Assembly (NCBI GenBank): GCA_028711705.1 | Contig: JAQTRS010000001.1 | Coordinates: 201,657-265,656, forward strand | DNA from: Candidatus Moraniibacteriota bacterium | Lineage (GTDB): Bacteria > Patescibacteriota > Minisyncoccia > Moranbacterales > UBA1568 | Reading direction: 5' to 3' | Length of the DNA stretch: 64,000 bases | Translations under genes and position numbers: made by a program | Notes under the pieces: model-generated | Told to the model about the DNA's origin: nothing | The model's input: only the letters and a program-made list of their open reading frames with translations | Databases searched by the model: none | Shown here: one piece after another, positions 1 to 64,000 of the stretch | Layout of the letters: each line of letters begins with the position of its first letter | Numbering within the stretch: position 1 is the stretch's first letter

Positions 1-109
1 TTCCATAGTACGATGTTTATGCGCTTTCAATAATGGGAAAAGTAGCGGATTTACGGCACGGATACCTGCGATACCCTCCGTGAAAACAGCGCGTATCCAG
101 CGCCGGCTA

Positions 110-1243
110 CTACGATTTCAGTGTAGCGTGCCGGCTGATATTAAGCAATATGCCCACACCCGACATCAAAAAGACCAGAGACGTTCCCCCGTAGCTGATG
201 AAAGGCAACGGTATGCCCGTCAGCGGGATGAGTCCGGAGATGGCCGCGATATTGATGAATGCCTGCGTCGTGATCCACATCACGATACCCACCGCCACTA
301 ATTTCCCGAAATCATCCGCGGCATGCTTGGCTATAAAAAACCCTCGCCATGCCAAAAAGACGAACAAGGAGAGGACGACCAGGGCGCCAATAAAACCCCA
401 TTCCTCACTGAAAATAGCGAAGATGGAATCGGTCACCGGTTCAGGGAGATAATTGAATTTCTGGCGGCTATGGCCCAATCCGAGGCCCCAAAAACCGCCC
501 GAACCGATGGCGAGCAGGGCCTGGCTCACATGATAGCCGACGCCTTGGGGATCAAGGTCTGGATTGAGGAATACCAGGAAGCGCTGTAACCGATAGGGAG
601 CGAGCTTGATCAGGATACCGAGCACCGCCATGCCTCCCACGAGCAGCATTCCCAAATGAGATAGGCGCGCGCCCGCTGCGAAAAAGATGGCCATGGAGAT
701 CAGAAAGATCACACCGAGCGTCCCGGTATCGGGCTGCTTGAGTATCAAAAAAGCGATAACACTGAAGATGGCCAGAAACGGCACCAATCCTTCGAACAGA
801 TCGCTCACCTTTTCCTTGCCCTTACCGACGAACCATGCAGCCAGATACAGGATCACCACAAGCTTCGTCATCTCGGACGGCTGGAACGACAATGGCCCTA
901 TCTGCACCCAACGGCTCGCGCCATATATCTTGCCGCCGATACCCGGTATGAACACAAGGATGAGCAAGATGACATTGAGCAAGAAAAGCGGCACCACCAC
1001 CTTCTGCCACCGATGATAATCCGCCCGTTGAAAAAAATACAGCGACAGCGCACCCGGAAGTATGCCGAAGAGCAGCTGGCGCTTGAAGAAGAAATAATCG
1101 TCGTTGAACCGCGTCTCCGCATAGAAGATGCCGGCGGACGCGATCGCGACCAAACCGATACCCAGCAGCGCGCATACCGCGAACAGGAGTTTCGAATCGA
1201 ATTGACTGGTATTGGTGGGTGTTTGTATTTTTTTTATAGCCAT
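110..1243 (-). CDS. SEDS-family peptidoglycan glycosyltransferase (FtsW/RodA/SpoVE type)
   Basis: Multi-TM protein with characteristic SEDS motifs (GSGGFWGLG, PFISYGGTS). The ORF-track N-terminus is trimmed to MAIKK (rc ATG at 1241-1243). Confidence 0.85.
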   Translation of the reverse strand: MAIKKIQTPTNTSQFDSKLLFAVCALLGIGLVAIASAGIFYAETRFNDDYFFFKRQLLFGILPGALSLYFFQRADYHRWQKVVVPLFLLNVILLILVFIPGIGGKIYGASRWVQIGPLSFQPSEMTKLVVILYLAAWFVGKGKEKVSDLFEGLVPFLAIFSVIAFLILKQPDTGTLGVIFLISMAIFFAAGARLSHLGMLLVGGMAVLGILIKLAPYRLQRFLVFLNPDLDPQGVGYHVSQALLAIGSGGFWGLGLGHSRQKFNYLPEPVTDSIFAIFSEEWGFIGALVVLSLFVFLAWRGFFIAKHAADDFGKLVAVGIVMWITTQAFINIAAISGLIPLTGIPLPFISYGGTSLVFLMSGVGILLNISRHATLKS

Positions 1244-1251
1244 AGTGTCTC

Positions 1252-1980
1252 TTATGCTTTTTTGGACGTATGCTTGCGCCACGTTTCGATATCCCTGTGA
1301 TGCCCGGAAAGCAACACCTCCGGAACGCGCCACCCGTTGAACTCTTCGGGTTTCGTATACTGCGGATGCTCCAATACCCCCTCATCGGTATGCGATTCAT
1401 ACACGGCGCTGTCGGTATTCCCCAACACTTCCGGCAAGAGCCTCGCCACCGCGTCCACCACCATCATCGCCGGAAGCTCCCCTCCCGTCAGCACGAAATC
1501 CCCGATGGAGAGCTCCTCATCCACCACATGCTCCGCCACCCGCTCATCCACGCCCTCATAGCGCCCGCACACGAAAATCAACCGGTCATATTTCGCCAAC
1601 CGCACGGCGTCCGCCTGCACGAACCGCTTCCCCTTCGCGGAAAACAAGATGGTTCTCGTCGTCTCGCTTGATTCCTGAGCACCCTCCGCTGTTTGTTGAT
1701 TGCTGTTTAAATCATCTGTGTTACTCGTTAACTGTTGATTGTTGGCTGTTGATTGTTTTACTGCCGTCACGGCCTTGAAAATCGGATTCACCTTAAGCAC
1801 CATGCCGGCCCCCCCGCCATAGGGCGTATCGTCCACCTTCTTATGCTTATCTTCGGTATAATCCCGCAGATTATGCACGACGATATCGATCAAACCTCTC
1901 TCTTTGGCGCGCTTCAAAATCGACTCATTACAATACGAGTCGCAGATATTGGGAAAAATGGTGATAATATCGAATTTCAT
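1252..1980 (-). CDS. trmD: tRNA (guanine37-N1)-methyltransferase TrmD, with an in-frame Q/N/S/T-rich low-complexity insertion
   Basis: [10 protein letters not shown] start, [12 protein letters not shown] and [10 protein letters not shown] motifs. The insertion is encoded by the TGTTGATTG-type tract at about 1690-1760. Confidence 0.9.
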
Positions 1981-2088
1981 ATGCCTTACTATACCACAAT
2001 AAGGCGAAATTTCAAATATTAAAAAGACTCCTCATACCAAAGGTACAAAGAGCCCAAGAGACCAAGTTCAAATACAAAATTCGAAGCG

Positions 2089-2700
2089 TCACACCGGTAT
2101 GCGAGAGAACACTCGGCTACCCGCATCCCACCGGCCACTCCCGCCAAACCACCAGTCATCGACGTCCCACCCACCGTTGCCGGCAAGCCAGTGTACGCTG
2201 ACAACCACGACTCCGTTGAGTACCTTAAGATGGAATATATTGGCGTTGCCATCATTGAGAAGCGCGCCCTCCTTGCCTCCCCATTGTTTCAACAGAAGCC
2301 AAACGATGAGCGCAAGGCCTTCGATCAGTCCAAATTCATAGTCTTTCGGAAGTTCACGACTGATTTCACTGTCCGACAAGGTATCCTTCATATCGAAATA
2401 GTATGCGGTTATCGAACCGATTTTTTCAACGATACCGGTAACGTATTTGAGAACGTTTTTTGTAAAACCCTCCCAAATCCAAAGTCCTTTTCGATCTTTG
2501 AAAAATTCAAAAAAATCAAGGTTTTGCTGCGGATCGGTCGTAACCGAACCAGCGTATCGGAGTTTTTCTGACTGCCATTTTTCGACAGCCTTTTTGCTCA
2601 CATCCTTACCGGTATTGATCGTATCCTGCAATGTTTTTACGGAAAGCTTACCCGTAAACAACAAATAGCTGAAATACAACCATAGTTTTAGTGTTTTCAT
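2089..2700 (-). CDS. secreted hypothetical protein (signal peptide); paralog of the partial ORF at 63461..64000
   Basis: N-terminal signal peptide. Strong GAGGAG RBS at 2705-2712. The C-terminal half aligns to the 63461..64000 protein (GLIEGLALIVWLL-KQW / GLVDGLACIAWLIYKQW). Confidence 0.55.
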   Translation of the reverse strand: MKTLKLWLYFSYLLFTGKLSVKTLQDTINTGKDVSKKAVEKWQSEKLRYAGSVTTDPQQNLDFFEFFKDRKGLWIWEGFTKNVLKYVTGIVEKIGSITAYYFDMKDTLSDSEISRELPKDYEFGLIEGLALIVWLLLKQWGGKEGALLNDGNANIFHLKVLNGVVVVSVHWLAGNGGWDVDDWWFGGSGRWDAGSRVFSRIPV

Positions 2701-2813
2701 GATGACTCTCCTCTACGTTTGAGTCGTTGGGAAAAATGGTGAAATACCACGATTTTTTAAGGATGTAGTCTCCTTGGTTATTTCCTATTTGATTATTAAG
2801 AAACTAACGGCGT

Positions 2814-2842
2814 AGTATACACCCTCTAGCGTATTTTGTCAA
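2814..2842 (-). promoter_or_regulatory. sigma-70 promoter for the 2089..2700 gene (TTGACA-17-TATACT, read on the minus strand)
   Basis: Consensus -35 at 2837-2842, 17-nt spacer, -10 TATACT at 2814-2819. Confidence 0.5.
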
Positions 2843-2921
2843 TGGTCTGTTAAAAATGCTCTATAAAAGCTAAAAATAACTATACATTAAACACTCGGCC
2901 CATTTTTAAAACAGTTGGCAT

Positions 2922-3779
2922 TCAATCCCGAATAATTCCCAATTCCTTAAACCACAATACGGCCTGAGCGACGGGCGCGAAGCTGATGCGATGGATCGGC
3001 GTCGGCCCATAGGTCTTCAGCGCTTCCATATGCACCTTCGTGCCATAGCCCTTGTGTTTCTTGAAGCCGTACTGGGGATACTTTGCATCGTATTCGTTCA
3101 TCATCCGATCACGCGTCACCTTGGCGATAATCGATGCGGCCGCGATGGTCTTGACGATCTTATCGCCGCTCACCACCGTCTCTTGCGGCAAGGAGATATT
3201 GGGAAGTTTCTGATTGCCATCGATCAAAAGCAAAACTTTGCCATTGTCAGGATGACGGTATTGTTGACCCGCCTGCAACGTTTCACGTAGCGATTCGGGC
3301 AGGCTGTTGATTGTTGACTGTTGACTGATGGATCGCCTCAGCGATCCCACCGCTTCCTTCATACCCAAAAACGTCGCCTGCAAGATATTGATCCGATCGA
3401 TAGTTTCGGGATAGATGATTCCCACGCCCACATGGAAGTGCTCCTGTATCAATGCAAACATCTCTTCGCGCTTCTTCTCCGAAATCGTTTTGGAGTCGCG
3501 GATGAATGCGAACTGCTTTTCCAATGCCTCCGGAATCAGGTAATCCTCCCGCTTATAGCACGCCGCCGCAGCCACCACCGGCCCCGCCAGCGGCCCCCGT
3601 CCCGCCTCATCCACGCCCAAAAAAAGCGTCGAGGGATACTTTCGCTTCAGAGCCTGCTCATAGGTAAAATCCGCAAGAGGTGTCGTCATAGGATACAGTA
3701 TAGCATAGCCATCGATTCCCATCCTAAGCAGGTCACCCTGCACGTGGAAGGCCGCATGCAAGAGAGTGTTTTGGCGCAC
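2922..3779 (-). CDS. rnhB: ribonuclease HII
   Basis: GVDEAGRGPLAGPVV catalytic motif and a DSK-containing C-terminal region. Has an in-frame SISQQSTINS insertion encoded by a TTGATTGTTGACTGTTGACTG tract at about 3300-3330. Confidence 0.85.
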   Translation of the reverse strand: MRQNTLLHAAFHVQGDLLRMGIDGYAILYPMTTPLADFTYEQALKRKYPSTLFLGVDEAGRGPLAGPVVAAAACYKREDYLIPEALEKQFAFIRDSKTISEKKREEMFALIQEHFHVGVGIIYPETIDRINILQATFLGMKEAVGSLRRSISQQSTINSLPESLRETLQAGQQYRHPDNGKVLLLIDGNQKLPNISLPQETVVSGDKIVKTIAAASIIAKVTRDRMMNEYDAKYPQYGFKKHKGYGTKVHMEALKTYGPTPIHRISFAPVAQAVLWFKELGIIRD

Positions 3780-4038
3780 GCACTAGCCGGAGTCGCCTTG
3801 TTTTTTTATTCCCTTGCCGCTATACTATAGACAGTAAGGTTGCATAAACTCCCCTGCAGAACCCATGGAGCGATCCGGGCTATGAGGGCAGATATCCTAT
3901 GTTTTCGGTTATTTCTTCCAACTTGGTTTTTACATTGGCCCTTAACCAACTTTTTCAAGGTGGTTTTTTTATGTATCAATCACTGCTACCCACCGATTGT
4001 TTACTGCTCATTGTTGACTGTTAATTGTTTTTTGTTAA

Positions 4039-7000
4039 TTGATTATGTCTTTCACCCATCTCCATGTTCACTCGCACTACAGCCTCCTCACCGCGCCCGC
4101 GAAAATAGAGGATATTTTGGCGCGCTGCAAAGAGCTCGGCATGACATCGGTCGCCCTCACCGACAACAGCAATATGTACGGCGCCGTCGATATCTATGTC
4201 AAAGCCAAAGACACCGGCATCAATGTCATCATCGGCGCTCAGGTCAATGTCTGCAAAGACCTCAATAGCAAGAACAATACCGCCGAAGACCGCCGCCGCT
4301 ACGATCTGGTTCTGCTCGCCAAGAATGAGACGGGCTACAAGAACCTGATGAAGATTATCTCGATCGCGCAGATCGAAGGCTTTTACTATAAGCCGCGCGT
4401 CGACAAGCAGCTCCTCCGGAAGTATCACGAAGGCCTCATCGCCCTCTCCGGATCGATTACCGGCGAAGTCCCCTCGCTCGTCATTATGGGCAACGACACC
4501 CGCGCCCGCGACATCGCCCTCGAATACCAAGACATCTTCGGCAAGGACCATTTTTACCTTGAGATCCAATCGCATCCGGATTACGAAAACCAGCTCCTCG
4601 CCAATGAGGGTCTGATCCAGATTTCCCGCGAGACCGGCATCCCTTTGGTCGCCGCCAACGATGTCCACTACGTCAACAAAGAAGACGCCGAAATCCAAGA
4701 CATCCTCTTGTGCATCCAAAATAACTGGAAAGTGAGCGACGTGAACCGCCTGAGCTTCACCCACCTCGATCTTTCCCTGCGTTCCCCCGAAGAGATGATC
4801 GCGGCCTTCAAAGATACTCCGGAGGCCATCACCAATACCCAGAAAATCGCGGACATGTGCCATGTCAAAATCAGGCTCGGCGAAACGCAGCTGCCGCATT
4901 TCGAAGTGCCGGCCAACTTCAACGCCGAATCCTACCTGCGGCACCTCTGCGAAGAGGGTTTGACCAAACGCTACGGCGAGGCTATCGAACCCAAGCACCG
5001 CGAACGCATGGAATACGAGCTTGGCATCATCGAAAAGACCGGCTTCGCATCCTACTTCCTTATCGTGCAGGACTTCGTCAACTGGGCCAAAAACGCCGGG
5101 GTCATGGTGGGCCCGGGCCGCGGATCGGCCGCCGGGAGCTTCGTCGCCTATCTTACGGGTATCACCAACATGGACCCGATCGAGTACACCCTCCTCTTCG
5201 AGCGATTCCTCAATCCGGAACGTATATCGATGCCCGATGTCGACATGGACTTCGCCGATGATCGCCGCGACGACGTGCTCAACTATGTCCGCGAAAAATA
5301 CGGCCACGATCATGTGGCGCAGATCATCACCTTCGGAACCATGGCCGCGCGCGCCGCTATCCGTGACACCGGCCGCGCCCTGGGATATTCCTATGCCCTC
5401 TGCGACCAGGTCGCCAAGCTCATCCCGATGTTTTCCACCATGAAAGAGGCCCTCGAAGAAGCGGTGGATTTCAAGAAGCTCTATGAATCCGACCCCGAAG
5501 CGCACAAACTCATCGATGTCGCCAAAAACCTCGAAGGTCTCGCCCGTCACGCCTCCATGCACGCCTGCGGCGTCGTGATCACCAAGGACCCCGTCACCGA
5601 ATACACCCCGATCCAAAAGATTTCCGGCTCGCGCGAGGGCATCGTGACCCAGTACGCCTCCTCCACCAAATTCAGCGCCGTGGAAAAGATCGGGCTCCTC
5701 AAGATGGACTTTCTGGGACTCAAAAACCTTACCATCATGCAAAACGCCATCCGCATCATCCGTGCGCTAGGCAAGCTTGACGAACTCATCGAAAGAATCG
5801 GTCTCGATCCGCAAACGGCGTCCATATCGGATATCATGGATCGCCTCCCTATCGATGACGAGAAGACCTATGAGCTCCTCCAAAAAGCGCACACCACCGG
5901 CGTCTTCCAGCTGGAAAGCAATGGTATGAAACGCTATCTGCGCCAACTCAAACCGACCGTCCTCGAAGACATCATCGCCATGGTCGCCCTCTATCGCCCG
6001 GGACCGATGGATTGGATTCCGGATTTCATCGATGGCAAACACGGACGCAAGACCGTCAAATACCTCCACCCGAAACTCGAGCCGATTCTCAGTGCCACCT
6101 ATGGCGTGGCCGTCTATCAGGAACAGGTCATGCAGATCGCCCGGGATCTTGCCGGCTTCACACTCGGCGAAGCTGACGTGCTCCGCAAGGCTATGGGAAA
6201 AAAGATTCTCGAGCTCATTCAGGAGCAGCGCGTCAAATTCGTGGCGCGCTGCGGCGAGCAAGGCATCAGCAAAGAGATCGCCGAGGGTGTCTTCGCCTTC
6301 ATCGAGCCGTTCGCCGGCTACGGATTCAACCGATCCCATGCGGCGTGCTATGCGCTCATCGGCTACCAGACCGCGTACCTGAAGGCGCACTACCCGGCAT
6401 CCTTCATGGCCGCCCTCCTCACCTCCGACCAGGACACGACCGACCGTATCGCCATCGAGGTCAATGAGTGCCGCGAAATGGGTATCGAAGTTTTGCCACC
6501 GGACGTCAACGAAAGTTTCGAGGAATTCGCCGTGGTACCGGATGATGCGGGCACCGAACGCATCCGCTTCGGACTCAATGCTATCAAGAACGTGGGCAAG
6601 GTCGCCGCCGAAGAAATCGTCAAAGAACGCAAACGCGGTGGAAAGTTCCGCTCCATCGCCGATTTCGTCGAACGTGTCCAAACCAAAGACCTCAACAAAA
6701 AATCTCTCGAAGCCCTGTCCAAAGTGGGCGCCCTCGATGCCTTCGGCGAACGCACCCAGATTCTCGCCAGCATCGACAAGATCCTCAAGCACTCCCGCAA
6801 TCTGCAGAAGATCAAAGAAACGCACACCGACAGCCTCTTCGGCCACATGCCTATCGAAACTTCCGAATTGCGCCTCGAAACCGTCCCGCCTATCGACAAG
6901 AAACAAAAGCTCAAATGGGAAAAGGAGCTCCTCGGCCTCTATGTCAGCGATCACCCTGTCAGTGATTTCAAAGAATACTTCGAACAGATCACGGTCCCGA

Positions 7001-7569
7001 TTCATGAATTGGAAAAAAGAGAGGGCGGCGTAAGCGTCAAAGTCGGCGGCGTCATCTCCTCCGTCCGCAAGACCTATACCAAGCGCCAGCAGGAAATGTT
7101 CTTTGTCGGCCTCGAGGACCTGACCGGGCGCGTCGAGGTGCTCGTCTTCCCTCGCGCCGTCGAAAAGACCGGGGGCATGTGGATAGAAGACGAACTCGTC
7201 ATCGTGACCGGCAGGCTCTCCAATGAGGACGGCGTCCCGAAAATCATGGCCGAAGACGCCGAAAAAGTCGACTTGCAATCCGTCGAAACTTTCAAGCGCG
7301 TCCTTTTGACACGAGCAAAAAACGAAAGTCCGCAAGAAGCCGCGCCCCAACTTCCAGACCAGCGACTCGTTATCACCCTCTTAGATGCCGCGATAAGCAA
7401 AAAGCTCCTCGAGACGATCTCCATCACCCTTGCCCATCTTCCGAAAGGCACGCACAAGGTCTATGTCCGCGTCCAAGGCGCCACCATCGAAACCCCGCAT
7501 TCCATCGAGATCACCGAAGAAATAAAAAAACGACTCGCGGAAATTTCCGGAGTCGAAAGCGTCGAGTAA
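4039..7569 (+). CDS. dnaE: DNA polymerase III alpha subunit (PHP domain, polymerase core, OB fold)
   Basis: HLHVHSHYSLL PHP start motif and the full length of 1176 aa typical of DnaE. Confidence 0.95.
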   Translation: MIMSFTHLHVHSHYSLLTAPAKIEDILARCKELGMTSVALTDNSNMYGAVDIYVKAKDTGINVIIGAQVNVCKDLNSKNNTAEDRRRYDLVLLAKNETGYKNLMKIISIAQIEGFYYKPRVDKQLLRKYHEGLIALSGSITGEVPSLVIMGNDTRARDIALEYQDIFGKDHFYLEIQSHPDYENQLLANEGLIQISRETGIPLVAANDVHYVNKEDAEIQDILLCIQNNWKVSDVNRLSFTHLDLSLRSPEEMIAAFKDTPEAITNTQKIADMCHVKIRLGETQLPHFEVPANFNAESYLRHLCEEGLTKRYGEAIEPKHRERMEYELGIIEKTGFASYFLIVQDFVNWAKNAGVMVGPGRGSAAGSFVAYLTGITNMDPIEYTLLFERFLNPERISMPDVDMDFADDRRDDVLNYVREKYGHDHVAQIITFGTMAARAAIRDTGRALGYSYALCDQVAKLIPMFSTMKEALEEAVDFKKLYESDPEAHKLIDVAKNLEGLARHASMHACGVVITKDPVTEYTPIQKISGSREGIVTQYASSTKFSAVEKIGLLKMDFLGLKNLTIMQNAIRIIRALGKLDELIERIGLDPQTASISDIMDRLPIDDEKTYELLQKAHTTGVFQLESNGMKRYLRQLKPTVLEDIIAMVALYRPGPMDWIPDFIDGKHGRKTVKYLHPKLEPILSATYGVAVYQEQVMQIARDLAGFTLGEADVLRKAMGKKILELIQEQRVKFVARCGEQGISKEIAEGVFAFIEPFAGYGFNRSHAACYALIGYQTAYLKAHYPASFMAALLTSDQDTTDRIAIEVNECREMGIEVLPPDVNESFEEFAVVPDDAGTERIRFGLNAIKNVGKVAAEEIVKERKRGGKFRSIADFVERVQTKDLNKKSLEALSKVGALDAFGERTQILASIDKILKHSRNLQKIKETHTDSLFGHMPIETSELRLETVPPIDKKQKLKWEKELLGLYVSDHPVSDFKEYFEQITVPIHELEKREGGVSVKVGGVISSVRKTYTKRQQEMFFVGLEDLTGRVEVLVFPRAVEKTGGMWIEDELVIVTGRLSNEDGVPKIMAEDAEKVDLQSVETFKRVLLTRAKNESPQEAAPQLPDQRLVITLLDAAISKKLLETISITLAHLPKGTHKVYVRVQGATIETPHSIEITEEIKKRLAEISGVESVE

Positions 7570-7631
7570 TTATCACCTCACAAGATATGTCATTTCGAGC
7601 TTGTCGAGAAATCTTCTTTAATCATGCATAG

Positions 7632-7658
7632 ATCCCTCGACTACGCTCGGGATGACAA
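7632..7658. repeat. 27-bp repeat GATCCCTCGACTACGCTCGGGATGACA (copy 1), just upstream of a terminator
   Basis: 25 of 27 positions identical to 16551-16577. Confidence 0.6.
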
Positions 7659-7678
7659 ATACAAATTTTCAAGTATTG

Positions 7679-7719
7679 TAAAAGCCGGGCTGTTGTTCCA
7701 TTGAACATCCCGGCTTTAA
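7679..7719. terminator. bidirectional intrinsic terminator between convergent dnaE and cassette A
   Basis: AAAAGCCGGG...CCCGGCTTT stem with an A-tract on one side and a T-tract on the other. Confidence 0.7.
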
Positions 7720-7720
7720 G

Positions 7721-8125
7721 CTACAAACAATACTTTCTGATATCCTCCATCATGTCAGAGAAAGCTACAAACAACATCCAGGTCGCTATCAATAATGTCA
7801 TAACACCAAGAATTGCAGCGGGAGCTGCTCCTAAAATAGGCCAAACAATCAACCATGGCACCAATAAGGTAGCTGCTGCGGTTACACCCCTCACACCGGG
7901 AACGGATCGTCCATTTGCAAGAAGAAGACCAATCCGGAATAACATCACTACGAATGTCATAATCGGTAATACTATTGCCGACCATACCCATCCACCCGTA
8001 TAACAAGAATATCCGGTCATCGCCAGCAGACCGAGGAATACGATCTTAAATATGAGCGAGATCACCTTGTGATATTTTACAAAAAACAATTTTTTATCTG
8101 TTACGCTATTCATATTATCCACCAT
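7721..8125 (-). CDS. hypothetical small membrane protein (cassette A, 3-4 TM helices)
   Basis: 134-aa ORF with hydrophobic helices. Has its own consensus promoter and terminator. Lower GC than its neighbours. Confidence 0.5.
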   Translation of the reverse strand: MVDNMNSVTDKKLFFVKYHKVISLIFKIVFLGLLAMTGYSCYTGGWVWSAIVLPIMTFVVMLFRIGLLLANGRSVPGVRGVTAAATLLVPWLIVWPILGAAPAAILGVMTLLIATWMLFVAFSDMMEDIRKYCL

Positions 8126-8202
8126 TTTTTAAAAGGGCCGTTTCAGGCCAGTAAGCAAGCACGCCCCAACGGCACTGCCTGCATTTCTAACCTGAACGGT
8201 GT

Positions 8203-8231
8203 ATGATAGCATACTATGCGAGAATTGTCAA
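8203..8231 (-). promoter_or_regulatory. consensus sigma-70 promoter of cassette A (TTGACA-17-TATCAT), part of a conserved roughly 80-bp leader module
   Basis: -35 TTGACA at 8226-8231 and -10 at 8203-8208. The module CCTGCATTTCTAACCTGAACGGTGTATGATAGCATACTATG is duplicated at 9372-9412 and in diverged form at 8775-8815. Confidence 0.65.
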
Positions 8232-8251
8232 TATGAAGTTTCGGGTATTGT

Positions 8252-8288
8252 AAAAGCCGTCCTGTCGTTATTCTGACGGAGCGGCTTT
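8252..8288 (-). terminator. intrinsic terminator of cassette B
   Basis: AAAAGCCGTCC...GGAGCGGCTTT hairpin followed by a U-tract on the minus strand. Confidence 0.6.
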
Positions 8289-8304
8289 CGTATCTTTATT
8301 GCGG

Positions 8305-8715
8305 CTAGAAAACTTCGAATTTCCAAGTGCCATGTTTCAGGTAATAATCGATAGCACGGTTGAAGACTTCTTCCACGCGATCCATGGTGATATACTCATT
8401 ATCAACAGCTTCTTTTAAGGAAATATCCCTTTGCTCATTGAATATATGCACCTTCATACACCATACATCATCAAGCGATGCCAGATGCGAAAAATTGAAT
8501 TGAATCTTCCCTTTCTGATTTTTCGCATCCGCAAGCGTCAATAATCCGAAATTCCTGAAGAAATTTATCTTGCGATGCAACGGCACCGTATTTCTCACCT
8601 CCCCCATATATCGCTTTATTTCGCGCAACTGCTTATACTGCCTGAGTGTAAACCAGCACAGAAGAAGCGTGAAAATAACCAGTCCTGCAAACATACTATT
8701 CAAATCTAACACCAT
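8305..8715 (-). CDS. hypothetical protein (cassette B): N-terminal TM helix plus a roughly 100-aa domain paralogous to cassette C
   Basis: Start trimmed to MVLDLNS (rc ATG at 8713-8715) with a GAGGAA RBS. The longer ORF-track start would run through the gene's own promoter. The protein aligns with cassette C (RNTVPLHRKINFFRNFGL vs RDTAPLYHKLNFCYSLGL). Confidence 0.5.
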   Translation of the reverse strand: MVLDLNSMFAGLVIFTLLLCWFTLRQYKQLREIKRYMGEVRNTVPLHRKINFFRNFGLLTLADAKNQKGKIQFNFSHLASLDDVWCMKVHIFNEQRDISLKEAVDNEYITMDRVEEVFNRAIDYYLKHGTWKFEVF

Positions 8716-8806
8716 GGTGGCAATTCCTCTTCGATTGTTAATATTCAAACCCAGTCGGCAACCACCTCTCATTGAGAAACGCTTGCATTTCTGGCCTGGA
8801 TAGTCT

Positions 8807-8835
8807 ACTATAGCTTGATATGAACACCCTGTCAA
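8807..8835 (-). promoter_or_regulatory. consensus sigma-70 promoter of cassette B (TTGACA-17-TATAGT)
   Basis: -35 at 8830-8835 and -10 at 8807-8812, followed by the conserved leader motif AGAAATGCA. Confidence 0.6.
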
Positions 8836-8886
8836 TACAGCCAAAACCACATCAAGTTTTCAAGAATTAGATTTTCAGGTTGTTTA

Positions 8887-8924
8887 AAAGCCGATGCATC
8901 AATATTCCGATGCTCCGGCTTTTA
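8887..8924 (-). terminator. intrinsic terminator of cassette C
   Basis: AAAAGCCGATGCATC...GATGCTCCGGCTTTT hairpin. Confidence 0.6.
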
Positions 8925-8936
8925 TACTACATTCTT

Positions 8937-9293
8937 TCAACCCCATTGAAAGTCTTGCAAATAACGTCCTATGGCCATATTCACGGCCAATGCCACTTCA
9001 TCGATATTTATAGCGCCTCTCTTTTGTAGGTATTCCAATGTGGAACTTTGAATCACACTTATATTATCCTGAAAATCGATAAGGACAGCAACGCAAGAAA
9101 GGCTGCAATGAGATTCGAACCCTTTTAGTGTGAGCTGTATTGTACTGCCATCACTCGACACATATTCCAATTCCCTCAGACCCAAGCTGTAACAAAAGTT
9201 TAGCTTATGGTACAATGGGGCGGTATCCCGCATATTGCTTATGCGCTCCCTAACGGTTGCTAGTCGCACATCGTCATTAACACACTTTTCCAT
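8937..9293 (-). CDS. hypothetical soluble protein (cassette C), paralog of the cassette B domain
   Basis: 118-aa ORF with a GAGAGG RBS and its own promoter and terminator. Confidence 0.5.
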   Translation of the reverse strand: MEKCVNDDVRLATVRERISNMRDTAPLYHKLNFCYSLGLRELEYVSSDGSTIQLTLKGFESHCSLSCVAVLIDFQDNISVIQSSTLEYLQKRGAINIDEVALAVNMAIGRYLQDFQWG

Positions 9294-9345
9294 CCTGGTT
9301 ACCTCTCATTTAATTTGTAAAGAGCCTTATTTCAGGCCAGTGAAC

Positions 9346-9375
9346 AGGTGTTTTCTTGCAATTAAGAAAACACCT
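9346..9375. promoter_or_regulatory. perfect 12-bp-arm palindrome AGGTGTTTTCTT-GCAATT-AAGAAAACACCT in the cassette C leader
   Basis: Exact inverted repeat located between the promoter and RBS of cassette C. It could act as an operator or an RNA hairpin. Confidence 0.5.
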
Positions 9376-9397
9376 GCATTTCTAACCTGAACGGTGT

Positions 9398-9426
9398 ATG
9401 ATAGCATACTATGGAACAACCGTCAA
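9398..9426 (-). promoter_or_regulatory. sigma-70 promoter of cassette C (TTGACG-17-TATCAT); it shares a palindromic -10 (TATGATA) with the plus-strand miaA promoter
   Basis: -35 lies inside miaA codons 4-6. The plus-strand TATGAT sits 8 nt upstream of the miaA ATG, giving a leaderless-type start. Confidence 0.55.
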
Positions 9427-10316
9427 CGCAGCCAAAACCGCATCGGATACTGGCTATCGTCGGGCCGACGGCTTCGGGAAAATCTTCCCTCGCCATCGAA
9501 TTGGCCAAGAAATACGATGGCGAAATCATCTCCGCGGACAGTCGGCAGATTTATCGCGGGATGGATATCGGGACAGGCAAGGTCACTCCTGAAGAACAGA
9601 CTCTTGCCAAGCATCACCTCATCGATATTCGCGAACCGAGCGAGGACTACAATGTCACGGATTTCAAAAGAGATGCAGCGACGCTTATCGAAGATATTCA
9701 AAGCAGAGGCAAACTCCCTATCATTTGCGGAGGTACGCTCTTTTGGGTTCAATCACTCATAGACAATCAATCCTTTCCTGCCGTCCCGCCTAATCCGAAA
9801 CTTCGATCGGAGCTTGCGCCCCTTTCTTGCGAAATACTCTTTCAAAAACTACAAGCCTTGGATCCGAAGCGAGCCGAAACCATCGACGCCAAGAATCCCA
9901 TCAGGCTTATCCGTGCCATCGAAATCGCCACCGCCATCGGATCGGTTCCGGCACTGACGCAAACGAAACCTAATGAGAATTATTTCATCATCGCCCTCAA
10001 CCCGCCCAAAGAAATCCTCGATGCGAACATAAAAAAACGCCTGGAGGAACGCTTCAACGAAGGGATGATCGACGAGGTCCGCAACCTGAATACGCAAGGC
10101 ATATCCTGGGAAAGGCTGGAGGGATTCGGCCTGGAATACCGCTGGATAGCCCTGTTCCTACAGGGAAAAATAGACGAGCCAGCCATGAAAGAAAAACTCC
10201 GCTTCAACATCATACACTACGCCAAGCGCCAGCTCACCTGGCTGCGCCGATGGGAAAAACAGGGCGTGGATATCCGCTGGATACGAAGCGCTTCAGAAAT
10301 AGATCTGCTGTTTTAA
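9411..10316 (+). CDS. miaA: tRNA dimethylallyltransferase
   Basis: ILAIVGPTASGKS P-loop and DSRQIYRGMDIGTGK motif. Confidence 0.9.
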   Translation: MEQPSTQPKPHRILAIVGPTASGKSSLAIELAKKYDGEIISADSRQIYRGMDIGTGKVTPEEQTLAKHHLIDIREPSEDYNVTDFKRDAATLIEDIQSRGKLPIICGGTLFWVQSLIDNQSFPAVPPNPKLRSELAPLSCEILFQKLQALDPKRAETIDAKNPIRLIRAIEIATAIGSVPALTQTKPNENYFIIALNPPKEILDANIKKRLEERFNEGMIDEVRNLNTQGISWERLEGFGLEYRWIALFLQGKIDEPAMKEKLRFNIIHYAKRQLTWLRRWEKQGVDIRWIRSASEIDLLF

Positions 10317-10324
10317 AAACAAAA

Positions 10325-10357
10325 GGCGTCATGGAGATATCTCGTATCTCCGACGCC
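10325..10357 (+). terminator. putative miaA terminator hairpin (GGCGTC..GGAGATA-TCTCG-TATCTCC..GACGCC)
   Basis: Nested 6+7 bp stem followed by a weak U-rich stretch. Confidence 0.45.
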
Positions 10358-10705
10358 ATCGAGTTTCTTGTTCTGTGTCTTACACAGGTCAAAAAAAGAA
10401 ATCTTATTTAAGCGCACTGCGCCTCATGAGTATATGCTGCCAGCATCGCCAAGACCGCTGGCCCGTATCTATGCGTATCGAGTTTCGCATTTTTAACTTC
10501 AGCATAACACACTAACTCACCTTCGGGTGTGATCCCGCAAAGATGCCCGAGAGGGATATTGATAAGACATCGCGAACATTGTCCGAGAGTCTCTGAATTT
10601 TGGAATTTATGCGCATGGCAAGAAATGCCTGCATTCTCCGGATCTGTATATTGGTGACACATAAATAAATGTCCTCTGTAAGTTGTTAAGAAACAAGTAC
10701 GAAAA

Positions 10706-10733
10706 TCGGCTCAAAAAAAATCACCCACAAGGG
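10706..10733 (-). terminator. intrinsic terminator (ATCACCC-ACAA-GGGTGAT stem)
   Basis: Hairpin plus a U8 tract when read on the minus strand. The stem has the same sequence as the terminator at 16517-16535. Confidence 0.6.
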
Positions 10734-10906
10734 TGATCACATCACTTTAGAGAAACTGCCAAAATGTTGAGCTTGATTTTCATTAGTTCTAAGTATACTC
10801 CTCTCAAAACATCTGTCAAATAAAATATGAGGAGCCCGTATTGTAGTTCAATACAAGCTCCCGATCGCTTTTTCCGTATGTACTAACTATACGGGATTTT
10901 TGCTGG

Positions 10907-11086
10907 CTATATCTTCGCTGGGTGATCGCGTCGATATTCAAAACTTTCTTCAGTCGTTTTATTCAAGGCGTATTCTACGCCCATATTGGAGTTATCTTCG
11001 GATTGCGCTCCGTTGTTTTTAAAAACTTTAAAAACGAGGAAAAAGACAACCGCTAACACTAGTACTAAACCTACATCTACAACCAT
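10907..11086 (-). CDS. hypothetical 59-aa small membrane protein
   Basis: MVVDVGLVLVLAVVFFLVF TM helix. AAGGAGAG Shine-Dalgarno 6 nt upstream of the ATG. Lies downstream of gatB. Confidence 0.45.
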   Translation of the reverse strand: MVVDVGLVLVLAVVFFLVFKVFKNNGAQSEDNSNMGVEYALNKTTEESFEYRRDHPAKI

Positions 11087-11240
11087 GACACTCTCCTTTT
11101 TTGTTTTTTGATAGTTATATAACTTGATCGCCACTCCATATTGGCACCATATCGTCATTTTGTCAAGGGTTGTCAACAAATACATACCAAAAAAACCGCC
11201 CTTCGGAGTGAAAGGCGGTTTTGACTTCGACAGGTCTCCT

Positions 11241-12743
11241 TTACTGCAATTTCTTGGTCAGCACCCCTCCCACCACCTGAGGATTGGCCTTGCCTTTGGT
11301 TTCTTTCATGACCTGGCCGATCAGGAACTGGAAGGCGGCCTGCTTGCCGTTCTTGTAATCCTCCACCGATTGCTGATTGGCGGCCAAGATGGCGTCCACT
11401 ATCGCCTCAAGTGCCGATACGTCGCTCACCTGCGAAAGATTCTTCTCCTCGATGATATGCGATGGGTCATTGTCTCCGCCCTTATACATTTCTTCCAAAA
11501 CGATCTGGGCTGCGCTGGAGTTGATCTTTCCATCCCCGATAAAGCCGATGAGCTCCGCAAAATTCTCGGGCGTAATACGGATATCGCGGATAGTTTCTCC
11601 AGTTTTGATAAAATGCTTGCGGAGTTCCGAAATGATGTAGTTCGCCGTCAGCTTGATAAGTTTTTCCACGGGCGATTCTATCTCCTTGGCAGCGACCTTG
11701 GACGTCAGATCCATAATCACATTCTCAAAATAGGCAGCCAAATCCTTGTCGGACGCGAGCATGATCGCATCATCGGCATTAAGCTTATATTCTTCCTGGA
11801 AACGCATTTCCTTGGCCTGCGGAAGCTCCGGGAGCGAGCGCCTCATCGCGTCCACATAGTCCTTCGTGAAATGGAGCGGCGGGATATCCGGCTCCGGGAA
11901 ATAACGGTAGTCGTGAGCGGATTCCTTCTTGCGCTGAGAGACGGTCTCACCTTTGCTCTCGTCCCATCCGCGGGTTTCCTGGATAATGGTCTCGCCCTCG
12001 TCGAGCATTTCCGTTTGGCGCTTGATCTCGAAATCGATGGCGCGCTCAACGGCCCGGAAGGAATTGATATTCTTGATCTCCGCCTTGGTGCCGCTCAAAC
12101 GATCCGCCCCTTCCTTATGCAAAGAGATATTGACCTCGCAGCGCATCTGCCCCTTCTCCATATCCGCATCCGAGATGCCGATATAGCGGAGCGTCTGCTG
12201 AAGCCTCTGACAGAAAGCGCGCGCCTCCTTGCCGGTCGAAATGTCCGGTTCCGTCACGAGTTCCATGAGCGGCACGCCGGCGCGATTGAAATCCACCAAG
12301 GTGTAGTCGGCACCCGCCGGATGCGATGACTTTCCGGTATCCTCTTCCATGTGGATACGCGTGATGCGTATGTCCTTGCCATGCGCCTTCGCTTCCGTTT
12401 CGGACGTCACGCCGTCGATAGTCATCACACCCCCCTCGCACAAGGGCTCGTCATACTGCGAGATCTGGTACCCCTTCGGGATGTCCGGATAAAAATAGTT
12501 CTTGCGATCGAATTTGGACAGCAATCGGATGGTGCAATTCAAAGCCAGACCGGCCCGCTGCACGAACTCGATAGCCTGGCGATTCGGCACCGGAAGCGTC
12601 CCGGGCTGCGCGGTGCACACCGGGCAGATATGCGTGTTGGGTTCTTTCTCGAGCCCCAAACCGTTCTTGCACGCGCAGAACATCTTCGACTGCGTCTTCA
12701 ATTCGACATGTACCTCCATGCCGATAACAGGAGTATATTTCAT
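11241..12743 (-). CDS. gatB: aspartyl/glutamyl-tRNA(Asn/Gln) amidotransferase subunit B
   Basis: MKYTPVIGMEVHVEL start, GatB/YqeY C-terminal domain. Confidence 0.92.
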   Translation of the reverse strand: MKYTPVIGMEVHVELKTQSKMFCACKNGLGLEKEPNTHICPVCTAQPGTLPVPNRQAIEFVQRAGLALNCTIRLLSKFDRKNYFYPDIPKGYQISQYDEPLCEGGVMTIDGVTSETEAKAHGKDIRITRIHMEEDTGKSSHPAGADYTLVDFNRAGVPLMELVTEPDISTGKEARAFCQRLQQTLRYIGISDADMEKGQMRCEVNISLHKEGADRLSGTKAEIKNINSFRAVERAIDFEIKRQTEMLDEGETIIQETRGWDESKGETVSQRKKESAHDYRYFPEPDIPPLHFTKDYVDAMRRSLPELPQAKEMRFQEEYKLNADDAIMLASDKDLAAYFENVIMDLTSKVAAKEIESPVEKLIKLTANYIISELRKHFIKTGETIRDIRITPENFAELIGFIGDGKINSSAAQIVLEEMYKGGDNDPSHIIEEKNLSQVSDVSALEAIVDAILAANQQSVEDYKNGKQAAFQFLIGQVMKETKGKANPQVVGGVLTKKLQ

Positions 12744-12770
12744 AAAATCACATTCAATACTTAAACCCCA

Positions 12771-13187
12771 CTAGCCCTCCCTCAAAAAATTCTCCAACAC
12801 CTCGGTCAGATCCTCAAGATTCTCATAGGCCTGCACCTCGATATTGGCATTGCCGGCAAGCATGGCCGAGACCCGCTTCCCCGCTCCAAGGCGATAGATG
12901 CACAGCACCGGCTTCTCCATCGTTTCCGCTCGAGCGATCTCATAGCCCACGCCCAAACTCGGCGTACTCACTTCGGCCACGACAACATCCGCTTGCGACA
13001 GCCAGCTCATGTCCCGCTCATAGATCTCTTGGTCGAGCATCTCCTGCTCACCCTCTTCCGAAAGGGACTTTTTACCGAGATGCTCCGTCGCCACCATTCC
13101 GTAACTACCGAGCAGCTTGATGATATCCGCATAAAGCAGCGAGTCCTCGCGTCCGCCTCGTACCAATGCTGCAAAATAGATATTCAT
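12771..13187 (-). CDS. 2'-deoxynucleoside 5'-phosphate N-hydrolase (DNPH1/Rcl) family protein
   Basis: MNIYFAALVRGGRED...QADVVVAEVSTPSLGVGYEIA closely matches the DNPH1/Rcl family, which belongs to the nucleoside 2-deoxyribosyltransferase fold. Confidence 0.75.
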   Translation of the reverse strand: MNIYFAALVRGGREDSLLYADIIKLLGSYGMVATEHLGKKSLSEEGEQEMLDQEIYERDMSWLSQADVVVAEVSTPSLGVGYEIARAETMEKPVLCIYRLGAGKRVSAMLAGNANIEVQAYENLEDLTEVLENFLREG

Positions 13188-13199
13188 AATTTCTCAGTA

Positions 13200-13628
13200 T
13201 TAAAACTTTCCCGTGCTGCCGAAGCCGTTCTCGCCGCGATCCGCCTCCCCTAATTCATCAACTTCCTCCACCTCGCACAACTCCACTTTCTGAATGAGAA
13301 GTTGGGCGATCTTGTGTCCGACTTCGATCGCCACATCCTCATCGCCCAGGTTTTTCACGATCACCTGGATCTCACCGCGATAGCCCGCATCGATCACACC
13401 ACCCATAATGGTGATGCCTGACTTGAGAGCCAGGCCGGACTTATCCCACACCAAACCGACGAAACCGGAAGGGATGGCCACAGCGATGCCGGTTTTGACA
13501 CCCGCGCGGTCCCCCGGTTTCAGAACGATAGTTTCAACGGAATACAGATCCACCCCCGCGTCATCCAAATGCGCTCGGGAAGGAATTTTCGCCTCCGGAT
13601 GGAGTTTTTTTACTTGCAGATGTGTCAT
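13200..13628 (-). CDS. dut: dUTP diphosphatase
   Basis: AGVDL, GLALKSGITIMGGVIDAGYRGE and GFGSTG motifs. Confidence 0.9.
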   Translation of the reverse strand: MTHLQVKKLHPEAKIPSRAHLDDAGVDLYSVETIVLKPGDRAGVKTGIAVAIPSGFVGLVWDKSGLALKSGITIMGGVIDAGYRGEIQVIVKNLGDEDVAIEVGHKIAQLLIQKVELCEVEEVDELGEADRGENGFGSTGKF

Positions 13629-13675
13629 AAGAATATATACGTCTATTGCTATTAAATCTTCGATACTTCCCTATT

Positions 13676-14281
13676 TTAAACCATTTTTTCAATAAGAGCA
13701 ACCAAATGCCGGTGAACATCCTCAATAGGTTGATTGGCATTTGCCACCGTCCAGCCATACTTATGTGCCAAGAGAATATGGAAGTTTTTGCAGATCGCGA
13801 TACGTTCGCTTTCCATTTCGTTACGGTGATCCTTTTCGATAGCAGTATCGAAACGATGCCCGTGCATCAGAATCGATATATCCGGTTCCATTGCAGCCTT
13901 ATTTATTTCCTCCAGGTATTCAATATCCGAGCCCCAGGTCAAACCCCACGCCATACCCGTCCCCTTATAGTCCTCCGCCACGATCCACTCCCCCGCCTCA
14001 AGCCTCGCCCGAAGCTCCGGCTCATAGCGAGTGCGATTGTCCGCATACAGCTTCTGCAGCTCATCCGTTGTCTTAGGATTCTCCTCGCGAAACTTCGGAT
14101 CCCTCAAATATTTATAGATAAACGGCCCCTCTGGTTCCAGGTCATATACCGGCACCTTAAGCCGACTCGCCTGCTTACCTTGCGACTGCAAATATTCCAC
14201 TAGCAAATTCGTCTGCGTTGTTTTTCCAATACCATTCACACCATAGACCGCTACTAGTTTTCCTTTTTGTGGTTGTTTCAT
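13676..14281 (-). CDS. tmk: thymidylate (dTMP) kinase-like P-loop kinase
   Basis: LVAVYGVNGIGKTTQ P-loop and a Tmk-like fold. The ATG start is at 14279-14281 (MKQPQ). Confidence 0.65.
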   Translation of the reverse strand: MKQPQKGKLVAVYGVNGIGKTTQTNLLVEYLQSQGKQASRLKVPVYDLEPEGPFIYKYLRDPKFREENPKTTDELQKLYADNRTRYEPELRARLEAGEWIVAEDYKGTGMAWGLTWGSDIEYLEEINKAAMEPDISILMHGHRFDTAIEKDHRNEMESERIAICKNFHILLAHKYGWTVANANQPIEDVHRHLVALIEKMV

Positions 14282-14312
14282 ATACAATACATTACAATTC
14301 TAACAAACATCT

Positions 14313-14801
14313 TTATTTTTCTAAAACTACAAATTCATACCGATATATGCCATTATCTCCACTCTTTCGACTGATAACTTTCTGAAATATCGTTTCATAT
14401 TCGGGAAAGAAAACATCTGCATCAAATTCACCCTCCACTAAAGTCAGGTAGAGCCTGTCCGCAAGACCAATGAACTGCTTGTACACCGATCCGCCCCCAA
14501 TGATAAAGACATTCTCTTTCTCAGTTTCACGAGCCGTTGCAAGAGCTTCATCTAACGATCCGACAACTACGCATCCGGAAGGCTGGAATGTGGGATCGAG
14601 AGTAAGCACAATATTTGTCCGATGAGGCAATGGTCGCCCGATGGATTCATACGTTTTTTGTCCCATAATCACAGCACATCCGGTCGTCATTTCCCGAAAA
14701 TGGTGCATATCTTCAGGAATATTCCAGAGCAAAGCATTGTCTTTCCCAAGCTCCCTCTTTTTTCCGATAGCAGCGATGATATTGATACGAGGATAATTCA
14801 T
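14313..14801 (-). CDS. folA: dihydrofolate reductase
   Basis: INIIAAIGKKRELGKDNALLWNIPEDMHHFREMT and IMGQKTYESIG motifs. Start trimmed to MNYPRINII with an AAGGAA RBS. Confidence 0.85.
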   Translation of the reverse strand: MNYPRINIIAAIGKKRELGKDNALLWNIPEDMHHFREMTTGCAVIMGQKTYESIGRPLPHRTNIVLTLDPTFQPSGCVVVGSLDEALATARETEKENVFIIGGGSVYKQFIGLADRLYLTLVEGEFDADVFFPEYETIFQKVISRKSGDNGIYRYEFVVLEK

Positions 14802-14824
14802 AGAGGGTTTCCTTAAAATAAAAG

Positions 14825-14850
14825 GGCGCGTTTCAAAAAAGAAACGCGCC
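14825..14850 (-). terminator. perfect 10-bp hairpin (GGCGCGTTTC-AAAAAA-GAAACGCGCC) followed by a U-tract between thyA and folA; putative attenuator
   Basis: Located between the thyA stop (14864) and the folA RBS. There is no room for a separate folA promoter. Confidence 0.5.
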
Positions 14851-14863
14851 GCACAACCATACA

Positions 14864-15781
14864 TTATACTGCTATCGGCGCATTAATGGCATCATGCGAT
14901 TGATATCCTTCCAAAGTAAAATCCTCAACTTTGAAATCAAAGATATCTTTCACATCCGGATTGAGCTTCATGATTGGGAGAGAATATGGCGTACGCGTCA
15001 ATTGCAGAGCGACCTGATCCATGTGATTGCTATACAGATGCACATCACCACCCGTCCATACAAAATCCCCGACCTTAAGATCGCACACCTGAGCCATCAT
15101 CATCGTAAGCAGTGCGTACGAGGCGATATTGAAAGGTACGCCCAAAAAAGTATCACAACTTCTCTGGTACAACTGACATGAAAGTTTTCCATCCGCCACA
15201 TAAAACTGAAAAAAACAGTGACAGGGTGGCAAACCAGACTTAGCCATCTCATCGATATCCGCCACATTCCAGGCAGAGACAATCATTCTTCGCGAATCAG
15301 GCGATTTCTTGATCTGATCGATCACCTGAGTGATCTGATCAATATGACGACCATCAGGTGTCGGCCAACTCCTCCACTGATACCCATACACTGGGCCAAG
15401 CTCGCCATACTTGCGAGCAAAATCATTATCAGCTTTTATCTTTTTGATAAACGCAGCGATACCATCCCTCCACTCGTCAGAATCCTCCCGAGGCACCTTT
15501 TGTCCCATTGATTGCACATGCGCCTTATATGGCCAAGCATCCCAAATATGCACATTTCTATCTGCAAGGTATTTGATATTCGTATCGCCTTTCAAAAACC
15601 AGATAAGCTCCTCGATAATCCCTCGAATAAACATTTTCTTCGTCGTTACCAAGGGAAACCCTTGTGACAAATCAAATCGAGTTTGATAGCCAAAAACACT
15701 CCTGGTTCCCGTTCCGGTTCGATCCCCTTTTATCACGCCTTCTTCTGAAATTTTATGGAGAAGATCTAAATACTGTTTCAT
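14864..15781 (-). CDS. thyA: thymidylate synthase (ThyA, long form)
   Basis: [32 protein letters not shown]...[10 protein letters not shown] motifs. The Asn in PFNIAS indicates dUMP specificity. Confidence 0.92.
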
Positions 15782-15868
15782 AGCGATTACCCCGTAGGCA
15801 AGATTGAAAGAACTTTATTCTATCTTATAGAACCCTTCAATCCTAACGGAAAATATATTAAAAGTCAA

Positions 15869-16429
15869 CTAAAAATTCTTATGCATCGCCGAGGCCTTGG
15901 GCCTCATATCCCCATGATACTTGCTATTCAACCCCTCCGATCCATACGGACGCTCGCACGGGGACGACAGGTACTCGAAGGCCATCTGTGCGATGGGCAT
16001 CTTGTAATACAGCTTGATCGGCAACGGTCCGGCATTGAACAATTCCAGCGTCATCTTGAGCGAATTACCCGGATCCAGATACCCGGCCGTCGTATGAATG
16101 ATCAAACCCAAACGTCCCAGAGAACTTTTGCCCTCCAGCCGTCCGACCAATCTGTTCGACACGCCCGTCTCCTCCAGGATCAGTCCGAGCGCGAATTCGC
16201 CGGGATGCAGGATGAACGGCTTATTGGGCTTAAGCTCCACCGGCGTCATCAGATCCTCCGCAGGGGCCTTGACGTCGATAATGAAGTTCTCGATGGTATT
16301 GAATACCAGAAATTGCTTGTCCAGATGCAGGTCCACGCTGGCTGGCTGCAAATGCTTCCGTGAAAACGGCTTGAGCGTGATTTCACCTCCCTTAATCTCT
16401 TTTGCGATGTCCTTATCCGATAAAATCAT
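15869..16429 (-). CDS. dcd: dCTP deaminase
   Basis: MILSDKDI start and a dUTPase-like fold with Dcd motifs. Confidence 0.88.
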   Translation of the reverse strand: MILSDKDIAKEIKGGEITLKPFSRKHLQPASVDLHLDKQFLVFNTIENFIIDVKAPAEDLMTPVELKPNKPFILHPGEFALGLILEETGVSNRLVGRLEGKSSLGRLGLIIHTTAGYLDPGNSLKMTLELFNAGPLPIKLYYKMPIAQMAFEYLSSPCERPYGSEGLNSKYHGDMRPKASAMHKNF

Positions 16430-16511
16430 AGCATTTCATTACATGATAATCTTCAGGTGCCATGGCACAATGACGCTAACTCCCTCTATGATACCGCATT
16501 TCAGACAAAAC

Positions 16512-16540
16512 AAAAAATCACCCCCATCGGGTGATTTTTT
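16512..16540. terminator. bidirectional intrinsic terminator (ATCACCC-CCATC-GGGTGAT) downstream of rplA
   Basis: A6 on one side and T6 on the other. Same stem sequence as the terminator at 10713-10730. Confidence 0.65.
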
Positions 16541-16550
16541 GTTTACACAA

Positions 16551-16577
16551 GATCCCTCGACTAGACTCGGGATGACA
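16551..16577. repeat. 27-bp repeat GATCCCTCGACTAGACTCGGGATGACA (copy 2), in the opposite orientation relative to its upstream gene
   Basis: 25 of 27 positions identical to 7632-7658. Also sits next to a terminator. Confidence 0.6.
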
Positions 16578-16589
16578 CAGGTAAAGTGA

Positions 16590-17279
16590 TTACATCTTAA
16601 CCTTGATGCCAGGACCCATGGTCGAGCAGACAGCGACCGACAGAACGTATCGCTTCTTCAAAACCTCGGGCTTCGCCTTCAAAACGACGTCGAATACCGC
16701 CTGGAAGTTATCCTGAAGCTTCTGGACATCGAAAGACAAGCGTCCGATAACCTGGTGGATGTTTCCGCTGTCATCGTTCTTGAAGCTCACCTTGCTTCCC
16801 TTCTTCAAGGCATCCACGACTTCCTTCACCTTGGCTGTGACGGTTTCGGTCTTCGGGTTCGGCATCAAGCCTTTCGGTCCGAGGATTTTCGCCACCATAG
16901 CGAGCTTAGGCATCATTTCGGGCGTAGCCACCACGACGTCGAAATCGACACCGGCAAGGATTTTCCCATTCTTGATTTCCTCAACCAACTCCTCGCCGCC
17001 GATCAGATCGGCGCCGGCCTCATTGGCGTCAGCCATCTTAGTCGATGTAATGACAGCCACCTTCTTTATGCGACCGACACCGTGCGGCAAGATAGCCGTA
17101 GAGCGGACCTGCTCATCACCCTTCTTCGGGTTGATACCGAGCTTGATATGCACCTCGACAGACTCGTCGAATTTGGCCAAGGCATTCGCCTTCACGAAAG
17201 CCAGAGCCTCTTCCAAAGAATACTCCTTGTCCTTCTCGATCTTCTCGACGACTGCGACGTATTTTTTTCCTCGTTTCAT
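16590..17279 (-). CDS. rplA: 50S ribosomal protein L1
   Basis: MKRGKKY start (trimmed). Conserved L1 sequence. Confidence 0.93.
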   Translation of the reverse strand: MKRGKKYVAVVEKIEKDKEYSLEEALAFVKANALAKFDESVEVHIKLGINPKKGDEQVRSTAILPHGVGRIKKVAVITSTKMADANEAGADLIGGEELVEEIKNGKILAGVDFDVVVATPEMMPKLAMVAKILGPKGLMPNPKTETVTAKVKEVVDALKKGSKVSFKNDDSGNIHQVIGRLSFDVQKLQDNFQAVFDVVLKAKPEVLKKRYVLSVAVCSTMGPGIKVKM

Positions 17280-17351
17280 AGTGATTGTCGTGGTACGAAC
17301 GCCCCGCCAAGCGAAGCTCCCACACATTAAATAAAATTACCTTCAATATTG

Positions 17352-17777
17352 TTATTCTGTAATCTTGATTCCCATCGAACGGGCGGTTCCGGCAACGATT
17401 CGCATCGCCATATCCACATCGTTCGCGTTCAGATCCTCCATCTTCGTCTCCGCTATCTCTCGCAACTGGTCCTGGGAAACGGTTCCCACCTTCTCTTTCA
17501 AAGGATTAGCAGCGCCCTTGGCTGTCTTGGCCGCTTTTTTCAAAAGTTCGGCTGCAGGAGGAGTCTTGAGTACGAACGTGAACGTACGGTCATCGAACAC
17601 GGTGATTTCCGCAGGAATGATATCGCCCATCTTATCGCGGGTCGCGTCATTGAACTTTGCGCAGAAATCCTGGATATTAAGGCCGTGCTGACCTAAGGCC
17701 GGTCCGACCGGAGGAGCTGGATTCGCCTTTCCTCCAGGAATTTGCAACTTGATAACCGTCTTGATATTCTTTGCCAT
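17352..17777 (-). CDS. rplK: 50S ribosomal protein L11
   Basis: [29 protein letters not shown] motif. Confidence 0.95.
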
Positions 17778-17843
17778 AATCGTGTGTGCTGCGAAATGAG
17801 AAGCTTTCGGTCGTTTCGCGTATTAATATGAACTTTCAATAAA

Positions 17844-18389
17844 TTATACTTTCTTGATCTGGAGGAAGTCAAGCTCCACAGGCGTTTCCCGTCCGAAGAG
17901 AGACACCAATACCTTGACCTTGCCCTTCTCCTCGTCCACCTCCTGAATCTTTCCTTCGAAATTCTTGAACGGGCCTTCCGTGATCTTGACCGGATCATTC
18001 ATCTTGACATCCATCTTATATTTCGGCTCTTCCACGCCCATACGCTTCTTGAGCGCTTCGATCTCACGAGGGTCGACCGGCGTCGGCGTCGTGCCGAGCC
18101 CGATGAATCCGGTCACGTTCGGGGTATTTCGCACCACATACCATGAGGCATCGGTAACGATCATATCCACCAGCACATATCCCGGGTAAATGCGTTCCTC
18201 AACCACGGTCCGCTTGCCCGCCTTGATCTTGATCTTCTTTTCCTTCGGGACTATGACATCGAAGATAAGTTCCTGCATATCCATAGACTCGATACGCTGC
18301 TTGAGGTTTCGGGTCACATTGTCCTCATAACCGGAATAGGTATGGAGCACATACCAAGCGCGTCCGTGATGTTGAGTTTGCTTTGCCAT
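17844..18389 (-). CDS. nusG: transcription termination/antitermination factor NusG
   Basis: WYVLHTYSGYE NGN domain and a C-terminal KOW domain. Confidence 0.92.
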   Translation of the reverse strand: MAKQTQHHGRAWYVLHTYSGYEDNVTRNLKQRIESMDMQELIFDVIVPKEKKIKIKAGKRTVVEERIYPGYVLVDMIVTDASWYVVRNTPNVTGFIGLGTTPTPVDPREIEALKKRMGVEEPKYKMDVKMNDPVKITEGPFKNFEGKIQEVDEEKGKVKVLVSLFGRETPVELDFLQIKKV

Positions 18390-18422
18390 ACGATGTAATT
18401 AAATATGTTTAAACCTGAGAGA

Positions 18423-18608
18423 CTACTTGACAATAAACGTTTTTAGGGCATAACTGAAGCCATAATCCAATCCTCCGAGGAAGATTGCCAGGGCGAAAGT
18501 CAGACCGACAACCAACATCGTGCTGCGAATAATCTGGTCTTTTGTCGGCCAAGTCACCTTGGTCAGCTCGATTTTCGCTTCTTTTATAAAAGTGAAGATG
18601 TTTCGCAT
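18423..18608 (-). CDS. secE: preprotein translocase subunit SecE
   Basis: 61-aa single-TM protein immediately upstream of nusG, with a KVTWPTKDQ motif. Confidence 0.8.
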   Translation of the reverse strand: MRNIFTFIKEAKIELTKVTWPTKDQIIRSTMLVVGLTFALAIFLGGLDYGFSYALKTFIVK

Positions 18609-18739
18609 AGCGATAATAATTGTATCCTACTACCGATAATTACGCTTGGATAAGCCATATTATCGATATATAAGAATTTGGGTTTTTTAAAAAGCCCTCG
18701 AAGGCTTTTCTATTGACCAGTGTACCGGAAGAGCGGGTT

Positions 18740-18765
18740 CTTGTCAAACACGCGGTCTTGACAAG
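18740..18765. promoter_or_regulatory. inverted repeat CTTGTCAA-N10-TTGACAAG within a cluster of five TTGACA-like hexamers (18714-18827)
   Basis: 8-bp arms that are exact reverse complements. TTGACA copies fall at 18758, 18801 and 18822, giving spacings of 43 and 21 bp. Confidence 0.4.
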
Positions 18766-18821
18766 ACAGCGTATAGCCCCCACGACATCGCTAGAACATT
18801 TTGACACTTTCCAACCCACTG

Positions 18822-18849
18822 TTGACAAACGCTTTCCCTTTGCTAGAAT
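18822..18849 (+). promoter_or_regulatory. sigma-70 promoter (TTGACA-16-TAGAAT) for the M23 peptidase gene
   Basis: Consensus hexamers, about 100-nt leader, GGGAGAA RBS. Confidence 0.6.
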
Positions 18850-18954
18850 GCAGCTGTTCCTTAACAACCTGATCGACCCTACTATACCGCTCTACAAGAA
18901 TCTGTTTGAGAGTATTCTCAAACGCCTATCAAACCCCATTTCGGGAGAATTCTA

Positions 18955-19917
18955 ATGAAAAAGCTTATTGCGACACTCGTATTTTTTGTTTTATTCGGTT
19001 TTAAATCAGCCTCTGCTGATTTCACCGGATCGCCTCGTCCGCCTATGCCGACAGGCTCTGATGGTTTCACGCATTATATCAGCGCATCCGGTATTGAATA
19101 TGTGTATTTTTTCAATACACAGGAGGACTATCAATATTTTGTAGACCAAGGACATGCAGGAACATTACATGTTTTTGCAAATAACAACGGTCCTGCTCTC
19201 TGGTATTACCACGCTCGGAAAGTATATGAGCTGGTTAGTGGAAATTGGGAAGAGCGAAGTCAAACTTTCTATCCCAATGATGCTGATCACATGCTGGACA
19301 GCTCCAAGACATTGCCTGAACAGATTTGTTCAACGACTGATCTACGGGCAGGCTATAATCAATACTTTCCCGGATACTATGGGTTTTCAGTCAATCCTGC
19401 TTATGCTGAAGTCGTGATGACAGCGAATTGCTCTTATACCCCGCCCGCTCCATCGTATCATTTTCCTCTCAATGGCTCTATGGAAAACAGCACCATTCTT
19501 TTAGGATTCGGTGATGATTGGGTCGCGTCTTGTGATGGACAAGTGATGAAGCATACCGGAATTGACATTGCAGCCAATGAATATGAGACTGTTTATGCCG
19601 CCGAATCCGGTATTGTAAAAGTAGCTCAAATAAACGAAGATTACGGTGGATGGGTTACATTGGAACATAACAACGGTTCGTATACGACTACCTATTGGCA
19701 TATTATACCCAGCGTTTCAGTAAATGATATGGTATCAAGGGGCGATCCGATTGGTGAAGTCACAGATTATGGCGCAACAGTCCATCTTCACTTCGGATTA
19801 CGAACAGGCGCTTACTCAAATACATCGAACCGAGGAAGATTACCTCAATCAACTTGCGGAGGCGATCCATCCTTTCCGGAAAACTTTGTAGACCCCGAGA
19901 CACTTTCCTTTGAATAG
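18955..19917 (+). CDS. secreted M23-family (LytM-type) metallopeptidase with an N-terminal domain of unknown function
   Basis: Signal peptide. The C-terminal HTGIDIA...DYGGWV...HLHFGL motif pattern is HxxxD...HxH. Confidence 0.8.
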   Translation: MKKLIATLVFFVLFGFKSASADFTGSPRPPMPTGSDGFTHYISASGIEYVYFFNTQEDYQYFVDQGHAGTLHVFANNNGPALWYYHARKVYELVSGNWEERSQTFYPNDADHMLDSSKTLPEQICSTTDLRAGYNQYFPGYYGFSVNPAYAEVVMTANCSYTPPAPSYHFPLNGSMENSTILLGFGDDWVASCDGQVMKHTGIDIAANEYETVYAAESGIVKVAQINEDYGGWVTLEHNNGSYTTTYWHIIPSVSVNDMVSRGDPIGEVTDYGATVHLHFGLRTGAYSNTSNRGRLPQSTCGGDPSFPENFVDPETLSFE

Positions 19918-19934
19918 AACCATACTCAAAAGAA

Positions 19935-19971
19935 AAAACGACGGACTCTCTATATAAGAAGTCCGTTTTTT
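19935..19971 (+). terminator. intrinsic terminator (ACGGACT...AGTCCGT-TTTTTT)
   Basis: Hairpin plus a T6 tract after the M23 gene. An A-tract precedes it, so it may be bidirectional. Confidence 0.65.
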
Positions 19972-19999
19972 CCTGCTCGAAGCATAACGACAAAAAATT

Positions 20000-20953
20000 T
20001 TATTTTATATTTCCCAGCACCTCAAATGACCCATCAAATTGATTTTGATAAGACACAATATTGTTTTGAAAATTGAATTTGAATATAAAGGGTGATCTAT
20101 TGAATGGGTCATCTCTTTCAGCATCATTATCCATATGTGAAAAATTAACTAAATACGAATTATCCTCAAAAACATCCTTTTTTTGAGTTACATGTATTCC
20201 ACTTTCCTGAAATTTTCCTAATTCTAAATTTTTGCATATTTGGGTTTCCTTTTTTGAGATATTTGCTATAGATCCTGCAATATCAATATTGTTTATAGTT
20301 ATTTGATTGGCTTTGTATATTTTTCCACAAAAAGACACCTTTTCAATTTTATAAATATTGACGGTCGATAACATTTTGCCAAAGGTATCTTCTAATTGGT
20401 TATTACCGGCATAATCTATAATTATAAGCTTATCTTCGTTCTGAATTAAAATTATATACATTGTCCCTCCAGCAAAAGCATCCGTATAGGTTAACTGTTC
20501 TGCGAGAAATTCATTTAATTTGATTCGGGCCTGTTTGAAGTTCTGTAGTGTATCTAACTTATTTTTGGCAATATATTGTTCAATTGTTTTCTGTTCTTTG
20601 GAAATATTGAAATGGAGAAGGGTTGATCCCTCATTTTTTTGATTTGGATCATCGGGACTTAGATAGTCAAAAACAATTTTATCATCTGAGTTACTGATAT
20701 ATAATTCTTGGGGATATTTTATTTCTAAGCCAAAACTTTCATTTTTATAGTCTTTCCAGCTATTAAAGTCACTTATTTTAAAATTATCCCATGGATTTTT
20801 ACTCATCAATTGATCTTTCCGCGAATTCATATCAGACATTTGCAAAGTTGAACGTGCTTGTTTTTCATACTTCCAAACAAACACCCCTACTGTAATCGCA
20901 ACAATTACAACAAGAGCTATCCCTACACCGATGGAGACCTTTTTATTATTCAT
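20000..20953 (-). CDS. hypothetical membrane-anchored protein (N-terminal TM helix, large extracytoplasmic domain), strongly AT-rich
   Basis: 317-aa ORF at roughly 30% GC against a background near 52%. No recognisable domain. Confidence 0.5.
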   Translation of the reverse strand: MNNKKVSIGVGIALVVIVAITVGVFVWKYEKQARSTLQMSDMNSRKDQLMSKNPWDNFKISDFNSWKDYKNESFGLEIKYPQELYISNSDDKIVFDYLSPDDPNQKNEGSTLLHFNISKEQKTIEQYIAKNKLDTLQNFKQARIKLNEFLAEQLTYTDAFAGGTMYIILIQNEDKLIIIDYAGNNQLEDTFGKMLSTVNIYKIEKVSFCGKIYKANQITINNIDIAGSIANISKKETQICKNLELGKFQESGIHVTQKKDVFEDNSYLVNFSHMDNDAERDDPFNRSPFIFKFNFQNNIVSYQNQFDGSFEVLGNIK

Positions 20954-21331
20954 TTCTTGATTCTATCTAGTTACTCTTACAATATACCAGGAACTACCCG
21001 TACCGTAAACACGCAATTTTATCGTGTCAAAGCTTTATAGAAATGTCATAAACAAGCCAACGTATTCTCGCCATATGGCTCCTCGAATCATCCGTCATTC
21101 CAAAACCCAAGAAGATGCGCCCGGCATCCCCCTCTATAGGAGCGCGGAATATCTTGATCGTATCGCACGTATGAATAAACGATGAAATCCTGTACACCCC
21201 TGTGATTTTTAACGCGTACCATTTCTTGCTCATTTGAGAGAAGCTATGGTATTATTAATATAGTAAAATAAAAATAGCCACGACGAATGCTTATCAGTCC
21301 CGTATTGAGAAGTAGTTCGTCCAAAAACAAA

Positions 21332-22135
21332 ATGACACAACACCACGATACATCAGCAGACAACGAGACGAAAGAACGGGAAGCCGCCCAGAAGATTCAG
21401 GCGCTTCGCGACATGATTAACAGTGCCGAAAAAACCATCCAGGGTGCTAAGGCTATGCTTTTGCAGATCGAGGGTAAGAAAAAAGTCGGTCGCAAGCGAA
21501 AGGTGGAAGAAGTGACCGATGGCACGGTCGTCGAGGGCGTGTTCGATGGGCAGATCATGCTCGGATCGGATGGTAAGCAATACCCTGTCCCGGCCAACTA
21601 CGCCTCCAAATCCAAACTCGTCGAAGGCGATGTGCTCAAGCTCACCATCACCCCGGAAGGATCTTTCATCTATAAGCAGATCGGGCCGGTAGAACGCAAG
21701 CATGCCCTGGGCATCATCAGCCAGGACGAAAACGGCAACTACTGCATCCTCGCCGACGGACGGCCTTACAAGGTTCTTTTGGCTTCCGTTACGTATTTCA
21801 AGGGTGAACCTGGCGATGAGGTGGCCATCGTTTCCCCGCGCGATACCGAAGCCACATGGGCCTCGATCGAAAACATCATCCAAAAAGGCGGTCAGAAAAT
21901 GTCTCACTGGATGCCTCCGCGAGAACACACTGCTCCGCAAAACATGCATGCCTGGAAGGAAGACCTTCATGATGATGTACAGGTGCACGATGAGACACTG
22001 GCAGTGCACGAAGAGCCGACAGCCCCAGAAGCAGCTGAACCCGATGCCGAAACCGAAAAACAGGAAGTGATCGATGAATGGGTCAAGGACCTGGAAGAAA
22101 TCGAGAATGAAATGAAAAAAGACGCCCGTACGTAA
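21332..22135 (+). CDS. hypothetical protein with two internal roughly 50-aa beta-rich repeats and an acidic C-terminal tail
   Basis: Start trimmed to MTQHHD. Preceded by a TGGTATTAT extended -10 at 21247-21255. Confidence 0.5.
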   Translation: MTQHHDTSADNETKEREAAQKIQALRDMINSAEKTIQGAKAMLLQIEGKKKVGRKRKVEEVTDGTVVEGVFDGQIMLGSDGKQYPVPANYASKSKLVEGDVLKLTITPEGSFIYKQIGPVERKHALGIISQDENGNYCILADGRPYKVLLASVTYFKGEPGDEVAIVSPRDTEATWASIENIIQKGGQKMSHWMPPREHTAPQNMHAWKEDLHDDVQVHDETLAVHEEPTAPEAAEPDAETEKQEVIDEWVKDLEEIENEMKKDART

Positions 22136-22162
22136 GAAATCTTAAATCCATCAGTCACCCTC

Positions 22163-22624
22163 ATGCCAATCCAAGATTCACCGCAGATGCTCCGCATCAA
22201 GCGTCTTATTAAGCAGTTCTCAAAATTTTTCATCGTCGGCATCATAAACACAGGCATCGACTTCGCCATCCTCAATATCGAGATGGTCGTCACTGGCATC
22301 ACATCCGGTCCGATGATTATCTTGTTCAATGTCATCTCGTTTTCCGTTGCCGTCATCAACAGCTACTACCTCAACAAGCTCTGGACATTCGAAGATAAGC
22401 GGCCGGATAAGGAGAAGATGCCTATGAAATTCTCTCAGTTTATCGGTGTCAGCGTCGTGGGCATCGGCATCAACAGTCTGGTTATTTTCGGTTTCACCGC
22501 GCTTATCCCAATCATGTTCGGACTCTCAGCTCGAATGTGGGTCAATGTCGCCAAGGTATTCGCGACCGGCGCATCACTCATTTGGAACTTTGTCGGTTAC
22601 AAACTCTGGGTATTCAAAAAATAA
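22163..22624 (+). CDS. GtrA-family membrane protein (polysaccharide synthesis/flippase-associated)
   Basis: FIVGIINTGIDFAILN...YYLNKLWTF GtrA signature. Four TM helices. Confidence 0.7.
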   Translation: MPIQDSPQMLRIKRLIKQFSKFFIVGIINTGIDFAILNIEMVVTGITSGPMIILFNVISFSVAVINSYYLNKLWTFEDKRPDKEKMPMKFSQFIGVSVVGIGINSLVIFGFTALIPIMFGLSARMWVNVAKVFATGASLIWNFVGYKLWVFKK

Positions 22625-22640
22625 CCCTCGTTTGTTTGCA

Positions 22641-22670
22641 CAAAACTCCTCTCCCTGAGGAGTTTTTTGT
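22641..22670 (+). terminator. intrinsic terminator (AACTCCTC...GAGGAGTT-TTTTT)
   Basis: Perfect 8-bp stem plus a T-tract after gtrA. Confidence 0.7.
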
Positions 22671-22704
22671 ATAGTACACCCGTGCCGATAAAGATACCCG
22701 TCTG

Positions 22705-22713
22705 TGGTATAAT
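22705..22713 (+). promoter_or_regulatory. extended -10 promoter element TGGTATAAT upstream of dnaX
   Basis: TGn plus TATAAT, 35 nt upstream of the dnaX ATG. Confidence 0.5.
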
Positions 22714-22747
22714 AGACATATCCATTGATTTTTGATCCATTGTCCCT

Positions 22748-24391
22748 ATGTCCAATACCCTGTACCAAAAATATCGTCCCCAAAGGTTTGCCGATGTCGT
22801 AGGACAGAAGCATATCATCAAAACCCTGAGCAATGCCCTGAAGAATAACCGCTTTGGACAGGCCTATCTCTTCACAGGACCGCGAGGAACCGGCAAGACG
22901 ACCACAGCACGCCTTTTGGCCAAAGCCGTCACCTGCAGCGACCGGGACGGCGCGGAACCCTGCTTGAAATGCCCCCATTGTCTAGCTATGGCCAATGGCA
23001 GCTCGCTGGATGTGATCGAAATCGACGCCGCCTCCAATACCGGTGTCGACAATATCCGCGAACTGCGCGATTCTATCAAACTCCTCCCGACACAGGCGTT
23101 CTTCAAGGTCTATATCATCGATGAAGTCCACATGCTTTCCGTCGGTGCTTTCAACGCGCTGCTCAAAACGCTCGAGGAGCCACCCAAACACGTCGTCTTC
23201 ATCCTGGCCACCACCTCCCTGCACAAGGTTCCCGAGACCATACTCTCTCGATGCCAGCGTTTCGATTTCTCCAGGATTCCGCTCGACCACATCATCGAAA
23301 AACTCGCCGGCATCGCAAAAAGCGAAGGTGTATCGATCGATACACCAGCACTCGAGATGATCGCATTGGCCTCCGAAGGCGGTATGCGTGACGCCGAATC
23401 CCTCCTCACCCAGGTCATCAGCCTGGAAGACAAACGCATCACAGCCGAAGAAGTCTCGTCCATTCTCGGCATTACCGACCAACAGAAAGTCGAGCGACTT
23501 CTTACGCACATTTCGCAAGGCGACCTTGAGCAATCGATCCTTCTTATTAATCAGCTCGTCGAAACCGGTGCCGACCTTTATATATTCGCCAATTCCCTTC
23601 TGCACTCGCTGCGGCAGATGCTTCTCATCAGTGTCGATACGAAACTCGCCGACGCGCTGACGATGGAAATGACGAAAGAGCATGTGCATCTGCTCTCTTC
23701 CTGCGCGCAGATTCTCGCCACACCAGACATCATCACACTTATCGATCTTTTCTCGGCGGCACGCAAAGAAATCCGCCTCGCCTCCATCCCACAGCTCCCA
23801 CTCGAAATCGCCGTGGTCAAATTCGTCACGCCCGCATCCGTATCCGTGCCTATCCAAGCAGATGCCATTTCACAAGAAAGTCAGAAAATCGCTGCCGCTC
23901 CGACGAAAGCCCCGCTACAACCGATAGCGAAAGCCTCGGCCACCGCTCCGGTAGCTCCTGCCAAAGCCGCTCCTGCTCCGACAAAAAAAGCTCCCGCAAC
24001 CGATATGCCGGCGCCATCGGAAACCTCTGCAACGAACCCTTCTCTCAGCATCGATACCGTCAAGCAGAAGTGGCAAGACATCCTCAATAAGACGCGCGAA
24101 TTCAATTCGTCCCTCGCGCTTACCCTCAGCAATTGCCAACCCCTTTCCATCAACGAGGGGGGCACCATCATCCTCGGAGCGAGGTTTCCGATGTACAAAG
24201 ACAAGATCAGCGTCGTTGAAAACAAATTGACAGTCGAGAGTGCCTTTGATACAATTTTAGAGTCAAAAACACGAATACAGGTAATCATCGATGAAAGCGC
24301 AACCCCTCAAAAAATGGCTGCGTTCTCGGTGCCGTCCAATCCCATGGTCACCGAAGCGATGAGCATTCTCGGCGGAACGATAGTCGCCTAG
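22748..24391 (+). CDS. dnaX: DNA polymerase III subunits gamma/tau
   Basis: GPRGTGKTT Walker A, a CxxC zinc module, and the IIDEVHML and SRCQ motifs. Confidence 0.9.
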   Translation: MSNTLYQKYRPQRFADVVGQKHIIKTLSNALKNNRFGQAYLFTGPRGTGKTTTARLLAKAVTCSDRDGAEPCLKCPHCLAMANGSSLDVIEIDAASNTGVDNIRELRDSIKLLPTQAFFKVYIIDEVHMLSVGAFNALLKTLEEPPKHVVFILATTSLHKVPETILSRCQRFDFSRIPLDHIIEKLAGIAKSEGVSIDTPALEMIALASEGGMRDAESLLTQVISLEDKRITAEEVSSILGITDQQKVERLLTHISQGDLEQSILLINQLVETGADLYIFANSLLHSLRQMLLISVDTKLADALTMEMTKEHVHLLSSCAQILATPDIITLIDLFSAARKEIRLASIPQLPLEIAVVKFVTPASVSVPIQADAISQESQKIAAAPTKAPLQPIAKASATAPVAPAKAAPAPTKKAPATDMPAPSETSATNPSLSIDTVKQKWQDILNKTREFNSSLALTLSNCQPLSINEGGTIILGARFPMYKDKISVVENKLTVESAFDTILESKTRIQVIIDESATPQKMAAFSVPSNPMVTEAMSILGGTIVA

Positions 24392-24411
24392 TGTTTTTTG
24401 ATAAACACTAC

Positions 24412-24462
24412 TGGGGAGTAGCCAAGTGGTAAGGCATCCCGATTGCTATCGGGACATGCGAA
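24412..24462 (+). pseudogene. tRNA-like 5' fragment: acceptor and D arm identical to tRNA-Gln, an aberrant anticodon arm, the same variable loop, and no T-arm
   Basis: TGGGGAGTAGCCAAGTGGTAAGGCA matches 24719-24743 with one difference. CATGCGAA is shared. The downstream sequence continues into the GIY-YIG ORF. Confidence 0.5.
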
Positions 24463-24470
24463 AATGTCCT

Positions 24471-24728
24471 ATGACCTACTATACCTACATTTTGGAAAAT
24501 GTGATCGGAAACGTATACATAGGACAGACGAATAATCTTAAGAATAGATTAGCGCGCCACAACGGAAACCGCGTCAAATCAACCAAAAATAAAGGTCCTT
24601 GGCATATAATCTTTTCAAAAGAACATCCTACGAGAAGTGAGTCGATGCGACATGAAACATACTTGAAATCTCTCAGAAATTCTGCTTATATAAGGAGAGT
24701 GATTATAGGAGACGATACTGGGGAGTAG
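24471..24728 (+). CDS. small GIY-YIG nuclease-family protein (YhbQ/UPF0213-like, catalytic domain only)
   Basis: YTYILENVIGNVYIGQTNNLKNRLARHN GIY-YIG motif. Possible upstream GTG/ATG starts at 24426/24456 lie inside the tRNA-like fragment. The 3' end overlaps the tRNA-Gln start by 10 nt. About 38% GC. Confidence 0.65.
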   Translation: MTYYTYILENVIGNVYIGQTNNLKNRLARHNGNRVKSTKNKGPWHIIFSKEHPTRSESMRHETYLKSLRNSAYIRRVIIGDDTGE

Positions 24729-24790
24729 CCAAGCGGTAAGGCAGGGGCCTTTGAAGCCCCCATGCGAAGGTTCGATCCCTTCCTCCCCAA
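24719..24790 (+). tRNA. tRNA-Gln (anticodon UUG)
   Basis: Hand-folded cloverleaf: acceptor TGGGGAG/CTCCCCA, D arm GCC-AAGCGGTAA-GGC as in E. coli tRNA-Gln, anticodon stem GGGGC/GCCCC with loop CTTTGAA, T arm GAAGG-TTCGATC-CCTTC. CCA is not encoded. Confidence 0.85.
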
Positions 24791-24897
24791 CACTGAAAGT
24801 TTATAAACAACGTGCACGTACTTCATAGAACTGAAGCCGAAATAAAAACGAAATCGCTTCGCATAAAGAATCGCAACGACAGGATGTATCGGAATCG

Positions 24898-25815
24898 ATG
24901 TCGTTGCGCGGTATTATTAAGACCGCTCCTATGGCTACACGAAAAATAGTTCCGCACCTGTGGTTCGATACGGAGGCAAAAGAGGCTGCCGCGTTCTATA
25001 CGTCGCTTTTCGAGGATTCGAGAATCGAAAACATCACGACGATCACAGACACGCCCTCCGGAAATTGCGATATCGTCAGTTTCAAGCTTTCCGGACAAGA
25101 TTTCATGGCGATAAGCGCCGGGCCGGTTTTCAAACTCAATCCGTCCATATCGCTGTTCGTCGTCTTCGATACCGAGGCGGACATCGAAGCGGCCTGGAAC
25201 AAGCTTATCGACGGCGGAAAGGCCCTGATGGCCTATGACACCTATCCTTGGGCGAAAAAATACGGATGGCTGCAGGATAGATACGGACTCTCATGGCAGC
25301 TTTCCTGGAGCGATTATCATAAGATGAAGCAGAAAATCACCCCCTCGCTCATGTTCACGGGAGCTGTGGCCGGGAAAGCGAAGGAGGCGATCGATATGTA
25401 TACGGGCATTTTTCCCGATTCGAACATAGAGGTGACGGTGCCGTATGAGGAGAGTGATGACGACACGCCCGGATTTATCAAACACTCCCGATTCACGCTC
25501 AACAGACAGGGATTCATAGCGATGGACAGCTCCCTGCAGCACGGATTCGGTTTCAACGAAGCGCTATCGCTCATGGTAAACTGCGATACCCAAGAAGAGA
25601 TCGACTACTATTGGGAAAAATTATCGGCGGTTCCCGAAGCGGAGCAATGCGGTTGGCTCAAGGATGCCTATGGCGTGTCATGGCAGATCGTTCCATCAAG
25701 CATGAATGAAATGATGCACAGCGGCGACGCGGAAAAAACCGTACGGGTAACGCAGGCATTCCTGAAGATGAAAAAATTCGACATAGCGAAACTGGAAGAG
25801 GCCGCTCGAGGCTAG
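24898..25815 (+). CDS. VOC/glyoxalase-superfamily protein with two tandem PhnB-like (3-demethylubiquinone-9 3-methyltransferase-type, PF06983-like) domains
   Basis: KIVPHLWFDTEAKEAAAFYTSLF and a second repeat KITPSLMFTGAVAGKAKEAIDMYTGIF. Confidence 0.65.
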   Translation: MSLRGIIKTAPMATRKIVPHLWFDTEAKEAAAFYTSLFEDSRIENITTITDTPSGNCDIVSFKLSGQDFMAISAGPVFKLNPSISLFVVFDTEADIEAAWNKLIDGGKALMAYDTYPWAKKYGWLQDRYGLSWQLSWSDYHKMKQKITPSLMFTGAVAGKAKEAIDMYTGIFPDSNIEVTVPYEESDDDTPGFIKHSRFTLNRQGFIAMDSSLQHGFGFNEALSLMVNCDTQEEIDYYWEKLSAVPEAEQCGWLKDAYGVSWQIVPSSMNEMMHSGDAEKTVRVTQAFLKMKKFDIAKLEEAARG

Positions 25816-25852
25816 ATACGATTCGCAAGAGGCCTATAATCTGATTGCTTGA

Positions 25853-26419
25853 TCAGCTGTATATCCTGCGCCACATTGAGCAAATCATTCGCCAACGGAT
25901 TGTCCGGCCAGCATTCCAGAACGGCGCTGAAACCACCAACTGGTGATAGATCACTTTTTCTTTCGGGGCATTGAACCGCTCGAAGATGGTTTCGTCGTGC
26001 CGTTTGTAATCGTCGATCGATTCGGAGACATTGCTCAATATATCGGCAGATTTCACCAAGAGCGAATCGTGTGAAAAATGCCTGACATACTCGAGCGCTG
26101 CTTGCTTGCGTTCATCCCAAGAAAGCTTCTTGTCTTGCTCGGTCACGCTCAAGACGATCTGTGCCACATTCCTACCGAAGCGCTCTTCAAGCATCGCCTC
26201 GGTAACTTTCTTTTCGGAAATGCTGTCCTCGATGGTGTCGTGCAGGATGCCGGCCACCACCACATCCTCGGAAGCCCCTGCGCTCGCCAGGATGATTCCG
26301 GCCGTGAGCGGATGCGTGATATAGGCGACGCTCTTCCCTTTGCGGGTCTGTTTCTGGTACACATCATGCGTCTTAATGGCGAACTTGATCGCCTTGCGTA
26401 TCTTGTTCGTATAAACCAT
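25853..26419 (-). CDS. HD-domain protein, Mesh1/SpoT-like (p)ppGpp hydrolase family
   Basis: HPLTAGIILASAG...AGILHDTIED, an H..HD metal-binding motif of RelA/SpoT-type HD domains. Confidence 0.65.
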   Translation of the reverse strand: MVYTNKIRKAIKFAIKTHDVYQKQTRKGKSVAYITHPLTAGIILASAGASEDVVVAGILHDTIEDSISEKKVTEAMLEERFGRNVAQIVLSVTEQDKKLSWDERKQAALEYVRHFSHDSLLVKSADILSNVSESIDDYKRHDETIFERFNAPKEKVIYHQLVVSAPFWNAGRTIRWRMICSMWRRIYS

Positions 26420-26477
26420 AGGTGTTTCTATTTAATGATAGCACGCTCGTATTTTCCTGTTGCGCAGTGAGATAGCG

Positions 26478-26873
26478 TCAATCTCGCGTATCGACTTTGA
26501 AATTGACATAAAAGTTGAGAAAATAATTCCAAATACCGGCGAAGGATGCGACAGCGATGCGGGACAAAAGATAGGGCCAACCGAATTTCGCGACCAGAAT
26601 ATACATGAGGCCGATGACAATCAGCACGCCGCCCAAAGCGATACTGCCAAAGATGATATACCCTTCCCGAACACCACGGAGCGTCTCGGAAAAAACGAAT
26701 TTTCGGGCCAGCCAATAATTGAGCGAAACAGCTATAGTGAAGCCCACCGCCGCCGAAACGAGATAATTCCACCCGAACACATCGGTCAAAACATACAGCA
26801 AACACAGGTCCACGAGAAACGTCGACCCTCCCGTCAGCGAATACTTAAGAAACCGTTCGACCTGATATATCAT
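26478..26873 (-). CDS. GtrA-family membrane protein (second copy)
   Basis: TGGSTFLVDLCLLYVL...LNYWLARKFVF GtrA signature. Confidence 0.7.
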   Translation of the reverse strand: MIYQVERFLKYSLTGGSTFLVDLCLLYVLTDVFGWNYLVSAAVGFTIAVSLNYWLARKFVFSETLRGVREGYIIFGSIALGGVLIVIGLMYILVAKFGWPYLLSRIAVASFAGIWNYFLNFYVNFKVDTRD

Positions 26874-26882
26874 AAGAAGGCT

Positions 26883-27323
26883 TTACTCCAATGAAAGATA
26901 CTGCGTCGGCTTCAGGATGGCCGCAGGATTCGTCTTCCACTCATCGGAGACATCCGCATAAAGCTCAAGCTCATTGCCGTCGGGATCGAGGATATAGAGG
27001 CTGTGGGTGACACTGTGATCGGCGGATCCGACGATAGTGACGCCTTTTTCCAGAAGCTCCTTATACGCCTGCTTCACGCTTTCCGTTCCATCCCCTATCT
27101 TGAACCCGATATGGTACAATCCCGGCTCAACACCGCGCTTCACCTTGGGCGGGCCCCCGATCTCGATCAGCAGCAATTCATGATGCGTGCGTCCCGAAGA
27201 AAAGAGGGCCGTCTGGCGATCGCAGGCGATTTGCGTGAACCCGAGCGTATCACGGTAGAAGTCCGCCAAGCGGGTCAGATTGGTCACATACAGCACGATA
27301 TGGCCCAGTTCCTTGATATGCAT
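26883..27323 (-). CDS. VOC-family protein (glyoxalase/bleomycin-resistance/extradiol dioxygenase fold)
   Basis: Start trimmed to MHIKELGHIVLYVTNL. Paired beta-alpha-beta-beta-beta modules with metal-ligand H/E residues. Confidence 0.65.
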   Translation of the reverse strand: MHIKELGHIVLYVTNLTRLADFYRDTLGFTQIACDRQTALFSSGRTHHELLLIEIGGPPKVKRGVEPGLYHIGFKIGDGTESVKQAYKELLEKGVTIVGSADHSVTHSLYILDPDGNELELYADVSDEWKTNPAAILKPTQYLSLE

Positions 27324-27563
27324 AGGGTATAAAAAATATCGGATTATGGCGGCGCGTTCACGAAAAATAGCCTCGCTTAATACTTCCATCTTACAACATC
27401 CGCGCCGCTTAGCCAAACTTGCAGAGTTTTACAGGAAGCATATAATGAGAGAAGAAACTACCACATATCGTATGGTTTCTTAATTTGCTAACACAAGACG
27501 ATCATCAAAAACATGTTTGCAGGGGGAGTTTATTTATAAAGTGCCCATAAAAACACAACCATT

Positions 27564-29771
27564 ATGTCACACGCGCCGTCTTCGTCCCGCACCGTTTCAT
27601 CCAAAGTCCTGACCATCAAATCCCTCATCAAACGCGATGGCCGAAAAGTTCCGTTCAAAGGCAATAAAATCGCAAGCGCCGTCAGCAAGGCTTTCGAAGC
27701 GACCGATGAGGGATCGCCCAAGGACGCGCAGCGTGTCGCCAAAAAAGTCATCGCCTTGCTTGAAAAGCAAGCCCGCGCGATATTCAAGACGACGCATAAA
27801 AGATACATACCCGCCATCGAAGACGTCCAAGACTATGTCGAGAAAGTCCTCATGATACTTGACTTCGAAGAAACCGCCAAAGCCTATATCCTCTATCGGG
27901 AACAGAGGCGTCAGGCGCGCGAGGCCGAAACCGCGCTCGATCACGCCGTCTCGCTCGTCGATAACTACCTTGGCAATCTCGATTGGAAGGTCAAAGAGAA
28001 CGCCAATATGGCCTACTCTCTCCAGGGTCTCAATAACTACATTTCCTCCGCTATCAGCTCTAAGTACTGGATGCATCGCATCTACCCTGCCGATATCCGT
28101 GAGGCGCATGAATCCGGCGACCTCCACATCCACGACCTGCAACTCGTCGCCGCCTATTGCTGCGGCTGGGATCTGCAAGACCTCATCCGCCGCGGCTTCA
28201 CGGGCGTTCCCGGCAAAGTCGCCTGCAAACCCGCCAAGCACTTCGGCGCCATCTTGGGGCAGATGGTCAATTTCATTTATACCCTCCAGGGCGAAGTGGC
28301 CGGCGCCCAGGCCTTCTCCAGCTTCGACACCTTGCTCGCGCCCTTCATCCGCTACGACAAACTTACCTACTCCCAAGTCAAACAGGAAATCCAGTCCTTC
28401 GTCTTCAATATGAACGTCTCAACGCGCGTCGGCTTCCAAACCCCCTTCTCCAATATCACCATGGATATCAATCCACCCGCCATGCTCGCAAAAGAGCATG
28501 TGATTCGCGGCGGCGAAGTCCAGAAAGAAACCTATGCCGACTTCCCTAAGGAAATGGCGATGATCAACCGCGCTTTCGCCGAAGTCATGACCGAGGGCGA
28601 TGCGACAGGACGCATCTTCACCTTCCCCATCCCGACCTACAATATCACCAAAGATTTCGACTGGGACGATAAGAGTTTCGATCCGGTCTGGGAAATGACC
28701 GTCAAATACGGCATTCCCTACTTCGCCAATTTCGTGAATTCCGACATGCATCCTGATGACGCGCGCAGCATGTGCTGCCGCCTGCGCCTCGACAATCGGG
28801 AACTGCGCAAGCGCGGCGGCGGACTCTTCGGCGCCAATCCTCTCACCGGATCCATCGGCGTCGTCACCATCAATCTCCCGCGCCTGGGTTATCTTGCCAA
28901 AAACGAGCAGGACTTCTTCGTAAGACTCGACCATCAGATGGATCTTGCCAAAACCAGCCTCGAAATGAAGCGCACCATCGTCGAGCGGCTCACGGACAAA
29001 GGCCTCTATCCCTACACCAAATTCTATCTCTCCGCCATCAAGGAACGTTTCGGCACCTATTGGAAGAATCATTTCGGCACCATCGGACTGGTCGGCACCA
29101 ACGAGGCCATCCAAAACCTCTTGGGCGCCGAAACGACCATTACCACCGCCCAAGGCCAGGCCTTCGCCCAAAAAATCCTCAAACACATGCGCAAACGCCT
29201 CGAGGGCTACCAAAAAGAAACCAACAACCTCTATAACCTCGAGGCCACACCCGCGGAAGGCACCGCCTATCGCCTCGCCCTCCTCGACAAAAAATTCCAC
29301 CCGGACATCTTGGTTGCCAACGAGGCTTCCGTCCACAAGGATAACACCGCCCCCTACTACACCAATTCCTCACATATCCCCGTTGGACACACCGCAGACA
29401 TCTTCGAGGCGCTCGATTTGCAGGATACTCTCCAGACCCTCTATACGGGCGGCACGGTCCTGCACGGATTCCTCGGCGAGCGTATCAATAACATCGAGAC
29501 CGCCAAGAAATTGGTCAGATTGATCACGGAACGTTACAGTCTCCCCTATTTCACCCTCACCCCGACCTTCAGCATCTGCGCCGAGCATGGCTACCTGACC
29601 GGTGAGCAACCCAACTGCCCGCACTGCGAGCGTCCCGCCGAAGTCTATTCCCGCGTCGTCGGCTACATCCGCCCCGTCGAGCAGTGGAATAACGGCAAGC
29701 ACGCCGAATTCGAAGATCGAAAAGAATACGTTTCGGAAGTTTCTTTGATGAACGCGGAAGCTTCTGCATGA
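27564..29771 (+). CDS. nrdD: anaerobic ribonucleoside-triphosphate reductase (class III RNR) with an N-terminal ATP-cone
   Basis: ATP-cone (VLTIKSLIKRDGRKVPF), catalytic core, C-terminal CPHC zinc site and RVVGY glycyl-radical motif. Confidence 0.92.
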   Translation: MSHAPSSSRTVSSKVLTIKSLIKRDGRKVPFKGNKIASAVSKAFEATDEGSPKDAQRVAKKVIALLEKQARAIFKTTHKRYIPAIEDVQDYVEKVLMILDFEETAKAYILYREQRRQAREAETALDHAVSLVDNYLGNLDWKVKENANMAYSLQGLNNYISSAISSKYWMHRIYPADIREAHESGDLHIHDLQLVAAYCCGWDLQDLIRRGFTGVPGKVACKPAKHFGAILGQMVNFIYTLQGEVAGAQAFSSFDTLLAPFIRYDKLTYSQVKQEIQSFVFNMNVSTRVGFQTPFSNITMDINPPAMLAKEHVIRGGEVQKETYADFPKEMAMINRAFAEVMTEGDATGRIFTFPIPTYNITKDFDWDDKSFDPVWEMTVKYGIPYFANFVNSDMHPDDARSMCCRLRLDNRELRKRGGGLFGANPLTGSIGVVTINLPRLGYLAKNEQDFFVRLDHQMDLAKTSLEMKRTIVERLTDKGLYPYTKFYLSAIKERFGTYWKNHFGTIGLVGTNEAIQNLLGAETTITTAQGQAFAQKILKHMRKRLEGYQKETNNLYNLEATPAEGTAYRLALLDKKFHPDILVANEASVHKDNTAPYYTNSSHIPVGHTADIFEALDLQDTLQTLYTGGTVLHGFLGERINNIETAKKLVRLITERYSLPYFTLTPTFSICAEHGYLTGEQPNCPHCERPAEVYSRVVGYIRPVEQWNNGKHAEFEDRKEYVSEVSLMNAEASA

Positions 29772-29834
29772 ATGTAGGATAAATAAAAGGCTGGGACAGA
29801 TATATTTCTCCGTCCCAGCCTGCCAAGGGAAATT

Positions 29835-30299
29835 TCAATCAAAAAGATCTTTCCCTAAATCAATAACTTCATCATTCGTATGAGCACGACCCTCACCGAG
29901 GAAAGATTCGAAAAACCTTGCCATTGGTGATCCGTCTCCGAGAGTTCCTGATCCCTCCATAAAAACAGGTTCTGAGAGCGGATCTGATTTCAAGTACGAT
30001 GCCAATGCCTGGTCTGGAATGTTTACCGCTACCCAATACCAATCTGGTGTATCGGGGATATTATTCTCTTCAATATCCCAAACGTCCCAGACAATAACAC
30101 TGTCTTCCCACCGAACCAAAACCATCGGGATGCCATCACCATCCAGCGCAATACATGGTAAATGGTCAAATGATTCGGCATCATTAGACACATTACCCAT
30201 ACTAGCTAACTGCGTAAGTGAAAATCCATCATTCTTAAGCCACTCTTCAAAGGCTTGTGAATTCTCAAACACCGGTGCTCGTAAAAACGTTATATTCAT
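29835..30299 (-). CDS. hypothetical acidic protein encoded antisense between nrdD and nrdG
   Basis: 154-aa ORF with a GAGGAG RBS 8 nt upstream. Lower GC. No recognisable domain. Confidence 0.5.
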   Translation of the reverse strand: MNITFLRAPVFENSQAFEEWLKNDGFSLTQLASMGNVSNDAESFDHLPCIALDGDGIPMVLVRWEDSVIVWDVWDIEENNIPDTPDWYWVAVNIPDQALASYLKSDPLSEPVFMEGSGTLGDGSPMARFFESFLGEGRAHTNDEVIDLGKDLFD

Positions 30300-30393
30300 T
30301 TATAATTCTCCTCGTTTCGTTGGTCTTTCCTCAGTAATTTTCTCACTGATAAGACACTCAACTATATACCTATAAACAAATTTTGTCAATCCT

Positions 30394-31101
30394 ATGCGTA
30401 TCGCAGGCTTCGAACCGCTCACCCTCATCGATTATCCCGACATTCTCGCCACCGTCGTGTTTACCCCTGGCTGCGCGCTTCGCTGCCCCTACTGCCATAA
30501 CCCGGAACTCATAAGCACCGTCCCGGGAAGCCGCTCGGAGTTTTTCACCGTCAATCGCGAGGATGAATTTTTCGCCTTTCTTGAAAAACGGAGAGGGTTG
30601 CTCGACGGTGTCGTCATCACGGGCGGCGAACCCACTCTCCATCCCAATCTCCTTGATTTCATCCGCCGCGTCAAAGCCATGGGCTTTCTTGTCAAACTCG
30701 ATACCAATGGCATTTTTCCTGACAAAGTGACGGAGATACTCGCCACCGGCCTTGTGGATCACTGGGCCATGGACATCAAGCACAGCCCGAAAAAATATCC
30801 CCTCGCCTCCGGCGTCCCTATCCCTATCGAACGCTTCCAGCAGTCCGCCAGACTGTTGATGAAAAGCGGCGCTTCCTATGAATTCCGTACCACCGTCGTC
30901 CCGGGCATCCACGAACCCGAGGACTTCATCGCTATCGGCAAGTGGATCGCCGGGGCGACCAACTACTACCTCCAGGCCTTTCGATCGATAAAAATCGCCG
31001 ACGAGAGCCTCCGAAATCGGATCAAAGGGAAAACCATCGACCTTAAGGTCATCCGCAACTCCCTGCTTCCCTACCTCCCGTCGGTCGGCATCCGGGAATA
31101 A
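30394..31101 (+). CDS. nrdG: anaerobic ribonucleoside-triphosphate reductase activating protein (radical SAM)
   Basis: CALRCPYCHN CxxxCxxC cluster motif and GGEP glycine-rich SAM motif. Confidence 0.88.
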   Translation: MRIAGFEPLTLIDYPDILATVVFTPGCALRCPYCHNPELISTVPGSRSEFFTVNREDEFFAFLEKRRGLLDGVVITGGEPTLHPNLLDFIRRVKAMGFLVKLDTNGIFPDKVTEILATGLVDHWAMDIKHSPKKYPLASGVPIPIERFQQSARLLMKSGASYEFRTTVVPGIHEPEDFIAIGKWIAGATNYYLQAFRSIKIADESLRNRIKGKTIDLKVIRNSLLPYLPSVGIRE

Positions 31102-31144
31102 AAGAAAAGGTTCGGCGTACTAGGAGGTAGCGACACCTTAAGAA

Positions 31145-31693
31145 ATGAATCATACTCCTATGAAAATTTCTGAAAAGCTGCCCCAGTTCGATCACGCTCC
31201 CGTCCTTTTGGCGGTCACAGGTGAATATGAAGCCTGTTTTTATAGGGTATTTTCGGGAGCGGTCGAGCTCAAGCAGACCATAAAGCATATCCCGCGCGAA
31301 GAAATCCCTGGGAAAGACGAGGGATTCTTGTCTCGCAACGGAAGCTTGCCAAGCACCGGCGCCGTGTCCGCCAAAGGCACAAGAGAACTCAATATCCGGA
31401 GGAAATTCTCCAAGGAGGTAGCCCAGACGCTCGATGACATGGCGAGGTATAAGGATATCGACACCATCCACTTCTTCGCCCCGCGCCAGGTGGCCAAACA
31501 GGTGAAGCAGCTCCTTAGCGCCGAGACGAAAAAAATCCTCAAAGAGGAACCCTACGGTAACTTCACCAAGGAATCCCCTCTGGACATCATCCGGAGGATG
31601 CAGGAATTCTACCAAGAGACCCAACCGAAAATCTTCTACACGCAGGCAGAAAAAACCATTCTGGAACGACCCAAAACGAAACCCGGATTGTGA
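31145..31693 (+). CDS. hypothetical protein (possibly eRF1-like 'host attachment protein'/baeRF-type; weak)
   Basis: 182-aa ORF. An AGGAGG lies 17 nt upstream of the first ATG. Family call is from weak pattern resemblance only. Confidence 0.45.
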   Translation: MNHTPMKISEKLPQFDHAPVLLAVTGEYEACFYRVFSGAVELKQTIKHIPREEIPGKDEGFLSRNGSLPSTGAVSAKGTRELNIRRKFSKEVAQTLDDMARYKDIDTIHFFAPRQVAKQVKQLLSAETKKILKEEPYGNFTKESPLDIIRRMQEFYQETQPKIFYTQAEKTILERPKTKPGL

Positions 31694-31707
31694 AGTCCGG
31701 GTTTCGT
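31675..31707. terminator. bidirectional terminator hairpin (GAAACCCGGA...TCCGGGTTTC) between convergent genes
   Basis: Perfect 10-bp stem. Confidence 0.6.
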
Positions 31708-31727
31708 CGTATCCGAGGAAACATTCC

Positions 31728-32120
31728 CTATTTATCGATTTTCGAGAGTTTTCTTGAAGCCCGGATTGAATCGATAAGGAAAAAGCAACCTATCATGCCT
31801 GAAAAAATAACAAATGCCCAGATAACACGCGATAAAGTGACTGCTTTCGGTATCGAAGATCCATCCTGATCCGATACGAAAGGATGGTTCTTCGCGTCCA
31901 GCGGTCGGGCACCGTTAACAATCTCATAGCCATCATCGAAACCATCCCCATCCGTATCGTACTGTTTCGGATCCGTCAGGTAGGTATTTGTTTCCGCCTC
32001 ATCGGTAATGCCATCCACATCGCTATCCTTGAGCGCCGCGTTTGCAGTGAAAATGCCTGAAAAAAATACGCAAAGCGCCGCAAGCGCCGCGTATGAAAAT
32101 TGTTTATGGTTTCCAGACAT
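31728..32120 (-). CDS. secreted protein with thrombospondin-type-3-like calcium-binding Asp repeats (DxDGDG) and a C-terminal TM anchor
   Basis: Start trimmed to MSGNHKQ with an AALCVFFSGIFTANA signal peptide. Contains DSDVDGITDE and DTDGDGFDDGYE motifs. Confidence 0.5.
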   Translation of the reverse strand: MSGNHKQFSYAALAALCVFFSGIFTANAALKDSDVDGITDEAETNTYLTDPKQYDTDGDGFDDGYEIVNGARPLDAKNHPFVSDQDGSSIPKAVTLSRVIWAFVIFSGMIGCFFLIDSIRASRKLSKIDK

Positions 32121-33030
32121 ACGTTTCCATATAATGATTATGTGTCGCGATGCCGTCCTTATCGACAAACACGGCCGGTATGTTCAAGATTTCAGACATG
32201 GCCATCCCTTTCTTCTTTCCGGCGATGAACAATGTTTTAGCGAACACATCCGCTTTTGTCGCATGGGGAGCGATAACCGTCACCGACAACAGATCCGAAG
32301 CCGCACTCTCCCGTGTCGATGGATCGATGATATGATGCCTTTCCCGCCCCTGATGCGTCCAATGCCGGCGATTCCTGCCCGACGTCGCCACAGCCGCATC
32401 CCTCAGGAGCAAGAGCGCCACGGATTCATCCGCCCTTTGCGGATGCTCGATATCGATCGCCCAGTACGGATACCCTTCTTTCGCATTCACTCCCCGCACC
32501 GCTATATCCCCGCCCGCATCGACCATGAAGTTTTCAAAATGCTCACTCAGGAATCGCACCGCCTTATCGATAGCGAATCCTTTTCCTATACCGCCAAGAT
32601 CGATCATCAGGCCCTTGGGCTTCGTCACCGTCCGCGTCGCAGCATCCAGCATGACCTGCGAAAAATCATCCTTCGTTTCCGTCACATAGCCTCCATACGC
32701 ACCCGTATATCCGGACGCCTCCATGACAGGCAATATGCTCGGATCAAACAACCCTCCCGTTCTCTCATAATACCCTTTCGATCGGCGAAGCATATCAAAC
32801 AGTTCTTCCGACACCGCGATCGACTCGCTCATATTCATCTGCCAGAGCTCATTATCCGCGACAAATCGGCTGTATCGCTGCCCGAAATCACGAAACATCC
32901 CGAAGACTTCTTCCAAACAGATCAGGGCTCGCGTATCGTCGGCATCCGTATGCACGATCTCGCACACAATGTCCGTTTTCATAATCGTCCCGAATGCCTC
33001 CTTGCGAACGCTTCTCCACTCCATAATCAT
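32104..33030 (-). CDS. apbE: FAD:protein FMN transferase (flavin transferase ApbE family)
   Basis: MIDLGGIGKGFAIDKAV and DAGGDIAV motifs. No obvious signal peptide. Confidence 0.85.
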   Translation of the reverse strand: MIMEWRSVRKEAFGTIMKTDIVCEIVHTDADDTRALICLEEVFGMFRDFGQRYSRFVADNELWQMNMSESIAVSEELFDMLRRSKGYYERTGGLFDPSILPVMEASGYTGAYGGYVTETKDDFSQVMLDAATRTVTKPKGLMIDLGGIGKGFAIDKAVRFLSEHFENFMVDAGGDIAVRGVNAKEGYPYWAIDIEHPQRADESVALLLLRDAAVATSGRNRRHWTHQGRERHHIIDPSTRESAASDLLSVTVIAPHATKADVFAKTLFIAGKKKGMAMSEILNIPAVFVDKDGIATHNHYMETYVWKP

Positions 33031-33506
33031 TCTTCGTATGAATCAAGGATACCGTTACCGTTCTTATCCGTTTCCGCGTCGTCGAAATACGCGAAATCGT
33101 CCTCATCATGATGGGCATCGAACACATTCGGAACCCCGTCCCCGTCGATATCCGTAAAATACTCACTCTGCTTTACGAGCGGATTCGGATCGATGGCGTC
33201 CACAAGCAGATCCTCGTCCGAATCCTTTCGATACTCCTCATCGGTTACGATAACCGTTTTTGTGACCGGCTTATACTCGGTAACGCTCTGGATAATCTGC
33301 TGGGTTTCAGCGGCCACCGAGGAGCTCGCTGCATCATCAGCCTCTTCCCTGTCCTCATCCTCCTCATCTTCCTCATCATCCTCTGCGGACACGACGGAAA
33401 AAATGGAATTTCTATGCTGTGCGGACTTCGACACGACATCTCCGGACACGGTTCCGAGCAGCATGACAAACAAAAGTGTCGTAACGGTTTGTAGGGAAGA
33501 TTTCAT
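33027..33506 (-). CDS. secreted highly acidic protein with DxDGDG calcium-binding motifs
   Basis: Signal peptide. EDDEEDEEDEDREE run. DIDGDGVPN and DKNGNGILD motifs. Confidence 0.5.
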   Translation of the reverse strand: MKSSLQTVTTLLFVMLLGTVSGDVVSKSAQHRNSIFSVVSAEDDEEDEEDEDREEADDAASSSVAAETQQIIQSVTEYKPVTKTVIVTDEEYRKDSDEDLLVDAIDPNPLVKQSEYFTDIDGDGVPNVFDAHHDEDDFAYFDDAETDKNGNGILDSYEE

Positions 33507-33514
33507 AACGATAC

Positions 33515-33904
33515 TTATGATGTTTTAGTCTTGGATGAGCTCTTCGGCTTGGTCGATACCGGCGATGTCACGACTTTCTGTACCGTGACCGGCTCCACGG
33601 TCGTCTGCGTCACCGTCTTCTGATTATCCTTAACCATTTGAGGCTGATCCTTCAAAAGTTTTTCATACTGATCTTTCGCGTCAGCCATCGATTTGTTCAG
33701 GGCTGCCCGCTGCTGCGCCACACCCAGATAATACCGATAGCGAGCCTCTTGGGCATCTTTTTTAGCGGAGGCTGCTGCCGCCTGTTCGAGAATCAGCTTG
33801 TTCTCCTGCTTCGAAGTCTCCAATGCCACGACTATCATAAGCGGCACGAAAAACGCAGCAAGAACCGATAGCGTAAGAAAAAATCTCGTTCCGATAGTGA
33901 TCAT
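33515..33904 (-). CDS. hypothetical membrane-anchored protein with coiled-coil and a Ser/Thr/Lys-rich tail
   Basis: Single N-terminal TM helix followed by a hydrophilic domain. Confidence 0.45.
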   Translation of the reverse strand: MITIGTRFFLTLSVLAAFFVPLMIVVALETSKQENKLILEQAAAASAKKDAQEARYRYYLGVAQQRAALNKSMADAKDQYEKLLKDQPQMVKDNQKTVTQTTVEPVTVQKVVTSPVSTKPKSSSKTKTS

Positions 33905-33925
33905 AGAGAGTTGCCCTTTCAAAAA

Positions 33926-34396
33926 TTACCGATTATCCTCACGCTCGTCCGTATCCTCTGCATACCCATGGTCCCATGCCGTTCCCGGAACCATGCTTCG
34001 GTATATCGGGGAATCGTGCAGCGCCCTTTCAAGCCGCTCCACCTGGCCGCCACCGAAGAGCGCATAGCCGAGGGAAAAAACCGCGATACCCAAAAACACT
34101 GCCACAACCGAAAGCCGTATCCTATAGAAGGAAAATGACTGTATGAATGATTGATACGCCAAAAAAGCCGTCGCCACAGAAAGCGCTATCAGGATATACG
34201 GAAAATTCTCCACAGAAATTTCACCGGTCCAGTGAATAATGAGCGCTATGGAAAGCGAGGCAACCACGGCAGATATGGTCATAAGCGTGAGCGCTATCAC
34301 GAGTCCGGAAATATCCCTCGCATAAAAAACCAGATGCGATCGCATACGGATATCATCTTTATCGATACGCTGGAGTATTTTTTGCTCTAAGTTCAT
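33926..34396 (-). CDS. hypothetical 3-TM membrane protein immediately downstream of the ECF sigma factor (candidate anti-sigma factor)
   Basis: The stop of the sigma gene and the start of this ORF abut at 34396/34397. The anti-sigma role is inferred from position only. Confidence 0.45.
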   Translation of the reverse strand: MNLEQKILQRIDKDDIRMRSHLVFYARDISGLVIALTLMTISAVVASLSIALIIHWTGEISVENFPYILIALSVATAFLAYQSFIQSFSFYRIRLSVVAVFLGIAVFSLGYALFGGGQVERLERALHDSPIYRSMVPGTAWDHGYAEDTDEREDNR

Positions 34397-34966
34397 TCAA
34401 GTATCTTTTACGAGTTTCTTAAGCTGCGCCTTCGCGCGGTGTATCAGCGTCCCGACCGTCGAGACCGGCTTCTTCAAGATATCGCTTATCTCTTGATAGT
34501 CCTTATCCTCCAGATACCGGAGCACCAGGACTTCTTTGAATTTTATCGGCAGCCGACTCAGTATCTTCTGTACCGCGGCCCGCTCCTCTTTCTTGAAGAG
34601 ATCTTCTTCGATATTCTCATCCGTCGCCAAAACCGACGCCAACTCGGTGTTCTCATCCAAAGAAATGCTATTGTGCCTCTTGTTCCTTCGCCAGTAGTCG
34701 ATGCATTCATTATGAGCGATGCCATACAGCCAGCTCGAAAACTTCTGCCCCCGACGGAAGCTCTTTAAGTTTACGTATACCTTGATGAAGATATTCTGGA
34801 CGACATCTTCGACCGCCTCCTTCGTCCCTCCGCCGATACGCCTCACATACCGGGTCAGCTTGCCCTCATACCGGCGGATAAGCGCACCGAAAAATTCCTT
34901 GTCCTGAGGTACGAGCTCCACGATTTCCTCATCCGTTTTATTTTCAAACTCATGAATATCATCCAT
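34397..34966 (-). CDS. RNA polymerase sigma-70 factor, ECF subfamily
   Basis: Region 2 (FFGALIRRYEGKLTRYVRR...SWLYGIAHNECIDYWRR) and region 4 (VLVLRYLEDKDYQEISDIL) motifs. Start trimmed to MDDIHEF. Confidence 0.85.
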   Translation of the reverse strand: MDDIHEFENKTDEEIVELVPQDKEFFGALIRRYEGKLTRYVRRIGGGTKEAVEDVVQNIFIKVYVNLKSFRRGQKFSSWLYGIAHNECIDYWRRNKRHNSISLDENTELASVLATDENIEEDLFKKEERAAVQKILSRLPIKFKEVLVLRYLEDKDYQEISDILKKPVSTVGTLIHRAKAQLKKLVKDT

Positions 34967-35134
34967 AGCATGAAAGAAAACTTGATTATACACGTATTCA
35001 TAAGTAGAGAGGCACATGAAAAGGGCTCATGTAAACACCTCCGAGGGCTTTGGTTCGTTAGATTCTACCCAGCGTGGTGTGATGGATTGAGGAATGCGAG
35101 GCCCTTTCGTGTATATGCGGACTTCTTCAGTATA

Positions 35135-35773
35135 CTACATCACTTCGATTGTGTGCGCAACGCTCCCTTTCTGGGATTTTTTTCGTTCTTGGAGATAATG
35201 AACCACGCCCGGGAGGATCGAGATGATGATGATAGCGCCGACTATCGGCAACAGATAGTGATCGATATTGGGAATGGAGCTGCCGAGCCAATATCCGAGC
35301 ACCGTCAGGCCGAATGTCCACACCAAAGCGCCCGCGATATTATAGAACAGAAACGTCGGCTTATGCATCTTCGCGACACCGGCGAGAATGGGGGCGAAGG
35401 TACGCACAACGGGAATGAAACGAGCGATCATAACCACCTTTCCACCGTATTTATCGTAAAAAGTCTGAGCTTTGGTTACATGAGCCTTCTTGAAAAGCAA
35501 AGAGTCTTCTTTGCTGAAAATGGCCGGGCCGATCTTATAACCGAAGGCGTATCCCAATATATTGCCCGTCACCGCCGCCACGAAGAGCAGGGATACCAGT
35601 GCCCAGATATTGAGAAACCCCTGCGATGCGAGAAATCCCGCCACGAATAGAAGACTGTCTCCGGGTAAGAAAAATCCCAGGAAAAGCCCTGTCTCGGCAA
35701 ACACGACGCCGAGCAATCCGGTGTACCCGGCAGCCTTGATGAAATCAACCAGATTGAACCCTAAAAATTCCAT
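35135..35773 (-). CDS. DedA-family (VTT/SNARE-associated domain) membrane protein
   Basis: GLLGVVFAETGLFLGFFLPGDSLLFVAG motif. Start trimmed to MEFLGFN. Confidence 0.8.
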   Translation of the reverse strand: MEFLGFNLVDFIKAAGYTGLLGVVFAETGLFLGFFLPGDSLLFVAGFLASQGFLNIWALVSLLFVAAVTGNILGYAFGYKIGPAIFSKEDSLLFKKAHVTKAQTFYDKYGGKVVMIARFIPVVRTFAPILAGVAKMHKPTFLFYNIAGALVWTFGLTVLGYWLGSSIPNIDHYLLPIVGAIIIISILPGVVHYLQERKKSQKGSVAHTIEVM

Positions 35774-35921
35774 GAAAATAGATTTTAATATAATTACATT
35801 GCCGGGATAAGAGCCTGAAATGTTTCCGATCCGCCCCAAAACGGTGTTTCTATTCTAGCAGAAAAGGGCAAAAAAGACGAGCCCGAGGGCCCGCCTTTTT
35901 TCTTTAAGCTTGATACGAGGC

Positions 35922-36323
35922 TTATTTCAAAGTCACGGAAGCACCAGCTTCTTCCAACTTCTTCTTCATCGTTTCAGCGTCAGCCTTCGCGACCTTCTCC
36001 TTGATTACCTTCGGAGCGGCGTCAACGAGGTCCTTCGCTTCCTTCAAACCAAGACCGGTGATCTCACGGACAGCCTTGATAACATTGATCTTCTGCGCAC
36101 CCGCAGCGGTCAATTCAACATCGAAATCGCTCTTCTCTTCAGCAGCCTCAGCAGGAGCGGCAGCAGCAGCACCCATCATTACAGGAGCGGCAGCGCTTAC
36201 GCCGAACTTGTCCTCAAGAACCTTCACGAGCTCGGACAAATCGAGCACGCTCATCTTTTCGATTTCAGCGACGATCTTCTCGAACTTCTCCGGAACCACT
36301 ACGTCCTTTTTTTCTTCTGTCAT
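35922..36323 (-). CDS. rplL: 50S ribosomal protein L7/L12
   Basis: Ala-rich hinge and conserved C-terminal domain ([23 protein letters not shown]). Confidence 0.93.
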
Positions 36324-36352
36324 ACGATTGTACTTAAAATAAATAATACTTA

Positions 36353-36874
36353 CTACGCAGCCTTCTTATCGGCAACCGCCTGCAATACTCGGACAAAGCC
36401 GCTGATATTGCCATCCAAAACCCGGACGAAGCTTGCGATAGGAGCCTGCAAGGTTCCCAATAATTTCGCGCGCATCTCGTCTTGTGTCGGAAGGAGTGCC
36501 AATGCCTTCACCTCTTCGACCGAAAGTGCCTTCGCTCCCAATGCTCCTCCGACGATAATCTTCTTATCCTTGAAGGGCTTCGCGAACTCGGCTACCGCCT
36601 TTGCGGCAGACACCTCGTCAGAAGAGAAAACGGCGGCCACCTGACCCACGAGCTTGCGGCCATTCACTTCGACACCGGCATTTTCCAATGCGATATTGAG
36701 AAGTGTCTTCTTGAGGACGACCATGCTCGATCCGGATGTGCGGAGCGTTCGCTTGAGCGCTGTCACTTCCTTTACGGTCAATCCCTTGAAATCAGCGAAA
36801 ACCAAAGCCTTGGAAGACTTGATCTTCTCACCGATGGACGCAATCAACTGTTCTTTCTGTGCTTTTGTTTGCAT
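36353..36874 (-). CDS. rplJ: 50S ribosomal protein L10
   Basis: Start [37 protein letters not shown]. Confidence 0.92.
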
Positions 36875-37045
36875 ACCTAGATGTACATTAAAAAATCTGC
36901 GTTTTTTCCGCAGATATAGTAGGGCTCGACCCGATATGCAAGCCCTCGGGCTCGCCTATCAGCACACTTCCTCATGAGGACTTACGAATGCCTCAGGTCT
37001 ACGGAAAAAGTATTCGATTGTAACCTGCCCTATCATTCCGGACAA
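36875..37045 (-). promoter_or_regulatory. putative rplJ leader: promoter TTGTCC-17-TACAAT (37017-37045), structured leader of about 135 nt, and hairpin ATCTGCG-N7-CGCAGAT plus U5 (36895-36915) 20 nt upstream of a start codon with no clear SD
   Basis: Read on the minus strand. Contains the CCTCATGAGG palindrome and GGGCTCG direct repeats. Resembles the L10(L12)4 autoregulatory leader/attenuator arrangement. Confidence 0.4.
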
Positions 37046-37108
37046 GGTAGTGTATCGAGCCTTCCTGGATACAGTACCCTGCCCGAAATGACAGCTCGGA
37101 GAGGAAAG

Positions 37109-37453
37109 CTATGCAGCCTTCACTTCCTCTACGGACGCTTCTTCTGCTTTTGCTTCCTCCGCAGGAGCTGCCTCCACCTTCACAGGGCGGGCGATTTTCA
37201 CCGCGCGCTTCTTATCGGATGCGACCACGCCTTCCTTCACGCAAAGGTTGAAAGCGGAATCAGACATCTGGGCGCCCTGTCCCAACCAGTATTGGATGCG
37301 TTCTGCCTTCAGCACAGCCTTTTTCTGATGCGGATCATAGCTTCCCAATACTTCTACATGGCGTCCTCCGGGGGCGATTGTGTGTTCTTGTACCACCACG
37401 CGGAACTGAGCATGATTCTTTCGTCCCGTTCGATTAAAGCGAATCGTCAACAT
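37109..37453 (-). CDS. rpsP: 30S ribosomal protein S16
   Basis: MLTIRFNRTGRKNHAQFRVVV start and a C-terminal Ala/Glu/Lys-rich tail. Confidence 0.9.
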   Translation of the reverse strand: MLTIRFNRTGRKNHAQFRVVVQEHTIAPGGRHVEVLGSYDPHQKKAVLKAERIQYWLGQGAQMSDSAFNLCVKEGVVASDKKRAVKIARPVKVEAAPAEEAKAEEASVEEVKAA

Positions 37454-37490
37454 AATATACTATCAATTACACCGTTTAAAGTCTTCCCCT

Positions 37491-37519
37491 ATTCTACGCT
37501 AAGGCTTGAAAACTGTCAA
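37491..37519 (-). promoter_or_regulatory. consensus sigma-70 promoter for rpsP (TTGACA-17-TAGAAT)
   Basis: -35 at 37514-37519 and -10 at 37491-37496. About 30-nt leader. Confidence 0.6.
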
Positions 37520-37547
37520 TATCCCGCTATTTTCCGTCCCCGCACCC

Positions 37548-38204
37548 CTAGAGGATATACGAGGAAATGGTATAGACCATAGTGAAATCATTGATAATTT
37601 TCTGGGCCACCATTTTCCCGTCATCATTTATCTTCGACTGAGGAAGAATGATGAAGGTCCGCAATTTGACCGCATTGGCCTGCGAAGAAATGACCTCGAG
37701 CGACCCTATCTTCTGGCCGCCCATAAGCTCTTTATTCCTGATTTTTGGCAAAGCTCCCTCCTCCTGCGAAGAGGTGTCGCCGTATTCGAACACCGTATTG
37801 AACGTATCAGTATCGACTACCCGCAACAGTAAGAAATCACAATGCACAACGCCACGGATCTTTCCGAGCGTCGATGCCGCAAACTCCTGCATCTCCTGCT
37901 TGCTCCGGGGATAATCCTTATCCTCCGTCAGGGCAAGCCGAAACCTGTCCACCAGCAGGTTGACGGCACCGATATGCTTCCAGACTTCCTGAAGCATCTG
38001 CTCTTGCTGGCGCATCTCTTTCTCATAGAAATAGTTGATCGCCACGCCGATAGCAAGGAGCAAGAAAATGATCAGACCTTCCAAAACCTCCTCAGAGAAG
38101 AACGCCACGTCGTCCCGGATGAAATAAGGTGTCAGGACGATGGTGATGACCAAAACATTTATGACTACAAAGTACGACTTCTTTAAGATATCTATTTTAT
38201 GCAT
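37548..38204 (-). CDS. hypothetical membrane protein (2 N-terminal TM helices plus a cytoplasmic domain)
   Basis: 218-aa ORF. No recognisable domain. Confidence 0.5.
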   Translation of the reverse strand: MHKIDILKKSYFVVINVLVITIVLTPYFIRDDVAFFSEEVLEGLIIFLLLAIGVAINYFYEKEMRQQEQMLQEVWKHIGAVNLLVDRFRLALTEDKDYPRSKQEMQEFAASTLGKIRGVVHCDFLLLRVVDTDTFNTVFEYGDTSSQEEGALPKIRNKELMGGQKIGSLEVISSQANAVKLRTFIILPQSKINDDGKMVAQKIINDFTMVYTISSYIL

Positions 38205-38347
38205 ACGAACATTTTATTTTTCATTCCGCTGATGTGAATAAGGATATACCCCTTATTTCGACTCTTTCCAGTCTAGCATAAAAGCACCCTCGGTGACACC
38301 TGTGATCTGAAGAAGATAGTGCACAATCAACCCAAAAGCTGTTCGCA

Positions 38348-38971
38348 TCAACCCTCATTTCGTGTCCGATTATGGCACCAGATAGCCACAACCGCCAAGA
38401 TAAACACCGCAATCTGCCACCGATAATCGATCATGCCGAAATACGCGAACACAAACGCGAACGGGATAATGCCGATCGCGGTGGAAATATAATATGTCTT
38501 CCGATCCACGCTACTGAAAAGTCCTAAAGCATAGCTGAGCACATCGACCGGAACGGACATCCGGAGCAGGATCAGACCAACAAAGCCATACCGCTGCGGG
38601 ATAATACGCTGGAGCGCGGCCTTTGACTGATCATTCAAGCTTTCGAGGATACGTTTCCGTCCATACGACCGCGAGAGTTCGAAGGCGATCGCTGCCCCGA
38701 TGAACCACCCAAGGATACTGAGCAGGGCTCCCATCACCCATCCCCACAATCCCGATGCCGCAGCGATAAGCGGCACCGAACTCACCGGAGCGATGACGGT
38801 CGCGATAATCGTCATGGCCACGTATGAAAGCTTCCCGAACCAACCCTCCCCCACCATACGCGCCAAAGTATCGACATGCGTCTGCGCCGCATACGACAAC
38901 ACGATAAATACGGCAAGCGCCGCAATAAGCCGTATCCACGATCGCACCGGTACCGTATACGCCATAATCAT
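38348..38971 (-). CDS. TVP38/TMEM64 (DedA-superfamily) membrane protein
   Basis: VTT-domain-like sequence (GWFIGAAIAFELSRSYGRKRI). Multiple TM helices. Confidence 0.7.
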   Translation of the reverse strand: MIMAYTVPVRSWIRLIAALAVFIVLSYAAQTHVDTLARMVGEGWFGKLSYVAMTIIATVIAPVSSVPLIAAASGLWGWVMGALLSILGWFIGAAIAFELSRSYGRKRILESLNDQSKAALQRIIPQRYGFVGLILLRMSVPVDVLSYALGLFSSVDRKTYYISTAIGIIPFAFVFAYFGMIDYRWQIAVFILAVVAIWCHNRTRNEG

Positions 38972-38981
38972 CAGTTATCTA

Positions 38982-41276
38982 TCACGCACCCACAAGCTTT
39001 CCATCATCGGCAACCTGATCGAGACGGACGGAGAGGAGCTTGGAAATACCGTCATCGCCCATCGTAACGCCGTACAGAAGCGAGGCCTGGCGCATCGTTT
39101 CGCGGTTATGGGTGATGGCCACGAATTGCGTGTGATGCGAAAGCTCCTGAAGGACGCGGCTGAAGCGGCGCGAGTTCGCCTCGTCCAAAGCCGCTTCCAC
39201 CTCATCGAGCACCGCAAATGGCGGCGGATTATGCGAGATGATGGCGAAAAGCAAAGCAAGCGACGTCAGCGAGCGCTCTCCGCCCGAGAGCATCGCGAGA
39301 TTGGCGATCCTTTTCCCGGGAGGGCACGCGAAAATCTCGATGCCCGTCTGCATCGATCCCTCACCCTCCTCATCACTCATATCATCTTCATAAGCAGCGC
39401 CGTTCAAACTGTTTGATTCCTGATTCTTAATTCTTGATTCTACTCTTATCTTGGCCAATTCCGCCTTACCTCCCCCGAAAATGAGCGAAAAATAATGCTC
39501 GAATTCCTTGCTGATCGTACCGAAGGCCGTATCGAATTCCTTGCGGATCTTTTCATCCATCTCGCGCACCACCTGCTGCAAGGCCTCCATAGCCTTCTTC
39601 AGATCAGATGATTCCTGCGTCAAAAAGCCATAGCGCTTTTCCGTTTCGACATACTCATCCACGATCAGCGGGTCGATGTTGCCGATCTGTTCGAGCACCA
39701 CCTTGAGCCTCGCGATATCCCGTTCCATCACCTCCTTATCGATCTCCTGGCCATCATGCGTCAACTGCGCCGGTTCCATAGCGAGCTCTTCCTTGATTTC
39801 CGCCACTAAGTCCTCCTCCCGCACCTCCACACGGGCCAAGCGCACCTTGGATTCATTGAGCGTATCTTTCAGGACACTCAATTCATGCTGTTTCGCGCGG
39901 GCCTGCCTTTCCAGCTCGAAGAACTTCTCACGGCTCAAGCGGCTCTTCTCCCGCTCGCCAGCGATGGCCGATTCGCTCTCCGCGATCTCTTTCCTCAATG
40001 CGATACCCTCTTTCGTAAGGGCTGTTTTCCGGGCCTCAAGCTCAGCCAAACGGCTATCGCTCGCCTCCAGCTCCTCCTTCGGCAACGTGATCGTCTGTTT
40101 CGTCACTACCGCGCCCTTGCCGGCATCTTCATGCAGCTCAAACATCCGCGTCTGGATTACGCGCGCCAATTCCTTCAGATCCTGCAATTCCGAAAGGTCC
40201 TCAACATTCCCCAATCGCTCGATCAATGTTTCCTGATCCTTGCGGAACTCTGCCAAACGCGTGCGCACGTAGGCCAGATCGACCGGCGTACTCTGCACGA
40301 CTTCCTTGGGCACGCGACGTTCCCGCTCCACCTGGATACGGCCTTCCACGATCGCGATTTCCCGCTCCCTGCCATTCAATTGGATACGGACATCACGGAT
40401 AGCCTTCTCGAGAGCATCGATCGCCCCCTGATCCTCCGCCCGTATCGACTCATTCGATAGCGACTGATCGATGGCCTCCGACTGCGCCTCCGCCGCCGCA
40501 AGTTTTCTGACCAAGGCATCGCGCTCCTGCGCCAGCTTCAACCGCTCGCTATCGAACCTATGCCACAAAAATCCGAAGAGCTGCAGCTGCTTCTTCCGAA
40601 GGGTCTCCGCCATCTCCTTTCCCTGCGAAGCCCTCTCCGCCTGGCGTTTCAGATTTTTCAGATGCGGCTCGATTTCAAGGATAAGGCCGTCCACCCGTAT
40701 CAGATTATCCTTCGTGCTGTTCATCTTGCGCAGCGATCGATCTTTCTCTATCTGGTATTGTTTCACGCCGGCAGCGTCCTCAAATATCCCCCGGCGTTCC
40801 AGCGGCGTCGCATTGAGAATAGCGTCCGACATGCCCTGCGTGATCACGCAGTAGCTGTCCTTGCCGATACCCGATTTCGCCAAGACGTCCACAATATCCA
40901 AAAGCCGTGCCCGGCTGCCATTGATCAGGTATTCGCTCTCGCCGCTTCGGAAAAACTTTCGCGTGATGGCCACTTCCGAAAACTCGAGCGGGATGCGCTT
41001 ATCGGCATTATCGAAATGCAACGTGACGGACGCATTGCCCAAGCGAGCCTTCTTGCTCGAACCGGCAAAGATGACATCCTCGGATTTCCTTCCGCGGAGA
41101 TTCTTAAGCGACTGCTCGCCGATAGCCCAGCGGATAGCGTCCGCGATATTGGATTTTCCCGAACCGTTGGGCCCCACCACCGCCGTGATACCACCTTTTC
41201 GGTCAGACGAAAAATCCAACACGGTTTTGTTGGCGAATGATTTGAACCCGGAAATTTCAAGTTTTTTGAGATACAT
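38982..41276 (-). CDS. smc: chromosome segregation SMC-type ATPase, short (764 aa) form with no recognisable hinge domain
   Basis: N-terminal FKSF...GPNGSGKSN Walker A. C-terminal LSGGERSLTSLALLFAI signature and VLDEVEAALDEAN Walker B/D-loop. Coiled coil between. No GRATFLPL-type hinge. In-frame low-complexity insertion at about 39360-39440. Confidence 0.85.
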   Translation of the reverse strand: MYLKKLEISGFKSFANKTVLDFSSDRKGGITAVVGPNGSGKSNIADAIRWAIGEQSLKNLRGRKSEDVIFAGSSKKARLGNASVTLHFDNADKRIPLEFSEVAITRKFFRSGESEYLINGSRARLLDIVDVLAKSGIGKDSYCVITQGMSDAILNATPLERRGIFEDAAGVKQYQIEKDRSLRKMNSTKDNLIRVDGLILEIEPHLKNLKRQAERASQGKEMAETLRKKQLQLFGFLWHRFDSERLKLAQERDALVRKLAAAEAQSEAIDQSLSNESIRAEDQGAIDALEKAIRDVRIQLNGREREIAIVEGRIQVERERRVPKEVVQSTPVDLAYVRTRLAEFRKDQETLIERLGNVEDLSELQDLKELARVIQTRMFELHEDAGKGAVVTKQTITLPKEELEASDSRLAELEARKTALTKEGIALRKEIAESESAIAGEREKSRLSREKFFELERQARAKQHELSVLKDTLNESKVRLARVEVREEDLVAEIKEELAMEPAQLTHDGQEIDKEVMERDIARLKVVLEQIGNIDPLIVDEYVETEKRYGFLTQESSDLKKAMEALQQVVREMDEKIRKEFDTAFGTISKEFEHYFSLIFGGGKAELAKIRVESRIKNQESNSLNGAAYEDDMSDEEGEGSMQTGIEIFACPPGKRIANLAMLSGGERSLTSLALLFAIISHNPPPFAVLDEVEAALDEANSRRFSRVLQELSHHTQFVAITHNRETMRQASLLYGVTMGDDGISKLLSVRLDQVADDGKLVGA

Positions 41277-41339
41277 ACGAAAATGACCAAGGATGACTTT
41301 ACTTCAGTTTACCCTATTATCGCCCGGAAGAAAAGAAAA

Positions 41340-41370
41340 AAGGCCAGCGATGCTTCTGCCGGCCTTTCAC
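41340..41370 (-). terminator. intrinsic terminator (GGCCGG...CTGGCC plus U6) downstream of the small ORF and rnc
   Basis: Read on the minus strand: GGCCGGCAGAAGCATCGCTGGCCTTTTTTC. Confidence 0.55.
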
Positions 41371-41398
41371 ATTCCCCGCTACATTGCACATGAAAACC

Positions 41399-41545
41399 TT
41401 AGCGCCTCCTTTTGTCTGAAAAACCGATATGCCTGATAGGCCGGCGTTTCAGTATACCGGGCAAAAAGAAACCTATAGCAACTCCCAAAACGAAAGTTCC
41501 TACAATCAAAAGGACAAGAACCCACAACTTCATTCCTATAATCAT
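41399..41545 (-). CDS. unlisted 48-aa small membrane protein (MIIGMKLWVLVLLIVGTFVLGVAIGFFLPGILKRRPIRHIGFSDKRRR)
   Basis: Hand-translated from the minus strand. Single TM helix plus a basic tail. G-rich RBS-like GTGGGGG upstream. Terminator immediately downstream. Sits between rnc and smc. Confidence 0.4.
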   Translation of the reverse strand: MIIGMKLWVLVLLIVGTFVLGVAIGFFLPGILKRRPIRHIGFSDKRRR

Positions 41546-41596
41546 CACAAACCCCCACGATGCTATTGTCAAACAAACTACAAAAAAAACTCTCCT

Positions 41597-42283
41597 TTAC
41601 CAGCCCTTCTTTTCCAAAGCATTCTTCGCGGCGTCGCGCTGAGCCTCCTGTTTGGATTGGCCCTCGCCCTCCGCGATCAATTCCTCGCCCAAAAAGGCGC
41701 CGGAAACGAAATGCTTGTCATGGTCCGGTCCCTGTTCACGCAGAACATGATAGCTGGGCGTGATACCCAGCCGCTCCTGAGCCTCTTCTTGGAAGCGGCT
41801 CTTGGGATCGGCATACGACTTGCTTTTCAAGACCTCCTCCAGATGGATGAGTACGGTCTTGGAAATGAAGACTTTCGCGGCATCATATCCCTGATCAAGG
41901 TACAGGGCTCCGATAATCGCTTCCATGGCATTGGCAAGCAGATACTGCCGGGCGCGCCCCTTGTCCTTGGCCTCGCCCTTGCTCATCATCAAAAATTCCT
42001 CGACGCCGATAGCCCGGGCCACCTGAGCCAGCATCTCGCCATTGACCAAGGCCGCCCGCCAGCTGGTCAATTCCCCCTCCGGATTGGAGTAATTGTGGTA
42101 CAGATACTCCGTCACCACCAATTCCAAAACGGCGTCCCCCAAGAATTCGAGGCGTTCATTGTGATTGAGCGGATGGTCGCGATGCTCGTTCAGATACGAA
42201 CGGTGCGTCACCGCCATCTGAAAAAGGTCCTCCTTATGGATAAGGATACCGAGTTTTTTTGCTAAATTATCCGCGTTAAACAT
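41597..42283 (-). CDS. rnc: ribonuclease III
   Basis: ERLEFLGDAVLELVVTEYLY RNase III signature and a C-terminal dsRBD. Confidence 0.9.
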   Translation of the reverse strand: MFNADNLAKKLGILIHKEDLFQMAVTHRSYLNEHRDHPLNHNERLEFLGDAVLELVVTEYLYHNYSNPEGELTSWRAALVNGEMLAQVARAIGVEEFLMMSKGEAKDKGRARQYLLANAMEAIIGALYLDQGYDAAKVFISKTVLIHLEEVLKSKSYADPKSRFQEEAQERLGITPSYHVLREQGPDHDKHFVSGAFLGEELIAEGEGQSKQEAQRDAAKNALEKKGW

Positions 42284-42302
42284 ATGTATAAAAAATCAAC
42301 AA

Positions 42303-42875
42303 CTAAGCCGCAGCAGCCGAAACTTCCGTTTCTTCCGTCTTCTTCGATTCCCTCTTTCCCATCTTTTTCGTCGCCTTCTCCTCAGCACCCTCCTTCGCCC
42401 TCACCGCCTTCGCCTTGTCCATCTTTCGCTTCAGCGTCGAATCATCTTTCAGGGGTTCCCCGATATTGCGATACACCGTTCCCAAAACACCGTTGATAAA
42501 CCGGGCGGAACTATCGCCGCCGAATGTCTTGGCCAATTCGATAGCCTCGTTGATAGCTACCTTCGGAGGGGCATCATCATAATTGCCATACACCAATTCA
42601 AAGATACCCAGACGCAAGATATTGCGATCGATCACCGTCACCTGATCAAGCGGCCATTCCGGCGCGCAGGTTTCGATCATCGAATCGATCGCCTCCTGAT
42701 GAGCCATCACGCCCTGCACCAATTTCTTCGTAAAAGAGGCGTCCTCGAGTCCGAGCGCGAATTCCCGCACGTTCCGGTCGACGATCTCTTCCGTTTTGCT
42801 CTTATCCTGACCCTGGAAGTCCCACTCGAAAAGCGACTGCATAGCTAAGGATCTCTGAAGGTGACGGTTTGCCAT
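42303..42875 (-). CDS. nusB: transcription antitermination factor NusB with a Lys/Glu-rich C-terminal extension
   Basis: [20 protein letters not shown] start. Core of about 140 aa plus a tail of about 45 aa. Confidence 0.85.
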
Positions 42876-42893
42876 ATTGTTTTGAAAAAACTA

Positions 42894-43094
42894 TTATTTC
42901 TTTTTCGGCGTAGCCTTTTTGAGAGTATCTACGAACTCTTTTCCCTTATAGGAACCGCACTTCGGGCAGACGGTGTGAGAAAGCACGGGGGCCTGACACT
43001 TCGGGCAAGCCTGAGTATTCTTAAGAACGACTTTGAGGCCGACTCGTCCGCGCTTCTGGCGCATTTTGCTGTGATGTTGCTTTTGTACTGGCAT
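42894..43094 (-). CDS. rpmF: 50S ribosomal protein L32
   Basis: MPVQKQHHSKMRQKRGRV start and a CPKC...CPKCG zinc ribbon. Confidence 0.85.
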   Translation of the reverse strand: MPVQKQHHSKMRQKRGRVGLKVVLKNTQACPKCQAPVLSHTVCPKCGSYKGKEFVDTLKKATPKKK

Positions 43095-43278
43095 AAAATA
43101 GACACTTAACGGTTATACAGTAAAATCTGCTTTCTGAAAGCAAAAAAGAAACAAACTGACACGAAGGGCTTCATTCGTTTCCTACTACAACACAGGATAA
43201 CACTTCCTTTCGTTTTTGACAAATCCCCCACCCGTATCTTTGCCCCCAAGAACCGCGCTTCCGAAAGGGACTTTGTGC

Positions 43279-43287
43279 TGGTATAAT
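43279..43287 (+). promoter_or_regulatory. extended -10 promoter TGGTATAAT, 8 nt upstream of the AOX start codon (leaderless-type transcript)
   Basis: TATAAT at 43282-43287 and ATG at 43296. No SD. Confidence 0.5.
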
Positions 43288-43295
43288 GGAAAGAT

Positions 43296-43931
43296 ATGAC
43301 CCCTTCGCATACCGATTCACCCGAAAGCACTCTCCTCCACTACGAACCGCAGTGTTTTTCCGACTGGGTCGCTTTCGTGCTCGTGCGCGTTTCCCGCCTT
43401 ATCGCCGATGCCTTCTTCGCCAAGCGCTACGGGCCAAGGGCGGTCGTCCTCGAAACGATCGCCGCCGTCCCCGGAGCCGTCGGATCGCTATTCCTTCACC
43501 TCAAAAGCCTTCGCCGCATCCAAGACGACCAGGGATTCATCCGTCAATTGCAAGAAGAGGCGGAAAACGAGCGCATGCACCTCATGGCCTATGTCCTCTT
43601 GGCCAAACCCTCCTTTTTCGAAAGGCTGCTCATCATCATCGCGCAGGGGATATTCTGCCTCGGCTATACCCTCATCTACTTCATCTCACCCAAGACAGGC
43701 CATCGCACCGTGGGATACCTGGAGGAAGAGGCCGTCAAAAGCTATACCTCCTTTCTGGATGAGATCCGATCCGAAAGGCATCCCAATCCCCCGGCACCGG
43801 CATTCGCTATCAGCTACTGGAAGCTTGCGCCCGAGGCCCGTCTCTATGACATGGTTGTCGCCACACGGGCGGATGAGATACGCCATCGGAACGCCAATCA
43901 TGATCTCGCTCATGCCATAACCACCTTATAA
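43296..43931 (+). CDS. aox: alternative oxidase / plastoquinol terminal oxidase family di-iron quinol oxidase
   Basis: LETIAAVPG, NERMHLMAY, GYLEEEAVKSY and RADEIRHRNANHDLA, the four iron-binding E(xxH) motifs typical of AOX/PTOX. Confidence 0.8.
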   Translation: MTPSHTDSPESTLLHYEPQCFSDWVAFVLVRVSRLIADAFFAKRYGPRAVVLETIAAVPGAVGSLFLHLKSLRRIQDDQGFIRQLQEEAENERMHLMAYVLLAKPSFFERLLIIIAQGIFCLGYTLIYFISPKTGHRTVGYLEEEAVKSYTSFLDEIRSERHPNPPAPAFAISYWKLAPEARLYDMVVATRADEIRHRNANHDLAHAITTL

Positions 43932-43938
43932 ACTTCCT

Positions 43939-44433
43939 ATGAAAAAACTCCTCAACACGCTTCTGACCGATCATTCATTGCGCTCATGGGTCGTTTTCCT
44001 CGGCTGCGTCTTGCTCTTAGGAACAGGCTATTTCCTCCAATACAGGGTCGGCCTCATCCCCTGCCCGCTGTGCATCCTCCAAAGATTCTTTTTCGCGCTC
44101 GTCGGGATAACGGCGCTCGCCATAGCCATACGCAAACCCTCTGCGCAGGAACTCACCCTCCTTAGCTATGCCATGCTCGCATGTTCATTTTTCGGCGGCG
44201 CCTTGGCAGCAAGGCAGATATGGCTCCAACATAATCCTCCAAGTCTGCTAGGTGCCAGCTGCGTGCCGGGACTTGCATCCATCACCAACCTCATCGCATC
44301 GATTTTCAAAGCCACGGCCGATTGCGCCGAAAAAGGATGGACGCTTTTGAGCCTTTCCATCCCCGAATGGTCCCTTATCGCTTTCGTCGTACTCGCAGTG
44401 ATAAGCACCATTCCTCTCTGGAAGAAAGACTAA
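43939..44433 (+). CDS. dsbB: disulfide bond formation protein B
   Basis: 4-TM protein with a CPLC first cysteine pair and a second periplasmic Cys pair (C...C about 25 aa apart). Starts 8 nt after the aox stop. Confidence 0.75.
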   Translation: MKKLLNTLLTDHSLRSWVVFLGCVLLLGTGYFLQYRVGLIPCPLCILQRFFFALVGITALAIAIRKPSAQELTLLSYAMLACSFFGGALAARQIWLQHNPPSLLGASCVPGLASITNLIASIFKATADCAEKGWTLLSLSIPEWSLIAFVVLAVISTIPLWKKD

Positions 44434-44509
44434 GACCTACATACGATCTCACAGCGATGGATCTTGTTTTACATATTTTTTATATGTGTGGTGAGACCGT
44501 AGGCAAGCT

Positions 44510-45754
44510 CTAAGTATACAGAGGGAATTTCGAACACAGATCCTTCACCTCCCGATGCAGAGCCCTCAGGATTTTCTTCGATTCCCGCACCCGAAGCGCC
44601 TCATCTATCCATTGAGCGATCAATTTCACCTCTCGTTCTTTCATACCGCGCGTCGTGAGCGCCGGAACACCGATGCGCAGACCGCTCGGGTCGAACGGGC
44701 TTCGGGCATCATCCGGCACCATATTCTTATTAACCGAAATACCGATGGCATCCAAAACCGTCTGTGCCTCCTTGCCGCCGATACCGAATGTCTGAAAAAC
44801 ATCCGCCACGACCATATGATTATCCGTACCGCCGAAAGCGATCACAAATCCTCGCTTTCGCAATTCATTTTCTAAAGTCTTGGCATTCTTGATCGTCTGT
44901 TTGGCGTATTGCTTGAACTCTTTCTGCAATGCCTCCTGAAACGCGACGGCCTTGGCCGCGATAACATTCATATGCGGTCCACCCTGGAATCCAGGGAAGA
45001 TCGACTTATCGATCGCCTGCGCGAATTTCTCACGACACATGATCATGCCCCCGCGAGGACCACGCAGCGTCTTATGCGTCGTGGTCGTGACGATATCGAA
45101 ATACGACACCGGATTCTCGACCGCCTTGCCCGCCACCAAACCGGCGATATGCGCCATATCCATCATCGTGATGGCCTTGACCTTCTTTCCGATCGCCGCG
45201 AATTTCTTATAGTCTAGCTGCCGCGTATAGGATGAGAATCCTGCCAGTAACAGCTTGGGCTTCACTTCCATCGCCAATGCTTCGAGCTTTTTGTAATCGA
45301 TGCTCCCGTCCGCTTCCGTCTTATAGCGCACGAAGTTATAAATCTTGGACATATACGTTACCGGATGCCCGTGCGTCAGATGGCCGCCATGAGAAAGGTC
45401 CATTCCCAGTATCGTATCTCCCGGCTCCAGCACCGCCATATAGGAAGCGATATTGGCCGCAGCACCCGAAAGCGGCTGGACATTCACGTGTTCCGCACCG
45501 AATAATTTTTTGGCCCGCTCGATAGCCAGGTTCTCCACCATATCCGTATACTCCTGACCGCCATAATAACGCCGCCCCGGATACCCTTCGGAATATTTGT
45601 TGGTGAACACCGTGCCGAGCGCCTCGATAACCGCCTCCGAAGCGTAGTTTTCCGATGCTATCATCTCGAGCCCTTCTTCTTGCCGCTTAAGCTCCCCCTT
45701 GATCGCCTTCATCACTTCCTTATCCTCTTTTTTGACAGCATTATAGGTCAACAT
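44510..45754 (-). CDS. glyA: serine hydroxymethyltransferase
   Basis: Start trimmed to MLTYNAVKKEDKEV. GYPGRRYYGG and THKTLRGPRGG PLP-binding motifs. Preceded by a TGGTATACT extended -10 at 45850-45858. Confidence 0.93.
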   Translation of the reverse strand: MLTYNAVKKEDKEVMKAIKGELKRQEEGLEMIASENYASEAVIEALGTVFTNKYSEGYPGRRYYGGQEYTDMVENLAIERAKKLFGAEHVNVQPLSGAAANIASYMAVLEPGDTILGMDLSHGGHLTHGHPVTYMSKIYNFVRYKTEADGSIDYKKLEALAMEVKPKLLLAGFSSYTRQLDYKKFAAIGKKVKAITMMDMAHIAGLVAGKAVENPVSYFDIVTTTTHKTLRGPRGGMIMCREKFAQAIDKSIFPGFQGGPHMNVIAAKAVAFQEALQKEFKQYAKQTIKNAKTLENELRKRGFVIAFGGTDNHMVVADVFQTFGIGGKEAQTVLDAIGISVNKNMVPDDARSPFDPSGLRIGVPALTTRGMKEREVKLIAQWIDEALRVRESKKILRALHREVKDLCSKFPLYT

Positions 45755-45961
45755 ATGATTGTGCTTTATGATTACTCCGTACTCATGCACCACCGACAAC
45801 ACGCCTGCTAACGTATACGACACTCGAGCATTCTTTCAAATACAACCCTAGTATACCACTTTTCCTGATTTCAAACAGCCTCTTTTTTAAAGCGACCAGC
45901 CTGGAAAATCCTTCCAAGCCTATAGAGTGAAGAGAGATTTCATGCATGGAAATCGAAAAAT

Positions 45962-46831
45962 CTACGCCTGACTCAAAAACTCCCCGAGCGCTTCCTGATA
46001 CGGACGCAAAAGCGGGCGACGCGTATTGCGAAGCACCGAAAACTTCGGGCGCTTGGCGGGGCGAGGAAAGGTTTCGCTGGTCACAGGCACGACCTTGATC
46101 GAAAAACCCGCCTGCTTATACAATTCCACCACTCCATCATACCAGGTAACCGGAGACTCATTAATCAGATGATAGATTCCATACGCATCTTCCGACTCCA
46201 CCAGGTCCTTGCTCGCCTGTGCCAGATCCGGCGCATAGGTAAAACAACTCATCTCATCATCCACGACATTCACCTCATCCTTTGTCTTTCCTGCCTCAAG
46301 CATCGCCTCAAAAAAACTCTTCTTGCCTATCGCTGACGCTCCCGGCTTGCCGAACAATTTCGAAAGCCGGATGATATAGTATTTCCCACCGACCGAAGCG
46401 ACCCCCTTCTCACCCAGAAGTTTGCTTTGTGCATAGCGGCAATTCGGCAAAGGTGTGGCATCTTCCGAAAATCCATCATCGATGACAGGTGCATCCCCGA
46501 ACACATAATCGGTGGAATAGTGCACGAGCAGCGCCCCGATACGCTTCGCGACCCGCACCAAAAACACAGGCGCCTCGCCATTAAGCCCGACCGCCTTGAC
46601 GTATTCCTCGTCGTTTTCCTCGCACGCATCCACCGCATTATACGCGGAAGCGTTGATGATGATATCTGGCGACAAGGTCCATATCTTATCTTCCGCATCC
46701 GAAGCATCCGTCACATCGATCTCCTCCCGATCCCATTCGGACACGGCGTACCGGATATCCTTTGCAAACACCTGCACCAATGCCTGGCCAAGCATCCCCT
46801 TCGCTCCCACAATAAGGACTTTCTTTTGCAT
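45962..46831 (-). CDS. rmlD: dTDP-4-dehydrorhamnose reductase
   Basis: VLIVGAKGMLG Rossmann motif and YSTDYVF motif. Confidence 0.85.
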   Translation of the reverse strand: MQKKVLIVGAKGMLGQALVQVFAKDIRYAVSEWDREEIDVTDASDAEDKIWTLSPDIIINASAYNAVDACEENDEEYVKAVGLNGEAPVFLVRVAKRIGALLVHYSTDYVFGDAPVIDDGFSEDATPLPNCRYAQSKLLGEKGVASVGGKYYIIRLSKLFGKPGASAIGKKSFFEAMLEAGKTKDEVNVVDDEMSCFTYAPDLAQASKDLVESEDAYGIYHLINESPVTWYDGVVELYKQAGFSIKVVPVTSETFPRPAKRPKFSVLRNTRRPLLRPYQEALGEFLSQA

Positions 46832-46855
46832 GGTATTTGTATATGTGTATCGATA

Positions 46856-47860
46856 TTACCGTTTGTACTGCGTCTCGTAATAGTCTTGGTATTCACCCGA
46901 TTTTATTTTCTTCCACCAATCCTCATGCTGCATAAACCACTCAACGGTTGAGGCGAGCCCTTCCTCAAGCGTAACGGTCGGCTCCCAACCGAGTTCTTTT
47001 TGAATCTTGGAAAAATTGATCGCATAGCGACGGTCGTGTCCTGGCCTGTCAGTCACATATTCGATACTCGTTTCATCCTTGCCCATAAGTGAAAGCAGCT
47101 GCTTCACGATATCGATATTGGCACGCTCCGATGCACCGCCGACGCAGTACGTTTCTCCGAGCATACCTTTATGCACAATCATGTCAATAGCCCTACAGTG
47201 GTCCTCAACGAAAAGCCAGTCGCGCACCTGCATCCCATCACCATAGACCGGCACTTTCTTCCCCTCGATCAGATTGGTAATCGCCAGCGGGATAAGTTTC
47301 TCCGGGAAGTGATACGGCCCGTAATTATTGGAACAATTGGAAATCGTCACCGGCAATCCATGCGTATGAAAGTACGCCCGTACCAGATGGTCTGATCCGG
47401 CTTTGGAAGCGCTATAGGGGCTGCGCGGGTCATACGGCGTCGTTTCCGAAAACGGTTCGTCCTCCGGCTTTAAGGCGCCGAACACCTCATCGGTCGAGAC
47501 ATGATGAAAACGCTTCTTACCACTACGAAGCGCGGCATCCAAAAGCACCTGCGTTCCGATCACATTGGTCTGCACGAACGATTTCGCATCCAAGATAGAA
47601 CGGTCGACATGCGATTCGGCAGCAAAATGTACCACCGCATCAACATCGCGAACAAGCCCATCCATAAGCGCTGCATCGCAAATATCCCCTCTGACAAAGG
47701 TATAGCGCGAATCATGCTCCCACTCCTTCACATTCTCCAGATTTCCCGCATACGTCAACGCGTCAAGATTGACCACGCTGTAATCGGGGTATTTTTTGAG
47801 TATGTAGTGTACGAAATTCGATCCGATAAATCCGGCAGCGCCCGTTACCAATAATTTCAT
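46856..47860 (-). CDS. rmlB: dTDP-glucose 4,6-dehydratase
   Basis: MKLLVTGAAGFIGSNFV and YSASKAGSDHLV motifs. Confidence 0.92.
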   Translation of the reverse strand: MKLLVTGAAGFIGSNFVHYILKKYPDYSVVNLDALTYAGNLENVKEWEHDSRYTFVRGDICDAALMDGLVRDVDAVVHFAAESHVDRSILDAKSFVQTNVIGTQVLLDAALRSGKKRFHHVSTDEVFGALKPEDEPFSETTPYDPRSPYSASKAGSDHLVRAYFHTHGLPVTISNCSNNYGPYHFPEKLIPLAITNLIEGKKVPVYGDGMQVRDWLFVEDHCRAIDMIVHKGMLGETYCVGGASERANIDIVKQLLSLMGKDETSIEYVTDRPGHDRRYAINFSKIQKELGWEPTVTLEEGLASTVEWFMQHEDWWKKIKSGEYQDYYETQYKR

Positions 47861-47885
47861 AATGATCTGACGTAATGTTTAAAAA

Positions 47886-48449
47886 CTATCGAACACCGAA
47901 AACGAATTCTTCCGCGATATCTTTGAGCAGCGGCTGCTTCCTGTCCTTTTCGGAAATAAGAAGTTCTGATTCCGGGAAAGGCCAATCGATGCCGATCTGG
48001 GCATCGCTCCACAAAACTCCCCGATCGCATTCCGGCGAATACAGATTGGTACACTTATAGCTGAAAATCGTATCGTCTTCCAGGGCGACGAATCCGTGCG
48101 CGAATCCGGCAGGAATAAAGAATTGTTTCTTATTCTCCGCAGAAAGCTCGATAGAGACATGTTTGCCGAATGTCGGCGATCCGAAACGGACATCTACCGC
48201 CACATCCAAGACGCTCCCGCGCACAACCTGTATCAATTTCCCCTGCGCAAACGGCGGCGCCTGATAATGCAATCCCCGCAGTGTCCCTTTTTTGGACACC
48301 GAGACATTATCTTGGATGAATACCTCGGCAATCCCCGACTGCACATAACGGTCGCGGTTATACGTTTCCATAAAGAATCCGCGATCATCCGCAAAAACCC
48401 GCGGCTCTATGATAAGCACTCCCTCAAGATCGGTCTTCGATACTTCCAT
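47886..48449 (-). CDS. rmlC: dTDP-4-dehydrorhamnose 3,5-epimerase
   Basis: FADDRGFFMETY and RGLHYQ motifs. Confidence 0.9.
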   Translation of the reverse strand: MEVSKTDLEGVLIIEPRVFADDRGFFMETYNRDRYVQSGIAEVFIQDNVSVSKKGTLRGLHYQAPPFAQGKLIQVVRGSVLDVAVDVRFGSPTFGKHVSIELSAENKKQFFIPAGFAHGFVALEDDTIFSYKCTNLYSPECDRGVLWSDAQIGIDWPFPESELLISEKDRKQPLLKDIAEEFVFGVR

Positions 48450-48512
48450 AATTATCCAGGTTTACATGTCTCTATTACTCCTCCCAGTATAGCTTTTTAG
48501 AAAATAAGCGTC

Positions 48513-48543
48513 AAAAAAACACCCGCGTGTGCGGATGTTTTTC
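48513..48543 (-). terminator. intrinsic terminator after the cold-shock gene
   Basis: ACACCCGC-GTGT-GCGGATGT hairpin plus a U-tract, read on the minus strand. Confidence 0.6.
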
Positions 48544-48557
48544 CTGAAGCCAAAAGC

Positions 48558-48755
48558 TTACGCGCGAGATACGTTCGTTGCAGCTGGACCCTTCTGGGTG
48601 TCGATCACTTCAAAAGTAACTACGTCACCAACCTTCAAATCTTCAAACATAACGCCATTGAGCTCCTTAGAGTGGAAGAACAAATCCTTTGTCTCACCTT
48701 CGCGAGAAATGAATCCGAATCCCTTGTCTGTGAGTGTTTTGATAACTCCTTGCAT
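48558..48755 (-). CDS. cold-shock protein (CspA family)
   Basis: MQGVIKTLTDKGFGFISREG RNP motifs. Long leader of about 100 nt. Confidence 0.9.
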   Translation of the reverse strand: MQGVIKTLTDKGFGFISREGETKDLFFHSKELNGVMFEDLKVGDVVTFEVIDTQKGPAATNVSRA

Positions 48756-48833
48756 ATTCGTTTCCTTAAAACTGCTTATTTATATACTAACGTCTAAAAA
48801 CTCGACTCTGTTTCCGTGTCTATACACCTCTAC

Positions 48834-48862
48834 AGTGTAGCGCATAAGGAGCGTTTTGTCAA
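48834..48862 (-). promoter_or_regulatory. sigma-70 promoter of the cold-shock gene (TTGACA-17-TACACT)
   Basis: -35 at 48857-48862 and -10 at 48834-48839. Confidence 0.55.
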
Positions 48863-48867
48863 TACGT

Positions 48868-48894
48868 AAAAATAAACGCTCTTATAAGCGTTTA
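48868..48894 (-). terminator. 24-bp perfect palindrome terminator (AATAAACGCTTATAAGCGTTTATT) after the PfkB kinase gene
   Basis: Exact inverted repeat followed by a U-tract on the minus strand. Confidence 0.6.
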
Positions 48895-48919
48895 TTCCCC
48901 TTACAAGGGTAAAAAATAA

Positions 48920-49924
48920 CTAGGCGAGCGCCGTAACATTCACCTGCTGCGCCAAAGCCCCTATCTCATCCGATCGGAGCAGTCCTTCCTTGGCGCCATA
49001 GAAGCGAACGACATTACCACCATTGACGATTCCCCATCGGAGCGATTGTTCAAGCCCGAGCCCTTGGGCCCACGCCGCAAAGAATCCGCTTCCGAACGCA
49101 TCCCCTGATCCGGTCGCATCCACCGATCTTTGCATCAGGACATCGACATGCATCACGACATTCCCATCATACCCCCAGGCGCCGCGCACACCATCGGTCA
49201 TACCGATCGCTTTTGCGCCATGCGCATACAACGCGCGAATAAGGAAGTTCTCGTCCTGCAGATCCGCTTCCGTCGCCTGCCGCATCCCCATCACCAATTC
49301 GATCGCCTCATCCTTATTCACCAAAAGCACATCCGCCTGCTTAATCGCTTCCAAGACTACCACGATATCGTCCTTCATATTCCGCTGCCCGGGATTGATG
49401 GCGAGCTTGATGCGTTTCTCCTGAACGCCTGCCGCGATGGCTCGCATATTCTCCTTCCACTCCCCATTGAGCGCGCTCACGAAAACCCACTCCGCGCCAT
49501 CGAGTTTCTTTGCATCGACCTTCAGAAGTTCATTGGCATCGCGATTGAAGAAAATGGTGCGCTCGCCGCTTTGCGTGAAAACGAGGATCGCCGAAAGGTC
49601 GGTCTGCGCGCCGTCCTTCTGCTCGATCAATTCCGTTAACACCTTTTCCTTTTGCAATTCCCCTATCACCCATTCACCGGTCTGATCACCCCCGACACAC
49701 GAATAGACGGACACCTCCAAACCCAGCCGGGCCAAACCCTGCGCGCAGTTGGCAGCCACGCCGCCCACCGCCTCGAAGCGATCCTCCACCTGATACTTCG
49801 CCCCCACCTCGAAAGCGACCTTCTTCTGCGCAGTGATGTCCTCCGGCGTGTCGAAAAGCTCACCCTCCCCCGTCGGAAAAAAGATATCCTTCGACGCCGA
49901 TCCGATACAGATGATTTTTGACAT
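48920..49924 (-). CDS. PfkB-family carbohydrate/nucleoside kinase (ribokinase-like)
   Basis: DATGSGDAFGSGF PfkB signature 2 and an N-terminal GG motif. Confidence 0.8.
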   Translation of the reverse strand: MSKIICIGSASKDIFFPTGEGELFDTPEDITAQKKVAFEVGAKYQVEDRFEAVGGVAANCAQGLARLGLEVSVYSCVGGDQTGEWVIGELQKEKVLTELIEQKDGAQTDLSAILVFTQSGERTIFFNRDANELLKVDAKKLDGAEWVFVSALNGEWKENMRAIAAGVQEKRIKLAINPGQRNMKDDIVVVLEAIKQADVLLVNKDEAIELVMGMRQATEADLQDENFLIRALYAHGAKAIGMTDGVRGAWGYDGNVVMHVDVLMQRSVDATGSGDAFGSGFFAAWAQGLGLEQSLRWGIVNGGNVVRFYGAKEGLLRSDEIGALAQQVNVTALA

Positions 49925-50147
49925 AATGCTATGCTCTTAAGTGATTCTCCAACAAAAAACCCAGCGCTTTCCTGTAGCGATCAATCCATCTGTACTATAT
50001 CATTTTTCAACGATGGGCTCAATATATTCCCCTAGCGAATCGCTCCGCCTGACTTTACAGCGAACCCTATCCATGCTAGAGTCCACCTAGTATCCTGCTT
50101 ACAGGATATACGATCGTTTTTTAACAACATTTCCCATTGGAGGAAAT

Positions 50148-50870
50148 ATGAATACCACCTTAGAAGATATAGCAAGGCGTTTCGCGGAATTTTACCTACT
50201 GTATAGAAATCCTTCCGTCGAAACAGATCTGACATCCGATACGGCACTCGCATTACTCCTTGAGGTCGTCAGATCGGCAGGATTTGATGCCAACCACATT
50301 GAAGTCGGGAGATTATACCAATCAAATCGGCACGAAGATATACTTATAAACACGAATTGCCCATTCAGAGTCATTGATTCTAAAAGAAAAGACTCTAGTA
50401 AAACGGTGTGTACTTCAAGAGGAGATGCGTCCATTTGGATGACCGAGTGGCTTGATTGCGTGTTCCTGCTCCTAAATCGAAAAACGGACTGGGGTCGAAA
50501 TACCGTCGATACGGAAGATATTGCCCGGTTGATCGAGACTGAAATCAAACGGGCCCAGCCACTGCCGCTCATACGAATCACCGACACCAAAGATTGTTTA
50601 GGAGAAATCCCTCCAAGGAAAGATATTCCCATCGATAGGTCTCTCCCGGGTATTTTCAATCACACGAAAAATACCGATACGATACAAACCGAACTCGGCA
50701 TTCACACACAGTACGGGTGCGAAGGAAAGATATTCATCCGGTACAGTAACGATACTTCGCGCGTCGCGACGTGTGAAAAGTGCGGTTTGCAGATCATATT
50801 CCCCAAAGAAATCCAGACCTACGGTGAACTGAGAAACCATTTCACAGCTCTTCTTGAACAAAAAACATAG
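50148..50870 (+). CDS. hypothetical protein with a C-terminal CxxG...CxxC zinc-ribbon-like motif
   Basis: 240-aa ORF. No recognisable domain. Confidence 0.5.
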   Translation: MNTTLEDIARRFAEFYLLYRNPSVETDLTSDTALALLLEVVRSAGFDANHIEVGRLYQSNRHEDILINTNCPFRVIDSKRKDSSKTVCTSRGDASIWMTEWLDCVFLLLNRKTDWGRNTVDTEDIARLIETEIKRAQPLPLIRITDTKDCLGEIPPRKDIPIDRSLPGIFNHTKNTDTIQTELGIHTQYGCEGKIFIRYSNDTSRVATCEKCGLQIIFPKEIQTYGELRNHFTALLEQKT

Positions 50871-50904
50871 GCGGAATCGATTCTCGCCCTGTCATGTCCA
50901 CAAC

Positions 50905-50940
50905 AAAATCCCTAAGACAAAATTTGTCTTAGGGCTTTGC
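50905..50940. terminator. bidirectional terminator (CCCTAAGACAAA/TTTGTCTTAGGG near-perfect palindrome) between convergent genes
   Basis: 12-bp arms. Confidence 0.6.
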
Positions 50941-50960
50941 AATACTCCGAAAGTATCTGG

Positions 50961-52226
50961 TTACGCGATTTCCATCTCGATCGCGAGCAGACGATTGTAC
51001 TTGGCCAAGCGCTCACCGCGGGAGAGCGATCCTGTCTTGATATAGCCGGCACCGGTGCCTGCCGCCAGATCGGCGATAAAATCATCAGGCGTTTCGCCCG
51101 AACGGTGCGATACCACCACACGATACCCATTGGCCTGCGCCAAACGGATACAGTCCAGCGTCTCGGTCAGGGTTCCGATCTGATTGAGTTTGATCAGCAC
51201 GGCATTGCAGGACTTCTCTTCGATCGCACGAGCCAAACGCTTCGGATTGGTAACGAGCAGATCATCCCCAATGAGCATGATGCTCACATTCTCCTTTTCA
51301 AGCTTCTCCTTCATCAAGGCCCAGCCTTCCCAATCGTTCTCATGCAGACCGTCTTCGATGGAGATGACGAAATACTTGGCCATCCAATCGCGGTACATGG
51401 CGATCAAGCTCTCACGGGTCATATTCACACCTTCCGGCTTAAGAACATACTGATCTTCGGTTTCATTATAAAAAGAACTAGCCGCCGCGTCGATGCCTAA
51501 TGCTACCTGCACGCCCGGTTCATAGCCGGCCGCCTTGATGGCCTGGATAATCACTTCGAAGGCCTGCGCATTGCTCTCCAGGCGCGGGGCGAAGCCTCCC
51601 TCGTCTCCGACACTAGTCACGAAACCATCCTTCTCGAGAATCTTTTTCAAGGCGTGGAAAATTTCACTTCCGGCACGGAGCTGCTCGGCATATGGCTTAA
51701 TACCGAACGGTACGATCTTGAATTCCTGGATAGCCAAACCCGAATCGCTGTGCATGCCGCCGTTCAATACATTGAACATCGGCACCGGCAAAGACACTTG
51801 CTGGTCATTTCCCAAGAGCGTATTGATACGGGAATACAAAGTCACCTTCGAATCGATAGCGTTCGCGCGAGCCACCGCCAAAGAAACGCCCAAGATAGCG
51901 TTCGCACCCAGACGGCCCTTATTGTCCGTCCCGTCCAAAGCGATCATCTTCTCATCCAGAGCCTTCTGATCGGCAGCGTCCATGCCGATAACCGCTTCCC
52001 TGATTTCCGTATTCACATTCTTAACAGCATTCAATACTCCCTTACCGCCATAGCGCTTCGCATCGCCATCACGCAATTCGACCGCTTCCCATTCGCCGGT
52101 CGATGCCCCGGATGGCACCATCGCTACCGCTGTAACGCCGCTCTCGAGGGCAACTTCCACCTCTACGGTCGGATTACCGCGAGAATCAAGGATTTCCCGT
52201 CCCGAAACTGCCTGTATCTTCGACAT
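50961..52226 (-). CDS. eno: enolase (phosphopyruvate hydratase)
   Basis: MSKIQAVSGREILDSRGNPTVEVEV start and catalytic motifs. Confidence 0.93.
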   Translation of the reverse strand: MSKIQAVSGREILDSRGNPTVEVEVALESGVTAVAMVPSGASTGEWEAVELRDGDAKRYGGKGVLNAVKNVNTEIREAVIGMDAADQKALDEKMIALDGTDNKGRLGANAILGVSLAVARANAIDSKVTLYSRINTLLGNDQQVSLPVPMFNVLNGGMHSDSGLAIQEFKIVPFGIKPYAEQLRAGSEIFHALKKILEKDGFVTSVGDEGGFAPRLESNAQAFEVIIQAIKAAGYEPGVQVALGIDAAASSFYNETEDQYVLKPEGVNMTRESLIAMYRDWMAKYFVISIEDGLHENDWEGWALMKEKLEKENVSIMLIGDDLLVTNPKRLARAIEEKSCNAVLIKLNQIGTLTETLDCIRLAQANGYRVVVSHRSGETPDDFIADLAAGTGAGYIKTGSLSRGERLAKYNRLLAIEMEIA

Positions 52227-52251
52227 ATACATATCCTTAACATATTATGAG

Positions 52252-52306
52252 AACCTATTAACAATCCAAACGCCCTCAAAGGGGTAGACGGGATTATCAA
52301 TAGGTT
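52252..52306. promoter_or_regulatory. large imperfect inverted repeat (AACCTATTAACAATCC...GGATTATCAATAGGTT) in the eno 5' region
   Basis: 13 of 15 arm positions match, enclosing a CCCTCAAAGGGG mini-palindrome. Confidence 0.35.
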
Positions 52307-52343
52307 CGTAGCCAGTATAGCACACAAAAAGAAAAAGCGCCCG

Positions 52344-52378
52344 ATGTCTATGGTATTTGATTTACAAATACCAGACAT
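52344..52378 (-). terminator. intrinsic terminator after the lipoprotein gene
   Basis: ATGTCT(AT)GGTATTTG...CAAATACCAGACAT hairpin plus a U-rich tract on the minus strand. Confidence 0.55.
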
Positions 52379-52436
52379 TCAAACGCTTCGCTGCCCGAAG
52401 CATGAAAGCATCAGGACCTCGGCCACATCACCCCCA

Positions 52437-52799
52437 CTACCGGCTATGAAACCAAAAACTCGCGCTGCCCCCGACCCCGCCACGGCCTCCGCCATAATAA
52501 TACGGTATTCCGCCATAGCCACGATAGCCACCGCCGATACCATAATTATACGTTCTATAGCAATCCAATCCCCTCATGAAAGCAGGACCATCGCTACAGC
52601 CGTACCGATAATTATTATAATAGCTGCCTGAGTATCGCTGCCTAGAGCTTTGCGTATAATAGCTGCTATTTGGGTATTGCTGCCCAGAGCTTTGCTCATA
52701 ATAAACGTCCCCATACGAGTAACACCCGACCAGAAACGTTATACTGACCAATATCAGCAACCGATACCCCTTCTTTCTCAAATTGAACCTTCTGTTCAT
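52437..52799 (-). CDS. Tyr/Gly-rich small lipoprotein
   Basis: Start trimmed to MNRRF. FLVGC lipobox. YYGGGRGG-type low-complexity sequence. Confidence 0.5.
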   Translation of the reverse strand: MNRRFNLRKKGYRLLILVSITFLVGCYSYGDVYYEQSSGQQYPNSSYYTQSSRQRYSGSYYNNYRYGCSDGPAFMRGLDCYRTYNYGIGGGYRGYGGIPYYYGGGRGGVGGSASFWFHSR

Positions 52800-52919
52800 G
52801 ACACTACCCTCCTCAGAGCCTGTATGATTGTGAAATAACCCGCCCAAGACACGGCAAGGGCGATGGTATAGTATATATGAAGAAATGGTTCCTGTCAAGG
52901 CTATCTCAAAATAATCCCT

Positions 52920-53978
52920 TTACTTGGCCTTCAAAACATCAAGTCCAGGCATCGTGACGCCGCCCAGAAAATCAAGCATCGCCCCACCTCCGGTCGAAAC
53001 GAACCCGACTCGATCAATAGCATTCTCATGTTCGACGACCGCCAAAGACTCGCCGCCGCCGATCACGACGCTCGCCTCCTTGTTCTCCATGATAGCATGC
53101 AAGACAATTTTCGTTCCCAGATCATAGGGCTTTTCCTCGAATTTTCCCATCGGCCCATTCCAGATGATAGTCTTCGCCATCGCGATGATTTGCCCGAAAG
53201 CGGCCGAGGTCATCGGGCCGATATCAAGCTTATTCTCACCCTGAAAATCCTGTGGCAGCATGACATTATCCTCGAAGACGATATTTTGCTCGATTGCCTC
53301 ATTGGCAATTTTCCCGCCCACGAGCACGGCATCATATATTTTTTCGAATGTGCGGATAATCGGGAGCTTGGTCTCGATCTTGGCGCCGCCGATTACCGCC
53401 ACAGCCGGACGAACAGGGTTTGATTGCAGCCGCTCCAGATGCGCCACTTCCTCAATCAAGCGGAAACCGGCATAGCTTGGGATATGCTCCGTAACCCCCA
53501 CCACCGACGCGTGCGCTCGGTGACAGACACTGAAAGCCTCGTTAACGAATATATCGAACGGAGCCGCAAGCTGCTTAGAAAAACCGCCATCGTTCGCATC
53601 CTCTTCCGCATAAAAACGCAGATTCTCGAGCAAGAGCACCTCTCCTGCCGGAAGCGCCGCAAGCGCCTCGGTCACGGCACTGCCGATGCAATCGTCCACG
53701 AAATGTACCCTGCGGCCCAAGGCGCGCTCCACATCATCCGCTACCGGCCGCAGAGAAAACTTCTCATCGCGTTTCCCGTCGGGACGGCCGAAATGGCTTG
53801 CCATGACCACCTTTTCCACTTTCTGATCGACAAGATAATCTATAGTCTGCTTGGCGATATCCAACTTGAAGTGTTCCTCGACATTCTGTATATCATCCAA
53901 TTCGATATTGAAATCGACACGTACCAATACTTTCTTTCCCTCCAGTGCTGTCGCATCCGCGATACCTCGCAATTTCAT
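52920..53978 (-). CDS. pgk: phosphoglycerate kinase
   Basis: KKVLVRVDFN, HFGRP and C-terminal GGGA motifs. Somewhat short at 352 aa. Confidence 0.88.
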   Translation of the reverse strand: MKLRGIADATALEGKKVLVRVDFNIELDDIQNVEEHFKLDIAKQTIDYLVDQKVEKVVMASHFGRPDGKRDEKFSLRPVADDVERALGRRVHFVDDCIGSAVTEALAALPAGEVLLLENLRFYAEEDANDGGFSKQLAAPFDIFVNEAFSVCHRAHASVVGVTEHIPSYAGFRLIEEVAHLERLQSNPVRPAVAVIGGAKIETKLPIIRTFEKIYDAVLVGGKIANEAIEQNIVFEDNVMLPQDFQGENKLDIGPMTSAAFGQIIAMAKTIIWNGPMGKFEEKPYDLGTKIVLHAIMENKEASVVIGGGESLAVVEHENAIDRVGFVSTGGGAMLDFLGGVTMPGLDVLKAK

Positions 53979-53996
53979 ATGATTTTTGATTATCTT

Positions 53997-55097
53997 TTAA
54001 AGGCCCATACCGAGTATTCCAATTATAACACCTATCATCGCGGTGACAATCGTGAATATCCACGCGCGCATCACGACCTTGGGCTCGGGCCAACCGATCG
54101 CCTCGAAGTGATGATGGAGCGGCGCCGCCAGAAAGACTTTCTTATGACGGAACCGCTTGCTCACGAGCTGGATGATGACGCTACCAGATTCTATGACATA
54201 GATGAAAACGATGAGGAACAGGACGATGGCGGAATTGGTGAGCATCGCCACGACGCCCAGCGTCGTCCCGAGCGCCATGGCCCCTGTATCCCCCATAAAG
54301 AACCGTGCGGGATAGATATTGAACCACAAGAAGGCGAGCAGCGCGCCTGTCGTCGCCGCGCAAAATGAAGCCAGGTCCATCTTATTCTGAGAGAACGCGA
54401 TCAGCGCGAACGAAGCGAACGCAATCATGAGCACCCCGCCATTCAAACCGTCCAGACCGTCCGTCTCATTGGAGGAGATGGCCGAAAACAGGATAACGAA
54501 AATGAACAAAGGGATATACCACCACCCGATCATGAAGTCTCCCACACCGGGAACATGCAATGTATCCCATCCGAGTTTGGCATAAAACCACCAGGCCCCG
54601 GCAGAGGCGATACCGATCAGCCACCAAAAGCGCATGGCGAAACGCATGCCACCCCCCTTGTTCTTGCCGATACCGCGGACGCTCATCCAATCATCCAAAA
54701 GACCGAGCAAGCCGCCCATCACCAAGACAAACAGCGGCAACCACACCTGCGACCGGCGCAAAAAGTCCAGACGGGCGATCGCATTGACGCCCGTCCAATC
54801 GGCCACGAATGGAAACAGGAAATGAGACAACATCGCCAACAAAAACACTGTGACCCATACGATTATGCCTCCCATGGTTGGTGTTCCTGATTTTCCAGCG
54901 TGTAATTGGCTGACAAAAGTAAGCTTCTCGCCATTAACATCATTGCTCTTTATTTTGATGCCAATCTTATACTTATACAAGATATTCGTCCACAGCGGCG
55001 TGATCAGAAAGGCCACGATAAAAGCCAAGAGTCCCATAGACAGGACCTTGAGCGCATTGACGACGACAGGGATGGTTTCGATTTGGGCGAACTGCAT
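53997..55097 (-). CDS. mraY: phospho-N-acetylmuramoyl-pentapeptide transferase
   Basis: 10-TM protein with NETDGLDGL and PARFFMGDTGA motifs. Confidence 0.9.
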   Translation of the reverse strand: MQFAQIETIPVVVNALKVLSMGLLAFIVAFLITPLWTNILYKYKIGIKIKSNDVNGEKLTFVSQLHAGKSGTPTMGGIIVWVTVFLLAMLSHFLFPFVADWTGVNAIARLDFLRRSQVWLPLFVLVMGGLLGLLDDWMSVRGIGKNKGGGMRFAMRFWWLIGIASAGAWWFYAKLGWDTLHVPGVGDFMIGWWYIPLFIFVILFSAISSNETDGLDGLNGGVLMIAFASFALIAFSQNKMDLASFCAATTGALLAFLWFNIYPARFFMGDTGAMALGTTLGVVAMLTNSAIVLFLIVFIYVIESGSVIIQLVSKRFRHKKVFLAAPLHHHFEAIGWPEPKVVMRAWIFTIVTAMIGVIIGILGMGL

Positions 55098-55246
55098 AAA
55101 TGAGGAATATGAATTATGAGTAAGTATTTCTCTTCGGATACGGATATTTTTCTGCTGAAAAATTCCTCATGCTCGCGCCGTCGCGCTCATAGGCCCCTAC
55201 ACGAAATACTTGCGCATAATTCGTATCCAAAAAATAAAAAACTCTA

Positions 55247-56275
55247 CTACTTCCACACAAATGAACTGAAGGCCCAGGCGAACATATGTTGGATATCCTG
55301 CCAACGCTGGGAGTCATCGAGCACCACTGAAACGACGCGGTGCTTATTCGTCGCGTCCGTCGCCACGGCCAGTAAAGAATACCCGGCCAATGGCGTGAAT
55401 CCTGTCTTGGTACCCAAAAGGTTCGGGTACTGATCCAAGAGCGCGTCCGTATTAAAGATATCATGCGATTGCGTGCCGTCAATAGAAGTGATGGTCGTAT
55501 TCGGGAGGCGCATGATTTCCCACAAGACATCGTACTGCAAAGAGTTGGCGGTGATACGCGCGATATCATAGGCGCTCGAATAGCATTCCGATTCGCGACC
55601 GTCGATTTCAAGGCCGGACGGCGTGCAGAAATGAGTATTCTTAAGACCGAGTTCGTCGGCCCGTTTGTTCATGATATCCGCAAATCCGGCTTGGGTGCCG
55701 CCCATATGCATACCAAGTGAAATCGCCGCATCGTTGGCGCTGTTCATGAGCGCGGCCTTCAGAAGATTGCGCACCGAAACTTGTTCACCCACCTTGAGAC
55801 GATTGCCGATGCAGTAGCCTGACCGCGGACAGCCCACCCTGGTCCCTTCGGCATACACCGCCTCTTCCGGTATGGTCACCGCCTCATCCAGATTTTTGAT
55901 ACGCTCGACCACGATCATCGCCGTCATGAGCTTCGTGAGCGAGGCTATCTGGCGCTTCTCATGGGAATCCTCTTCATGCAGCACCATACCGGAATCGGCA
56001 TCAAGCACCACGGAAGCATGCGCGCCGGCCACATACAGATCACCGACACTCGGTTTCTTGATAGGCAGAATTTGGGCCGCTGCCGCCCTCGATTCGAATG
56101 AAATGGGCATCTTCGATTCATGAGAATCCGTCGTGCCCTCGACCCGTCCTTCTTCCGGCGTTTGCTTCTGCACCAGAGAAACGGTGGTCCGGGTGGAGCC
56201 GAATGTCTTATGGAATACGAAAAAGCTCAGCCCGAGAAATGCCAGAAAACCGAATAAGAAAAGGAATGTCCTCAT
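55247..56275 (-). CDS. D-alanyl-D-alanine carboxypeptidase (S11, PBP5-like)
   Basis: Signal/anchor sequence, SLTKLMT (SxxK) and SAND-like SANDAA motifs. Confidence 0.8.
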   Translation of the reverse strand: MRTFLFLFGFLAFLGLSFFVFHKTFGSTRTTVSLVQKQTPEEGRVEGTTDSHESKMPISFESRAAAAQILPIKKPSVGDLYVAGAHASVVLDADSGMVLHEEDSHEKRQIASLTKLMTAMIVVERIKNLDEAVTIPEEAVYAEGTRVGCPRSGYCIGNRLKVGEQVSVRNLLKAALMNSANDAAISLGMHMGGTQAGFADIMNKRADELGLKNTHFCTPSGLEIDGRESECYSSAYDIARITANSLQYDVLWEIMRLPNTTITSIDGTQSHDIFNTDALLDQYPNLLGTKTGFTPLAGYSLLAVATDATNKHRVVSVVLDDSQRWQDIQHMFAWAFSSFVWK

Positions 56276-56284
56276 AAGATGTTG

Positions 56285-56851
56285 TTATTCTTTTTGTGCG
56301 GATTGCAATGATTCGATCGCCAACAACACGCGCTCATCATGCATAAGCGCCTCATATTCGGGAAGCTCCGAAACCGACTGCAGTCCGAGCTCCTTCAGGA
56401 ACTGGAACGAGATGGTATACAGATAGCCGCGCGCGTCATCTTCATTTTCCTTGCGCTCGATCAGCTCACGCAAAAGAAGGCTCCGCAGCGTGACGCTGCA
56501 GTTCACCCCGCGTATCGCCTCGATCTCGGATCGTGCGATCGGACCGCGGTAGGCGATGACCGCAAGCACCTCAAGCGCCGCCTTGCTCAAAGACTCCTGC
56601 ATGGCGCTCTTGGTGAACTTCTCGATATACACGGCATTATCACCCTTGGTCACCAATTGCACCCTATCCTCGATACGCACCAAAGAAAGTCCGCTTTCAA
56701 GCTGTTCGTACCTTTCCACCAGATCCGAAAGTCCCTGAAGCACGGCTTCTTCGGAAAGCTCGAGTGCCTGCCCGATACGCGCCACCGACAAAGGTTCCCC
56801 GTATGAAAAGAGGATGGATTCTATTGCGGACATGGTTTCGTGCGTGCTCAT
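56285..56851 (-). CDS. scpB: segregation and condensation protein B
   Basis: Two winged-helix domains (IESILFSYGEPLSV). Confidence 0.85.
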   Translation of the reverse strand: MSTHETMSAIESILFSYGEPLSVARIGQALELSEEAVLQGLSDLVERYEQLESGLSLVRIEDRVQLVTKGDNAVYIEKFTKSAMQESLSKAALEVLAVIAYRGPIARSEIEAIRGVNCSVTLRSLLLRELIERKENEDDARGYLYTISFQFLKELGLQSVSELPEYEALMHDERVLLAIESLQSAQKE

Positions 56852-56869
56852 GGGTCTTCGTATAGATGA

Positions 56870-57595
56870 TTATGCGGCCGATTTCTCTTTGCGCTCATTC
56901 TGTTTCAATCGGATTTCGGAGAAGAGCTCACCTTGCTCCACCTGTATCATCCGTTGCTTCACGAGCTCGAGCATGGCCAGAAATGAAACGATCACGTCCA
57001 CCTTATTCTTGGCATGAGCCACGATATCCGTAAACGAAGTCTCTGCCTTCCTTTGCAGCATCGCCTGCAGCGACACGATCTTCTCTTCCAGCGTCACCAC
57101 CTCTTCCACCATCTTCTCTTCCAATTTCTCCAATACCGGGATTTCGCCAAGCACCCTTTTGAAGTGCGTCGTAAGATCGGATGGCATCATCCCGAACGGC
57201 GGATAGAACAAACTTTGCACCGAAAAATACCCCTCTTTGGCGTGCATCATGCGTTTGGCATCAAGCATGCCTTTCAAACGCAGCGCCGCCTCCTTGAATT
57301 TTTTGTACTCCTTGAGCTGATACTCCAAGTCCTCTATCGCCTCCTCTTCCTCATCATCGAAGGTCAAAAGCGGCAAAAGCGCCTTGGACTTGATCAGGAT
57401 GAGGCGCGATGCGATGACCAGAAACCAGGAAAGGTTCTGAAGCGATATCGATTTCTGCGTGGCGATATACTCCAGATACTGATCCGTTATGGCAGCCAGA
57501 CTCACGCGCGTCACATCCAATTTCTGTTTCTCAATCAACGCAAGCAGGAGTTCAAGCGGCCCTTCAAATTGCGGTAATTGTATGTGATACGCCAT
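56870..57595 (-). CDS. scpA: segregation and condensation protein A (kleisin)
   Basis: FEGPLELLLALIEKQKLDV N-terminal motif. Confidence 0.85.
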   Translation of the reverse strand: MAYHIQLPQFEGPLELLLALIEKQKLDVTRVSLAAITDQYLEYIATQKSISLQNLSWFLVIASRLILIKSKALLPLLTFDDEEEEAIEDLEYQLKEYKKFKEAALRLKGMLDAKRMMHAKEGYFSVQSLFYPPFGMMPSDLTTHFKRVLGEIPVLEKLEEKMVEEVVTLEEKIVSLQAMLQRKAETSFTDIVAHAKNKVDVIVSFLAMLELVKQRMIQVEQGELFSEIRLKQNERKEKSAA

Positions 57596-57744
57596 ATACT
57601 CATCATTTCTTGTCCAATCAGTTTCTACATTGTACCACTTTTTCGCGATTTTGAAAAAAGGACAGCTGGAGATAACCCTCCCGATATGAAAACATCACCC
57701 CCGCCAAGGGATGATGTTTAAAAAACGTGTAAGTATCGATCTTT

Positions 57745-58407
57745 CTACTGGACGATACGATACGAAGACTTCGGACTCTTGCCTCCCGTCTTCAGATCGA
57801 CTGCGTACCAGCTGTATGATCCGGGCGCTTTATTCGCCTTGTAATTCAGTGAGAAAGTTCCCTGTTTATTCGTCCGGACAATGACCGGCGCATAGTATCC
57901 GCCATCACTCTTGGAAAAATACAAGGCGACGGACCTGTTCTTCGCGAAATACTTGCCGCTCTGCACCAAAGTATCGCCTCGCTTCACAATCTTGGAAGAA
58001 ACCTTGATCGTCTTTGTATGATCGACTTTCTTTTTCTGAGCATCCCGTTTGACTGGCAATGCTGCTGCCTGAGCCGGCTGTTCTGCTACGGGTACCACGT
58101 TAACTACAGGTGCGGCCGGTACGACAGAAACCTCAGAGGTAACTGGTGTTTCTGGAATAGCCGGCGTTTCAGGGATAACCGGGATTTCGGGAACGACAGG
58201 GGTTTCGGGAATAACCGGGTCTACAGACTCATTTTCATCTTCATCTTCATCCTCGTCATCATTCGTATCATTCTCGGTATCGTGATATCCATAGCCGTAA
58301 CCATAACCGTAGCCATACGCTATCCCGATGAAACTCTGCCCTGCCAGGCCCAACACCATCACAACGATCACCAGCGACGCAAAAACCCTGTTCTTCTCAT
58401 TCTTCAT
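57745..58407 (-). CDS. secreted repeat protein (YGYGYGYGY, acidic DEDEDEDE run, PETP repeats, C-terminal beta domain)
   Basis: Signal/anchor helix. Low-complexity repeats are visible in the DNA at 58140-58330. Confidence 0.5.
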   Translation of the reverse strand: MKNEKNRVFASLVIVVMVLGLAGQSFIGIAYGYGYGYGYGYHDTENDTNDDEDEDEDENESVDPVIPETPVVPEIPVIPETPAIPETPVTSEVSVVPAAPVVNVVPVAEQPAQAAALPVKRDAQKKKVDHTKTIKVSSKIVKRGDTLVQSGKYFAKNRSVALYFSKSDGGYYAPVIVRTNKQGTFSLNYKANKAPGSYSWYAVDLKTGGKSPKSSYRIVQ

Positions 58408-58511
58408 GAAGTATCTATTACACATTATCCCTAAGCGAAAGCAAAATCCGCTTAACGATAGACACTAGCACAAAAAAATGATTCCGTCAATGTGGTTGAA
58501 AAAATTTGGCT

Positions 58512-60167
58512 CTACATGGCTTCAAAAACGTTACGCCGCCATCGATAGATAAAGATACCCTGACCGGAAGGCTGCTTGTCGCCCCAAAATAATTCCGCAT
58601 CGTTTCGGATGAAATCGACATACCGAGGATCCACTCTATCCAGGGCCATATCGTCAAGAAGAACGTAAACATCGGATTGCGCCGAGAGTTTCTTGAATTG
58701 GGCGATTGAGAGTATTTCGGGGGCGCCTGAATAGTACTCCTTATGTTCATTCGTCACCGACAGATCCCCTTCCCGACCGGTATACGAAAGCGCGAGCGCG
58801 TAATCGGCACGACCGAGGTATCGCTGGTCCATGAACGGATAGGCGGACACTAAAACATCCTCTGGCAGCATGGTTTCCTTTAGCACCGCATAGGCTGTTT
58901 TGAAATCCGGCTGCGGGGTGTAGGCTTCCAAAGCGAAGAAGGTTTTAGGAGTGAAGAGGAATGACTTCACGGTCAATTGATCGATACCGACACACAGCCC
59001 TACCAGCACTACCAAAGCCAAGGTCTTTCGCTTGAACAAAGACGCCCCATATTCGATGAGAAAAGCAGCGTAGAGGAAAAGGATCGGGGTGATGAAAAAC
59101 AGGTAACGCTTCTGATTCACGTACACGAAGAAGGACATGAACGCAAGACTCAGGAAAAAGAGGGCGATGAGCGCCTGATGCTCTGCGCGGTGCTTCGGGC
59201 GCTTATGCCACGCGATATACCCGCCCACGAGCGCCAGCGCGAATACGATACCGAAACTCTTCCAGAGGTATTCTATGGTATAAAAACCCAGGTATCGGAA
59301 AGAACTCACGAAAGAAACGCCTTGACTGAAGTTTTCCCAAAACCACACCCCTGCGATGAGCATAAGCACGCTCGCGATACTCAGCACCGCCTTGCTTGCC
59401 CCTGAATACGCCCGGCGCTTCTTTGCCAACAGATACCCCGCCCCCACCGCAAAGAGCAGCCCTCCCGAAAGCTTGGACATGACAGCTGCCGCGCCGGACA
59501 ATACGGAAGCTATCAAAAATTTCATCCGCTCCGTTTCCCGATACCGAAATAGGAGCGCAAGGCAGAGCAGCAAGAAAAATACCAGCAGCGAATACGAGCG
59601 TATCTGCCGGCTCCATGCGATATGCCAATACGAAAATGCCATCATGCCCGCGGCGAGCATGGCCACCCGCCTGCCGAACACAGCTTTCCCCAAAAAATAC
59701 ATCACGGCAATGGAAGCGGTACCGAAAACGACCGAGACCATGCGTAGCCAAAGTACGGCATCGCTCACCGGAATCAGACTGAGCAGATAGGGCAAAAGAG
59801 CATCCTTCCACTCCGTCCTTCCGGATGCCAAGAGCGGATAGCCGTGTGCTTGGATAGCTCGCACCTGAGCAAGCGTGAAACCCTCGTCGATCCACAGGCT
59901 CGAAGATCCGACCTGAAACGCCCGCAAGAACAATCCGGCCGCCACGAAAAATATCATCAGGGCGAGCACAGTCATTTTCCTGGTAGCTATTCTCTTGAGT
60001 GAGAGAATATATATACCCTCTCTCCAATCGGAATTCTCCTGCTGCGACGCTATCGACCGCTGCTCCCTCTTGATAAAAAAGGCCGCCAAGAGGCCAATGA
60101 TAAGACCGGCAATAATATCCAGATACATACGAAAACGATTCATAAAGTTACCGCCCGCTTCCCCCAC
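58512..60167 (-). CDS. GT-C fold glycosyltransferase, family 39 / ArnT-PMT-like
   Basis: More than 10 TM helices. SSLWIDEGFTL DE motif in the first extracytoplasmic loop. C-terminal soluble domain. Confidence 0.75.
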   Translation of the reverse strand: MGEAGGNFMNRFRMYLDIIAGLIIGLLAAFFIKREQRSIASQQENSDWREGIYILSLKRIATRKMTVLALMIFFVAAGLFLRAFQVGSSSLWIDEGFTLAQVRAIQAHGYPLLASGRTEWKDALLPYLLSLIPVSDAVLWLRMVSVVFGTASIAVMYFLGKAVFGRRVAMLAAGMMAFSYWHIAWSRQIRSYSLLVFFLLLCLALLFRYRETERMKFLIASVLSGAAAVMSKLSGGLLFAVGAGYLLAKKRRAYSGASKAVLSIASVLMLIAGVWFWENFSQGVSFVSSFRYLGFYTIEYLWKSFGIVFALALVGGYIAWHKRPKHRAEHQALIALFFLSLAFMSFFVYVNQKRYLFFITPILFLYAAFLIEYGASLFKRKTLALVVLVGLCVGIDQLTVKSFLFTPKTFFALEAYTPQPDFKTAYAVLKETMLPEDVLVSAYPFMDQRYLGRADYALALSYTGREGDLSVTNEHKEYYSGAPEILSIAQFKKLSAQSDVYVLLDDMALDRVDPRYVDFIRNDAELFWGDKQPSGQGIFIYRWRRNVFEAM

Positions 60168-60223
60168 TCTACCAAATATCCCCCTGCTCGCAAAGGAATT
60201 TTGGCCCTATCGAAATGCGAAAC

Positions 60224-61441
60224 CTATTCGTACCGCAACGCCTCGATAGGACTGAGGTTGGCGGCGCGCCTGGCGGGATAGAACCCGAAAATGATACCCA
60301 CGGCCGCTGCTACGCCGAATGCCATGACGACCGAAGATAGTGCGACTTCCGTGGTGAGGCCGGCGAAACGAGAAACAGCCAGCGATGCGAGCCAGCCCAG
60401 AACTACGCCCACCACACCGCCGATAACCGTAAGCATGATAGCTTCTGCTAAAAACTGGAGATTGATATACCGCTTTTTCACCCCGACCGCTTTGCGCAAT
60501 CCGATTTCACGCGTGCGCTCCGTCACGGTCGTAAGCATCATATTCATGATGCCGATACCGCCGACCAAAAGCGAAATACCCGCGATCGATGAAAGCAGGA
60601 TCGTGAACGTGCCAGTGATACTTGAGGCGGTGGAGATGATATCGTTCTGATTGAGGATACTGAAATCCGCCTGCGTCTTATCGGTAATGTTGTGCCTGCG
60701 CAAAAGCAGTGTCTCGATCTGTTGCTGGACCGCGAGCATCGAGCCCTGATCTTTGGCGGCCACGCTGATCGACGAAAGGAATTCATCGCCGGACAAAAAA
60801 TGCTGCACCGTCGTTATAGGGACATAGACCGCATTATCGGGATTGGAAAAACCGGACCCTCCTTTGGTTTTCGTAATGCCGATGATGGCGAAATCGGAAG
60901 AACCGATACGGATGGTCTGCCCGACGGGATTGGCATGGATACCGAACAGGTCATCACGCGCGCTCGGTCCGAGCACGGCCACCTTTTCGGAGGTCTTGAT
61001 CTGCCGCTCATTGAAAAAACTCCCGATATCCATCGAGATATTGCGCACCGTCAAGTATTCCGGCACCGTCCCTATCACTTGCGTATTGGTATTCTTTCCC
61101 TTGGCGGTAATTTGATACCGCCGCGAGGTGTCGGGCGCAAGCGCCTTGATACCTTGCACCTCGCTTCTGATAGCCGTTGCATCATCGGCAATAAGCGTCT
61201 GCGCACTTCCTCTTCCCTGACTCACTGCCGCACCGCGCTGTGCGCCGGGCGTAATGATAATAAGGTTCGAACCGATCGCTTCAATATTCGCCTCGATGGA
61301 TGTCTTCGCGCCCTGCCCGATCGAAACCATGGTAATAACCGAGGCGATACCGATCACGATACCCAAAACCGTGAGACCTGATCTCATCTTATTGGCCGAA
61401 AGCGACCAGAATACTTCTTTCAAGATATCGGTGATAATCAT
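60224..61441 (-). CDS. ABC transporter permease (MacB/FtsX family)
   Basis: N-terminal TM, large periplasmic domain, C-terminal FtsX-type 3-TM bundle. Confidence 0.88.
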   Translation of the reverse strand: MIITDILKEVFWSLSANKMRSGLTVLGIVIGIASVITMVSIGQGAKTSIEANIEAIGSNLIIITPGAQRGAAVSQGRGSAQTLIADDATAIRSEVQGIKALAPDTSRRYQITAKGKNTNTQVIGTVPEYLTVRNISMDIGSFFNERQIKTSEKVAVLGPSARDDLFGIHANPVGQTIRIGSSDFAIIGITKTKGGSGFSNPDNAVYVPITTVQHFLSGDEFLSSISVAAKDQGSMLAVQQQIETLLLRRHNITDKTQADFSILNQNDIISTASSITGTFTILLSSIAGISLLVGGIGIMNMMLTTVTERTREIGLRKAVGVKKRYINLQFLAEAIMLTVIGGVVGVVLGWLASLAVSRFAGLTTEVALSSVVMAFGVAAAVGIIFGFYPARRAANLSPIEALRYE

Positions 61442-62115
61442 ACGAATATGTCTTTTTCAATAAGCCCGTCACGGATAGAAATGATGCGCTTGGCATACTG
61501 CGCTATTTCCATCTCATGCGTGATAAGGATGATGGTGTGCCCTTCGCTGTTGAGTTTCTGAAAAGTCCGCATCACGACTTGACTGGTCTTGGTATCCAGA
61601 TTCCCTGTCGGCTCGTCCGCGAGAATGATCGCCGGGCGATTGATGAGCGCACGTGCGATAGCCACACGCTGCATCTGCCCTCCCGACAGCTGATTCGACA
61701 AGCTGTAGAGCTTACCCTCTTCCATGCCCGCATAGCGAAGCGCCTCGATAGCCCTTGCCTCCCGCTCTTTTTCGGAGGTATCCGTATACAGAAGCGGCAG
61801 CATCACATTGCGCAGCACGGTCGTGCGCGGCAGCAGATTGAAAGACTGGAACACGAAGCCGATCTTCTTGTGCCGCACTTCGGATAATTCATCGTCATCA
61901 AGCGTCGAGACTTCCCTGTCATCCAAAAAATACGTCCCGCCTGTCGGCGTGTCCAGTGCCCCAAGGATGGACATGAGCGTCGACTTGCCCGATCCGGACG
62001 GCCCGATAATCGCCACGAACTCCCCCTTCTTTATATGAAACGAGACACCGCGAAGCGCCTGCGTTTCCACGTCGCCGTTGCGGTATGTTTTTGTGAGATT
62101 CTTGCATTCGATCAT
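61438..62115 (-). CDS. ABC transporter ATP-binding protein (MacB/LolD-like)
   Basis: GPSGSGKST Walker [16 protein letters not shown] signature and [11 protein letters not shown] Walker B. 4-nt overlap with the permease. Confidence 0.9.
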
Positions 62116-62127
62116 AGCGCTTGCATA

Positions 62128-63309
62128 TTATCTTCCGCCCCCGCCGCCCAGGCCAGGTATACGGAAACTTCCCGATGAAGAACCGGTCGTAGGAGCATTC
62201 GGATCGATGGTCTGCGTAACAACTTTATCACCCACGTTCACACCGCGGAGTACCTCCGATACGGATGTATTGGAAATTCCCGTCTCGATGCGCTGCCTTC
62301 GAGGGACATTATTGGAAAGTACCTCGACATACGCCCCCTGCGCATCGCTCTTCAAGGCGCTATTGGGAATCATGACCGCGTCTTCCTTGGTATCATTGAT
62401 GATGGCGGAAGACACACTCATATTCGGCTTGATACGCTCATCGAGCGTATCGAAGCTCAGCTGCACCGTATACATCACCACACCCTGCGTCACCGTTCCC
62501 AGCGAATCGATCTTCTCCACCTTGCCGGAAATGACCACATCATCCAGCGCACTGAACTTGATCTCTGCCTTCTGTCCGATGGCTATTTTCGGAATATCCA
62601 CCTCGTTGACTTTGACCGAGGCCTTGATCGTCGTCAGATCGCCGAGTATCATCGGGGAAAGTTTGGTGTTACCTGATGAGATCTTGGCCAAATCATCCCC
62701 GTTCTTGATATTGATCTCATTGACCGTCCCGTCTATGGGCGCCAGAACCTGCCGTTTTTTGGCATCATTGGCGGTCTTGAAATACGCCAGGCGGCTCGCG
62801 ATGATATTGCGCTCCACCACGTCGATATTCTGCTCGGCCACATCCACCCTCTGTTTCAGGATCTGAAGCTCCCTTTGGGTGAACGCGCTCCCATCCTTCT
62901 TGTCCTTCTTCTTCGCATTCACATAATCTGACCGTGCTTCCTTCCTGTTCAAATACGCCGAATCGATAGAGTTTTTCGTCTGCAGATTCGAGGCGGTCGC
63001 CCTGGCCACGTCCACCGACAGCTGATCATTCACGATGCTAAACAAGAGCTGACCTTTTTTGACAAAGTCTCCTTGCGCCACCGAAAGGCCCGTCACCGTT
63101 CCTGTGATCGTCGGATCCACCGTCGCGGATTGGTCCACTATCACGTTGCCGCTTCCCGAAACCGACGAGGTGATCATTCCTCTCTCGACAGGGGCCGTGA
63201 CATACTCCACGACGCCCGTTTTCGACTGCCTCAAATTATACCAATAATATCCGCCGATAGCTGCAAGGATTATAAGGCCGATCGTCCATTTATTCCATTT
63301 CATACGCAA
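62128..63309 (-). CDS. efflux transporter periplasmic adaptor subunit (HlyD/MacA-type membrane fusion protein)
   Basis: N-terminal TM, lipoyl/biotinyl-like hairpin plus coiled coil, beta-barrel, C-terminal Gly-rich tail. Confidence 0.8.
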   Translation of the reverse strand: MRMKWNKWTIGLIILAAIGGYYWYNLRQSKTGVVEYVTAPVERGMITSSVSGSGNVIVDQSATVDPTITGTVTGLSVAQGDFVKKGQLLFSIVNDQLSVDVARATASNLQTKNSIDSAYLNRKEARSDYVNAKKKDKKDGSAFTQRELQILKQRVDVAEQNIDVVERNIIASRLAYFKTANDAKKRQVLAPIDGTVNEINIKNGDDLAKISSGNTKLSPMILGDLTTIKASVKVNEVDIPKIAIGQKAEIKFSALDDVVISGKVEKIDSLGTVTQGVVMYTVQLSFDTLDERIKPNMSVSSAIINDTKEDAVMIPNSALKSDAQGAYVEVLSNNVPRRQRIETGISNTSVSEVLRGVNVGDKVVTQTIDPNAPTTGSSSGSFRIPGLGGGGGR

Positions 63310-63460
63310 AATTATACGGGTTGAATCGCTCCTTCAACTATAACCCTTTCCTTTCGTATATGCAAACACGGGCTGTATCTGTAAGGGACCGGCCCTTTCG
63401 CGCATCGCTACATAAAAAAGAGACCTTCGTATTCCGATGACACGAAGATCTCAAACCGTT

Positions 63461-64000
63461 CTATGGCTCTTGGCACTGCTTCGCACCGCAGATGAATACC
63501 CGGAAACCGGAAAATTCCGGGACCTTGGCATCGGGTTCCCAGCTGTCGATGCCCCAGCCATCATACCCTCCGAGCCGATGCACGCCTATGACACGGATCG
63601 TACCGAACACATCCAGATAAAAAACGTTGAACGCATCCGTATTGACGCGCAGCGCCCCCGATTCTTCACCCTGCCATTGTTTATAGATGAGCCACGCGAT
63701 GCAAGCCAATCCATCAACAAGACCGAGGGCATAACCATGGGGAAACTTCGCCCGAATTTCCCGATCCCATAAATTTTCACGTAAATCGAAATAATCGACG
63801 ACTATCCGATCGCTTCGGAACGAGCTACCGTTGATATAACGGAGCACGCTGTTCACGAAACCCTCGAAACTATGCAACCCCCGTTTCGATGTGAAAAAAC
63901 CGACCAGATCCATATTATTCTGCGGACCGAGATCGATCGAATCCACATACAAAAACTCCGTTGAAACATGCTGGTACGTCTTCGGCACACCCCTCGACAC
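63461..64000 (-). CDS. hypothetical secreted-family protein, paralog of 2089..2700 (5' end lies beyond the window edge)
   Basis: The ORF continues past 64000. Aligns over roughly 70 aa with the 2089..2700 product. Confidence 0.5.
   Translation of the reverse strand: MSRGVPKTYQHVSTEFLYVDSIDLGPQNNMDLVGFFTSKRGLHSFEGFVNSVLRYINGSSFRSDRIVVDYFDLRENLWDREIRAKFPHGYALGLVDGLACIAWLIYKQWQGEESGALRVNTDAFNVFYLDVFGTIRVIGVHRLGGYDGWGIDSWEPDAKVPEFSGFRVFICGAKQCQEP

Follow-up and report, generated by a model that had tools for sequence, protein, structure and literature searches.

Hairpins lying about 0 to 4 nt from the 5′ end prolong the half-lives of a number of bacterial mRNAs, among them those carrying the Escherichia coli ompA leader and the Bacillus subtilis aprE and ermC leaders. 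Tandem duplication of ORFan genes at a variable chromosomal junction leaves head-to-tail units with a truncated 5′ end of the neighboring gene at the junction, and such arrays have paralogous members and an atypical composition and are absent from sister species. Integron arrays are series of small open reading frames (ORFs) with imperfect palindromes between them, held at one site with content that differs among relatives; the cassettes are promoterless and lie downstream of intI with its Pc promoter, and their attC sites are hairpins with RYYYAAC and GTTRRRY cores. Finally, in bidirectional promoters of the reciprocal −10 class, as summarized in PMC10268837 from the work of Warman et al. (2021), the −11A and −7T positions pair reciprocally and the divergent transcription start sites (TSSs) lie about 18 bp apart.

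The locus described here shares features with all four. In the 64-kb window, by which is meant the whole stretch of DNA analyzed, three tandem minus-strand units, A, B, and C, lay between dnaE and miaA, in a neighborhood that apparently comprises RNase HII, dnaE, miaA, and gatB. Each unit consisted of a near-consensus sigma-70 promoter, a 5′ hairpin of 57 to 64 nt, a short ORF, and a putative terminator made of a hairpin and four U (Table 1), and the units were arranged head to tail, with repeat families D1 to D4 recurring at a spacing of 572 to 634 bp. The reading that we favor, at a probability of roughly 0.55, is that this is a young accessory array of one Moranbacteria lineage, tandemly duplicated at the dnaE-miaA junction and made up of independent units whose 5′ hairpin is likely a stabilizer or the site of a shared factor.

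Table 1. Positions of the array features in the window
Feature	Position	Strand	Description
Cassette A putative terminator	7677..7717	-	hairpin followed by UUUUAC, -18.5 kcal/mol; inverted repeat I3
ORF A	7721..8113	-	130 aa (134 aa if start at 8125); predicted polytopic, about four TM helices
Cassette A leader hairpin	8140..8197	-	-31.3 kcal/mol, z -5.06 vs shuffles; covariance model 72 bits
Cassette A promoter	8203..8231	-	TTGACA-17-TATCAT, 11/12, TG-extended
Cassette B putative terminator	8248..8289	-	hairpin followed by UUUUAC, -17.9 kcal/mol
ORF B	8305..8715	-	136 aa; predicted N-terminal TM helix and alpha/beta domain of about 100 aa, pLDDT 82
Cassette B leader hairpin	8743..8801	-	z -2.25 vs shuffles; covariance model 65 bits
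Cassette B promoter	8807..8835	-	TTGACA-17-TATAGT, 11/12
miaA codons 1-12 remnant	8820..8853	+	34 nt (ATGAACACCCTGTCAATACAGCCAAAACCACATC), upstream of cassette B; repeat family D2
Cassette C putative terminator	8875..8930	-	hairpin followed by UUUUAAAC, -23.7 kcal/mol; inverted repeat I1
ORF C	8937..9293	-	118 aa; soluble protein paralogous to the domain of B, preceded by a GAGAGG RBS
Cassette C leader hairpin	9329..9392	-	-33.9 kcal/mol, z -8.75 vs shuffles; covariance model 70 bits
Cassette C promoter	9398..9426	-	TTGACG-17-TATCAT, 10/12, TG-extended -10

The initial annotation of this DNA had described three complete minus-strand units between dnaE and miaA, with near-perfect sigma-70 promoters and a GC content below that of the flanking genes, and on each of these points it was correct. 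All three promoters were recovered exactly where it had placed them, with the scores given in Table 1. Promoter quality by itself was not unusual, because sites scoring at least 10/12 are common in this genome (27 in the window, compared with about 10 in shuffled sequence). The GC content was 0.40 to 0.45 in the array and 0.50 to 0.59 in dnaE, miaA, and gatB; third-position GC was 0.43 to 0.49, against 0.63 to 0.74 in the long genes, and codon usage was atypical. The best reading of this layout is that each unit would be transcribed independently as a monocistronic message from its own predicted TSS. The same annotation had given each unit its own hairpin-plus-U terminator; the intrinsic class is defined by a GC-rich hairpin with a U-tract directly after it. 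A hairpin (−18 to −24 kcal/mol) followed by CUUUUA was indeed present in all three, with a U run of only four, and the terminator scan did not list these sites because four U fall below its threshold of five T in eight. The terminator flanks (AAAGCCG...CGGCTTTTACAATAC) were conserved in the three cassettes and in two relatives, L002 and L003, and in L002 a terminator of the cassette A type adjoined the end of dnaE.

Comparison across related genomes, which the initial annotation had proposed as a check, revealed that the content of this junction varies and that the array is absent from the nearest species. In those species (L005 and L006), dnaE and miaA were adjacent, about 60 to 140 bp apart, so the array is a lineage-specific accessory insertion. 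A different orphan gene of 236 aa occupied the junction in L041, and L002 and L003 had other combinations, in which a B-like gene and a Zn-ribbon gene stood alone or were accompanied by further genes. The Zn-ribbon ORF of L003 matched itself alone in the homologue search, and ORF148 of L003 had a TM-plus-domain layout like that of B, yet homology to neither B nor C could be detected. A distant blastn search with the array found nothing in collections of phages and plasmids. These comparisons support the earlier view that the locus is not a standard operon but an accessory, lineage-variable one.

The repeated use of one promoter-leader module had been taken to suggest a cassette-type locus. The module has a simpler origin than cassette shuffling: a 34-nt remnant of the miaA start lies upstream of cassette B, which indicates that the first codons of miaA were copied with the promoter in a tandem segmental duplication. 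The boundaries of the units were homologous, as were the products of B and C, and ORF A was the exception, being unrelated. The head-to-tail units, the truncated neighbor at the junction, the B/C paralogy, the atypical composition, and the absence from sister species are all as in tandem duplications of ORFan genes. The array departs from ordinary tandem duplication in that the regulatory flanks were 75 to 91% identical at the nucleotide level whereas the coding parts were 28% identical in amino acids or unrelated, and in that unit A carries an unrelated ORF behind the common promoter and hairpin.

The edge of the array at miaA resembles a bidirectional promoter. The −35 element of cassette C fell within codons 4 to 6 of miaA, and its −10 element (9403-9398) shared 5 bp with a plus-strand TATGAT (9397-9402). 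In this TATCAT/TATGAT overlap (9397-9403), −11A and −7T are reciprocally paired and the predicted TSSs lie about 18 bp apart, the geometry summarized in PMC10268837. A −35 element was not recognizable for the plus-strand miaA promoter, and the promoter scan made no call there. Judged from the sequence alone, miaA may share a bidirectional promoter with the founding unit, and its mRNA is probably leaderless. The locus differs from the described class in the missing plus-strand −35, the putatively leaderless partner, and the duplication of the entire bidirectional core twice within the array.

A history consistent with these features can be proposed. A founding unit would have inserted between dnaE and miaA and been transcribed divergently from miaA, its −10 sharing 5 bp with the plus-strand miaA −10 and its −35 lying within the first miaA codons. 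A duplication that took in the promoter, leader, gene, and terminator, as well as the opening 34 nt of miaA, then produced the paralogues C and B, and a later copying or gene conversion event may have carried the C-type promoter and hairpin base to a position upstream of the unrelated membrane-protein ORF A.

Site-specific mobility, of an integron-like or another kind, with the hairpin and terminator palindromes serving as recombination sites, was weighed as a different account of the same junctions. It would explain why content varies at a single junction among relatives, why the similarity of A and C breaks abruptly inside the hairpin, and why conserved palindromes bound each unit. The palindromes of leaders and terminators, read directly from the sequence, nevertheless had no attC cores; every unit, in contrast to the cassettes of integrons, had its own promoter (10 to 11 of 12) and putative terminator; genes for an integrase or a recombinase were missing next to the array; and the module occurred nowhere else in the window. 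The miaA remnant upstream of B is typical of duplication: unequal crossing-over or slippage during replication would leave it, whereas excision and insertion at specific sites would not. Mobility of this kind is therefore very improbable, and tandem duplication remains the preferred origin.

The initial annotation had also recognized a promoter-leader module common to A and C and diverged in B, and this module is real. The A and C copies were 90.7% identical over 54 nt (8178-8231 versus 9373-9426), and a further 17 nt, corresponding to the 3′ strand of the hairpin, were 88% identical; the intervening 25 to 30 nt could not be aligned. From its −10 through the base of the second helix (P2), the A promoter was almost identical to that of C, and the similarity ended abruptly within P2. 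The B module was 65 to 75% identical to A and C. All three leaders formed one common two-helix hairpin, which in C consisted of a first helix (P1) of 10 bp, an internal loop (AAAU/UCA), and a P2 of 14 bp. The B hairpin had the same architecture; in its P1, a U-G pair was changed to C-G and a G-C pair to G-U, and its distal P2 was different. P1 and the internal loop were conserved (AGAAAUGC / ACUGG) and distal P2 was freely variable, unalignable among the copies yet helical in all three.

Under the common fold, 94% of cells were paired, compared with 19 to 59% when the partners were slid. Four pairs were changed on both sides, and 23 of 500 shuffles reached the observed covariation score; the covariation statistics are weak because there are three copies, all of them paralogous. 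Conservation of the leader may reflect mere recent copying. The diverged leader of L003 did not fold significantly (z of −0.3) and was missed by the covariance model, so conservation of the structure between species could not be demonstrated. A search for further copies of the leader module, suggested earlier, yielded none: the three-leader covariance model, applied to the window as well as to 14 related loci (196 kb), found its training copies only, and among 20 near-consensus promoters tested in the window, none besides those of the cassettes had the hairpin. The leaders had no match in Rfam at gathering thresholds, where only a tRNA (24719-24790) was found, and at permissive settings they matched only miRNA-precursor models by chance (E of 0.3 to 5; 18 to 22 bits versus gathering thresholds of 80 to 100). 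A looser pattern scan of viral contigs gave 70 matches, all of which were folded; none of the 25 best-folding ones, which were inspected, convincingly had the leader architecture, and we take the 70 to be chance matches in mostly coding-like contexts. In JGI metagenomes, the pattern matched seven times, always in unrelated high-GC contexts. Two sets of these matches (L134 and L138/L140) formed similar hairpins, a likeness that the pattern itself partly forces, and the one checked closely, L140, lay downstream of an unrelated gene. On inspection by eye, the internal loop showed neither the tandem GA nor the AGUA/GAA signature, and K-turn and loop-E/sarcin-ricin identities were rejected on that ground; P2 was rejected as an operator (a DNA inverted repeat), the three P2 sequences being unrelated.

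It is rather unlikely that the leader is a new riboswitch or protein-responsive attenuator in which P1 and the internal loop (AGAAAUGC / ACUGG) would sense a signal and so control all three genes. The conserved P1 and loop beside a free distal P2, and the restriction of the hairpin to the three cassette promoters, would suit such an element, as would the ability of the P1 3′ strand of A and C (GGCCUGAA) to re-pair as a weak stem, GGCC...GGCC/GGCU, with CUUU after it (repeat family D5). That alternative stem has only 4 bp, however, and is missing in B; the internal loop, at 3 to 4 nt per side, is too small for most aptamers; the associated genes point to no ligand; and sequestration of the ribosome binding site (RBS) is not predicted. 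The lack of an Rfam family even at E values up to 5, of any extra copy in the window or the 14 related loci, and of the architecture in the examined viral matches also argues against it, as do the unrelated high-GC contexts of all seven metagenome matches.

For the hairpin, the preferred role is that of a stabilizer. Its base was at, or a few nucleotides from, the predicted transcript start (about 7 nt after the −10), and since it neither sequesters the RBS in predictions nor forms a conserved terminator, stabilization of the mRNA is the most likely function of this 5′-terminal hairpin, which is otherwise probably the binding site of a shared factor. As in the ompA, aprE, and ermC leaders, a stable hairpin of variable distal sequence stands a few nucleotides from the (here predicted) 5′ end, upstream of an exposed RBS and independent of it. 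Unlike them, the leader is, at 57 to 64 nt, much longer than stabilization requires, and it has a conserved internal loop, a hint of specific recognition. With the transcript starting at or near the base of a long hairpin composed of the conserved 10-bp P1, the small conserved loop, and the variable P2, the stem-loop would guard the mRNA from 5′-end-dependent decay; as a common binding site for one factor, it could bring about strong, coordinate expression of three small envelope-associated or cytoplasmic proteins. A bolder proposal, which we regard as unlikely, is that the hairpin with its conserved P1 and internal loop is an undescribed RNA handle acting in cis, to which a protein or small ligand would bind. 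A Moranbacteria lineage would have joined it, along with one duplicated half of the bidirectional promoter of a housekeeping gene, to newly born or acquired small genes.

The protein layouts given in the initial annotation were upheld. ORF A had hydrophobic stretches at residues 14 to 38, 39 to 68, and 76 to 122, suggesting some four TM helices; a single N-terminal TM segment was present in B and none in C. B and C were 28% identical over 109 residues (E of 5e-11), and with no similarity at the DNA level they are paralogues at the protein level only. The acidic N terminus of B and the RQYKQLREIKR following its TM helix would, by the positive-inside rule, place the domain on the cytoplasmic side. 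B was conserved at an identity of 59 to 73%, with a dN/dS of 0.14 to 0.18 in comparison with L002 and L003; B is thus a real gene under purifying selection, and the description of the locus as hypervariable does not apply to it. The three B homologues all belonged to one narrow clade, and when the B protein as annotated by NCBI was looked up exactly, no further assembly was on record. In searches of the array proteins against about 2 to 6 billion sequences, A had no relative but itself, and C, its paralogy with B apart, matched only itself among 1.84 billion representatives. One match of C, to a 27-residue repeat motif of a Bacteroidota T9SS surface protein (P0005), was judged spurious.

It is quite unlikely that some of the ORFs, A especially, are not genes and that the units are noncoding copies of the divergent miaA-promoter half, giving small RNAs or nothing. 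This would accord with the atypical codon usage, the lack of homologues of A and C outside the array, and the weak codon evidence for A, whose top two frames tie; for C, the annotated frame scored best. Well-spaced RBSs in all three units and open frames of 118 to 136 codons at about 42% GC speak against it, as do the regular hydrophobic segments of TM length in A, the demonstrably coding B, and the relation of C to B at the protein level only.

A toxin/immunity or surface-effector array had been suggested for the locus, and the recommended profile and structure-based searches yielded neither a family nor a fold. A, B, and C matched no family in Pfam, NCBIfam, PHROGs, PADLOC, or PDB-sequence profile searches; in Pfam, NCBIfam, and PADLOC, nothing with an E value below 0.01 exceeded the curated cutoff, the best being LapA_dom (14.9 bits versus 28) over the TM helix. 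Fold searches found no fold, and the model of C (pLDDT of 65) was too poor for searching. A conflict system, toxin/immunity or antiphage, in which membrane protein A acts with anchored B and soluble C as paralogous partners, is improbable. Its appeal lies in the nature of the island, which is small, fast-evolving, low in GC, situated at a variable locus, and made up of membrane proteins and small soluble ones, and in the strong separate promoter of each gene. Against it, besides the empty family and defense-system searches, stand the ordinary purifying selection on B and its conservation in three organisms, the lack of phage and plasmid DNA matches, and the absence of nuclease, protease, and NTPase domains.

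The general significance is limited, since the evidence comes from one narrow lineage (one contig, of 323 kb by the NCBI entry for P0001, and three short ones) and the functions of the proteins are only inferred. CPR/Patescibacteria have small genomes in which a large fraction of the genes encode unannotated small proteins, and this locus is a clean, datable case of small genes arising and gaining expression: a divergent promoter over the start of a housekeeping gene was copied, the 5′ hairpin and putative terminator along with it, after which the coding sequences of B and C drifted apart and that of A was exchanged for another. Should the hairpin turn out to be a specific regulator or stabilizer, organisms that are nearly without genetic tools would gain from it a compact and portable module for expression. 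The RNA handle, if true, would be a portable module by which a reduced CPR genome tries out orphan genes at high expression.

Three minus-strand units, A, B, and C, each comprising a promoter, a leader hairpin, a small ORF, and a putative terminator, lay between dnaE and miaA on this Candidatus Moranbacteria (CPR/Patescibacteria) contig. A promoter scan reproduced exactly the positions of the three sigma-70 promoters in the initial annotation and scored them 11/12, 11/12, and 10/12, with a TG extension in two; since the 64-kb window held 27 sites of at least 10/12, against ~10 in shuffles, near-consensus promoters are normal for this genome, and the quality of the cassette promoters is by itself unremarkable. 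All three ORFs had a purine-rich, spaced ribosome-binding site (RBS) ahead of them and, past the 3' end, a hairpin of -18 to -24 kcal/mol with CUUUUA after it. These hairpins are candidates for the individual terminators claimed for the units, with the qualification that the U-tract has four U, slightly below the threshold of the terminator scan, which omitted them for that reason; their flanks AAAGCCG...CGGCTTTTACAATAC were shared by the three units and recurred in two contigs from relatives. Each cassette would be an independent, monocistronic unit with a strong promoter. As the initial annotation had it, the GC content of the array (0.40-0.45) was lower than that of the flanking genes (0.50-0.59), and its GC3 was 0.43-0.49, compared with 0.63-0.74 for the long genes of the window.

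Features of the dnaE-gatB region, and motif repeats in the protein P0005
Feature	Position	Strand	Context
dnaE	4039-7569	+	flank of array
ORF A	7721-8113/8125	-	between dnaE and miaA
ORF B	8305-8715	-	between dnaE and miaA
ORF C	8937-9293	-	between dnaE and miaA
miaA	9411-10316	+	flank of array
84-aa Cys/His-rich orphan ORF	10408-10662	-	miaA-gatB spacer
Hairpin-U8 terminator	near 10715-10745		miaA-gatB spacer
Consensus promoter	10819-10792		miaA-gatB spacer
TM peptide, small orphan ORF	within 10907-11185	-	miaA-gatB spacer
P0005 motif repeats	residues 34-59, 235-261, 437-463, 639-665		P0005

The three leaders, described earlier as conserved, shared one hairpin architecture in all three units, starting ~7 nt past each -10: a 10-bp P1 (UUCAGGUUAG / CUGGCCUGAA), then a small internal loop in which AAAU of the 5' strand faces UUA, UCA, or CGA of the 3' strand, and a P2 that starts GCARG...CYUGC and differs from copy to copy in its distal sequence and length. 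Against dinucleotide shuffles, the folds had z-scores of -5.1 (A), -2.25 (B), and -8.75 (C). In a hand-checked alignment, pair cells were standard in 94%, versus 19-59% with the partners slid, and in the three-copy alignment four pairs had changed on both sides; relative to A and C, P1 of B showed U-G to C-G and G-C to G-U. The observed pairing score was reached by 23 of 500 shuffles, a weak statistic drawn from three paralogous sequences. Of the 20 near-consensus promoters tested in the window, only those of the cassettes were followed by this long two-helix hairpin; those at 14892 (z -3.6) and 30389 (z -2.4) scored comparably with shorter, different hairpins, the former terminator-like. The hairpin is specific to the cassette module. 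The reading of the leader as a riboswitch or an attenuator has no positive support beyond general context: the leader matched no Rfam family even at permissive thresholds, folding found no pairing between leader and RBS, and a U-tract 3' of the hairpin occurred in A only, so that neither attenuator nor RBS-sequestration logic is conserved.

The near identity of the A and C modules and the divergence of B, both noted previously, were borne out by a repeat search and pairwise blastn, in which similarity between units was limited to their ends. A and C were 90.7% identical over 54 nt from the -35 to the base of P2, with full identity from the -10 onward, and 88% identical over the 17 nt that form the P1 3' strand; between these stretches, and across the ORFs, no alignment was possible. 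For B and C, identity was 75% over 78 nt. The -35 of the C promoter falls within miaA codons 4-6, and the upstream flank of B carries a recognizable 34-nt copy of miaA codons 1-12 (ATGAACACCCTGTCAATACAGCCAAAACCACATC versus ATGGAACAACCGTCAACGCAGCCAAAACCGCATC in miaA), implying that the duplicated unit took in the start of miaA. A duplicated neighbor end of this kind is a hallmark of tandem segmental duplication, through unequal crossing-over or slippage, and not of cassette insertion. The reading of the units as mobile cassettes has no positive support beyond general context. The flank of A, retained only as far as the -35, was nearer to that of C than to that of the adjoining B, which implies that a non-adjacent copying event or gene conversion between A and C came later, with its tract ending within P2.

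Relatives were found by a miaA scan with one genome per species, the nearest at 54-60% identity. At two related loci (L005 and L006), miaA starts 60-140 bp past the end of dnaE with nothing in between, and the array is an insertion between these genes. A related Moraniibacteriota MAG (L041) had another orphan ORF at the same junction (236 aa, plus strand, 3486-4196; no match in NCBIfam or PHROGs), suggesting that the junction takes up new genes repeatedly. In a JGI contig (L002), a B-like gene was followed by a Zn-ribbon ORF and the same terminator adjoining the end of dnaE. In a contig from SRR22315508 (L003), a 148-aa ORF with a TM anchor stood in operon-like spacing with a B-like gene, which contains an in-frame TAG, and a Zn-ribbon ORF; 3' of these came a terminator and then a consensus promoter whose leader has diverged. 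The TAG, at 558-560 where B has AAG (Lys), led the gene caller to split the B-like gene into 86-aa and 75-aa products; the gene is a pseudogene or the TAG a sequencing error, and dN/dS outside it was still 0.18. Gene content at the junction therefore varies among close relatives, and, among those compared, only the organism of the window had its own promoter and leader for every gene. The sole other exact copy of the locus was a 1.2-kb Logan contig from the same run (L001), whose ends (1-20 and 1195-1214) lie within the promoter-leader repeat; short-read assembly breaks at this repeat, and cassette copy number may consequently be underreported in MAGs of this clade.

A palindrome of ~76 nt at 7585-7660 (GTCATCCCGAGCGTAGTCGAGGGATC...TCTCGACAAGCTCGAAATGAC; -32 kcal/mol, z -4.2), between the dnaE stop and the terminator of cassette A, looks like a MITE/REP-type repeat; it was missing from the same junction in L002, its Rfam match to AaHKsRNA41 was subthreshold (36 bits versus a gathering score of 97), and a half-copy followed another gene at 16551-16576. 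The miaA-gatB spacer (10320-11240) was also low in GC (0.385), and its ORFs had no Pfam match; orphan units that are small and self-contained may characterize the intergenic gaps of this genome in general.

The shared domain of B and C, with C lacking the TM anchor, was confirmed by paralogy (28% identity, E 5e-11). Protein B, 'MAG: hypothetical protein PHT88_01045 [Candidatus Moranbacteria bacterium]' at NCBI, had a single N-terminal TM helix, with an acidic N-terminus before it and RQYKQLREIKR after it; by the positive-inside rule, its domain of ~100 aa would be cytoplasmic. The dN/dS of B was 0.18 and 0.14 against its L003 and L002 homologs, marking B as a genuine gene subject to purifying selection. 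The hydrophobic stretches of A fit ~four predicted TM helices, in line with the multi-TM protein first proposed; no homologs of A were found, and its codon evidence was weak, the annotated frame tying with another. A reading of the units as noncoding duplicates has nothing positive in its favor beyond the general context. Among 1.84 billion representatives C matched only itself, and A, B, and C gave nothing above threshold in Pfam, NCBIfam, PHROGs, PADLOC, or a PDB-sequence profile search. A 27-residue motif (NFCY..(x)..FVSSDGSPLNL), present four times in P0005, a 1680-aa Bacteroidota-type T9SS/PKD surface protein, was 48% identical to C residues 31-56, too short a match for homology. The proposed toxin/immunity or surface-effector array found no evidence for either role, and a toxin/immunity system likewise has no positive support beyond general context.

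The module had no extra copies in the window, and array DNA had no match in phage and plasmid collections. A covariance model built from the three leaders, run on the window and 14 related loci, recovered only its training copies; it missed the variant leader of L003, whose fold was insignificant (z -0.3). The leader pattern matched 70 times in viral contigs, with the architecture in none of the best-folding ones inspected, and 7 times in JGI metagenomes, all in unrelated high-GC contexts; neither scan gave an acceptable further copy. Leader-like P1, AAAU, and GCARG-P2 hairpins in unrelated high-GC contigs from soil and peat (L138, 3216-3272; L140, 9088-9144, minus strand; L134, 1206-1248), a layout forced in part by the search pattern, were judged chance; at L140 the gene upstream of the site is unrelated and, by its sequence, cytochrome-oxidase-like. 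Comparative support for a conserved RNA structure is thus confined to three paralogous copies in one genome.

The minus-strand TATCAT of C (9403-9398) overlaps a plus-strand TATGAT (9397-9402) with reciprocal -11A/-7T pairing, the commonest geometry of bacterial bidirectional promoters, with start sites 18 bp apart (PMC10268837). The C promoter appears to be half of such a promoter, shared with miaA. The plus-strand TATGAT lies 8 nt ahead of the miaA ATG (9397-9411), placing the predicted start site at or next to the ATG, and miaA appears to be leaderless; L005 and L041 have a similarly leaderless-like TGGCATACT-N6-ATG before miaA. The miaA of the window has ~five additional N-terminal residues, encoding the cassette -35.

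Leaders such as those of ompA, aprE, and ermC are 5' stem-loops that protect mRNA from 5'-end-dependent decay, and the cassette hairpin resembles them as a predicted 5' stem-loop. Its position at the predicted extreme 5' end, its independence of the RBS, and its tolerance of any distal sequence fit such a protector, and it would guard the mRNA in the same way; a factor shared by the units might also bind at the conserved internal loop. Of the cassette-type accessory locus first proposed, the accessory character and variability among relatives stood, and tandem duplication explains the array itself. The locus is a tandemly duplicated, compositionally atypical array of orphan genes, with an unusual and possibly functional shared module of promoter and 5' hairpin, and it is confined to one lineage.

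Follow-up and report, generated by a model that had tools for sequence, protein, structure and literature searches.

Described enzymes and gene clusters closest to the locus

The mammalian enzyme DNPH1/Rcl, an hmdUMP hydrolase, is a 2'-deoxynucleoside 5'-phosphate N-hydrolase, and the human protein works by pre-empting the thymidylate kinase DTYMK (PMC10603095). The residue roles described for human DNPH1 were our base for assigning functions to positions Y24 to S128'. Glu55 serves the hydrolytic water and His56 the base O2 and the leaving group, the Arg30-Asp73 pair and Ile29/Ile76 surround the uracil-type base, and the 5'-phosphate is held by Ser98 together with Ser128' of the partner subunit (PMC10603095). 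In the phage DmtZ-DutZ system, a DNPH1-fold dNMP N-glycosidase lies beside, or is fused to, a dUTPase-family enzyme and acts on the dNMP pool (PMC12884076). DmtZ is specific for dAMP/Z and serves modified-genome synthesis; its triad includes Asn, and it carries a proline of the transferase type (PMC12884076). MilB and BcmB, N-glycosidases for CMP and hydroxymethyl-CMP from antibiotic pathways, belong to the same superfamily, and their substrate class is a nucleoside monophosphate whose pyrimidine carries a 5-hydroxymethyl group. Both enzymes are ribo-specific, bind the phosphate through Arg and have Glu in place of H56 (PMC10603095). Their genes belong to secondary-metabolite clusters. Lactobacillus-type nucleoside 2-deoxyribosyltransferases (NDTs), with PF05014, a Rossmann-like fold and a glutamate nucleophile, act on nucleosides and pass the sugar to another base. 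The chemistry dCTP→dUTP→dUMP→dTMP is that of the enterobacterial dcd-dut route, whose genes are scattered in E. coli, and of phage dNTP-synthesis clusters, whose genes lie together.

We analyzed a 64-kb stretch of Moranbacteria (CPR/Patescibacteria) DNA, here called the window. It encodes the same chemistry and, as in the phage clusters, the genes lie together, here in one string that stands behind ribosomal-protein genes and includes a predicted dNMP hydrolase. This 138-aa DNPH1-like protein shares with the mammalian enzyme the predicted fold, the catalytic triad, the phosphate serines, the TEH motif and the base-contacting Arg and His, and its CPR homologs are linked to thymidylate kinase, which the human protein pre-empts. 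It differs in being prokaryotic, in sharing an operon with dut and a kinase gene, in lacking the mammalian N- and C-terminal tails and in having Val for I29, and it is known here from its sequence and a model. Sequence similarity to DmtZ was not detectable, and the Dut of this operon is a standard dUTPase. Similarity to MilB/BcmB was marginal (E 0.7-0.8, phmmer against PDB). The NDTs gave no significant match, and the hydrolases' phosphate-binding serines are present in the protein. The conserved dTTP operon of this tiny-genome bacterium includes a genuine relative of human DNPH1, a nucleotide-cleaning enzyme. We propose, with a probability of about 0.6, that this Moranbacteria operon is chromosomal and vertically inherited, and that it serves dTTP supply and policing of the pyrimidine deoxynucleotide pool.

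Operon organization

The features of the locus are as follows.

18719..18747, minus strand: promoter-like site upstream of secE, TTGACA-17-TACACT (consensus match only)
16590..18608, minus strand: secE, nusG, rplK and rplA, housekeeping genes that run in the same direction and immediately precede the dTTP genes (ORFs; Pfam families on the identical public contig and in relatives)
15869..16429, minus strand: dcd, dCTP deaminase, dCTP→dUTP (TIGR02274 equivalog, 177 bits against a cut-off of 92.8; PF22769)
14864..15781, minus strand: thyA, thymidylate synthase, dUMP→dTMP (TIGR03284, 469 bits)
14825..14850, minus strand: terminator-like GC-rich hairpin with T-run in the thyA-folA spacer (10-bp stem, 7 GC pairs, CTTTTATTTT tail)
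14313..14801, minus strand: folA, dihydrofolate reductase, 162 aa (PF00186, 171 bits, residues 27-182 of the long ORF)
13676..14281, minus strand: thymidylate-kinase-like P-loop kinase, 'EDY' subfamily (PF02223, 55.7 bits)
13200..13628, minus strand: dut, trimeric dUTPase, dUTP→dUMP + PPi (TIGR00576, 153 bits; NF001862, 150 bits)
12771..13187, minus strand: predicted DNPH1-family 2'-deoxynucleoside 5'-phosphate N-hydrolase, 138 aa (phmmer against PDB; PF05014, 51 bits)
11241..12743, minus strand: gatB, amidotransferase subunit B, final gene of the string (NF004012, 634 bits)
11192..11222, minus strand: strong intrinsic-terminator-like hairpin, 19 nt after gatB (13-bp stem, then TTTTTTT)
27564..29771, plus strand: nrdD, class III ribonucleotide reductase with ATP-cone, supplying dCTP (PF13597, 657 bits; PF03477, 70 bits)
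30394..31101, plus strand: nrdG-like radical-SAM activase (PF04055, 71.6 bits; PF13353)

The transcription order on the minus strand is dcd, thyA, folA, the tmk-like gene, dut, the DNPH1-like gene and gatB. All seven genes are real and co-directional where the sequence-only reading had placed them, and the nrdD with ATP-cone and nrdG-like activase that it reported 11 kb away were confirmed by Pfam matches on the plus strand. The rplA-dcd spacer is 160 nt, and the spacers that follow down to gatB are 87, 62, 31, 47, 12 and 27 nt. The longest folA ORF (183 aa) runs through the hairpin; translation really begins at M22, for a 162-aa protein that matches the public gene call. No NCBIfam model matched the DNPH1-like protein.

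We infer that the operon genes are co-transcribed. The site upstream of secE is a possible start of a long transcription unit, judged by its consensus match, and the hairpin after gatB is probably its end. In the relative L084, secE is likewise preceded by such a site (TTGACA-18-TACACT), and gatB is followed by an equivalent terminator. The short internal spacers and the terminator after gatB count for the operon reading. The terminator-like hairpin between thyA and folA counts against it; this hairpin has no counterpart in L084, the one relative scanned, and matched no Rfam family. gatB itself is functionally unrelated to dTTP synthesis.

The sixth gene belongs with DNPH1

A phmmer search of the PDB with the DNPH1-like protein returned rat Rcl at E=1.3e-32 and human DNPH1 at E=1.3e-29, whereas all other solved members of the deoxyribosyltransferase superfamily had E>=0.46. 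The similarity to the animal enzyme that had been read from the letters is therefore far beyond chance, and the motifs quoted for it (GGREDSLLY, QADVVVAEV and PSLGVGYE) are present in the sequence. Identity was 51% to the rat protein over 115 residues and 48% to the human protein.

All 11 functional residues of human DNPH1 are kept, I29 as a conservative change. The catalytic triad Tyr24/Asp80/Glu104 corresponds to Y4, D59 and E83 (conservation of 98% or more among 200 prokaryotic members), and the 5'-phosphate serines Ser98 and Ser128' to S77 (199/200) and S107 (200/200). Human LTEHV reads ATEHL, with E55 as E35 (195/200) and H56 as H36 (199/200). The Arg30-Asp73 pair is R10 and D52, and Ile29/Ile76 are V9 and I55. 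Across the 200 members, the 11 positions were at least 97% conserved, except D73 (82%). The AF2 model (pLDDT 84.5, pTM 0.82) is of a monomer; the serine that a partner subunit would donate is conserved in the sequence. The top 50 Foldseek matches of the model in the PDB were all DNPH1/Rcl, with TM 0.75-0.86 and no NDT among them.

Residues and modelled fold together support a dNMP N-hydrolase of the DNPH1 family as the product of the sixth gene, as opposed to an ordinary nucleoside deoxyribosyltransferase. The contrary identity is the one given by the NCBI and JGI names, and the PF05014 match at 51 bits speaks for it. We give it virtually no chance: the solved transferases were not significant against 1e-32 for DNPH1, the hydrolase serine pair and TEH motif are present, and the structural matches are DNPH1 throughout. 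These results contradict an NDT identity.

The protein had also been called eukaryote-like, a label that the data do not support. Prokaryotes of at least 587 species have a member of the family, which abounds in CPR and DPANN, and its prokaryotic members are about 50% identical to both this protein and the mammalian enzyme. Identity to mammals is 51% for this protein against a median of 54% for a typical prokaryotic member. Family members carry the database name "nucleoside 2-deoxyribosyltransferase"; DNPH1 relatives are widespread yet mislabelled in bacteria and archaea.

Conservation in relatives and origin of the operon

The slot rplA-[dTTP genes]-dut-DNPH1-gatB is common to four Moranbacteria relatives (L082, L084, L085 and L069), which also share the secE-nusG-rplK-rplA order. 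The identities of the operon genes in these relatives track those of the flanking housekeeping genes. In L069, thyX stands in for thyA-folA, so that the function of the slot is kept while genes are swapped.

The sequence-only reading had left two origins side by side, a chromosomal supply and sanitation operon or an old phage-derived acquisition. Sets of thyA, folA, dcd, dut and tmk are frequent in phages, and each of the five is represented by PHROGs families. Further points for a phage nucleotide-metabolism module captured by the chromosome are the low GC3 of thyA (0.45) and folA (0.40) against a median of 0.63 for the window, and the hairpin between them that was not seen in L084. Against capture, the compositional anomaly is confined to thyA-folA within the operon and would fit a gene replacement from another bacterium equally well; ThyA shares 75-76% identity with its counterparts in the relatives, and no phage record exceeds 62%. 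In the flanks are ftsW, trmD, rnhB, dnaE, miaA, dnaX and ribosomal genes, and phage structural or replication genes were not found there. No DNPH1-like homolog occurred in 50,697 phage records, the best PHROGs match of the protein was at E about 1e-4, and only 4 of 2.9 million viral contigs had a homolog, the one contig examined looking like a host defence island. With homologous operons in a vertical pattern in four relatives, a phage origin for the whole operon is largely refuted and we regard it as very improbable. The chromosomal origin is favoured by the shared slot and by the NUDIX/dut/tmk clustering across CPR described below.

An anti-phage defence system, such as a nucleotide-depleting dCTP deaminase, was also considered and rejected. 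PADLOC defence profiles did not match dcd, thyA, folA, dut or the DNPH1-like gene, and the kinase gave noise at E about 3e-4.

Gene neighbourhoods across CPR

In other CPR lineages, the DNPH1-like gene is found clustered on one strand with NUDIX, CYTH, dNMP kinase, tmk, dut and SHMT genes. Such nucleotide genes were found within 5 kb of the DNPH1-like gene in 10 of 23 CPR genomes and 1 of 57 others (Fisher p=6e-6, with CPR membership taken from record titles and kinship ignored by the test). Outside CPR, the 126 neighbours fell into 115 Pfam families; since these neighbours are unrelated, the context signal does not generalise, and the clustering is a CPR feature only. This CPR-only clustering with dut, tmk and NUDIX genes is a new point, as are the CPR/DPANN EDY kinase family and its multi-domain fusions (see below).

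Proposed role of the operon

NrdD would make dCTP, which Dcd would convert to dUTP and Dut to dUMP. ThyA would methylate dUMP to dTMP, FolA would regenerate tetrahydrofolate, and the thymidylate-kinase-like enzyme would phosphorylate dTMP. The DNPH1-like enzyme would cut the glycosidic bond of uracil-type non-canonical dNMPs, giving the free base and deoxyribose 5-phosphate, and aberrant dNMPs would be irreversibly removed before the neighbouring kinase sends them toward DNA. From the conserved residues and the context, its most likely substrate is 5-hydroxymethyl-dUMP, possibly also surplus dUMP. The logic would be that of the human DNPH1-versus-DTYMK axis, and this is our best reading of the operon.

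The same enzyme could instead work in catabolism or salvage, breaking down dNMPs scavenged from foreign DNA to deoxyribose 5-phosphate, for carbon and energy, and reusable bases. Such a role would suit a bacterium that makes few nucleotides de novo, and the place of the gene in the operon would then be a matter of nucleotide economy in general, not of sanitation. In its favour are the CPR membership of the organism, the abundance of the family in CPR and DPANN, the lack of a fixed nucleotide-synthesis context outside CPR, and the reaction products, which are exactly base and dR5P (PMC10603095). However, deoC, phosphopentomutase, nucleoside phosphorylase and phosphoribosyltransferase genes were not found among the neighbours surveyed, where the recurring partners are pool-cleaning enzymes (NUDIX, MazG and dut) and kinases, and we consider this role unlikely. 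Base exchange, in which deoxyribose 5-phosphate is moved from a dNMP to another base such as uracil or thymine, would yield pyrimidine dNMPs from salvaged purine dNMPs. It has a precedent in DmtZ, a DNPH1-fold protein encoded beside a Dut-like enzyme or in one chain with it; DmtZ both hydrolyses dAMP and passes dR5P on to a base (PMC12884076). DNPH1 chemistry also passes through a covalent enzyme-dR5P intermediate (PMC10603095), and the DNPH1-like gene starts 12 nt after dut. Against exchange, E35 is kept, the equivalent of the human E55 that activates water for the hydrolytic step, and sequence similarity to phage proteins was not detectable; exchange seems quite improbable to us.

Two observations bear on the substrate of the proposed pool-policing enzyme. 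Rat Rcl was reportedly first described as preferring purine dNMPs, which counts against a uracil-type substrate. The class III ribonucleotide reductase suggests that the organism is anaerobic, so that oxidative formation of hmdU should be low, which counts against hmdUMP sanitation.

The thymidylate-kinase-like gene

The kinase, named hypothetical protein by NCBI PGAP, matched PF02223 above the Pfam cut-off (55.7 bits) and TIGR00041 at 57.9 bits, under the NCBIfam dTMP-kinase cut-off of 83.25. Like canonical Tmk/DTYMK, it has a P-loop (GVNGIGKTT) and the thymidylate kinase fold; the top 50 PDB matches of its AF2 model (pLDDT 92) were all TMPKs, with TM 0.86 to the Plasmodium and human enzymes. 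It differs in having 'YPVYDL' for 'FPxR' and EDY for DR(Y/H/F). This motif, AEDY with Asp instead of arginine, is invariant in the close family. Among 115 full-length sequences (114 representative-search matches and the kinase of this operon), 81 had EDY, and DRY occurred only in the 10 weakest. Judged by these motifs, the protein is a member of a CPR/DPANN family in which "EDY" replaces the catalytic "DRY".

The DRY arginine, which clamps the phosphate, is understood as essential in thymidylate kinases, and its loss makes the final step of the dTTP route uncertain. Of the complete route to dTDP that had been claimed, the part from dCTP through dUTP and dUMP to dTMP, with folate recycling, stands on profile matches; the dTDP step falls to a kinase that lacks the canonical catalytic Arg. 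We infer, indirectly, that this EDY protein serves as dTMP kinase, from its place in the operon and from the fusions of its family to dUTPase and DHFR. Proteins of its family are fused, in both orders, to dUTPase (at least 10 clusters), DHFR, MazG and DNPH1-like domains, and these fusions could include gene-calling errors. In L082 and L069, a canonical tmk holds the equivalent operon slot.

Organization of the operon

The sequence-only reading had described seven co-directional genes from dcd to gatB with small spacers. ORF coordinates and profile matches showed that this string is real but lies on the minus strand, where it follows four further genes; the spacers are 12-160 nt.

Table. Genes from secE to gatB in order of transcription.
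18608-18423, minus strand, secE (ORF)
18389-17844, minus strand, nusG (ORF)
17777-17352, minus strand, rplK (ORF)
17327-16590, minus strand, rplA (ORF)
16429-15869, minus strand, dcd (TIGR02274, 177 bits)
15781-14864, minus strand, thyA (TIGR03284, 469 bits)
14801-14313, minus strand, folA (PF00186, 171 bits)
14281-13676, minus strand, thymidylate-kinase-like gene (Pfam Thymidylate_kin)
13628-13200, minus strand, dut (TIGR00576, 153 bits)
13187-12771, minus strand, DNPH1-like gene (matches to DNPH1/Rcl)
12743-11241, minus strand, gatB (NF004012, 634 bits)

A promoter-like site (consensus match) was found upstream of secE and a strong terminator-like hairpin downstream of gatB (11222-11192, minus strand). 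Both signals are also present in L084, a contig of a Moranbacteria relative. One long transcription unit from secE to gatB is therefore plausible on the basis of consensus matches. The longest folA ORF (183 aa) starts within a GC-rich hairpin and T-run at 14850-14825. We placed the start at 14801, in line with the public call of a 162-aa gene and with a Pfam match that covers the ORF only from residue 27 on.

The 62-nt thyA-folA spacer contains a canonical-looking intrinsic terminator (14825-14850, minus strand; 10-bp stem with 7 GC pairs, and a T-run), with a promoter-like TATAAT just upstream (14863-14868). The hairpin was not found in L084. A riboswitch was rejected as its explanation, as a single chance-level match was all that Rfam gave for 10.8-19 kb (E ≤ 1). 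GC3 is 0.45 in thyA and 0.40 in folA, compared with 0.63-0.72 in dcd, dut, the DNPH1-like gene, gatB and rplA (window median 0.63, 10th percentile 0.47), and no such dip occurs in the relatives L082, L084 and L085. The 1.5-kb thyA-folA patch (14313-15781) may have been replaced recently by DNA of another, lower-GC bacterium, and the hairpin could serve as an attenuator or partial terminator, or be a relic left when this patch was acquired. Apart from the DNPH1-like protein and the kinase, the operon is ordinary housekeeping, with all enzymes from known families.

Conservation of the operon in relatives

In four Moranbacteria relatives (contigs L069, L082, L084 and L085), the operon occupies the same slot, secE-nusG-rplK-rplA-dcd-...-dut-DNPH1-gatB. 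The upstream genes ligA-gatC-gatA-x are on record for L082, L084 and L085 only, in which miaA follows gatB; further beyond gatB, dnaE and rnhB are found on L085 and also on L083, another contig with the DNPH1-like protein of L082. Identities to the window proteins follow those of the flanking housekeeping genes. For L082 they are 92% (NusG), 89% (RplK), 73% (RplA), 83% (Dcd), 76% (ThyA), 63% (FolA), 71% (Dut), 72% (DNPH1-like) and 75% (GatB).

Slot position and function are conserved while single genes turn over. L069 carries a 432-aa ThyX (PF02511, two stretches; 4438-5736, plus strand) in the place of thyA-folA, a non-orthologous displacement inside the conserved operon; downstream of thyX lie two dNMP-kinase-like genes (AAA_17/18) and a canonical tmk. 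A CYTH gene is present in L085, whose Dcd and ThyA are more divergent (41% and 54%). The relatives have an extra P-loop kinase of about 185 aa (AAA_17/AAA_18, matching T4-type DNMK PF21448) between folA and tmk, at L082:8131-8688, L084:8239-8859, L085:8962-9516 and L069:6315-6872. The window lineage lost this gene; neither a second, canonical tmk nor an AAA_17/18 dNMP-kinase-like gene was found within the 64 kb.

Family membership and active site of the DNPH1-like protein

The NCBI entry identical to the 138-aa DNPH1-like protein belongs to a Candidatus Moranbacteria metagenome-assembled genome, where it lies on a contig of 323 kb. We searched PDB sequences with this protein. The noted likeness to the animal enzyme was borne out by rat Rcl (E = 1.3e-32) and human DNPH1 (E = 1.3e-29), and all other structures of the deoxyribosyltransferase superfamily gave E ≥ 0.46. 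The AlphaFold2 model (pLDDT 84.5) had only DNPH1/Rcl structures among its top 50 PDB matches (TM 0.75-0.86). Grouping with ordinary nucleoside 2-deoxyribosyltransferases (NDTs) was not observed.

To compare functional residues, the human and rat enzymes were aligned with 200 prokaryotic members by MAFFT. The full-length human sequence used was validated: the published residue letters fit the published numbers, and the PDB alignment agrees.

Table. Functional residues of human DNPH1 (PMC10603095) and their window equivalents.
Catalytic triad: human Y24, D80, E104; window Y4, D59, E83
Phosphate binding: human S98, S128'; window S77, S107
Contacts to base: human H56, R30 (with D73); window H36, R10, D52
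Hydrolytic water: human E55; window E35
Stacking on base: human I29, I76; window V9, I55

Each of these positions is at least 97% conserved among the 200 prokaryotic members, except D73 (82%). As judged from its sequence and predicted fold, the window protein is a true member of the DNPH1 family. Its database name, nucleoside 2-deoxyribosyltransferase, is a Pfam-level label and probably wrong for the DNPH1-like subfamily; NCBIfam has no model for the protein. A large prokaryotic subfamily named as nucleoside transferases carries every active-site residue of the human sanitiser and calls for re-annotation, and small bacterial and archaeal orthologs are available for mechanistic work.

The homology search yielded at least 2,792 sequence clusters, and a scan of one genome per species found relatives in at least 587 stretches/species. 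Carriers include CPR, DPANN, Chloroflexota, Bacteroidota, Acidobacteriota, Deltaproteobacteria, Methanocellaceae and cultured haloarchaea (Natrialba). With rat and human as the only eukaryotic sequences compared, the description of the window protein as eukaryote-like did not hold. Rat Rcl is 51% identical to it and 46-62.5% (median 54%) identical to 80 retrieved prokaryotic proteins, to which the window protein is 45-61% (median 51.6%) identical. The mammalian enzyme has closer relatives than the window protein in several members from outside CPR (Natrialba, Anaerolineales, Pyrinomonadaceae). The family evolves uniformly slowly across domains.

A thymidylate-kinase-like family lacking the DRY arginine

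The window kinase scores above the Pfam Thymidylate_kin threshold and below the NCBIfam equivalog cut-off, and NCBI PGAP names it hypothetical. Compared with Plasmodium TMPK and the canonical tmk products of L069 and L082, its DRY motif reads EDY and FPxR reads PVYD (YPVYDL). Thymidylate kinases are not known to vary at the arginine of DR(Y/H/F). Close members of this EDY family share 65-81% identity, and R145 and R155 of the lid region are among their many invariant residues. The predicted structure (pLDDT 92) matched only thymidylate kinases among the top 50 PDB matches (TM 0.86).

An exhaustive search of 1.84 billion representatives gave 171 relatives at E ≤ 1e-10. Among 115 full-length sequences (114 matches and the window kinase), 81 have EDY and 13 E(N/G/S)Y, with DRY confined to the 10 weakest. 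Named sources are CPR (Moran-, Magasanik-, Peregrini- and Gracilibacteria, Absconditabacterales) and Nanoarchaeota. DRY, NRY, EMY and EDY types all occur among CPR kinases adjoining DNPH1-like genes, and the same operon slot holds a DRY tmk in L082 and an EDY kinase in L084. The simplest reading of these sequences is that EDY kinases would be active as thymidylate kinases, their catalytic arginine having been relocated. This widespread arginine-less family has so far been called hypothetical, and its chemistry is directly testable.

EDY-family proteins are fused to dUTPase in at least 10 clusters (both domain orders, contigs up to 372 kb), to DHFR (P0270) and to MazG (P0243). Six are fused to a DNPH1-like domain, with the kinase first in P0274, P0391, P0295, P0339 and P0246 and the hydrolase first in P0267; five of the six match the window DNPH1-like protein at 1e-11 to 2e-18 (blastp). 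The fused hydrolase domains retain Y, D, E and S98. These fusions, some of which could be gene-calling errors, tie together three adjacent window genes, those for the kinase, Dut and the DNPH1-like protein.

Gene neighborhoods of DNPH1-like genes

We examined the neighbors of DNPH1-like genes in 80 diverse genomes. The immediate same-strand neighbors comprised 115 Pfam families among 126 genes, and a conserved partner across the whole family was rejected; the association holds only inside CPR. L069 bears the title Bdellovibrionales, apparently through an error of binning or taxonomy (NusG 89% identical to that of the window), and was counted as CPR because of this identity and its synteny with the window.

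Table. Genes within 5 kb of DNPH1-like genes. The CPR/other split rests on record titles, some loci are truncated, and the Fisher statistics ignore kinship. Any pathway gene: homolog of dut, tmk, NUDIX, thyA, thyX, SHMT or other listed cluster genes.
Any pathway gene: CPR 10/23, others 1/57, Fisher p 6e-6
dut: CPR 8/23, others 0/57, Fisher p 1.7e-5
tmk: CPR 7/23, others 0/57, Fisher p 7.7e-5
NUDIX: CPR 6/23, others 0/57, Fisher p 3.4e-4

The following CPR contigs carry co-directional clusters.
L040: SHMT-CYTH-NUDIX-NUDIX-kinase-DNPH1-NUDIX-tmk-x-NUDIX-kinase-dut
L044: NUDIX-DNPH1-tmk-NUDIX-dut (thyA-folA 3 kb off)
L074: SHMT-DNPH1-tmk-x-NUDIX-dut
L037: CYTH-DNPH1-ASCH-kinase-tmk-dut
L014: DNPH1-NUDIX-tmk-x-dut
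L035: DNPH1-tmk...dut

The recurring partners are enzymes that convert aberrant dNTPs to dNMPs (NUDIX, MazG, Dut) and kinases that return dNMPs upward; a selective dNMP-destroying hydrolase fits between these pyrophosphatases and kinases. Genes for CYTH proteins (triphosphate tunnel metalloenzymes) also recur in CPR clusters, before dcd (L085:6121-6798) or directly before the DNPH1-like gene (L037:7408-7998).

Proposed role and alternative explanations

Both CPR bacteria and DPANN archaea live largely on nucleotides obtained by salvage. Human DNPH1, a current cancer-drug target, is reportedly in competition with a kinase in human cancer cells, as found in 2021. The human enzyme removes hmdUMP, preventing DTYMK-involving phosphorylation and incorporation of hmdU into DNA (PMC10603095). 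We propose a gatekeeper role at the dNMP level for the DNPH1-like enzyme, because the kinase-dut-DNPH1 adjacency in the window and the CPR clusters and fusions mirror the human pairing. It would act against uracil-type aberrant nucleotides inside a dTTP supply operon; salvaged nucleotides may include modified bases, so that the need could be acute in CPR. We give a probability of roughly 0.35 to the wider reading, in which an EDY kinase, a hydrolase of DNPH1 type and dUTPase/NUDIX/MazG pyrophosphatases, whose genes share operons and have repeatedly become fused, would form an undescribed CPR/DPANN module of dNMP gatekeeping.

Against the gatekeeper proposal, the class III RNR suggests an anaerobic organism, in which oxidative hmdU should be rare; the confinement of the context signal to CPR and the uncertain kinase chemistry are further weak points. 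A catabolic or salvage role for the enzyme is the nearest competitor, itself rather unlikely. An activity like that of DmtZ, a phage dAMP hydrolase/dR5P transferase (PMC12884076), appears improbable, and an ordinary NDT is hardly credible beside the E values and structural matches to DNPH1/Rcl. The suggestion of an old phage-derived acquisition found no support, and a phage module is very improbable: no homolog of the DNPH1-like protein turned up by tblastn in 50,697 phage records, 4 of 2.9 million IMG/VR contigs carry such a gene (about 41% identity), and the relatives hold the operon in the same slot. One of those four contigs was examined (L089) and has host-like surroundings, with glycosidase and WecG genes around the DNPH1-like gene. 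E values with the phage NDT families of PHROGs were only about 1e-4. ThyA has matches in thousands of phages; these matches are not diagnostic of origin, because their identity (≤ 62%) falls below the 75-76% to CPR (Moranbacteria) relatives. Vertical inheritance of the operon is supported.

If the gatekeeping reading is true, the kinase-versus-hydrolase competition of human cells would be an ancient form of quality control in prokaryotes, the thousands of prokaryotic proteins of the DNPH1-like subfamily named "nucleoside 2-deoxyribosyltransferases" would be dNMP sanitisers, and EDY kinases would use a new catalytic arrangement. It would also show how organisms dependent on scavenged DNA precursors may keep dNTP pools clean. 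The CPR/DPANN operons and fusions provide genomic support for the pyrimidine-dNMP role proposed for human DNPH1. The operon is not a new kind of system; what is of use is the re-annotation of a large family, the comparative-genomic support for the DNPH1-thymidylate kinase relationship, and the arginine-less kinase family. A full-text literature search on prokaryotic or CPR DNPH1 or deoxyribosyltransferases returned nothing relevant, and we found no paper on prokaryotic DNPH1 orthologs, their CPR clusters or EDY kinases, an absence that is no proof.

Other observations on the surroundings

On L089 (42-6411, IMGVR_UViG_3300045988_179256), genes for a WYL/WCX regulator and two GmrSD-type restriction proteins, which are modified-DNA-dependent, precede the DNPH1-like gene by about 1 kb, and in 2 of about 80 genomes DNPH1-like genes are flanked by type I restriction genes. 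The enzyme may be linked to clearing modified nucleotides once modified phage DNA is restricted. For the window operon, a defense system was rejected, as PADLOC gave no match.

The genes for GatCAB are split in this lineage, with gatC-gatA before secE (upstream at L082:1112-3010, L084:1337-3236 and L085:948-2780) and gatB about 7 kb downstream, past the ribosomal and dTTP genes. Both gatC and gatA are absent throughout the 64 kb of the window, which has an M23 peptidase gene upstream of secE instead. This gene (GC3 0.37) and an adjoining 317-aa ORF (GC3 0.27; no Pfam match), at 18955-20953, are the most composition-deviant window genes and may have been inserted from a foreign source immediately before secE, where relatives hold gatC-gatA.

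The remaining neighborhood is ordinary chromosome (ftsW, trmD, rnhB, dnaE, miaA, dnaX, M23 peptidase). The nearby class III RNR genes were confirmed as nrdD with an ATP-cone (27564-29771) and a radical-SAM activase (30394-31101). Just before nrdD, 24898-27416 encodes a 305-aa protein in which a 3-demethylubiquinone-9 3-methyltransferase/glyoxalase-like domain occurs twice, an HD_4-domain protein and a second glyoxalase-fold protein.

Follow-up and report, generated by a model that had tools for sequence, protein, structure and literature searches.

A conserved and sometimes fused pair of alternative oxidase and DsbB in CPR bacteria: a probable route from protein thiols to oxygen

In a 64-kb stretch of DNA from a MAG of Candidatus Moranbacteria (CPR/Patescibacteria), analysed as a whole and called the window in the following, a gene encoding an alternative oxidase (AOX) is directly followed by dsbB, and we consider it probable (at about 0.6) that the two provide a short electron-disposal route for the formation of extracytoplasmic disulfides. 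CPR bacteria (Patescibacteria) account for much of the diversity of bacteria and are seen as fermenters without electron-transport chains; the data suggest that in a host of this kind oxygen is spent mainly on the folding of exported proteins. In the proposed route, AOX and dsbB would be expressed as one transcription unit; a thioredoxin-fold oxidase encoded outside the window would take up electrons from the cysteine pairs of exported proteins, DsbB would accept them through its two Cys pairs and reduce a membrane quinone, and AOX, attached to that membrane on its cytoplasmic side, would use its di-iron centre to turn the quinol back into quinone and reduce O2 to water without pumping protons. 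AOX would be the terminal oxidase needed by DsbB in a CPR group which as a rule is without heme-copper and bd oxidases. The direction of electron flow, from DsbB via quinone to AOX, and disulfide formation rather than O2 removal as the selected function are what we infer from the genomic record, that is from the identities and catalytic residues of the two proteins, their operon-like spacing, their conserved linkage, their natural fusion and a thioredoxin-like neighbour in a sister clade.

The first gene of the pair encodes an AOX, a predicted membrane-associated di-iron quinol:O2 oxidoreductase. Its product matches the Pfam family PF01786 with 239.3 bits (cut-off 22.7) over profile positions 9-215 of 216, as well as the trypanosome AOX structures 3vv9/9kun with 134 bits over residues 10-205, and is 100% identical to an NCBI entry named 'alternative oxidase' from Candidatus Moranbacteria bacterium; the HMM thus bears out the identity which had been proposed from the letters alone. 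All four di-iron motifs named at that stage are indeed present, namely LET (E53), NERMHL (E92, H95), LEEEA (E143) and RADEIRH (E194, H197), accompanied by Tyr150. The iron-ligand motifs align to those of trypanosome AOX, and the six ligands (four Glu, two His) together with the catalytic Tyr are invariant in 11 relatives. The lack of a signal peptide predicts a position on the cytoplasmic face, and the four-helix-bundle fold of the family is seen in the model of a fused homologue, P0018, which is 60% identical to the window AOX.

The second gene encodes DsbB, a predicted thiol:quinone oxidoreductase, as the sequence-only reading had recognised by its CPLC motif and a second pair of Cys residues. 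The match to Pfam PF02600 amounts to 113.8 bits (cut-off 22.1) over profile positions 6-146 of 148, structures of E. coli DsbB are found at E values of 7e-9 to 1e-7, and the alignment with E. coli DsbB spans the CxxC-xxx-R motif and the C-terminal Cys. The redox and quinone residues are complete (C42-P-L-C45, R49 four residues after the CxxC, C108 and C129). With 81, 78 and 61 bits to the NCBIfam equivalogs PRK04388, PRK02110 and PRK01749 (cut-offs 168, 138 and 157), the protein is a divergent DsbB outside the equivalog-level proteobacterial forms; its closest non-CPR relatives are DsbB proteins of Pseudomonas (40-48% identity). It evolves faster than the genes around it, with identities of 48-65% compared to 84-95% for the neighbours. 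Four hydrophobic stretches and termini rich in Lys/Arg would, following the positive-inside rule and the example of E. coli DsbB, place both termini in the cytoplasm.

Table 1 Features of the AOX-dsbB locus (positions in the window)
Feature	Position	Strand	Details
Extended -10 element TGGTATAAT	43279..43287	+	TG 43279-43280, TATAAT 43282-43287
AOX	43296..43931	+	211 aa; Pfam and PDB matches, ligand residues
AOX di-iron site codons	43452..43886	+	E53 43452, E92 43569, H95 43578, E143 43722, Y150 43743, E194 43875, H197 43884
AOX-dsbB spacer (ACTTCCT)	43932..43938	+	7 nt; AOX stop TAA 43929-43931
DsbB (type 1, proteobacterial-like)	43939..44433	+	164 aa, four-TM; Pfam, E. coli structures
DsbB redox and quinone residue codons	44062..44325	+	C42 44062, C45 44071, R49 44083, C108 44260, C129 44323

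The two genes are as tightly spaced as had been stated, except that the gap counts seven nucleotides and not eight; it is too short to hold a promoter or a terminator. The scan revealed no terminator-like site inside the pair and no convincing terminator 3' of dsbB (negative scan, fold z-score of -1.5). In relatives, AOX and DsbB overlap by up to 14 nt or lie up to 33 nt apart. Upstream, the hexamer of the extended -10 element TGGTATAAT lies 8 nt before the ATG of AOX, and the earlier description of a leaderless-type promoter is supported by conservation: TGnTATAnT recurs at the identical 8-nt spacing in two loci syntenic to ours (L093 and L097), whose AOX are 71-75% identical, no conserved Shine-Dalgarno sequence is found beside it in these two, and the -10 element is also kept in a further relative (L100). 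A generic two-hexamer promoter scan found no -35 match and for this reason did not call the TGGTATAAT site; promoters of the extended -10 kind usually lack one. The AOX-dsbB transcript is likely to be leaderless or near-leaderless, as far as the sequence tells.

A functional connection is supported by comparison across genomes. In each of the 12 loci with a CPR-type AOX that were examined, DsbB either adjoins the oxidase or is fused to it, an association that holds across at least five genomic contexts and both gene orders; beside the syntenic loci L093 and L097, a pair with a 4-nt overlap is, for example, situated downstream of dnaA-dnaN-dciA (L092). Neighbourhoods of non-CPR AOX genes were searched with the window-type and E. 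coli DsbB, a type-2 DsbB, B. subtilis BdbC and a Trx-like protein as queries, and a DsbB or Trx-like gene was found within ~6 kb in none of the about 80 (79-80) loci sampled. The one CPR locus within that AOX sample, belonging to Lloydbacteria (L071), contained the full cluster. Pairing in 12/12 CPR loci as compared to 0 of 79-80 non-CPR loci is far beyond chance, although the 12 loci are related to one another and their number overstates that of independent events. All linked AOX proteins fall into one clade of a neighbour-joining tree computed without support values.

Two diverged AOX-DsbB fusion proteins, one of them from a Moranbacteria-type organism, carry the linkage to its extreme: P0018, with 368 aa, is identical on 17 contigs, and P0017, with 369 aa, occurs on at least 4 contigs. 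In both, AOX precedes DsbB as it does in the window, the linkers are similar in length, and the two genes reside in different neighbourhoods. Such fusions are rare: clustering at 50% identity places them in a single cluster out of 1.84 billion representatives. In the AlphaFold model of P0018 (pLDDT 87, pTM 0.76), the AOX half superimposes on 3vv9 with an rmsd of 2.5 A over 209 columns (probability 1.00) and the DsbB half on E. coli DsbB (2zuq) with a TM score of 0.75; the DsbB helices comprise residues 215-238, 246-268, 272-301 and 345-367, and only ~6 residues connect the last AOX helix to the first transmembrane helix of DsbB. An AOX-DsbB fusion is topologically coherent, for E. coli DsbB begins on the cytoplasmic side and AOX is a monotopic protein of the matrix side. 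P0372, at first taken for a fusion in which DsbB precedes AOX, turned out to be a tandem AOX-AOX protein and was discarded.

The fusions also bear on the notion that the two genes are functionally unrelated and became neighbours by chance or by having arrived together from one donor. Both do look foreign: the closest non-CPR relatives of the window AOX are found in Alpha- and Betaproteobacteria (52-62% identity), those of DsbB in Pseudomonas, and a single CPR AOX has previously been attributed to probable transfer from Proteobacteria (PMC9540462). However, a donor arrangement is missing, with no DsbB neighbour in any of the sampled proteobacterial AOX loci (n=79), and a linkage that outlasts changes of context, of gene order and even of DsbB type, two unrelated types being involved, is hardly that of hitch-hikers. 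The composition is fully ameliorated as well. The GC3 of the pair matches that of its neighbours, and the surrounding genes of the 323-kb contig have housekeeping functions, so that the locus is neither mis-binned nor a recent acquisition; a recent horizontal insertion is ruled out by the matching GC and GC3 and by synteny in four relatives. Coincidental adjacency is accordingly extremely improbable and, given the fusions, close to refuted. We rather envisage that the module was built within Parcubacteria-type CPR from foreign genes, a proteobacterial-type AOX being joined by a DsbB of proteobacterial or of BdbC type, and that in one lineage the two would have been joined into a single polypeptide.

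In a sister subclade, which includes Lloydbacteria, the order is reversed and DsbB precedes AOX (L094, L095, L096, L099, L071 and L134). The DsbB of these type-2 loci is BdbC-like (110 bits to NCBIfam PRK03113) and shares only ~30% identity over ~70 residues with that of the window, pointing to a non-orthologous replacement of one DsbB type by the other. The reversed clusters are headed by a membrane-anchored thioredoxin-fold protein with a WCPHC or WCSHC motif, the DsbA-type active site; the WCPHC variant precedes DsbB in L071, L094-L096 and L099. An NDH-2 gene lies directly behind AOX in 4/6 type-2 loci (L071, L099, L134 and, in part, L096), the encoded protein scoring 165 bits to the NDH-2 of Caldalkalibacillus (4nwz). 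In these loci AOX probably also drains electrons derived from NADH, and AOX therefore need not serve DsbB alone.

It should thus be considered whether AOX is a general quinol sink or O2 scavenger, which removes O2 and/or regenerates NAD+ via NDH-2, quinone and AOX and so protects the oxygen-sensitive enzymes of a fermentative cell, DsbB being merely a co-located second user of the quinone pool. Apart from NDH-2, this explanation can draw on the class III ribonucleotide reductase NrdD, which is sensitive to O2, and its activase NrdG, both encoded in the window, and on a close relative (L100; NusB 94% and SHMT 88% identical), in which the same locus with the same -10 element retains DsbB without AOX, so that AOX is not indispensable to DsbB. 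On the other hand, it is DsbB that is the constant partner (12/12) and the one fused to AOX, whereas NDH-2 occurs in some members of a single subclade, has in no case become fused and was not found in the 64-kb window. The WCPHC thioredoxin-like gene with which these clusters begin likewise weighs against this explanation, and AOX, having a comparatively low O2 affinity, would make a poor scavenger. In favour of the scavenging view, the cytochrome o oxidase of Parcubacteria has been interpreted in terms of O2 removal (PMC5220378). We regard a general sink or scavenger function as the principal role of the window AOX as rather unlikely; it is compatible with the route from DsbB to O2 and does not exclude it.

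Taken together, the operon, the consistent linkage and the fusions point to AOX as the putative terminal quinol oxidase downstream of DsbB. The quinol-to-O2 sink behind DsbB, as put forward in the sequence-only reading, has gained from its survival through altered neighbourhood, gene order and DsbB type, from the WCPHC gene of the sister clusters and from the lack of pairing in the non-CPR loci. The attributes 'dedicated' and 'self-contained', in contrast, went too far in view of NDH-2 in 4/6 loci, of L100 with its solitary DsbB and of the window itself, which harbours no DsbA-type partner.

For this partner, the 64-kb window was searched by tblastn with CPR Trx-like proteins (E > 0.3), by a CxxC scan and by Pfam (ten unassigned ORFs), and no DsbA/Trx-like candidate was obtained; the only CPHC motifs in the window belong to the zinc sites of DnaX and NrdD. 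E. coli DsbA had no match in the metagenome loci. Together with the scores below the equivalog cut-offs and the elevated divergence of DsbB, the missing partner might be taken to indicate that the protein has a non-canonical role, either working in the reverse direction, with quinol reducing a target, or helping AOX by anchoring it in the membrane or delivering quinone to it. The conservation of all four essential Cys residues and of the quinone-site Arg argues against this, as does the DsbA-type WCPHC protein of the sister clusters, and the occupation of the same slot by two DsbB families indicates a shared catalytic function rather than a structural one; such a role is very unlikely. In support of disulfide formation, the Cys-containing exported proteins of the window have even numbers of Cys residues (2, 4, 2 and 4).

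As regards the quinone on which a route from DsbB to AOX would depend, no quinone-related or quinone biosynthesis gene was found in the 64-kb window. A PF06983 protein (24898-25815) was dismissed as a quinone gene, since it is of the glyoxalase fold and its family name is misleading. As CPR bacteria are in general not known to produce lipids or quinones of their own, the quinone is probably scavenged. More tentatively, and with considerable doubt, AOX and DsbB could be viewed as a self-sufficient 'oxidative folding battery' which conserves no energy and which, in a CPR cell devoid of respiration, runs on a tiny host-scavenged quinone pool; neither quinone nor O2 as electron acceptor would be used for anything else in the cell. 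In the fused form, a single polypeptide might hold both of the sites between which the quinone shuttles.

Oxidative folding driven by the respiratory chain is well known from E. coli, with the sequence DsbA-DsbB-ubiquinone-cytochrome bo/bd. The arrangement described here resembles it in the two Cys pairs and the quinone-site Arg of DsbB and in the order of thioredoxin-fold oxidase, quinone, terminal quinol oxidase and O2. It differs in that the terminal oxidase of E. coli is a heme enzyme, in contrast to the non-heme di-iron AOX, and in that the E. coli oxidases are encoded apart from dsbB, as components of a full respiratory chain, whereas here the oxidase shares an operon with DsbB, or a polypeptide in relatives, with no DsbA gene in the window and in a phylum generally lacking respiration. 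The AOX of Proteobacteria, known for example from Novosphingobium and Vibrio, is of the same family, equal in length, 52-62% identical and has the same iron ligands; it constitutes, however, a branch of complete respiratory chains and has no DsbB neighbour (79 sampled loci), and the CPR enzymes form their own clade. With BdbC/BdbD of B. subtilis, the sister subclade has in common a BdbC-like DsbB and a membrane-anchored thioredoxin-fold partner, as expected in the absence of an outer membrane, but in Bacillus no AOX adjoins bdbC, and menaquinone and a full chain are available. The VKOR-thioredoxin fusions of cyanobacteria and actinobacteria also unite consecutive members of a disulfide relay in one membrane protein, and the CPR Trx-like protein (WCPHC...YVEC...YPTW) resembles, by eye, their Trx-like domain; there, the upstream thioredoxin partner is fused to the quinone reductase, here it is the downstream quinol oxidase. 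Finally, the cytochrome o ubiquinol oxidase of some Parcubacteria (PMC5220378, PMC12577380) likewise stands alone as a quinol oxidase, is of proteobacterial origin and occurs in CPR genomes otherwise without an electron-transport chain. It is a heme-copper enzyme read as an O2 scavenger with no named donor, while in our case linkage and fusion indicate DsbB. Literature searches (AOX with DsbB; AOX or DsbB with CPR groups) yielded no description of an AOX-DsbB pairing. Judged from sequence comparison, the unit appears to be a variant of the known pathway from DsbB via quinone to a terminal oxidase; no quinone-based route that leads from protein thiols to O2 with fewer parts is known to us.

Heme-copper or bd oxidases have been reported in 0.6% of Patescibacteria single-cell genomes, in a survey of oxygen reductases that targets these two classes only, and AOX would be missed entirely by surveys so limited (PMC7507113). 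The lone quinol oxidases of CPR bacteria have so far been dismissed as O2 scavengers without a defined donor, and a conserved, sometimes fused AOX-DsbB unit now names a concrete donor as well as a purpose, the O2-driven formation of disulfides in exported proteins. Several questions become testable thereby, including the presence and source of quinone, the O2 dependence of the surface structures used for host attachment and the effect of AOX inhibitors on the growth of CPR bacteria; the fusion protein is, moreover, a candidate for a compact tool enabling respiration-independent disulfide formation in engineered cells. If the 'oxidative folding battery' view holds true, it would explain the recurrence of isolated quinol oxidases in CPR genomes devoid of an electron-transport chain, these enzymes then serving the extracytoplasmic folding of pili, cell-wall enzymes and host-attachment proteins, rather than respiration or oxygen defence.

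The open reading frame starting at 43296 encodes a true alternative oxidase (AOX, quinol:O2) and the next gene a true DsbB (thiol:quinone oxidoreductase), as the sequence-only reading had assigned them. The former scores 239 bits against the Pfam AOX profile (cut-off 22.7 bits), essentially over its whole length, and crystal-structure sequences of the trypanosome alternative oxidase match residues 10-205 with 134 bits. All four AOX motifs named earlier were found; they provide the six iron ligands (E53, E92, H95, E143, E194, H197). These and the conserved tyrosine Y150 do not vary among the ten relatives to which the protein was aligned. The DsbB (114 bits, Pfam DsbB), matched by E. coli DsbB structures with E about 1e-8, carries the expected C42-P-L-C45 and second cysteine pair C108/C129, as well as the quinone-site arginine R49; its score stays under the NCBIfam equivalog cut-offs of the proteobacterial enzyme, which marks it as divergent. 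The spacing is operon-like: the AOX stop codon and the dsbB start lie 7 nt apart, not 8 nt as first given, and a scan for terminator-like sites was negative both within the two genes and in the gap that separates them.

The source organism belongs to the Patescibacteria group (CPR), Parcubacteria group, Candidatus Moraniibacteriota; NCBI has proteins 100% identical to both AOX and DsbB from a Candidatus Moranbacteria MAG. The pair is flanked by the divergent rpmF-nusB-rnc operon and the convergent glyA, and its GC and GC3 are those of the neighbouring genes, so that it is integrated in the chromosome and not a binning artefact or a recent insertion. Judged from the translations, the remainder of the window is housekeeping; no DsbA-like protein, NDH-2 (type II NADH:quinone oxidoreductase) or quinone-related gene was found in its 64 kb. 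Pfam PF06983, present in two copies in one gene (243 bits), is a glyoxalase-fold domain despite its name ('3-demethylubiquinone-9 3-methyltransferase') and should not be counted as quinone biosynthesis. Two paralogues at opposite ends of the window share 38% identity over 169 residues (E 1e-36); the one scanned, at 2089-2700, has no Pfam match.

Upstream of AOX, the relatives' loci L093 and L097 carry TGATATACT and TGGTATACT at the position identical to that of the window's TGGTATAAT, their AOX being merely 71-75% identical to that of the window. The 8 bases between the -10 hexamer and the ATG vary among the three and contain no Shine-Dalgarno sequence in any of them. Shared position and element thus support the proposed extended -10 and its leaderless reading as a likely arrangement. 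A second conserved intergenic block, kept in L093, L097 and another relative's locus, L100, resembles a promoter for the divergent rpmF(-nusB-rnc) operon.

Coordinates of features in the window and in loci of relatives
Feature	Sequence	Position	Strand	Remarks
Paralogue pair	window	2089-2700; 63461-64000	-	
Two PF06983 copies	window	24898-25815	+	
NrdD, class III anaerobic ribonucleotide reductase	window	27564-29771	+	Pfam NRDD 657 bits, plus ATP-cone
NrdG, radical-SAM activase of NrdD	window	30394-31101	+	
Predicted exported low-complexity protein	window	57745-58425	-	GYGYGY run, then Asp/Glu run and PE(T/I)PV repeats
Predicted exported low-complexity protein	window	52437-52898	-	Tyr/Gly/Ser-rich
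Predicted exported low-complexity protein	window	33027-33506	-	Asp/Glu-rich
Likely rpmF operon promoter	window	43194-43222	-	TTGTCA, 17 nt, TATCCT; preceded by TG
Extended -10 TGGTATAAT	window	43279-43287	+	hexamer to AOX ATG, 8 nt
AOX gene	window	43296-43931	+	211 aa
dsbB gene	window	43939-44433	+	164 aa
Small protein, 70-83 aa	L094; L096; L099	2334-2585; 5214-5441; 1498-1710		between AOX and next gene
NDH-2	L071; L099; L134; L096	2890-4161; 1718-2950; 1054-2280; 5442-5618		follows AOX
P0026 AOX	L098 (GCA_031403835.1, JANNGK010000244.1)	473-1132		among flagellar genes FliS, FliT, PilZ
Alpha-2-macroglobulin-type gene	L001/L002	1-790		runs off locus; product 1724 aa

Every close AOX relative with enough flanking DNA was inspected, and all CPR-type AOX loci (12/12) are linked to DsbB. 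L093 and L097 keep AOX followed by DsbB at the same locus as the window; in L092 the pair lies 3' of dnaA-dnaN-dciA, the genes overlapping by 4 nt; two single-chain AOX-DsbB fusions, P0018 and P0017, occupy two further neighbourhoods; and in L094, L095, L096, L099, L134 and L071 (the last a Candidatus Lloydbacteria MAG locus) the order is reversed, and the junctions vary between a 14-nt overlap and a 41-nt gap. As the linked loci are mutually related, 12/12 overstates the number of independent events, a problem that does not touch the variety of arrangements, with five or more contexts, both gene orders and one or two fusions. Contigs of identical length among close AOX and DsbB relatives imply six further pairs. 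By comparison, 79 other AOX loci, taken from species-representative genomes, have neither DsbB of either type nor the thioredoxin-like (Trx-like) gene described below within ~6 kb. This sample consists almost entirely of Alpha-, Beta- and Gammaproteobacteria and includes two Anaerolineae. All the linked AOX proteins form one clade, separate from proteobacterial AOX, in a neighbour-joining tree computed without support values. Near this clade groups P0026, an AOX with no DsbB nearby at its locus, L098; it comes from a flagellated bacterium outside the CPR, whose lineage may have been the donor of the CPR gene. Proteobacterial AOX are 52-62% identical to the AOX studied here, in agreement with an AOX phylogeny in which one CPR hit was attributed to transfer from Proteobacteria (PMC9540462).

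P0018 (368 aa) is identical on 17 contigs, the longest of 244 kb, and P0017 (369 aa) was found on at least four. In the AlphaFold model of P0018 (mean pLDDT 87, pTM 0.76; 68-sequence alignment) residue 208 closes the last AOX helix and residue 215 opens DsbB TM1. The AOX half superposes on trypanosome AOX (rmsd 2.5 Å, 209 columns) and the DsbB half on E. coli DsbB structures (2zuq with TM-score 0.75, and 6wvf, the complex with ubiquinone); a structure search found no solved structure spanning both. E. coli DsbB has its N-terminus in the cytoplasm, and AOX is monotopic on the matrix (cytoplasm-equivalent) face; the short tether would thus set AOX on the expected face, and the modelled fusion is topologically sensible. 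The QueA adjoining P0018 has named relatives solely in Moranbacteria, Moraniibacteriota or Patescibacteria, the window's own contig included, which places the fusion in the same CPR lineage. It is rare, as an exhaustive search with it among 1.84 billion representatives returned one fusion cluster. The fusion-bearing Moranbacteria-type contig also encodes a large alpha-2-macroglobulin-type protein that includes Hint/intein-like domains (PT-HINT, Vint), unusual where an outer membrane is absent. Two other AOX proteins in the representative library are composite: in P0385 (584 aa), another natural fusion, an N-terminal AOX is joined to an NADH:flavin oxidoreductase of the Old-Yellow-Enzyme type (Oxidored_FMN, 249 bits) that might donate electrons to it, and P0372 (363 aa) is a tandem of two nearly identical partial AOX domains, which could reflect either genuine duplication or misassembly.

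The DsbB of the reversed (type-2) clusters shares ~30% identity over ~70 residues with that of the window, has the motifs PAC(V/I)LCWxQR and CPxVxGLPSC and scores 110 bits against the BdbC-like NCBIfam model PRK03113. A single AOX clade is thus linked to two unrelated DsbB families, as expected if their shared catalytic function is what matters to AOX. Type-2 clusters open with a 145-162-aa protein that attains the Pfam Thioredoxin threshold; an N-terminal membrane anchor and a Ser/Thr/Pro-rich linker precede its thioredoxin domain, which carries WCPHC (WCSHC in one). CPHC is the active-site motif of DsbA, and with this DsbA-type gene at their head the clusters would cover every step of the relay between substrate oxidase and O2. 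Another conserved type-2 protein (70-83 aa; signal-like N-terminus, His/Asp-rich stretch HGEVDDGH, one C-terminal TM helix), for which no Pfam family was found, may be a metal binder.

The most likely mechanism, to which we assign a probability of about 0.6, is that a thioredoxin-fold oxidase would oxidise exported proteins, DsbB would re-oxidise it and reduce quinone, and AOX would re-oxidise the quinol, reducing O2 to water. Protein identities and catalytic residues, close gene spacing, conserved linkage and fusion are shown by the sequences; this electron path, and disulfide formation as the selected function, we infer. The presumed quinone would probably be scavenged. The phylum-level background favours this mechanism indirectly: of the Patescibacteria single-cell genomes, 0.6% contain heme-copper or bd oxidases (PMC7507113), and groundwater Patescibacteria lack nearly all respiratory machinery (PMC8672522). 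Within the window, an M23-like peptidase and a D,D-carboxypeptidase (four cysteines each past the membrane anchor) and two unassigned exported proteins (two each) are candidate substrates, a small sample; the three predicted low-complexity exported proteins lack cysteines past the anchor and are therefore not DsbB substrates.

In four of the six type-2 loci AOX is directly followed by NDH-2 (full-length, but partial in L096), which scores 165 bits against Caldalkalibacillus NDH-2, with further matches to YjlD of B. subtilis and the S. aureus enzyme. These organisms would possess a minimal non-pumping chain from NADH through NDH-2, quinone and AOX to O2, into which DsbB would feed as well. Lloydbacteria-type clusters form a redox island of Trx-like protein, DsbB, AOX and NDH-2 in a group thought to be without electron transport. 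AOX might instead serve primarily as an oxygen or NADH sink, the chief rival, which we regard as rather unlikely: a similar interpretation has been given to the cytochrome o oxidase of Parcubacteria (PMC5220378), and the oxygen-sensitive NrdD, encoded in the same genome as the O2-reducing AOX, fits such a protective role, whereas the invariable and fused partner of AOX is DsbB, not NDH-2. Disulfide formation and an oxygen or NADH sink are compatible, not mutually exclusive.

A module dedicated to disulfide formation, as the earlier reading had it, is borne out in part. Linkage and fusion speak for it; it is tempered by NDH-2, the missing DsbA-type gene in the window and L100 (JGI Ga0172379_10022527, 1-4400), from a close relative (NusB 94%, SHMT 88% identical). 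L100 shares locus and extended -10 with the window, but the -10 is followed after 28 nt by DsbB only (65% identical to the window DsbB), AOX being absent there; AOX is thus accessory at the window-type locus.

Full-text searches found neither a functional connection between AOX and DsbB nor a mention of DsbB with CPR terms. The CPR system would work like the E. coli DsbA-DsbB-quinone-oxidase pathway; it appears to be new in three respects: the terminal oxidase is an AOX, this AOX is tightly coupled to DsbB genetically and by fusion, and such a system occurs in CPR bacteria.
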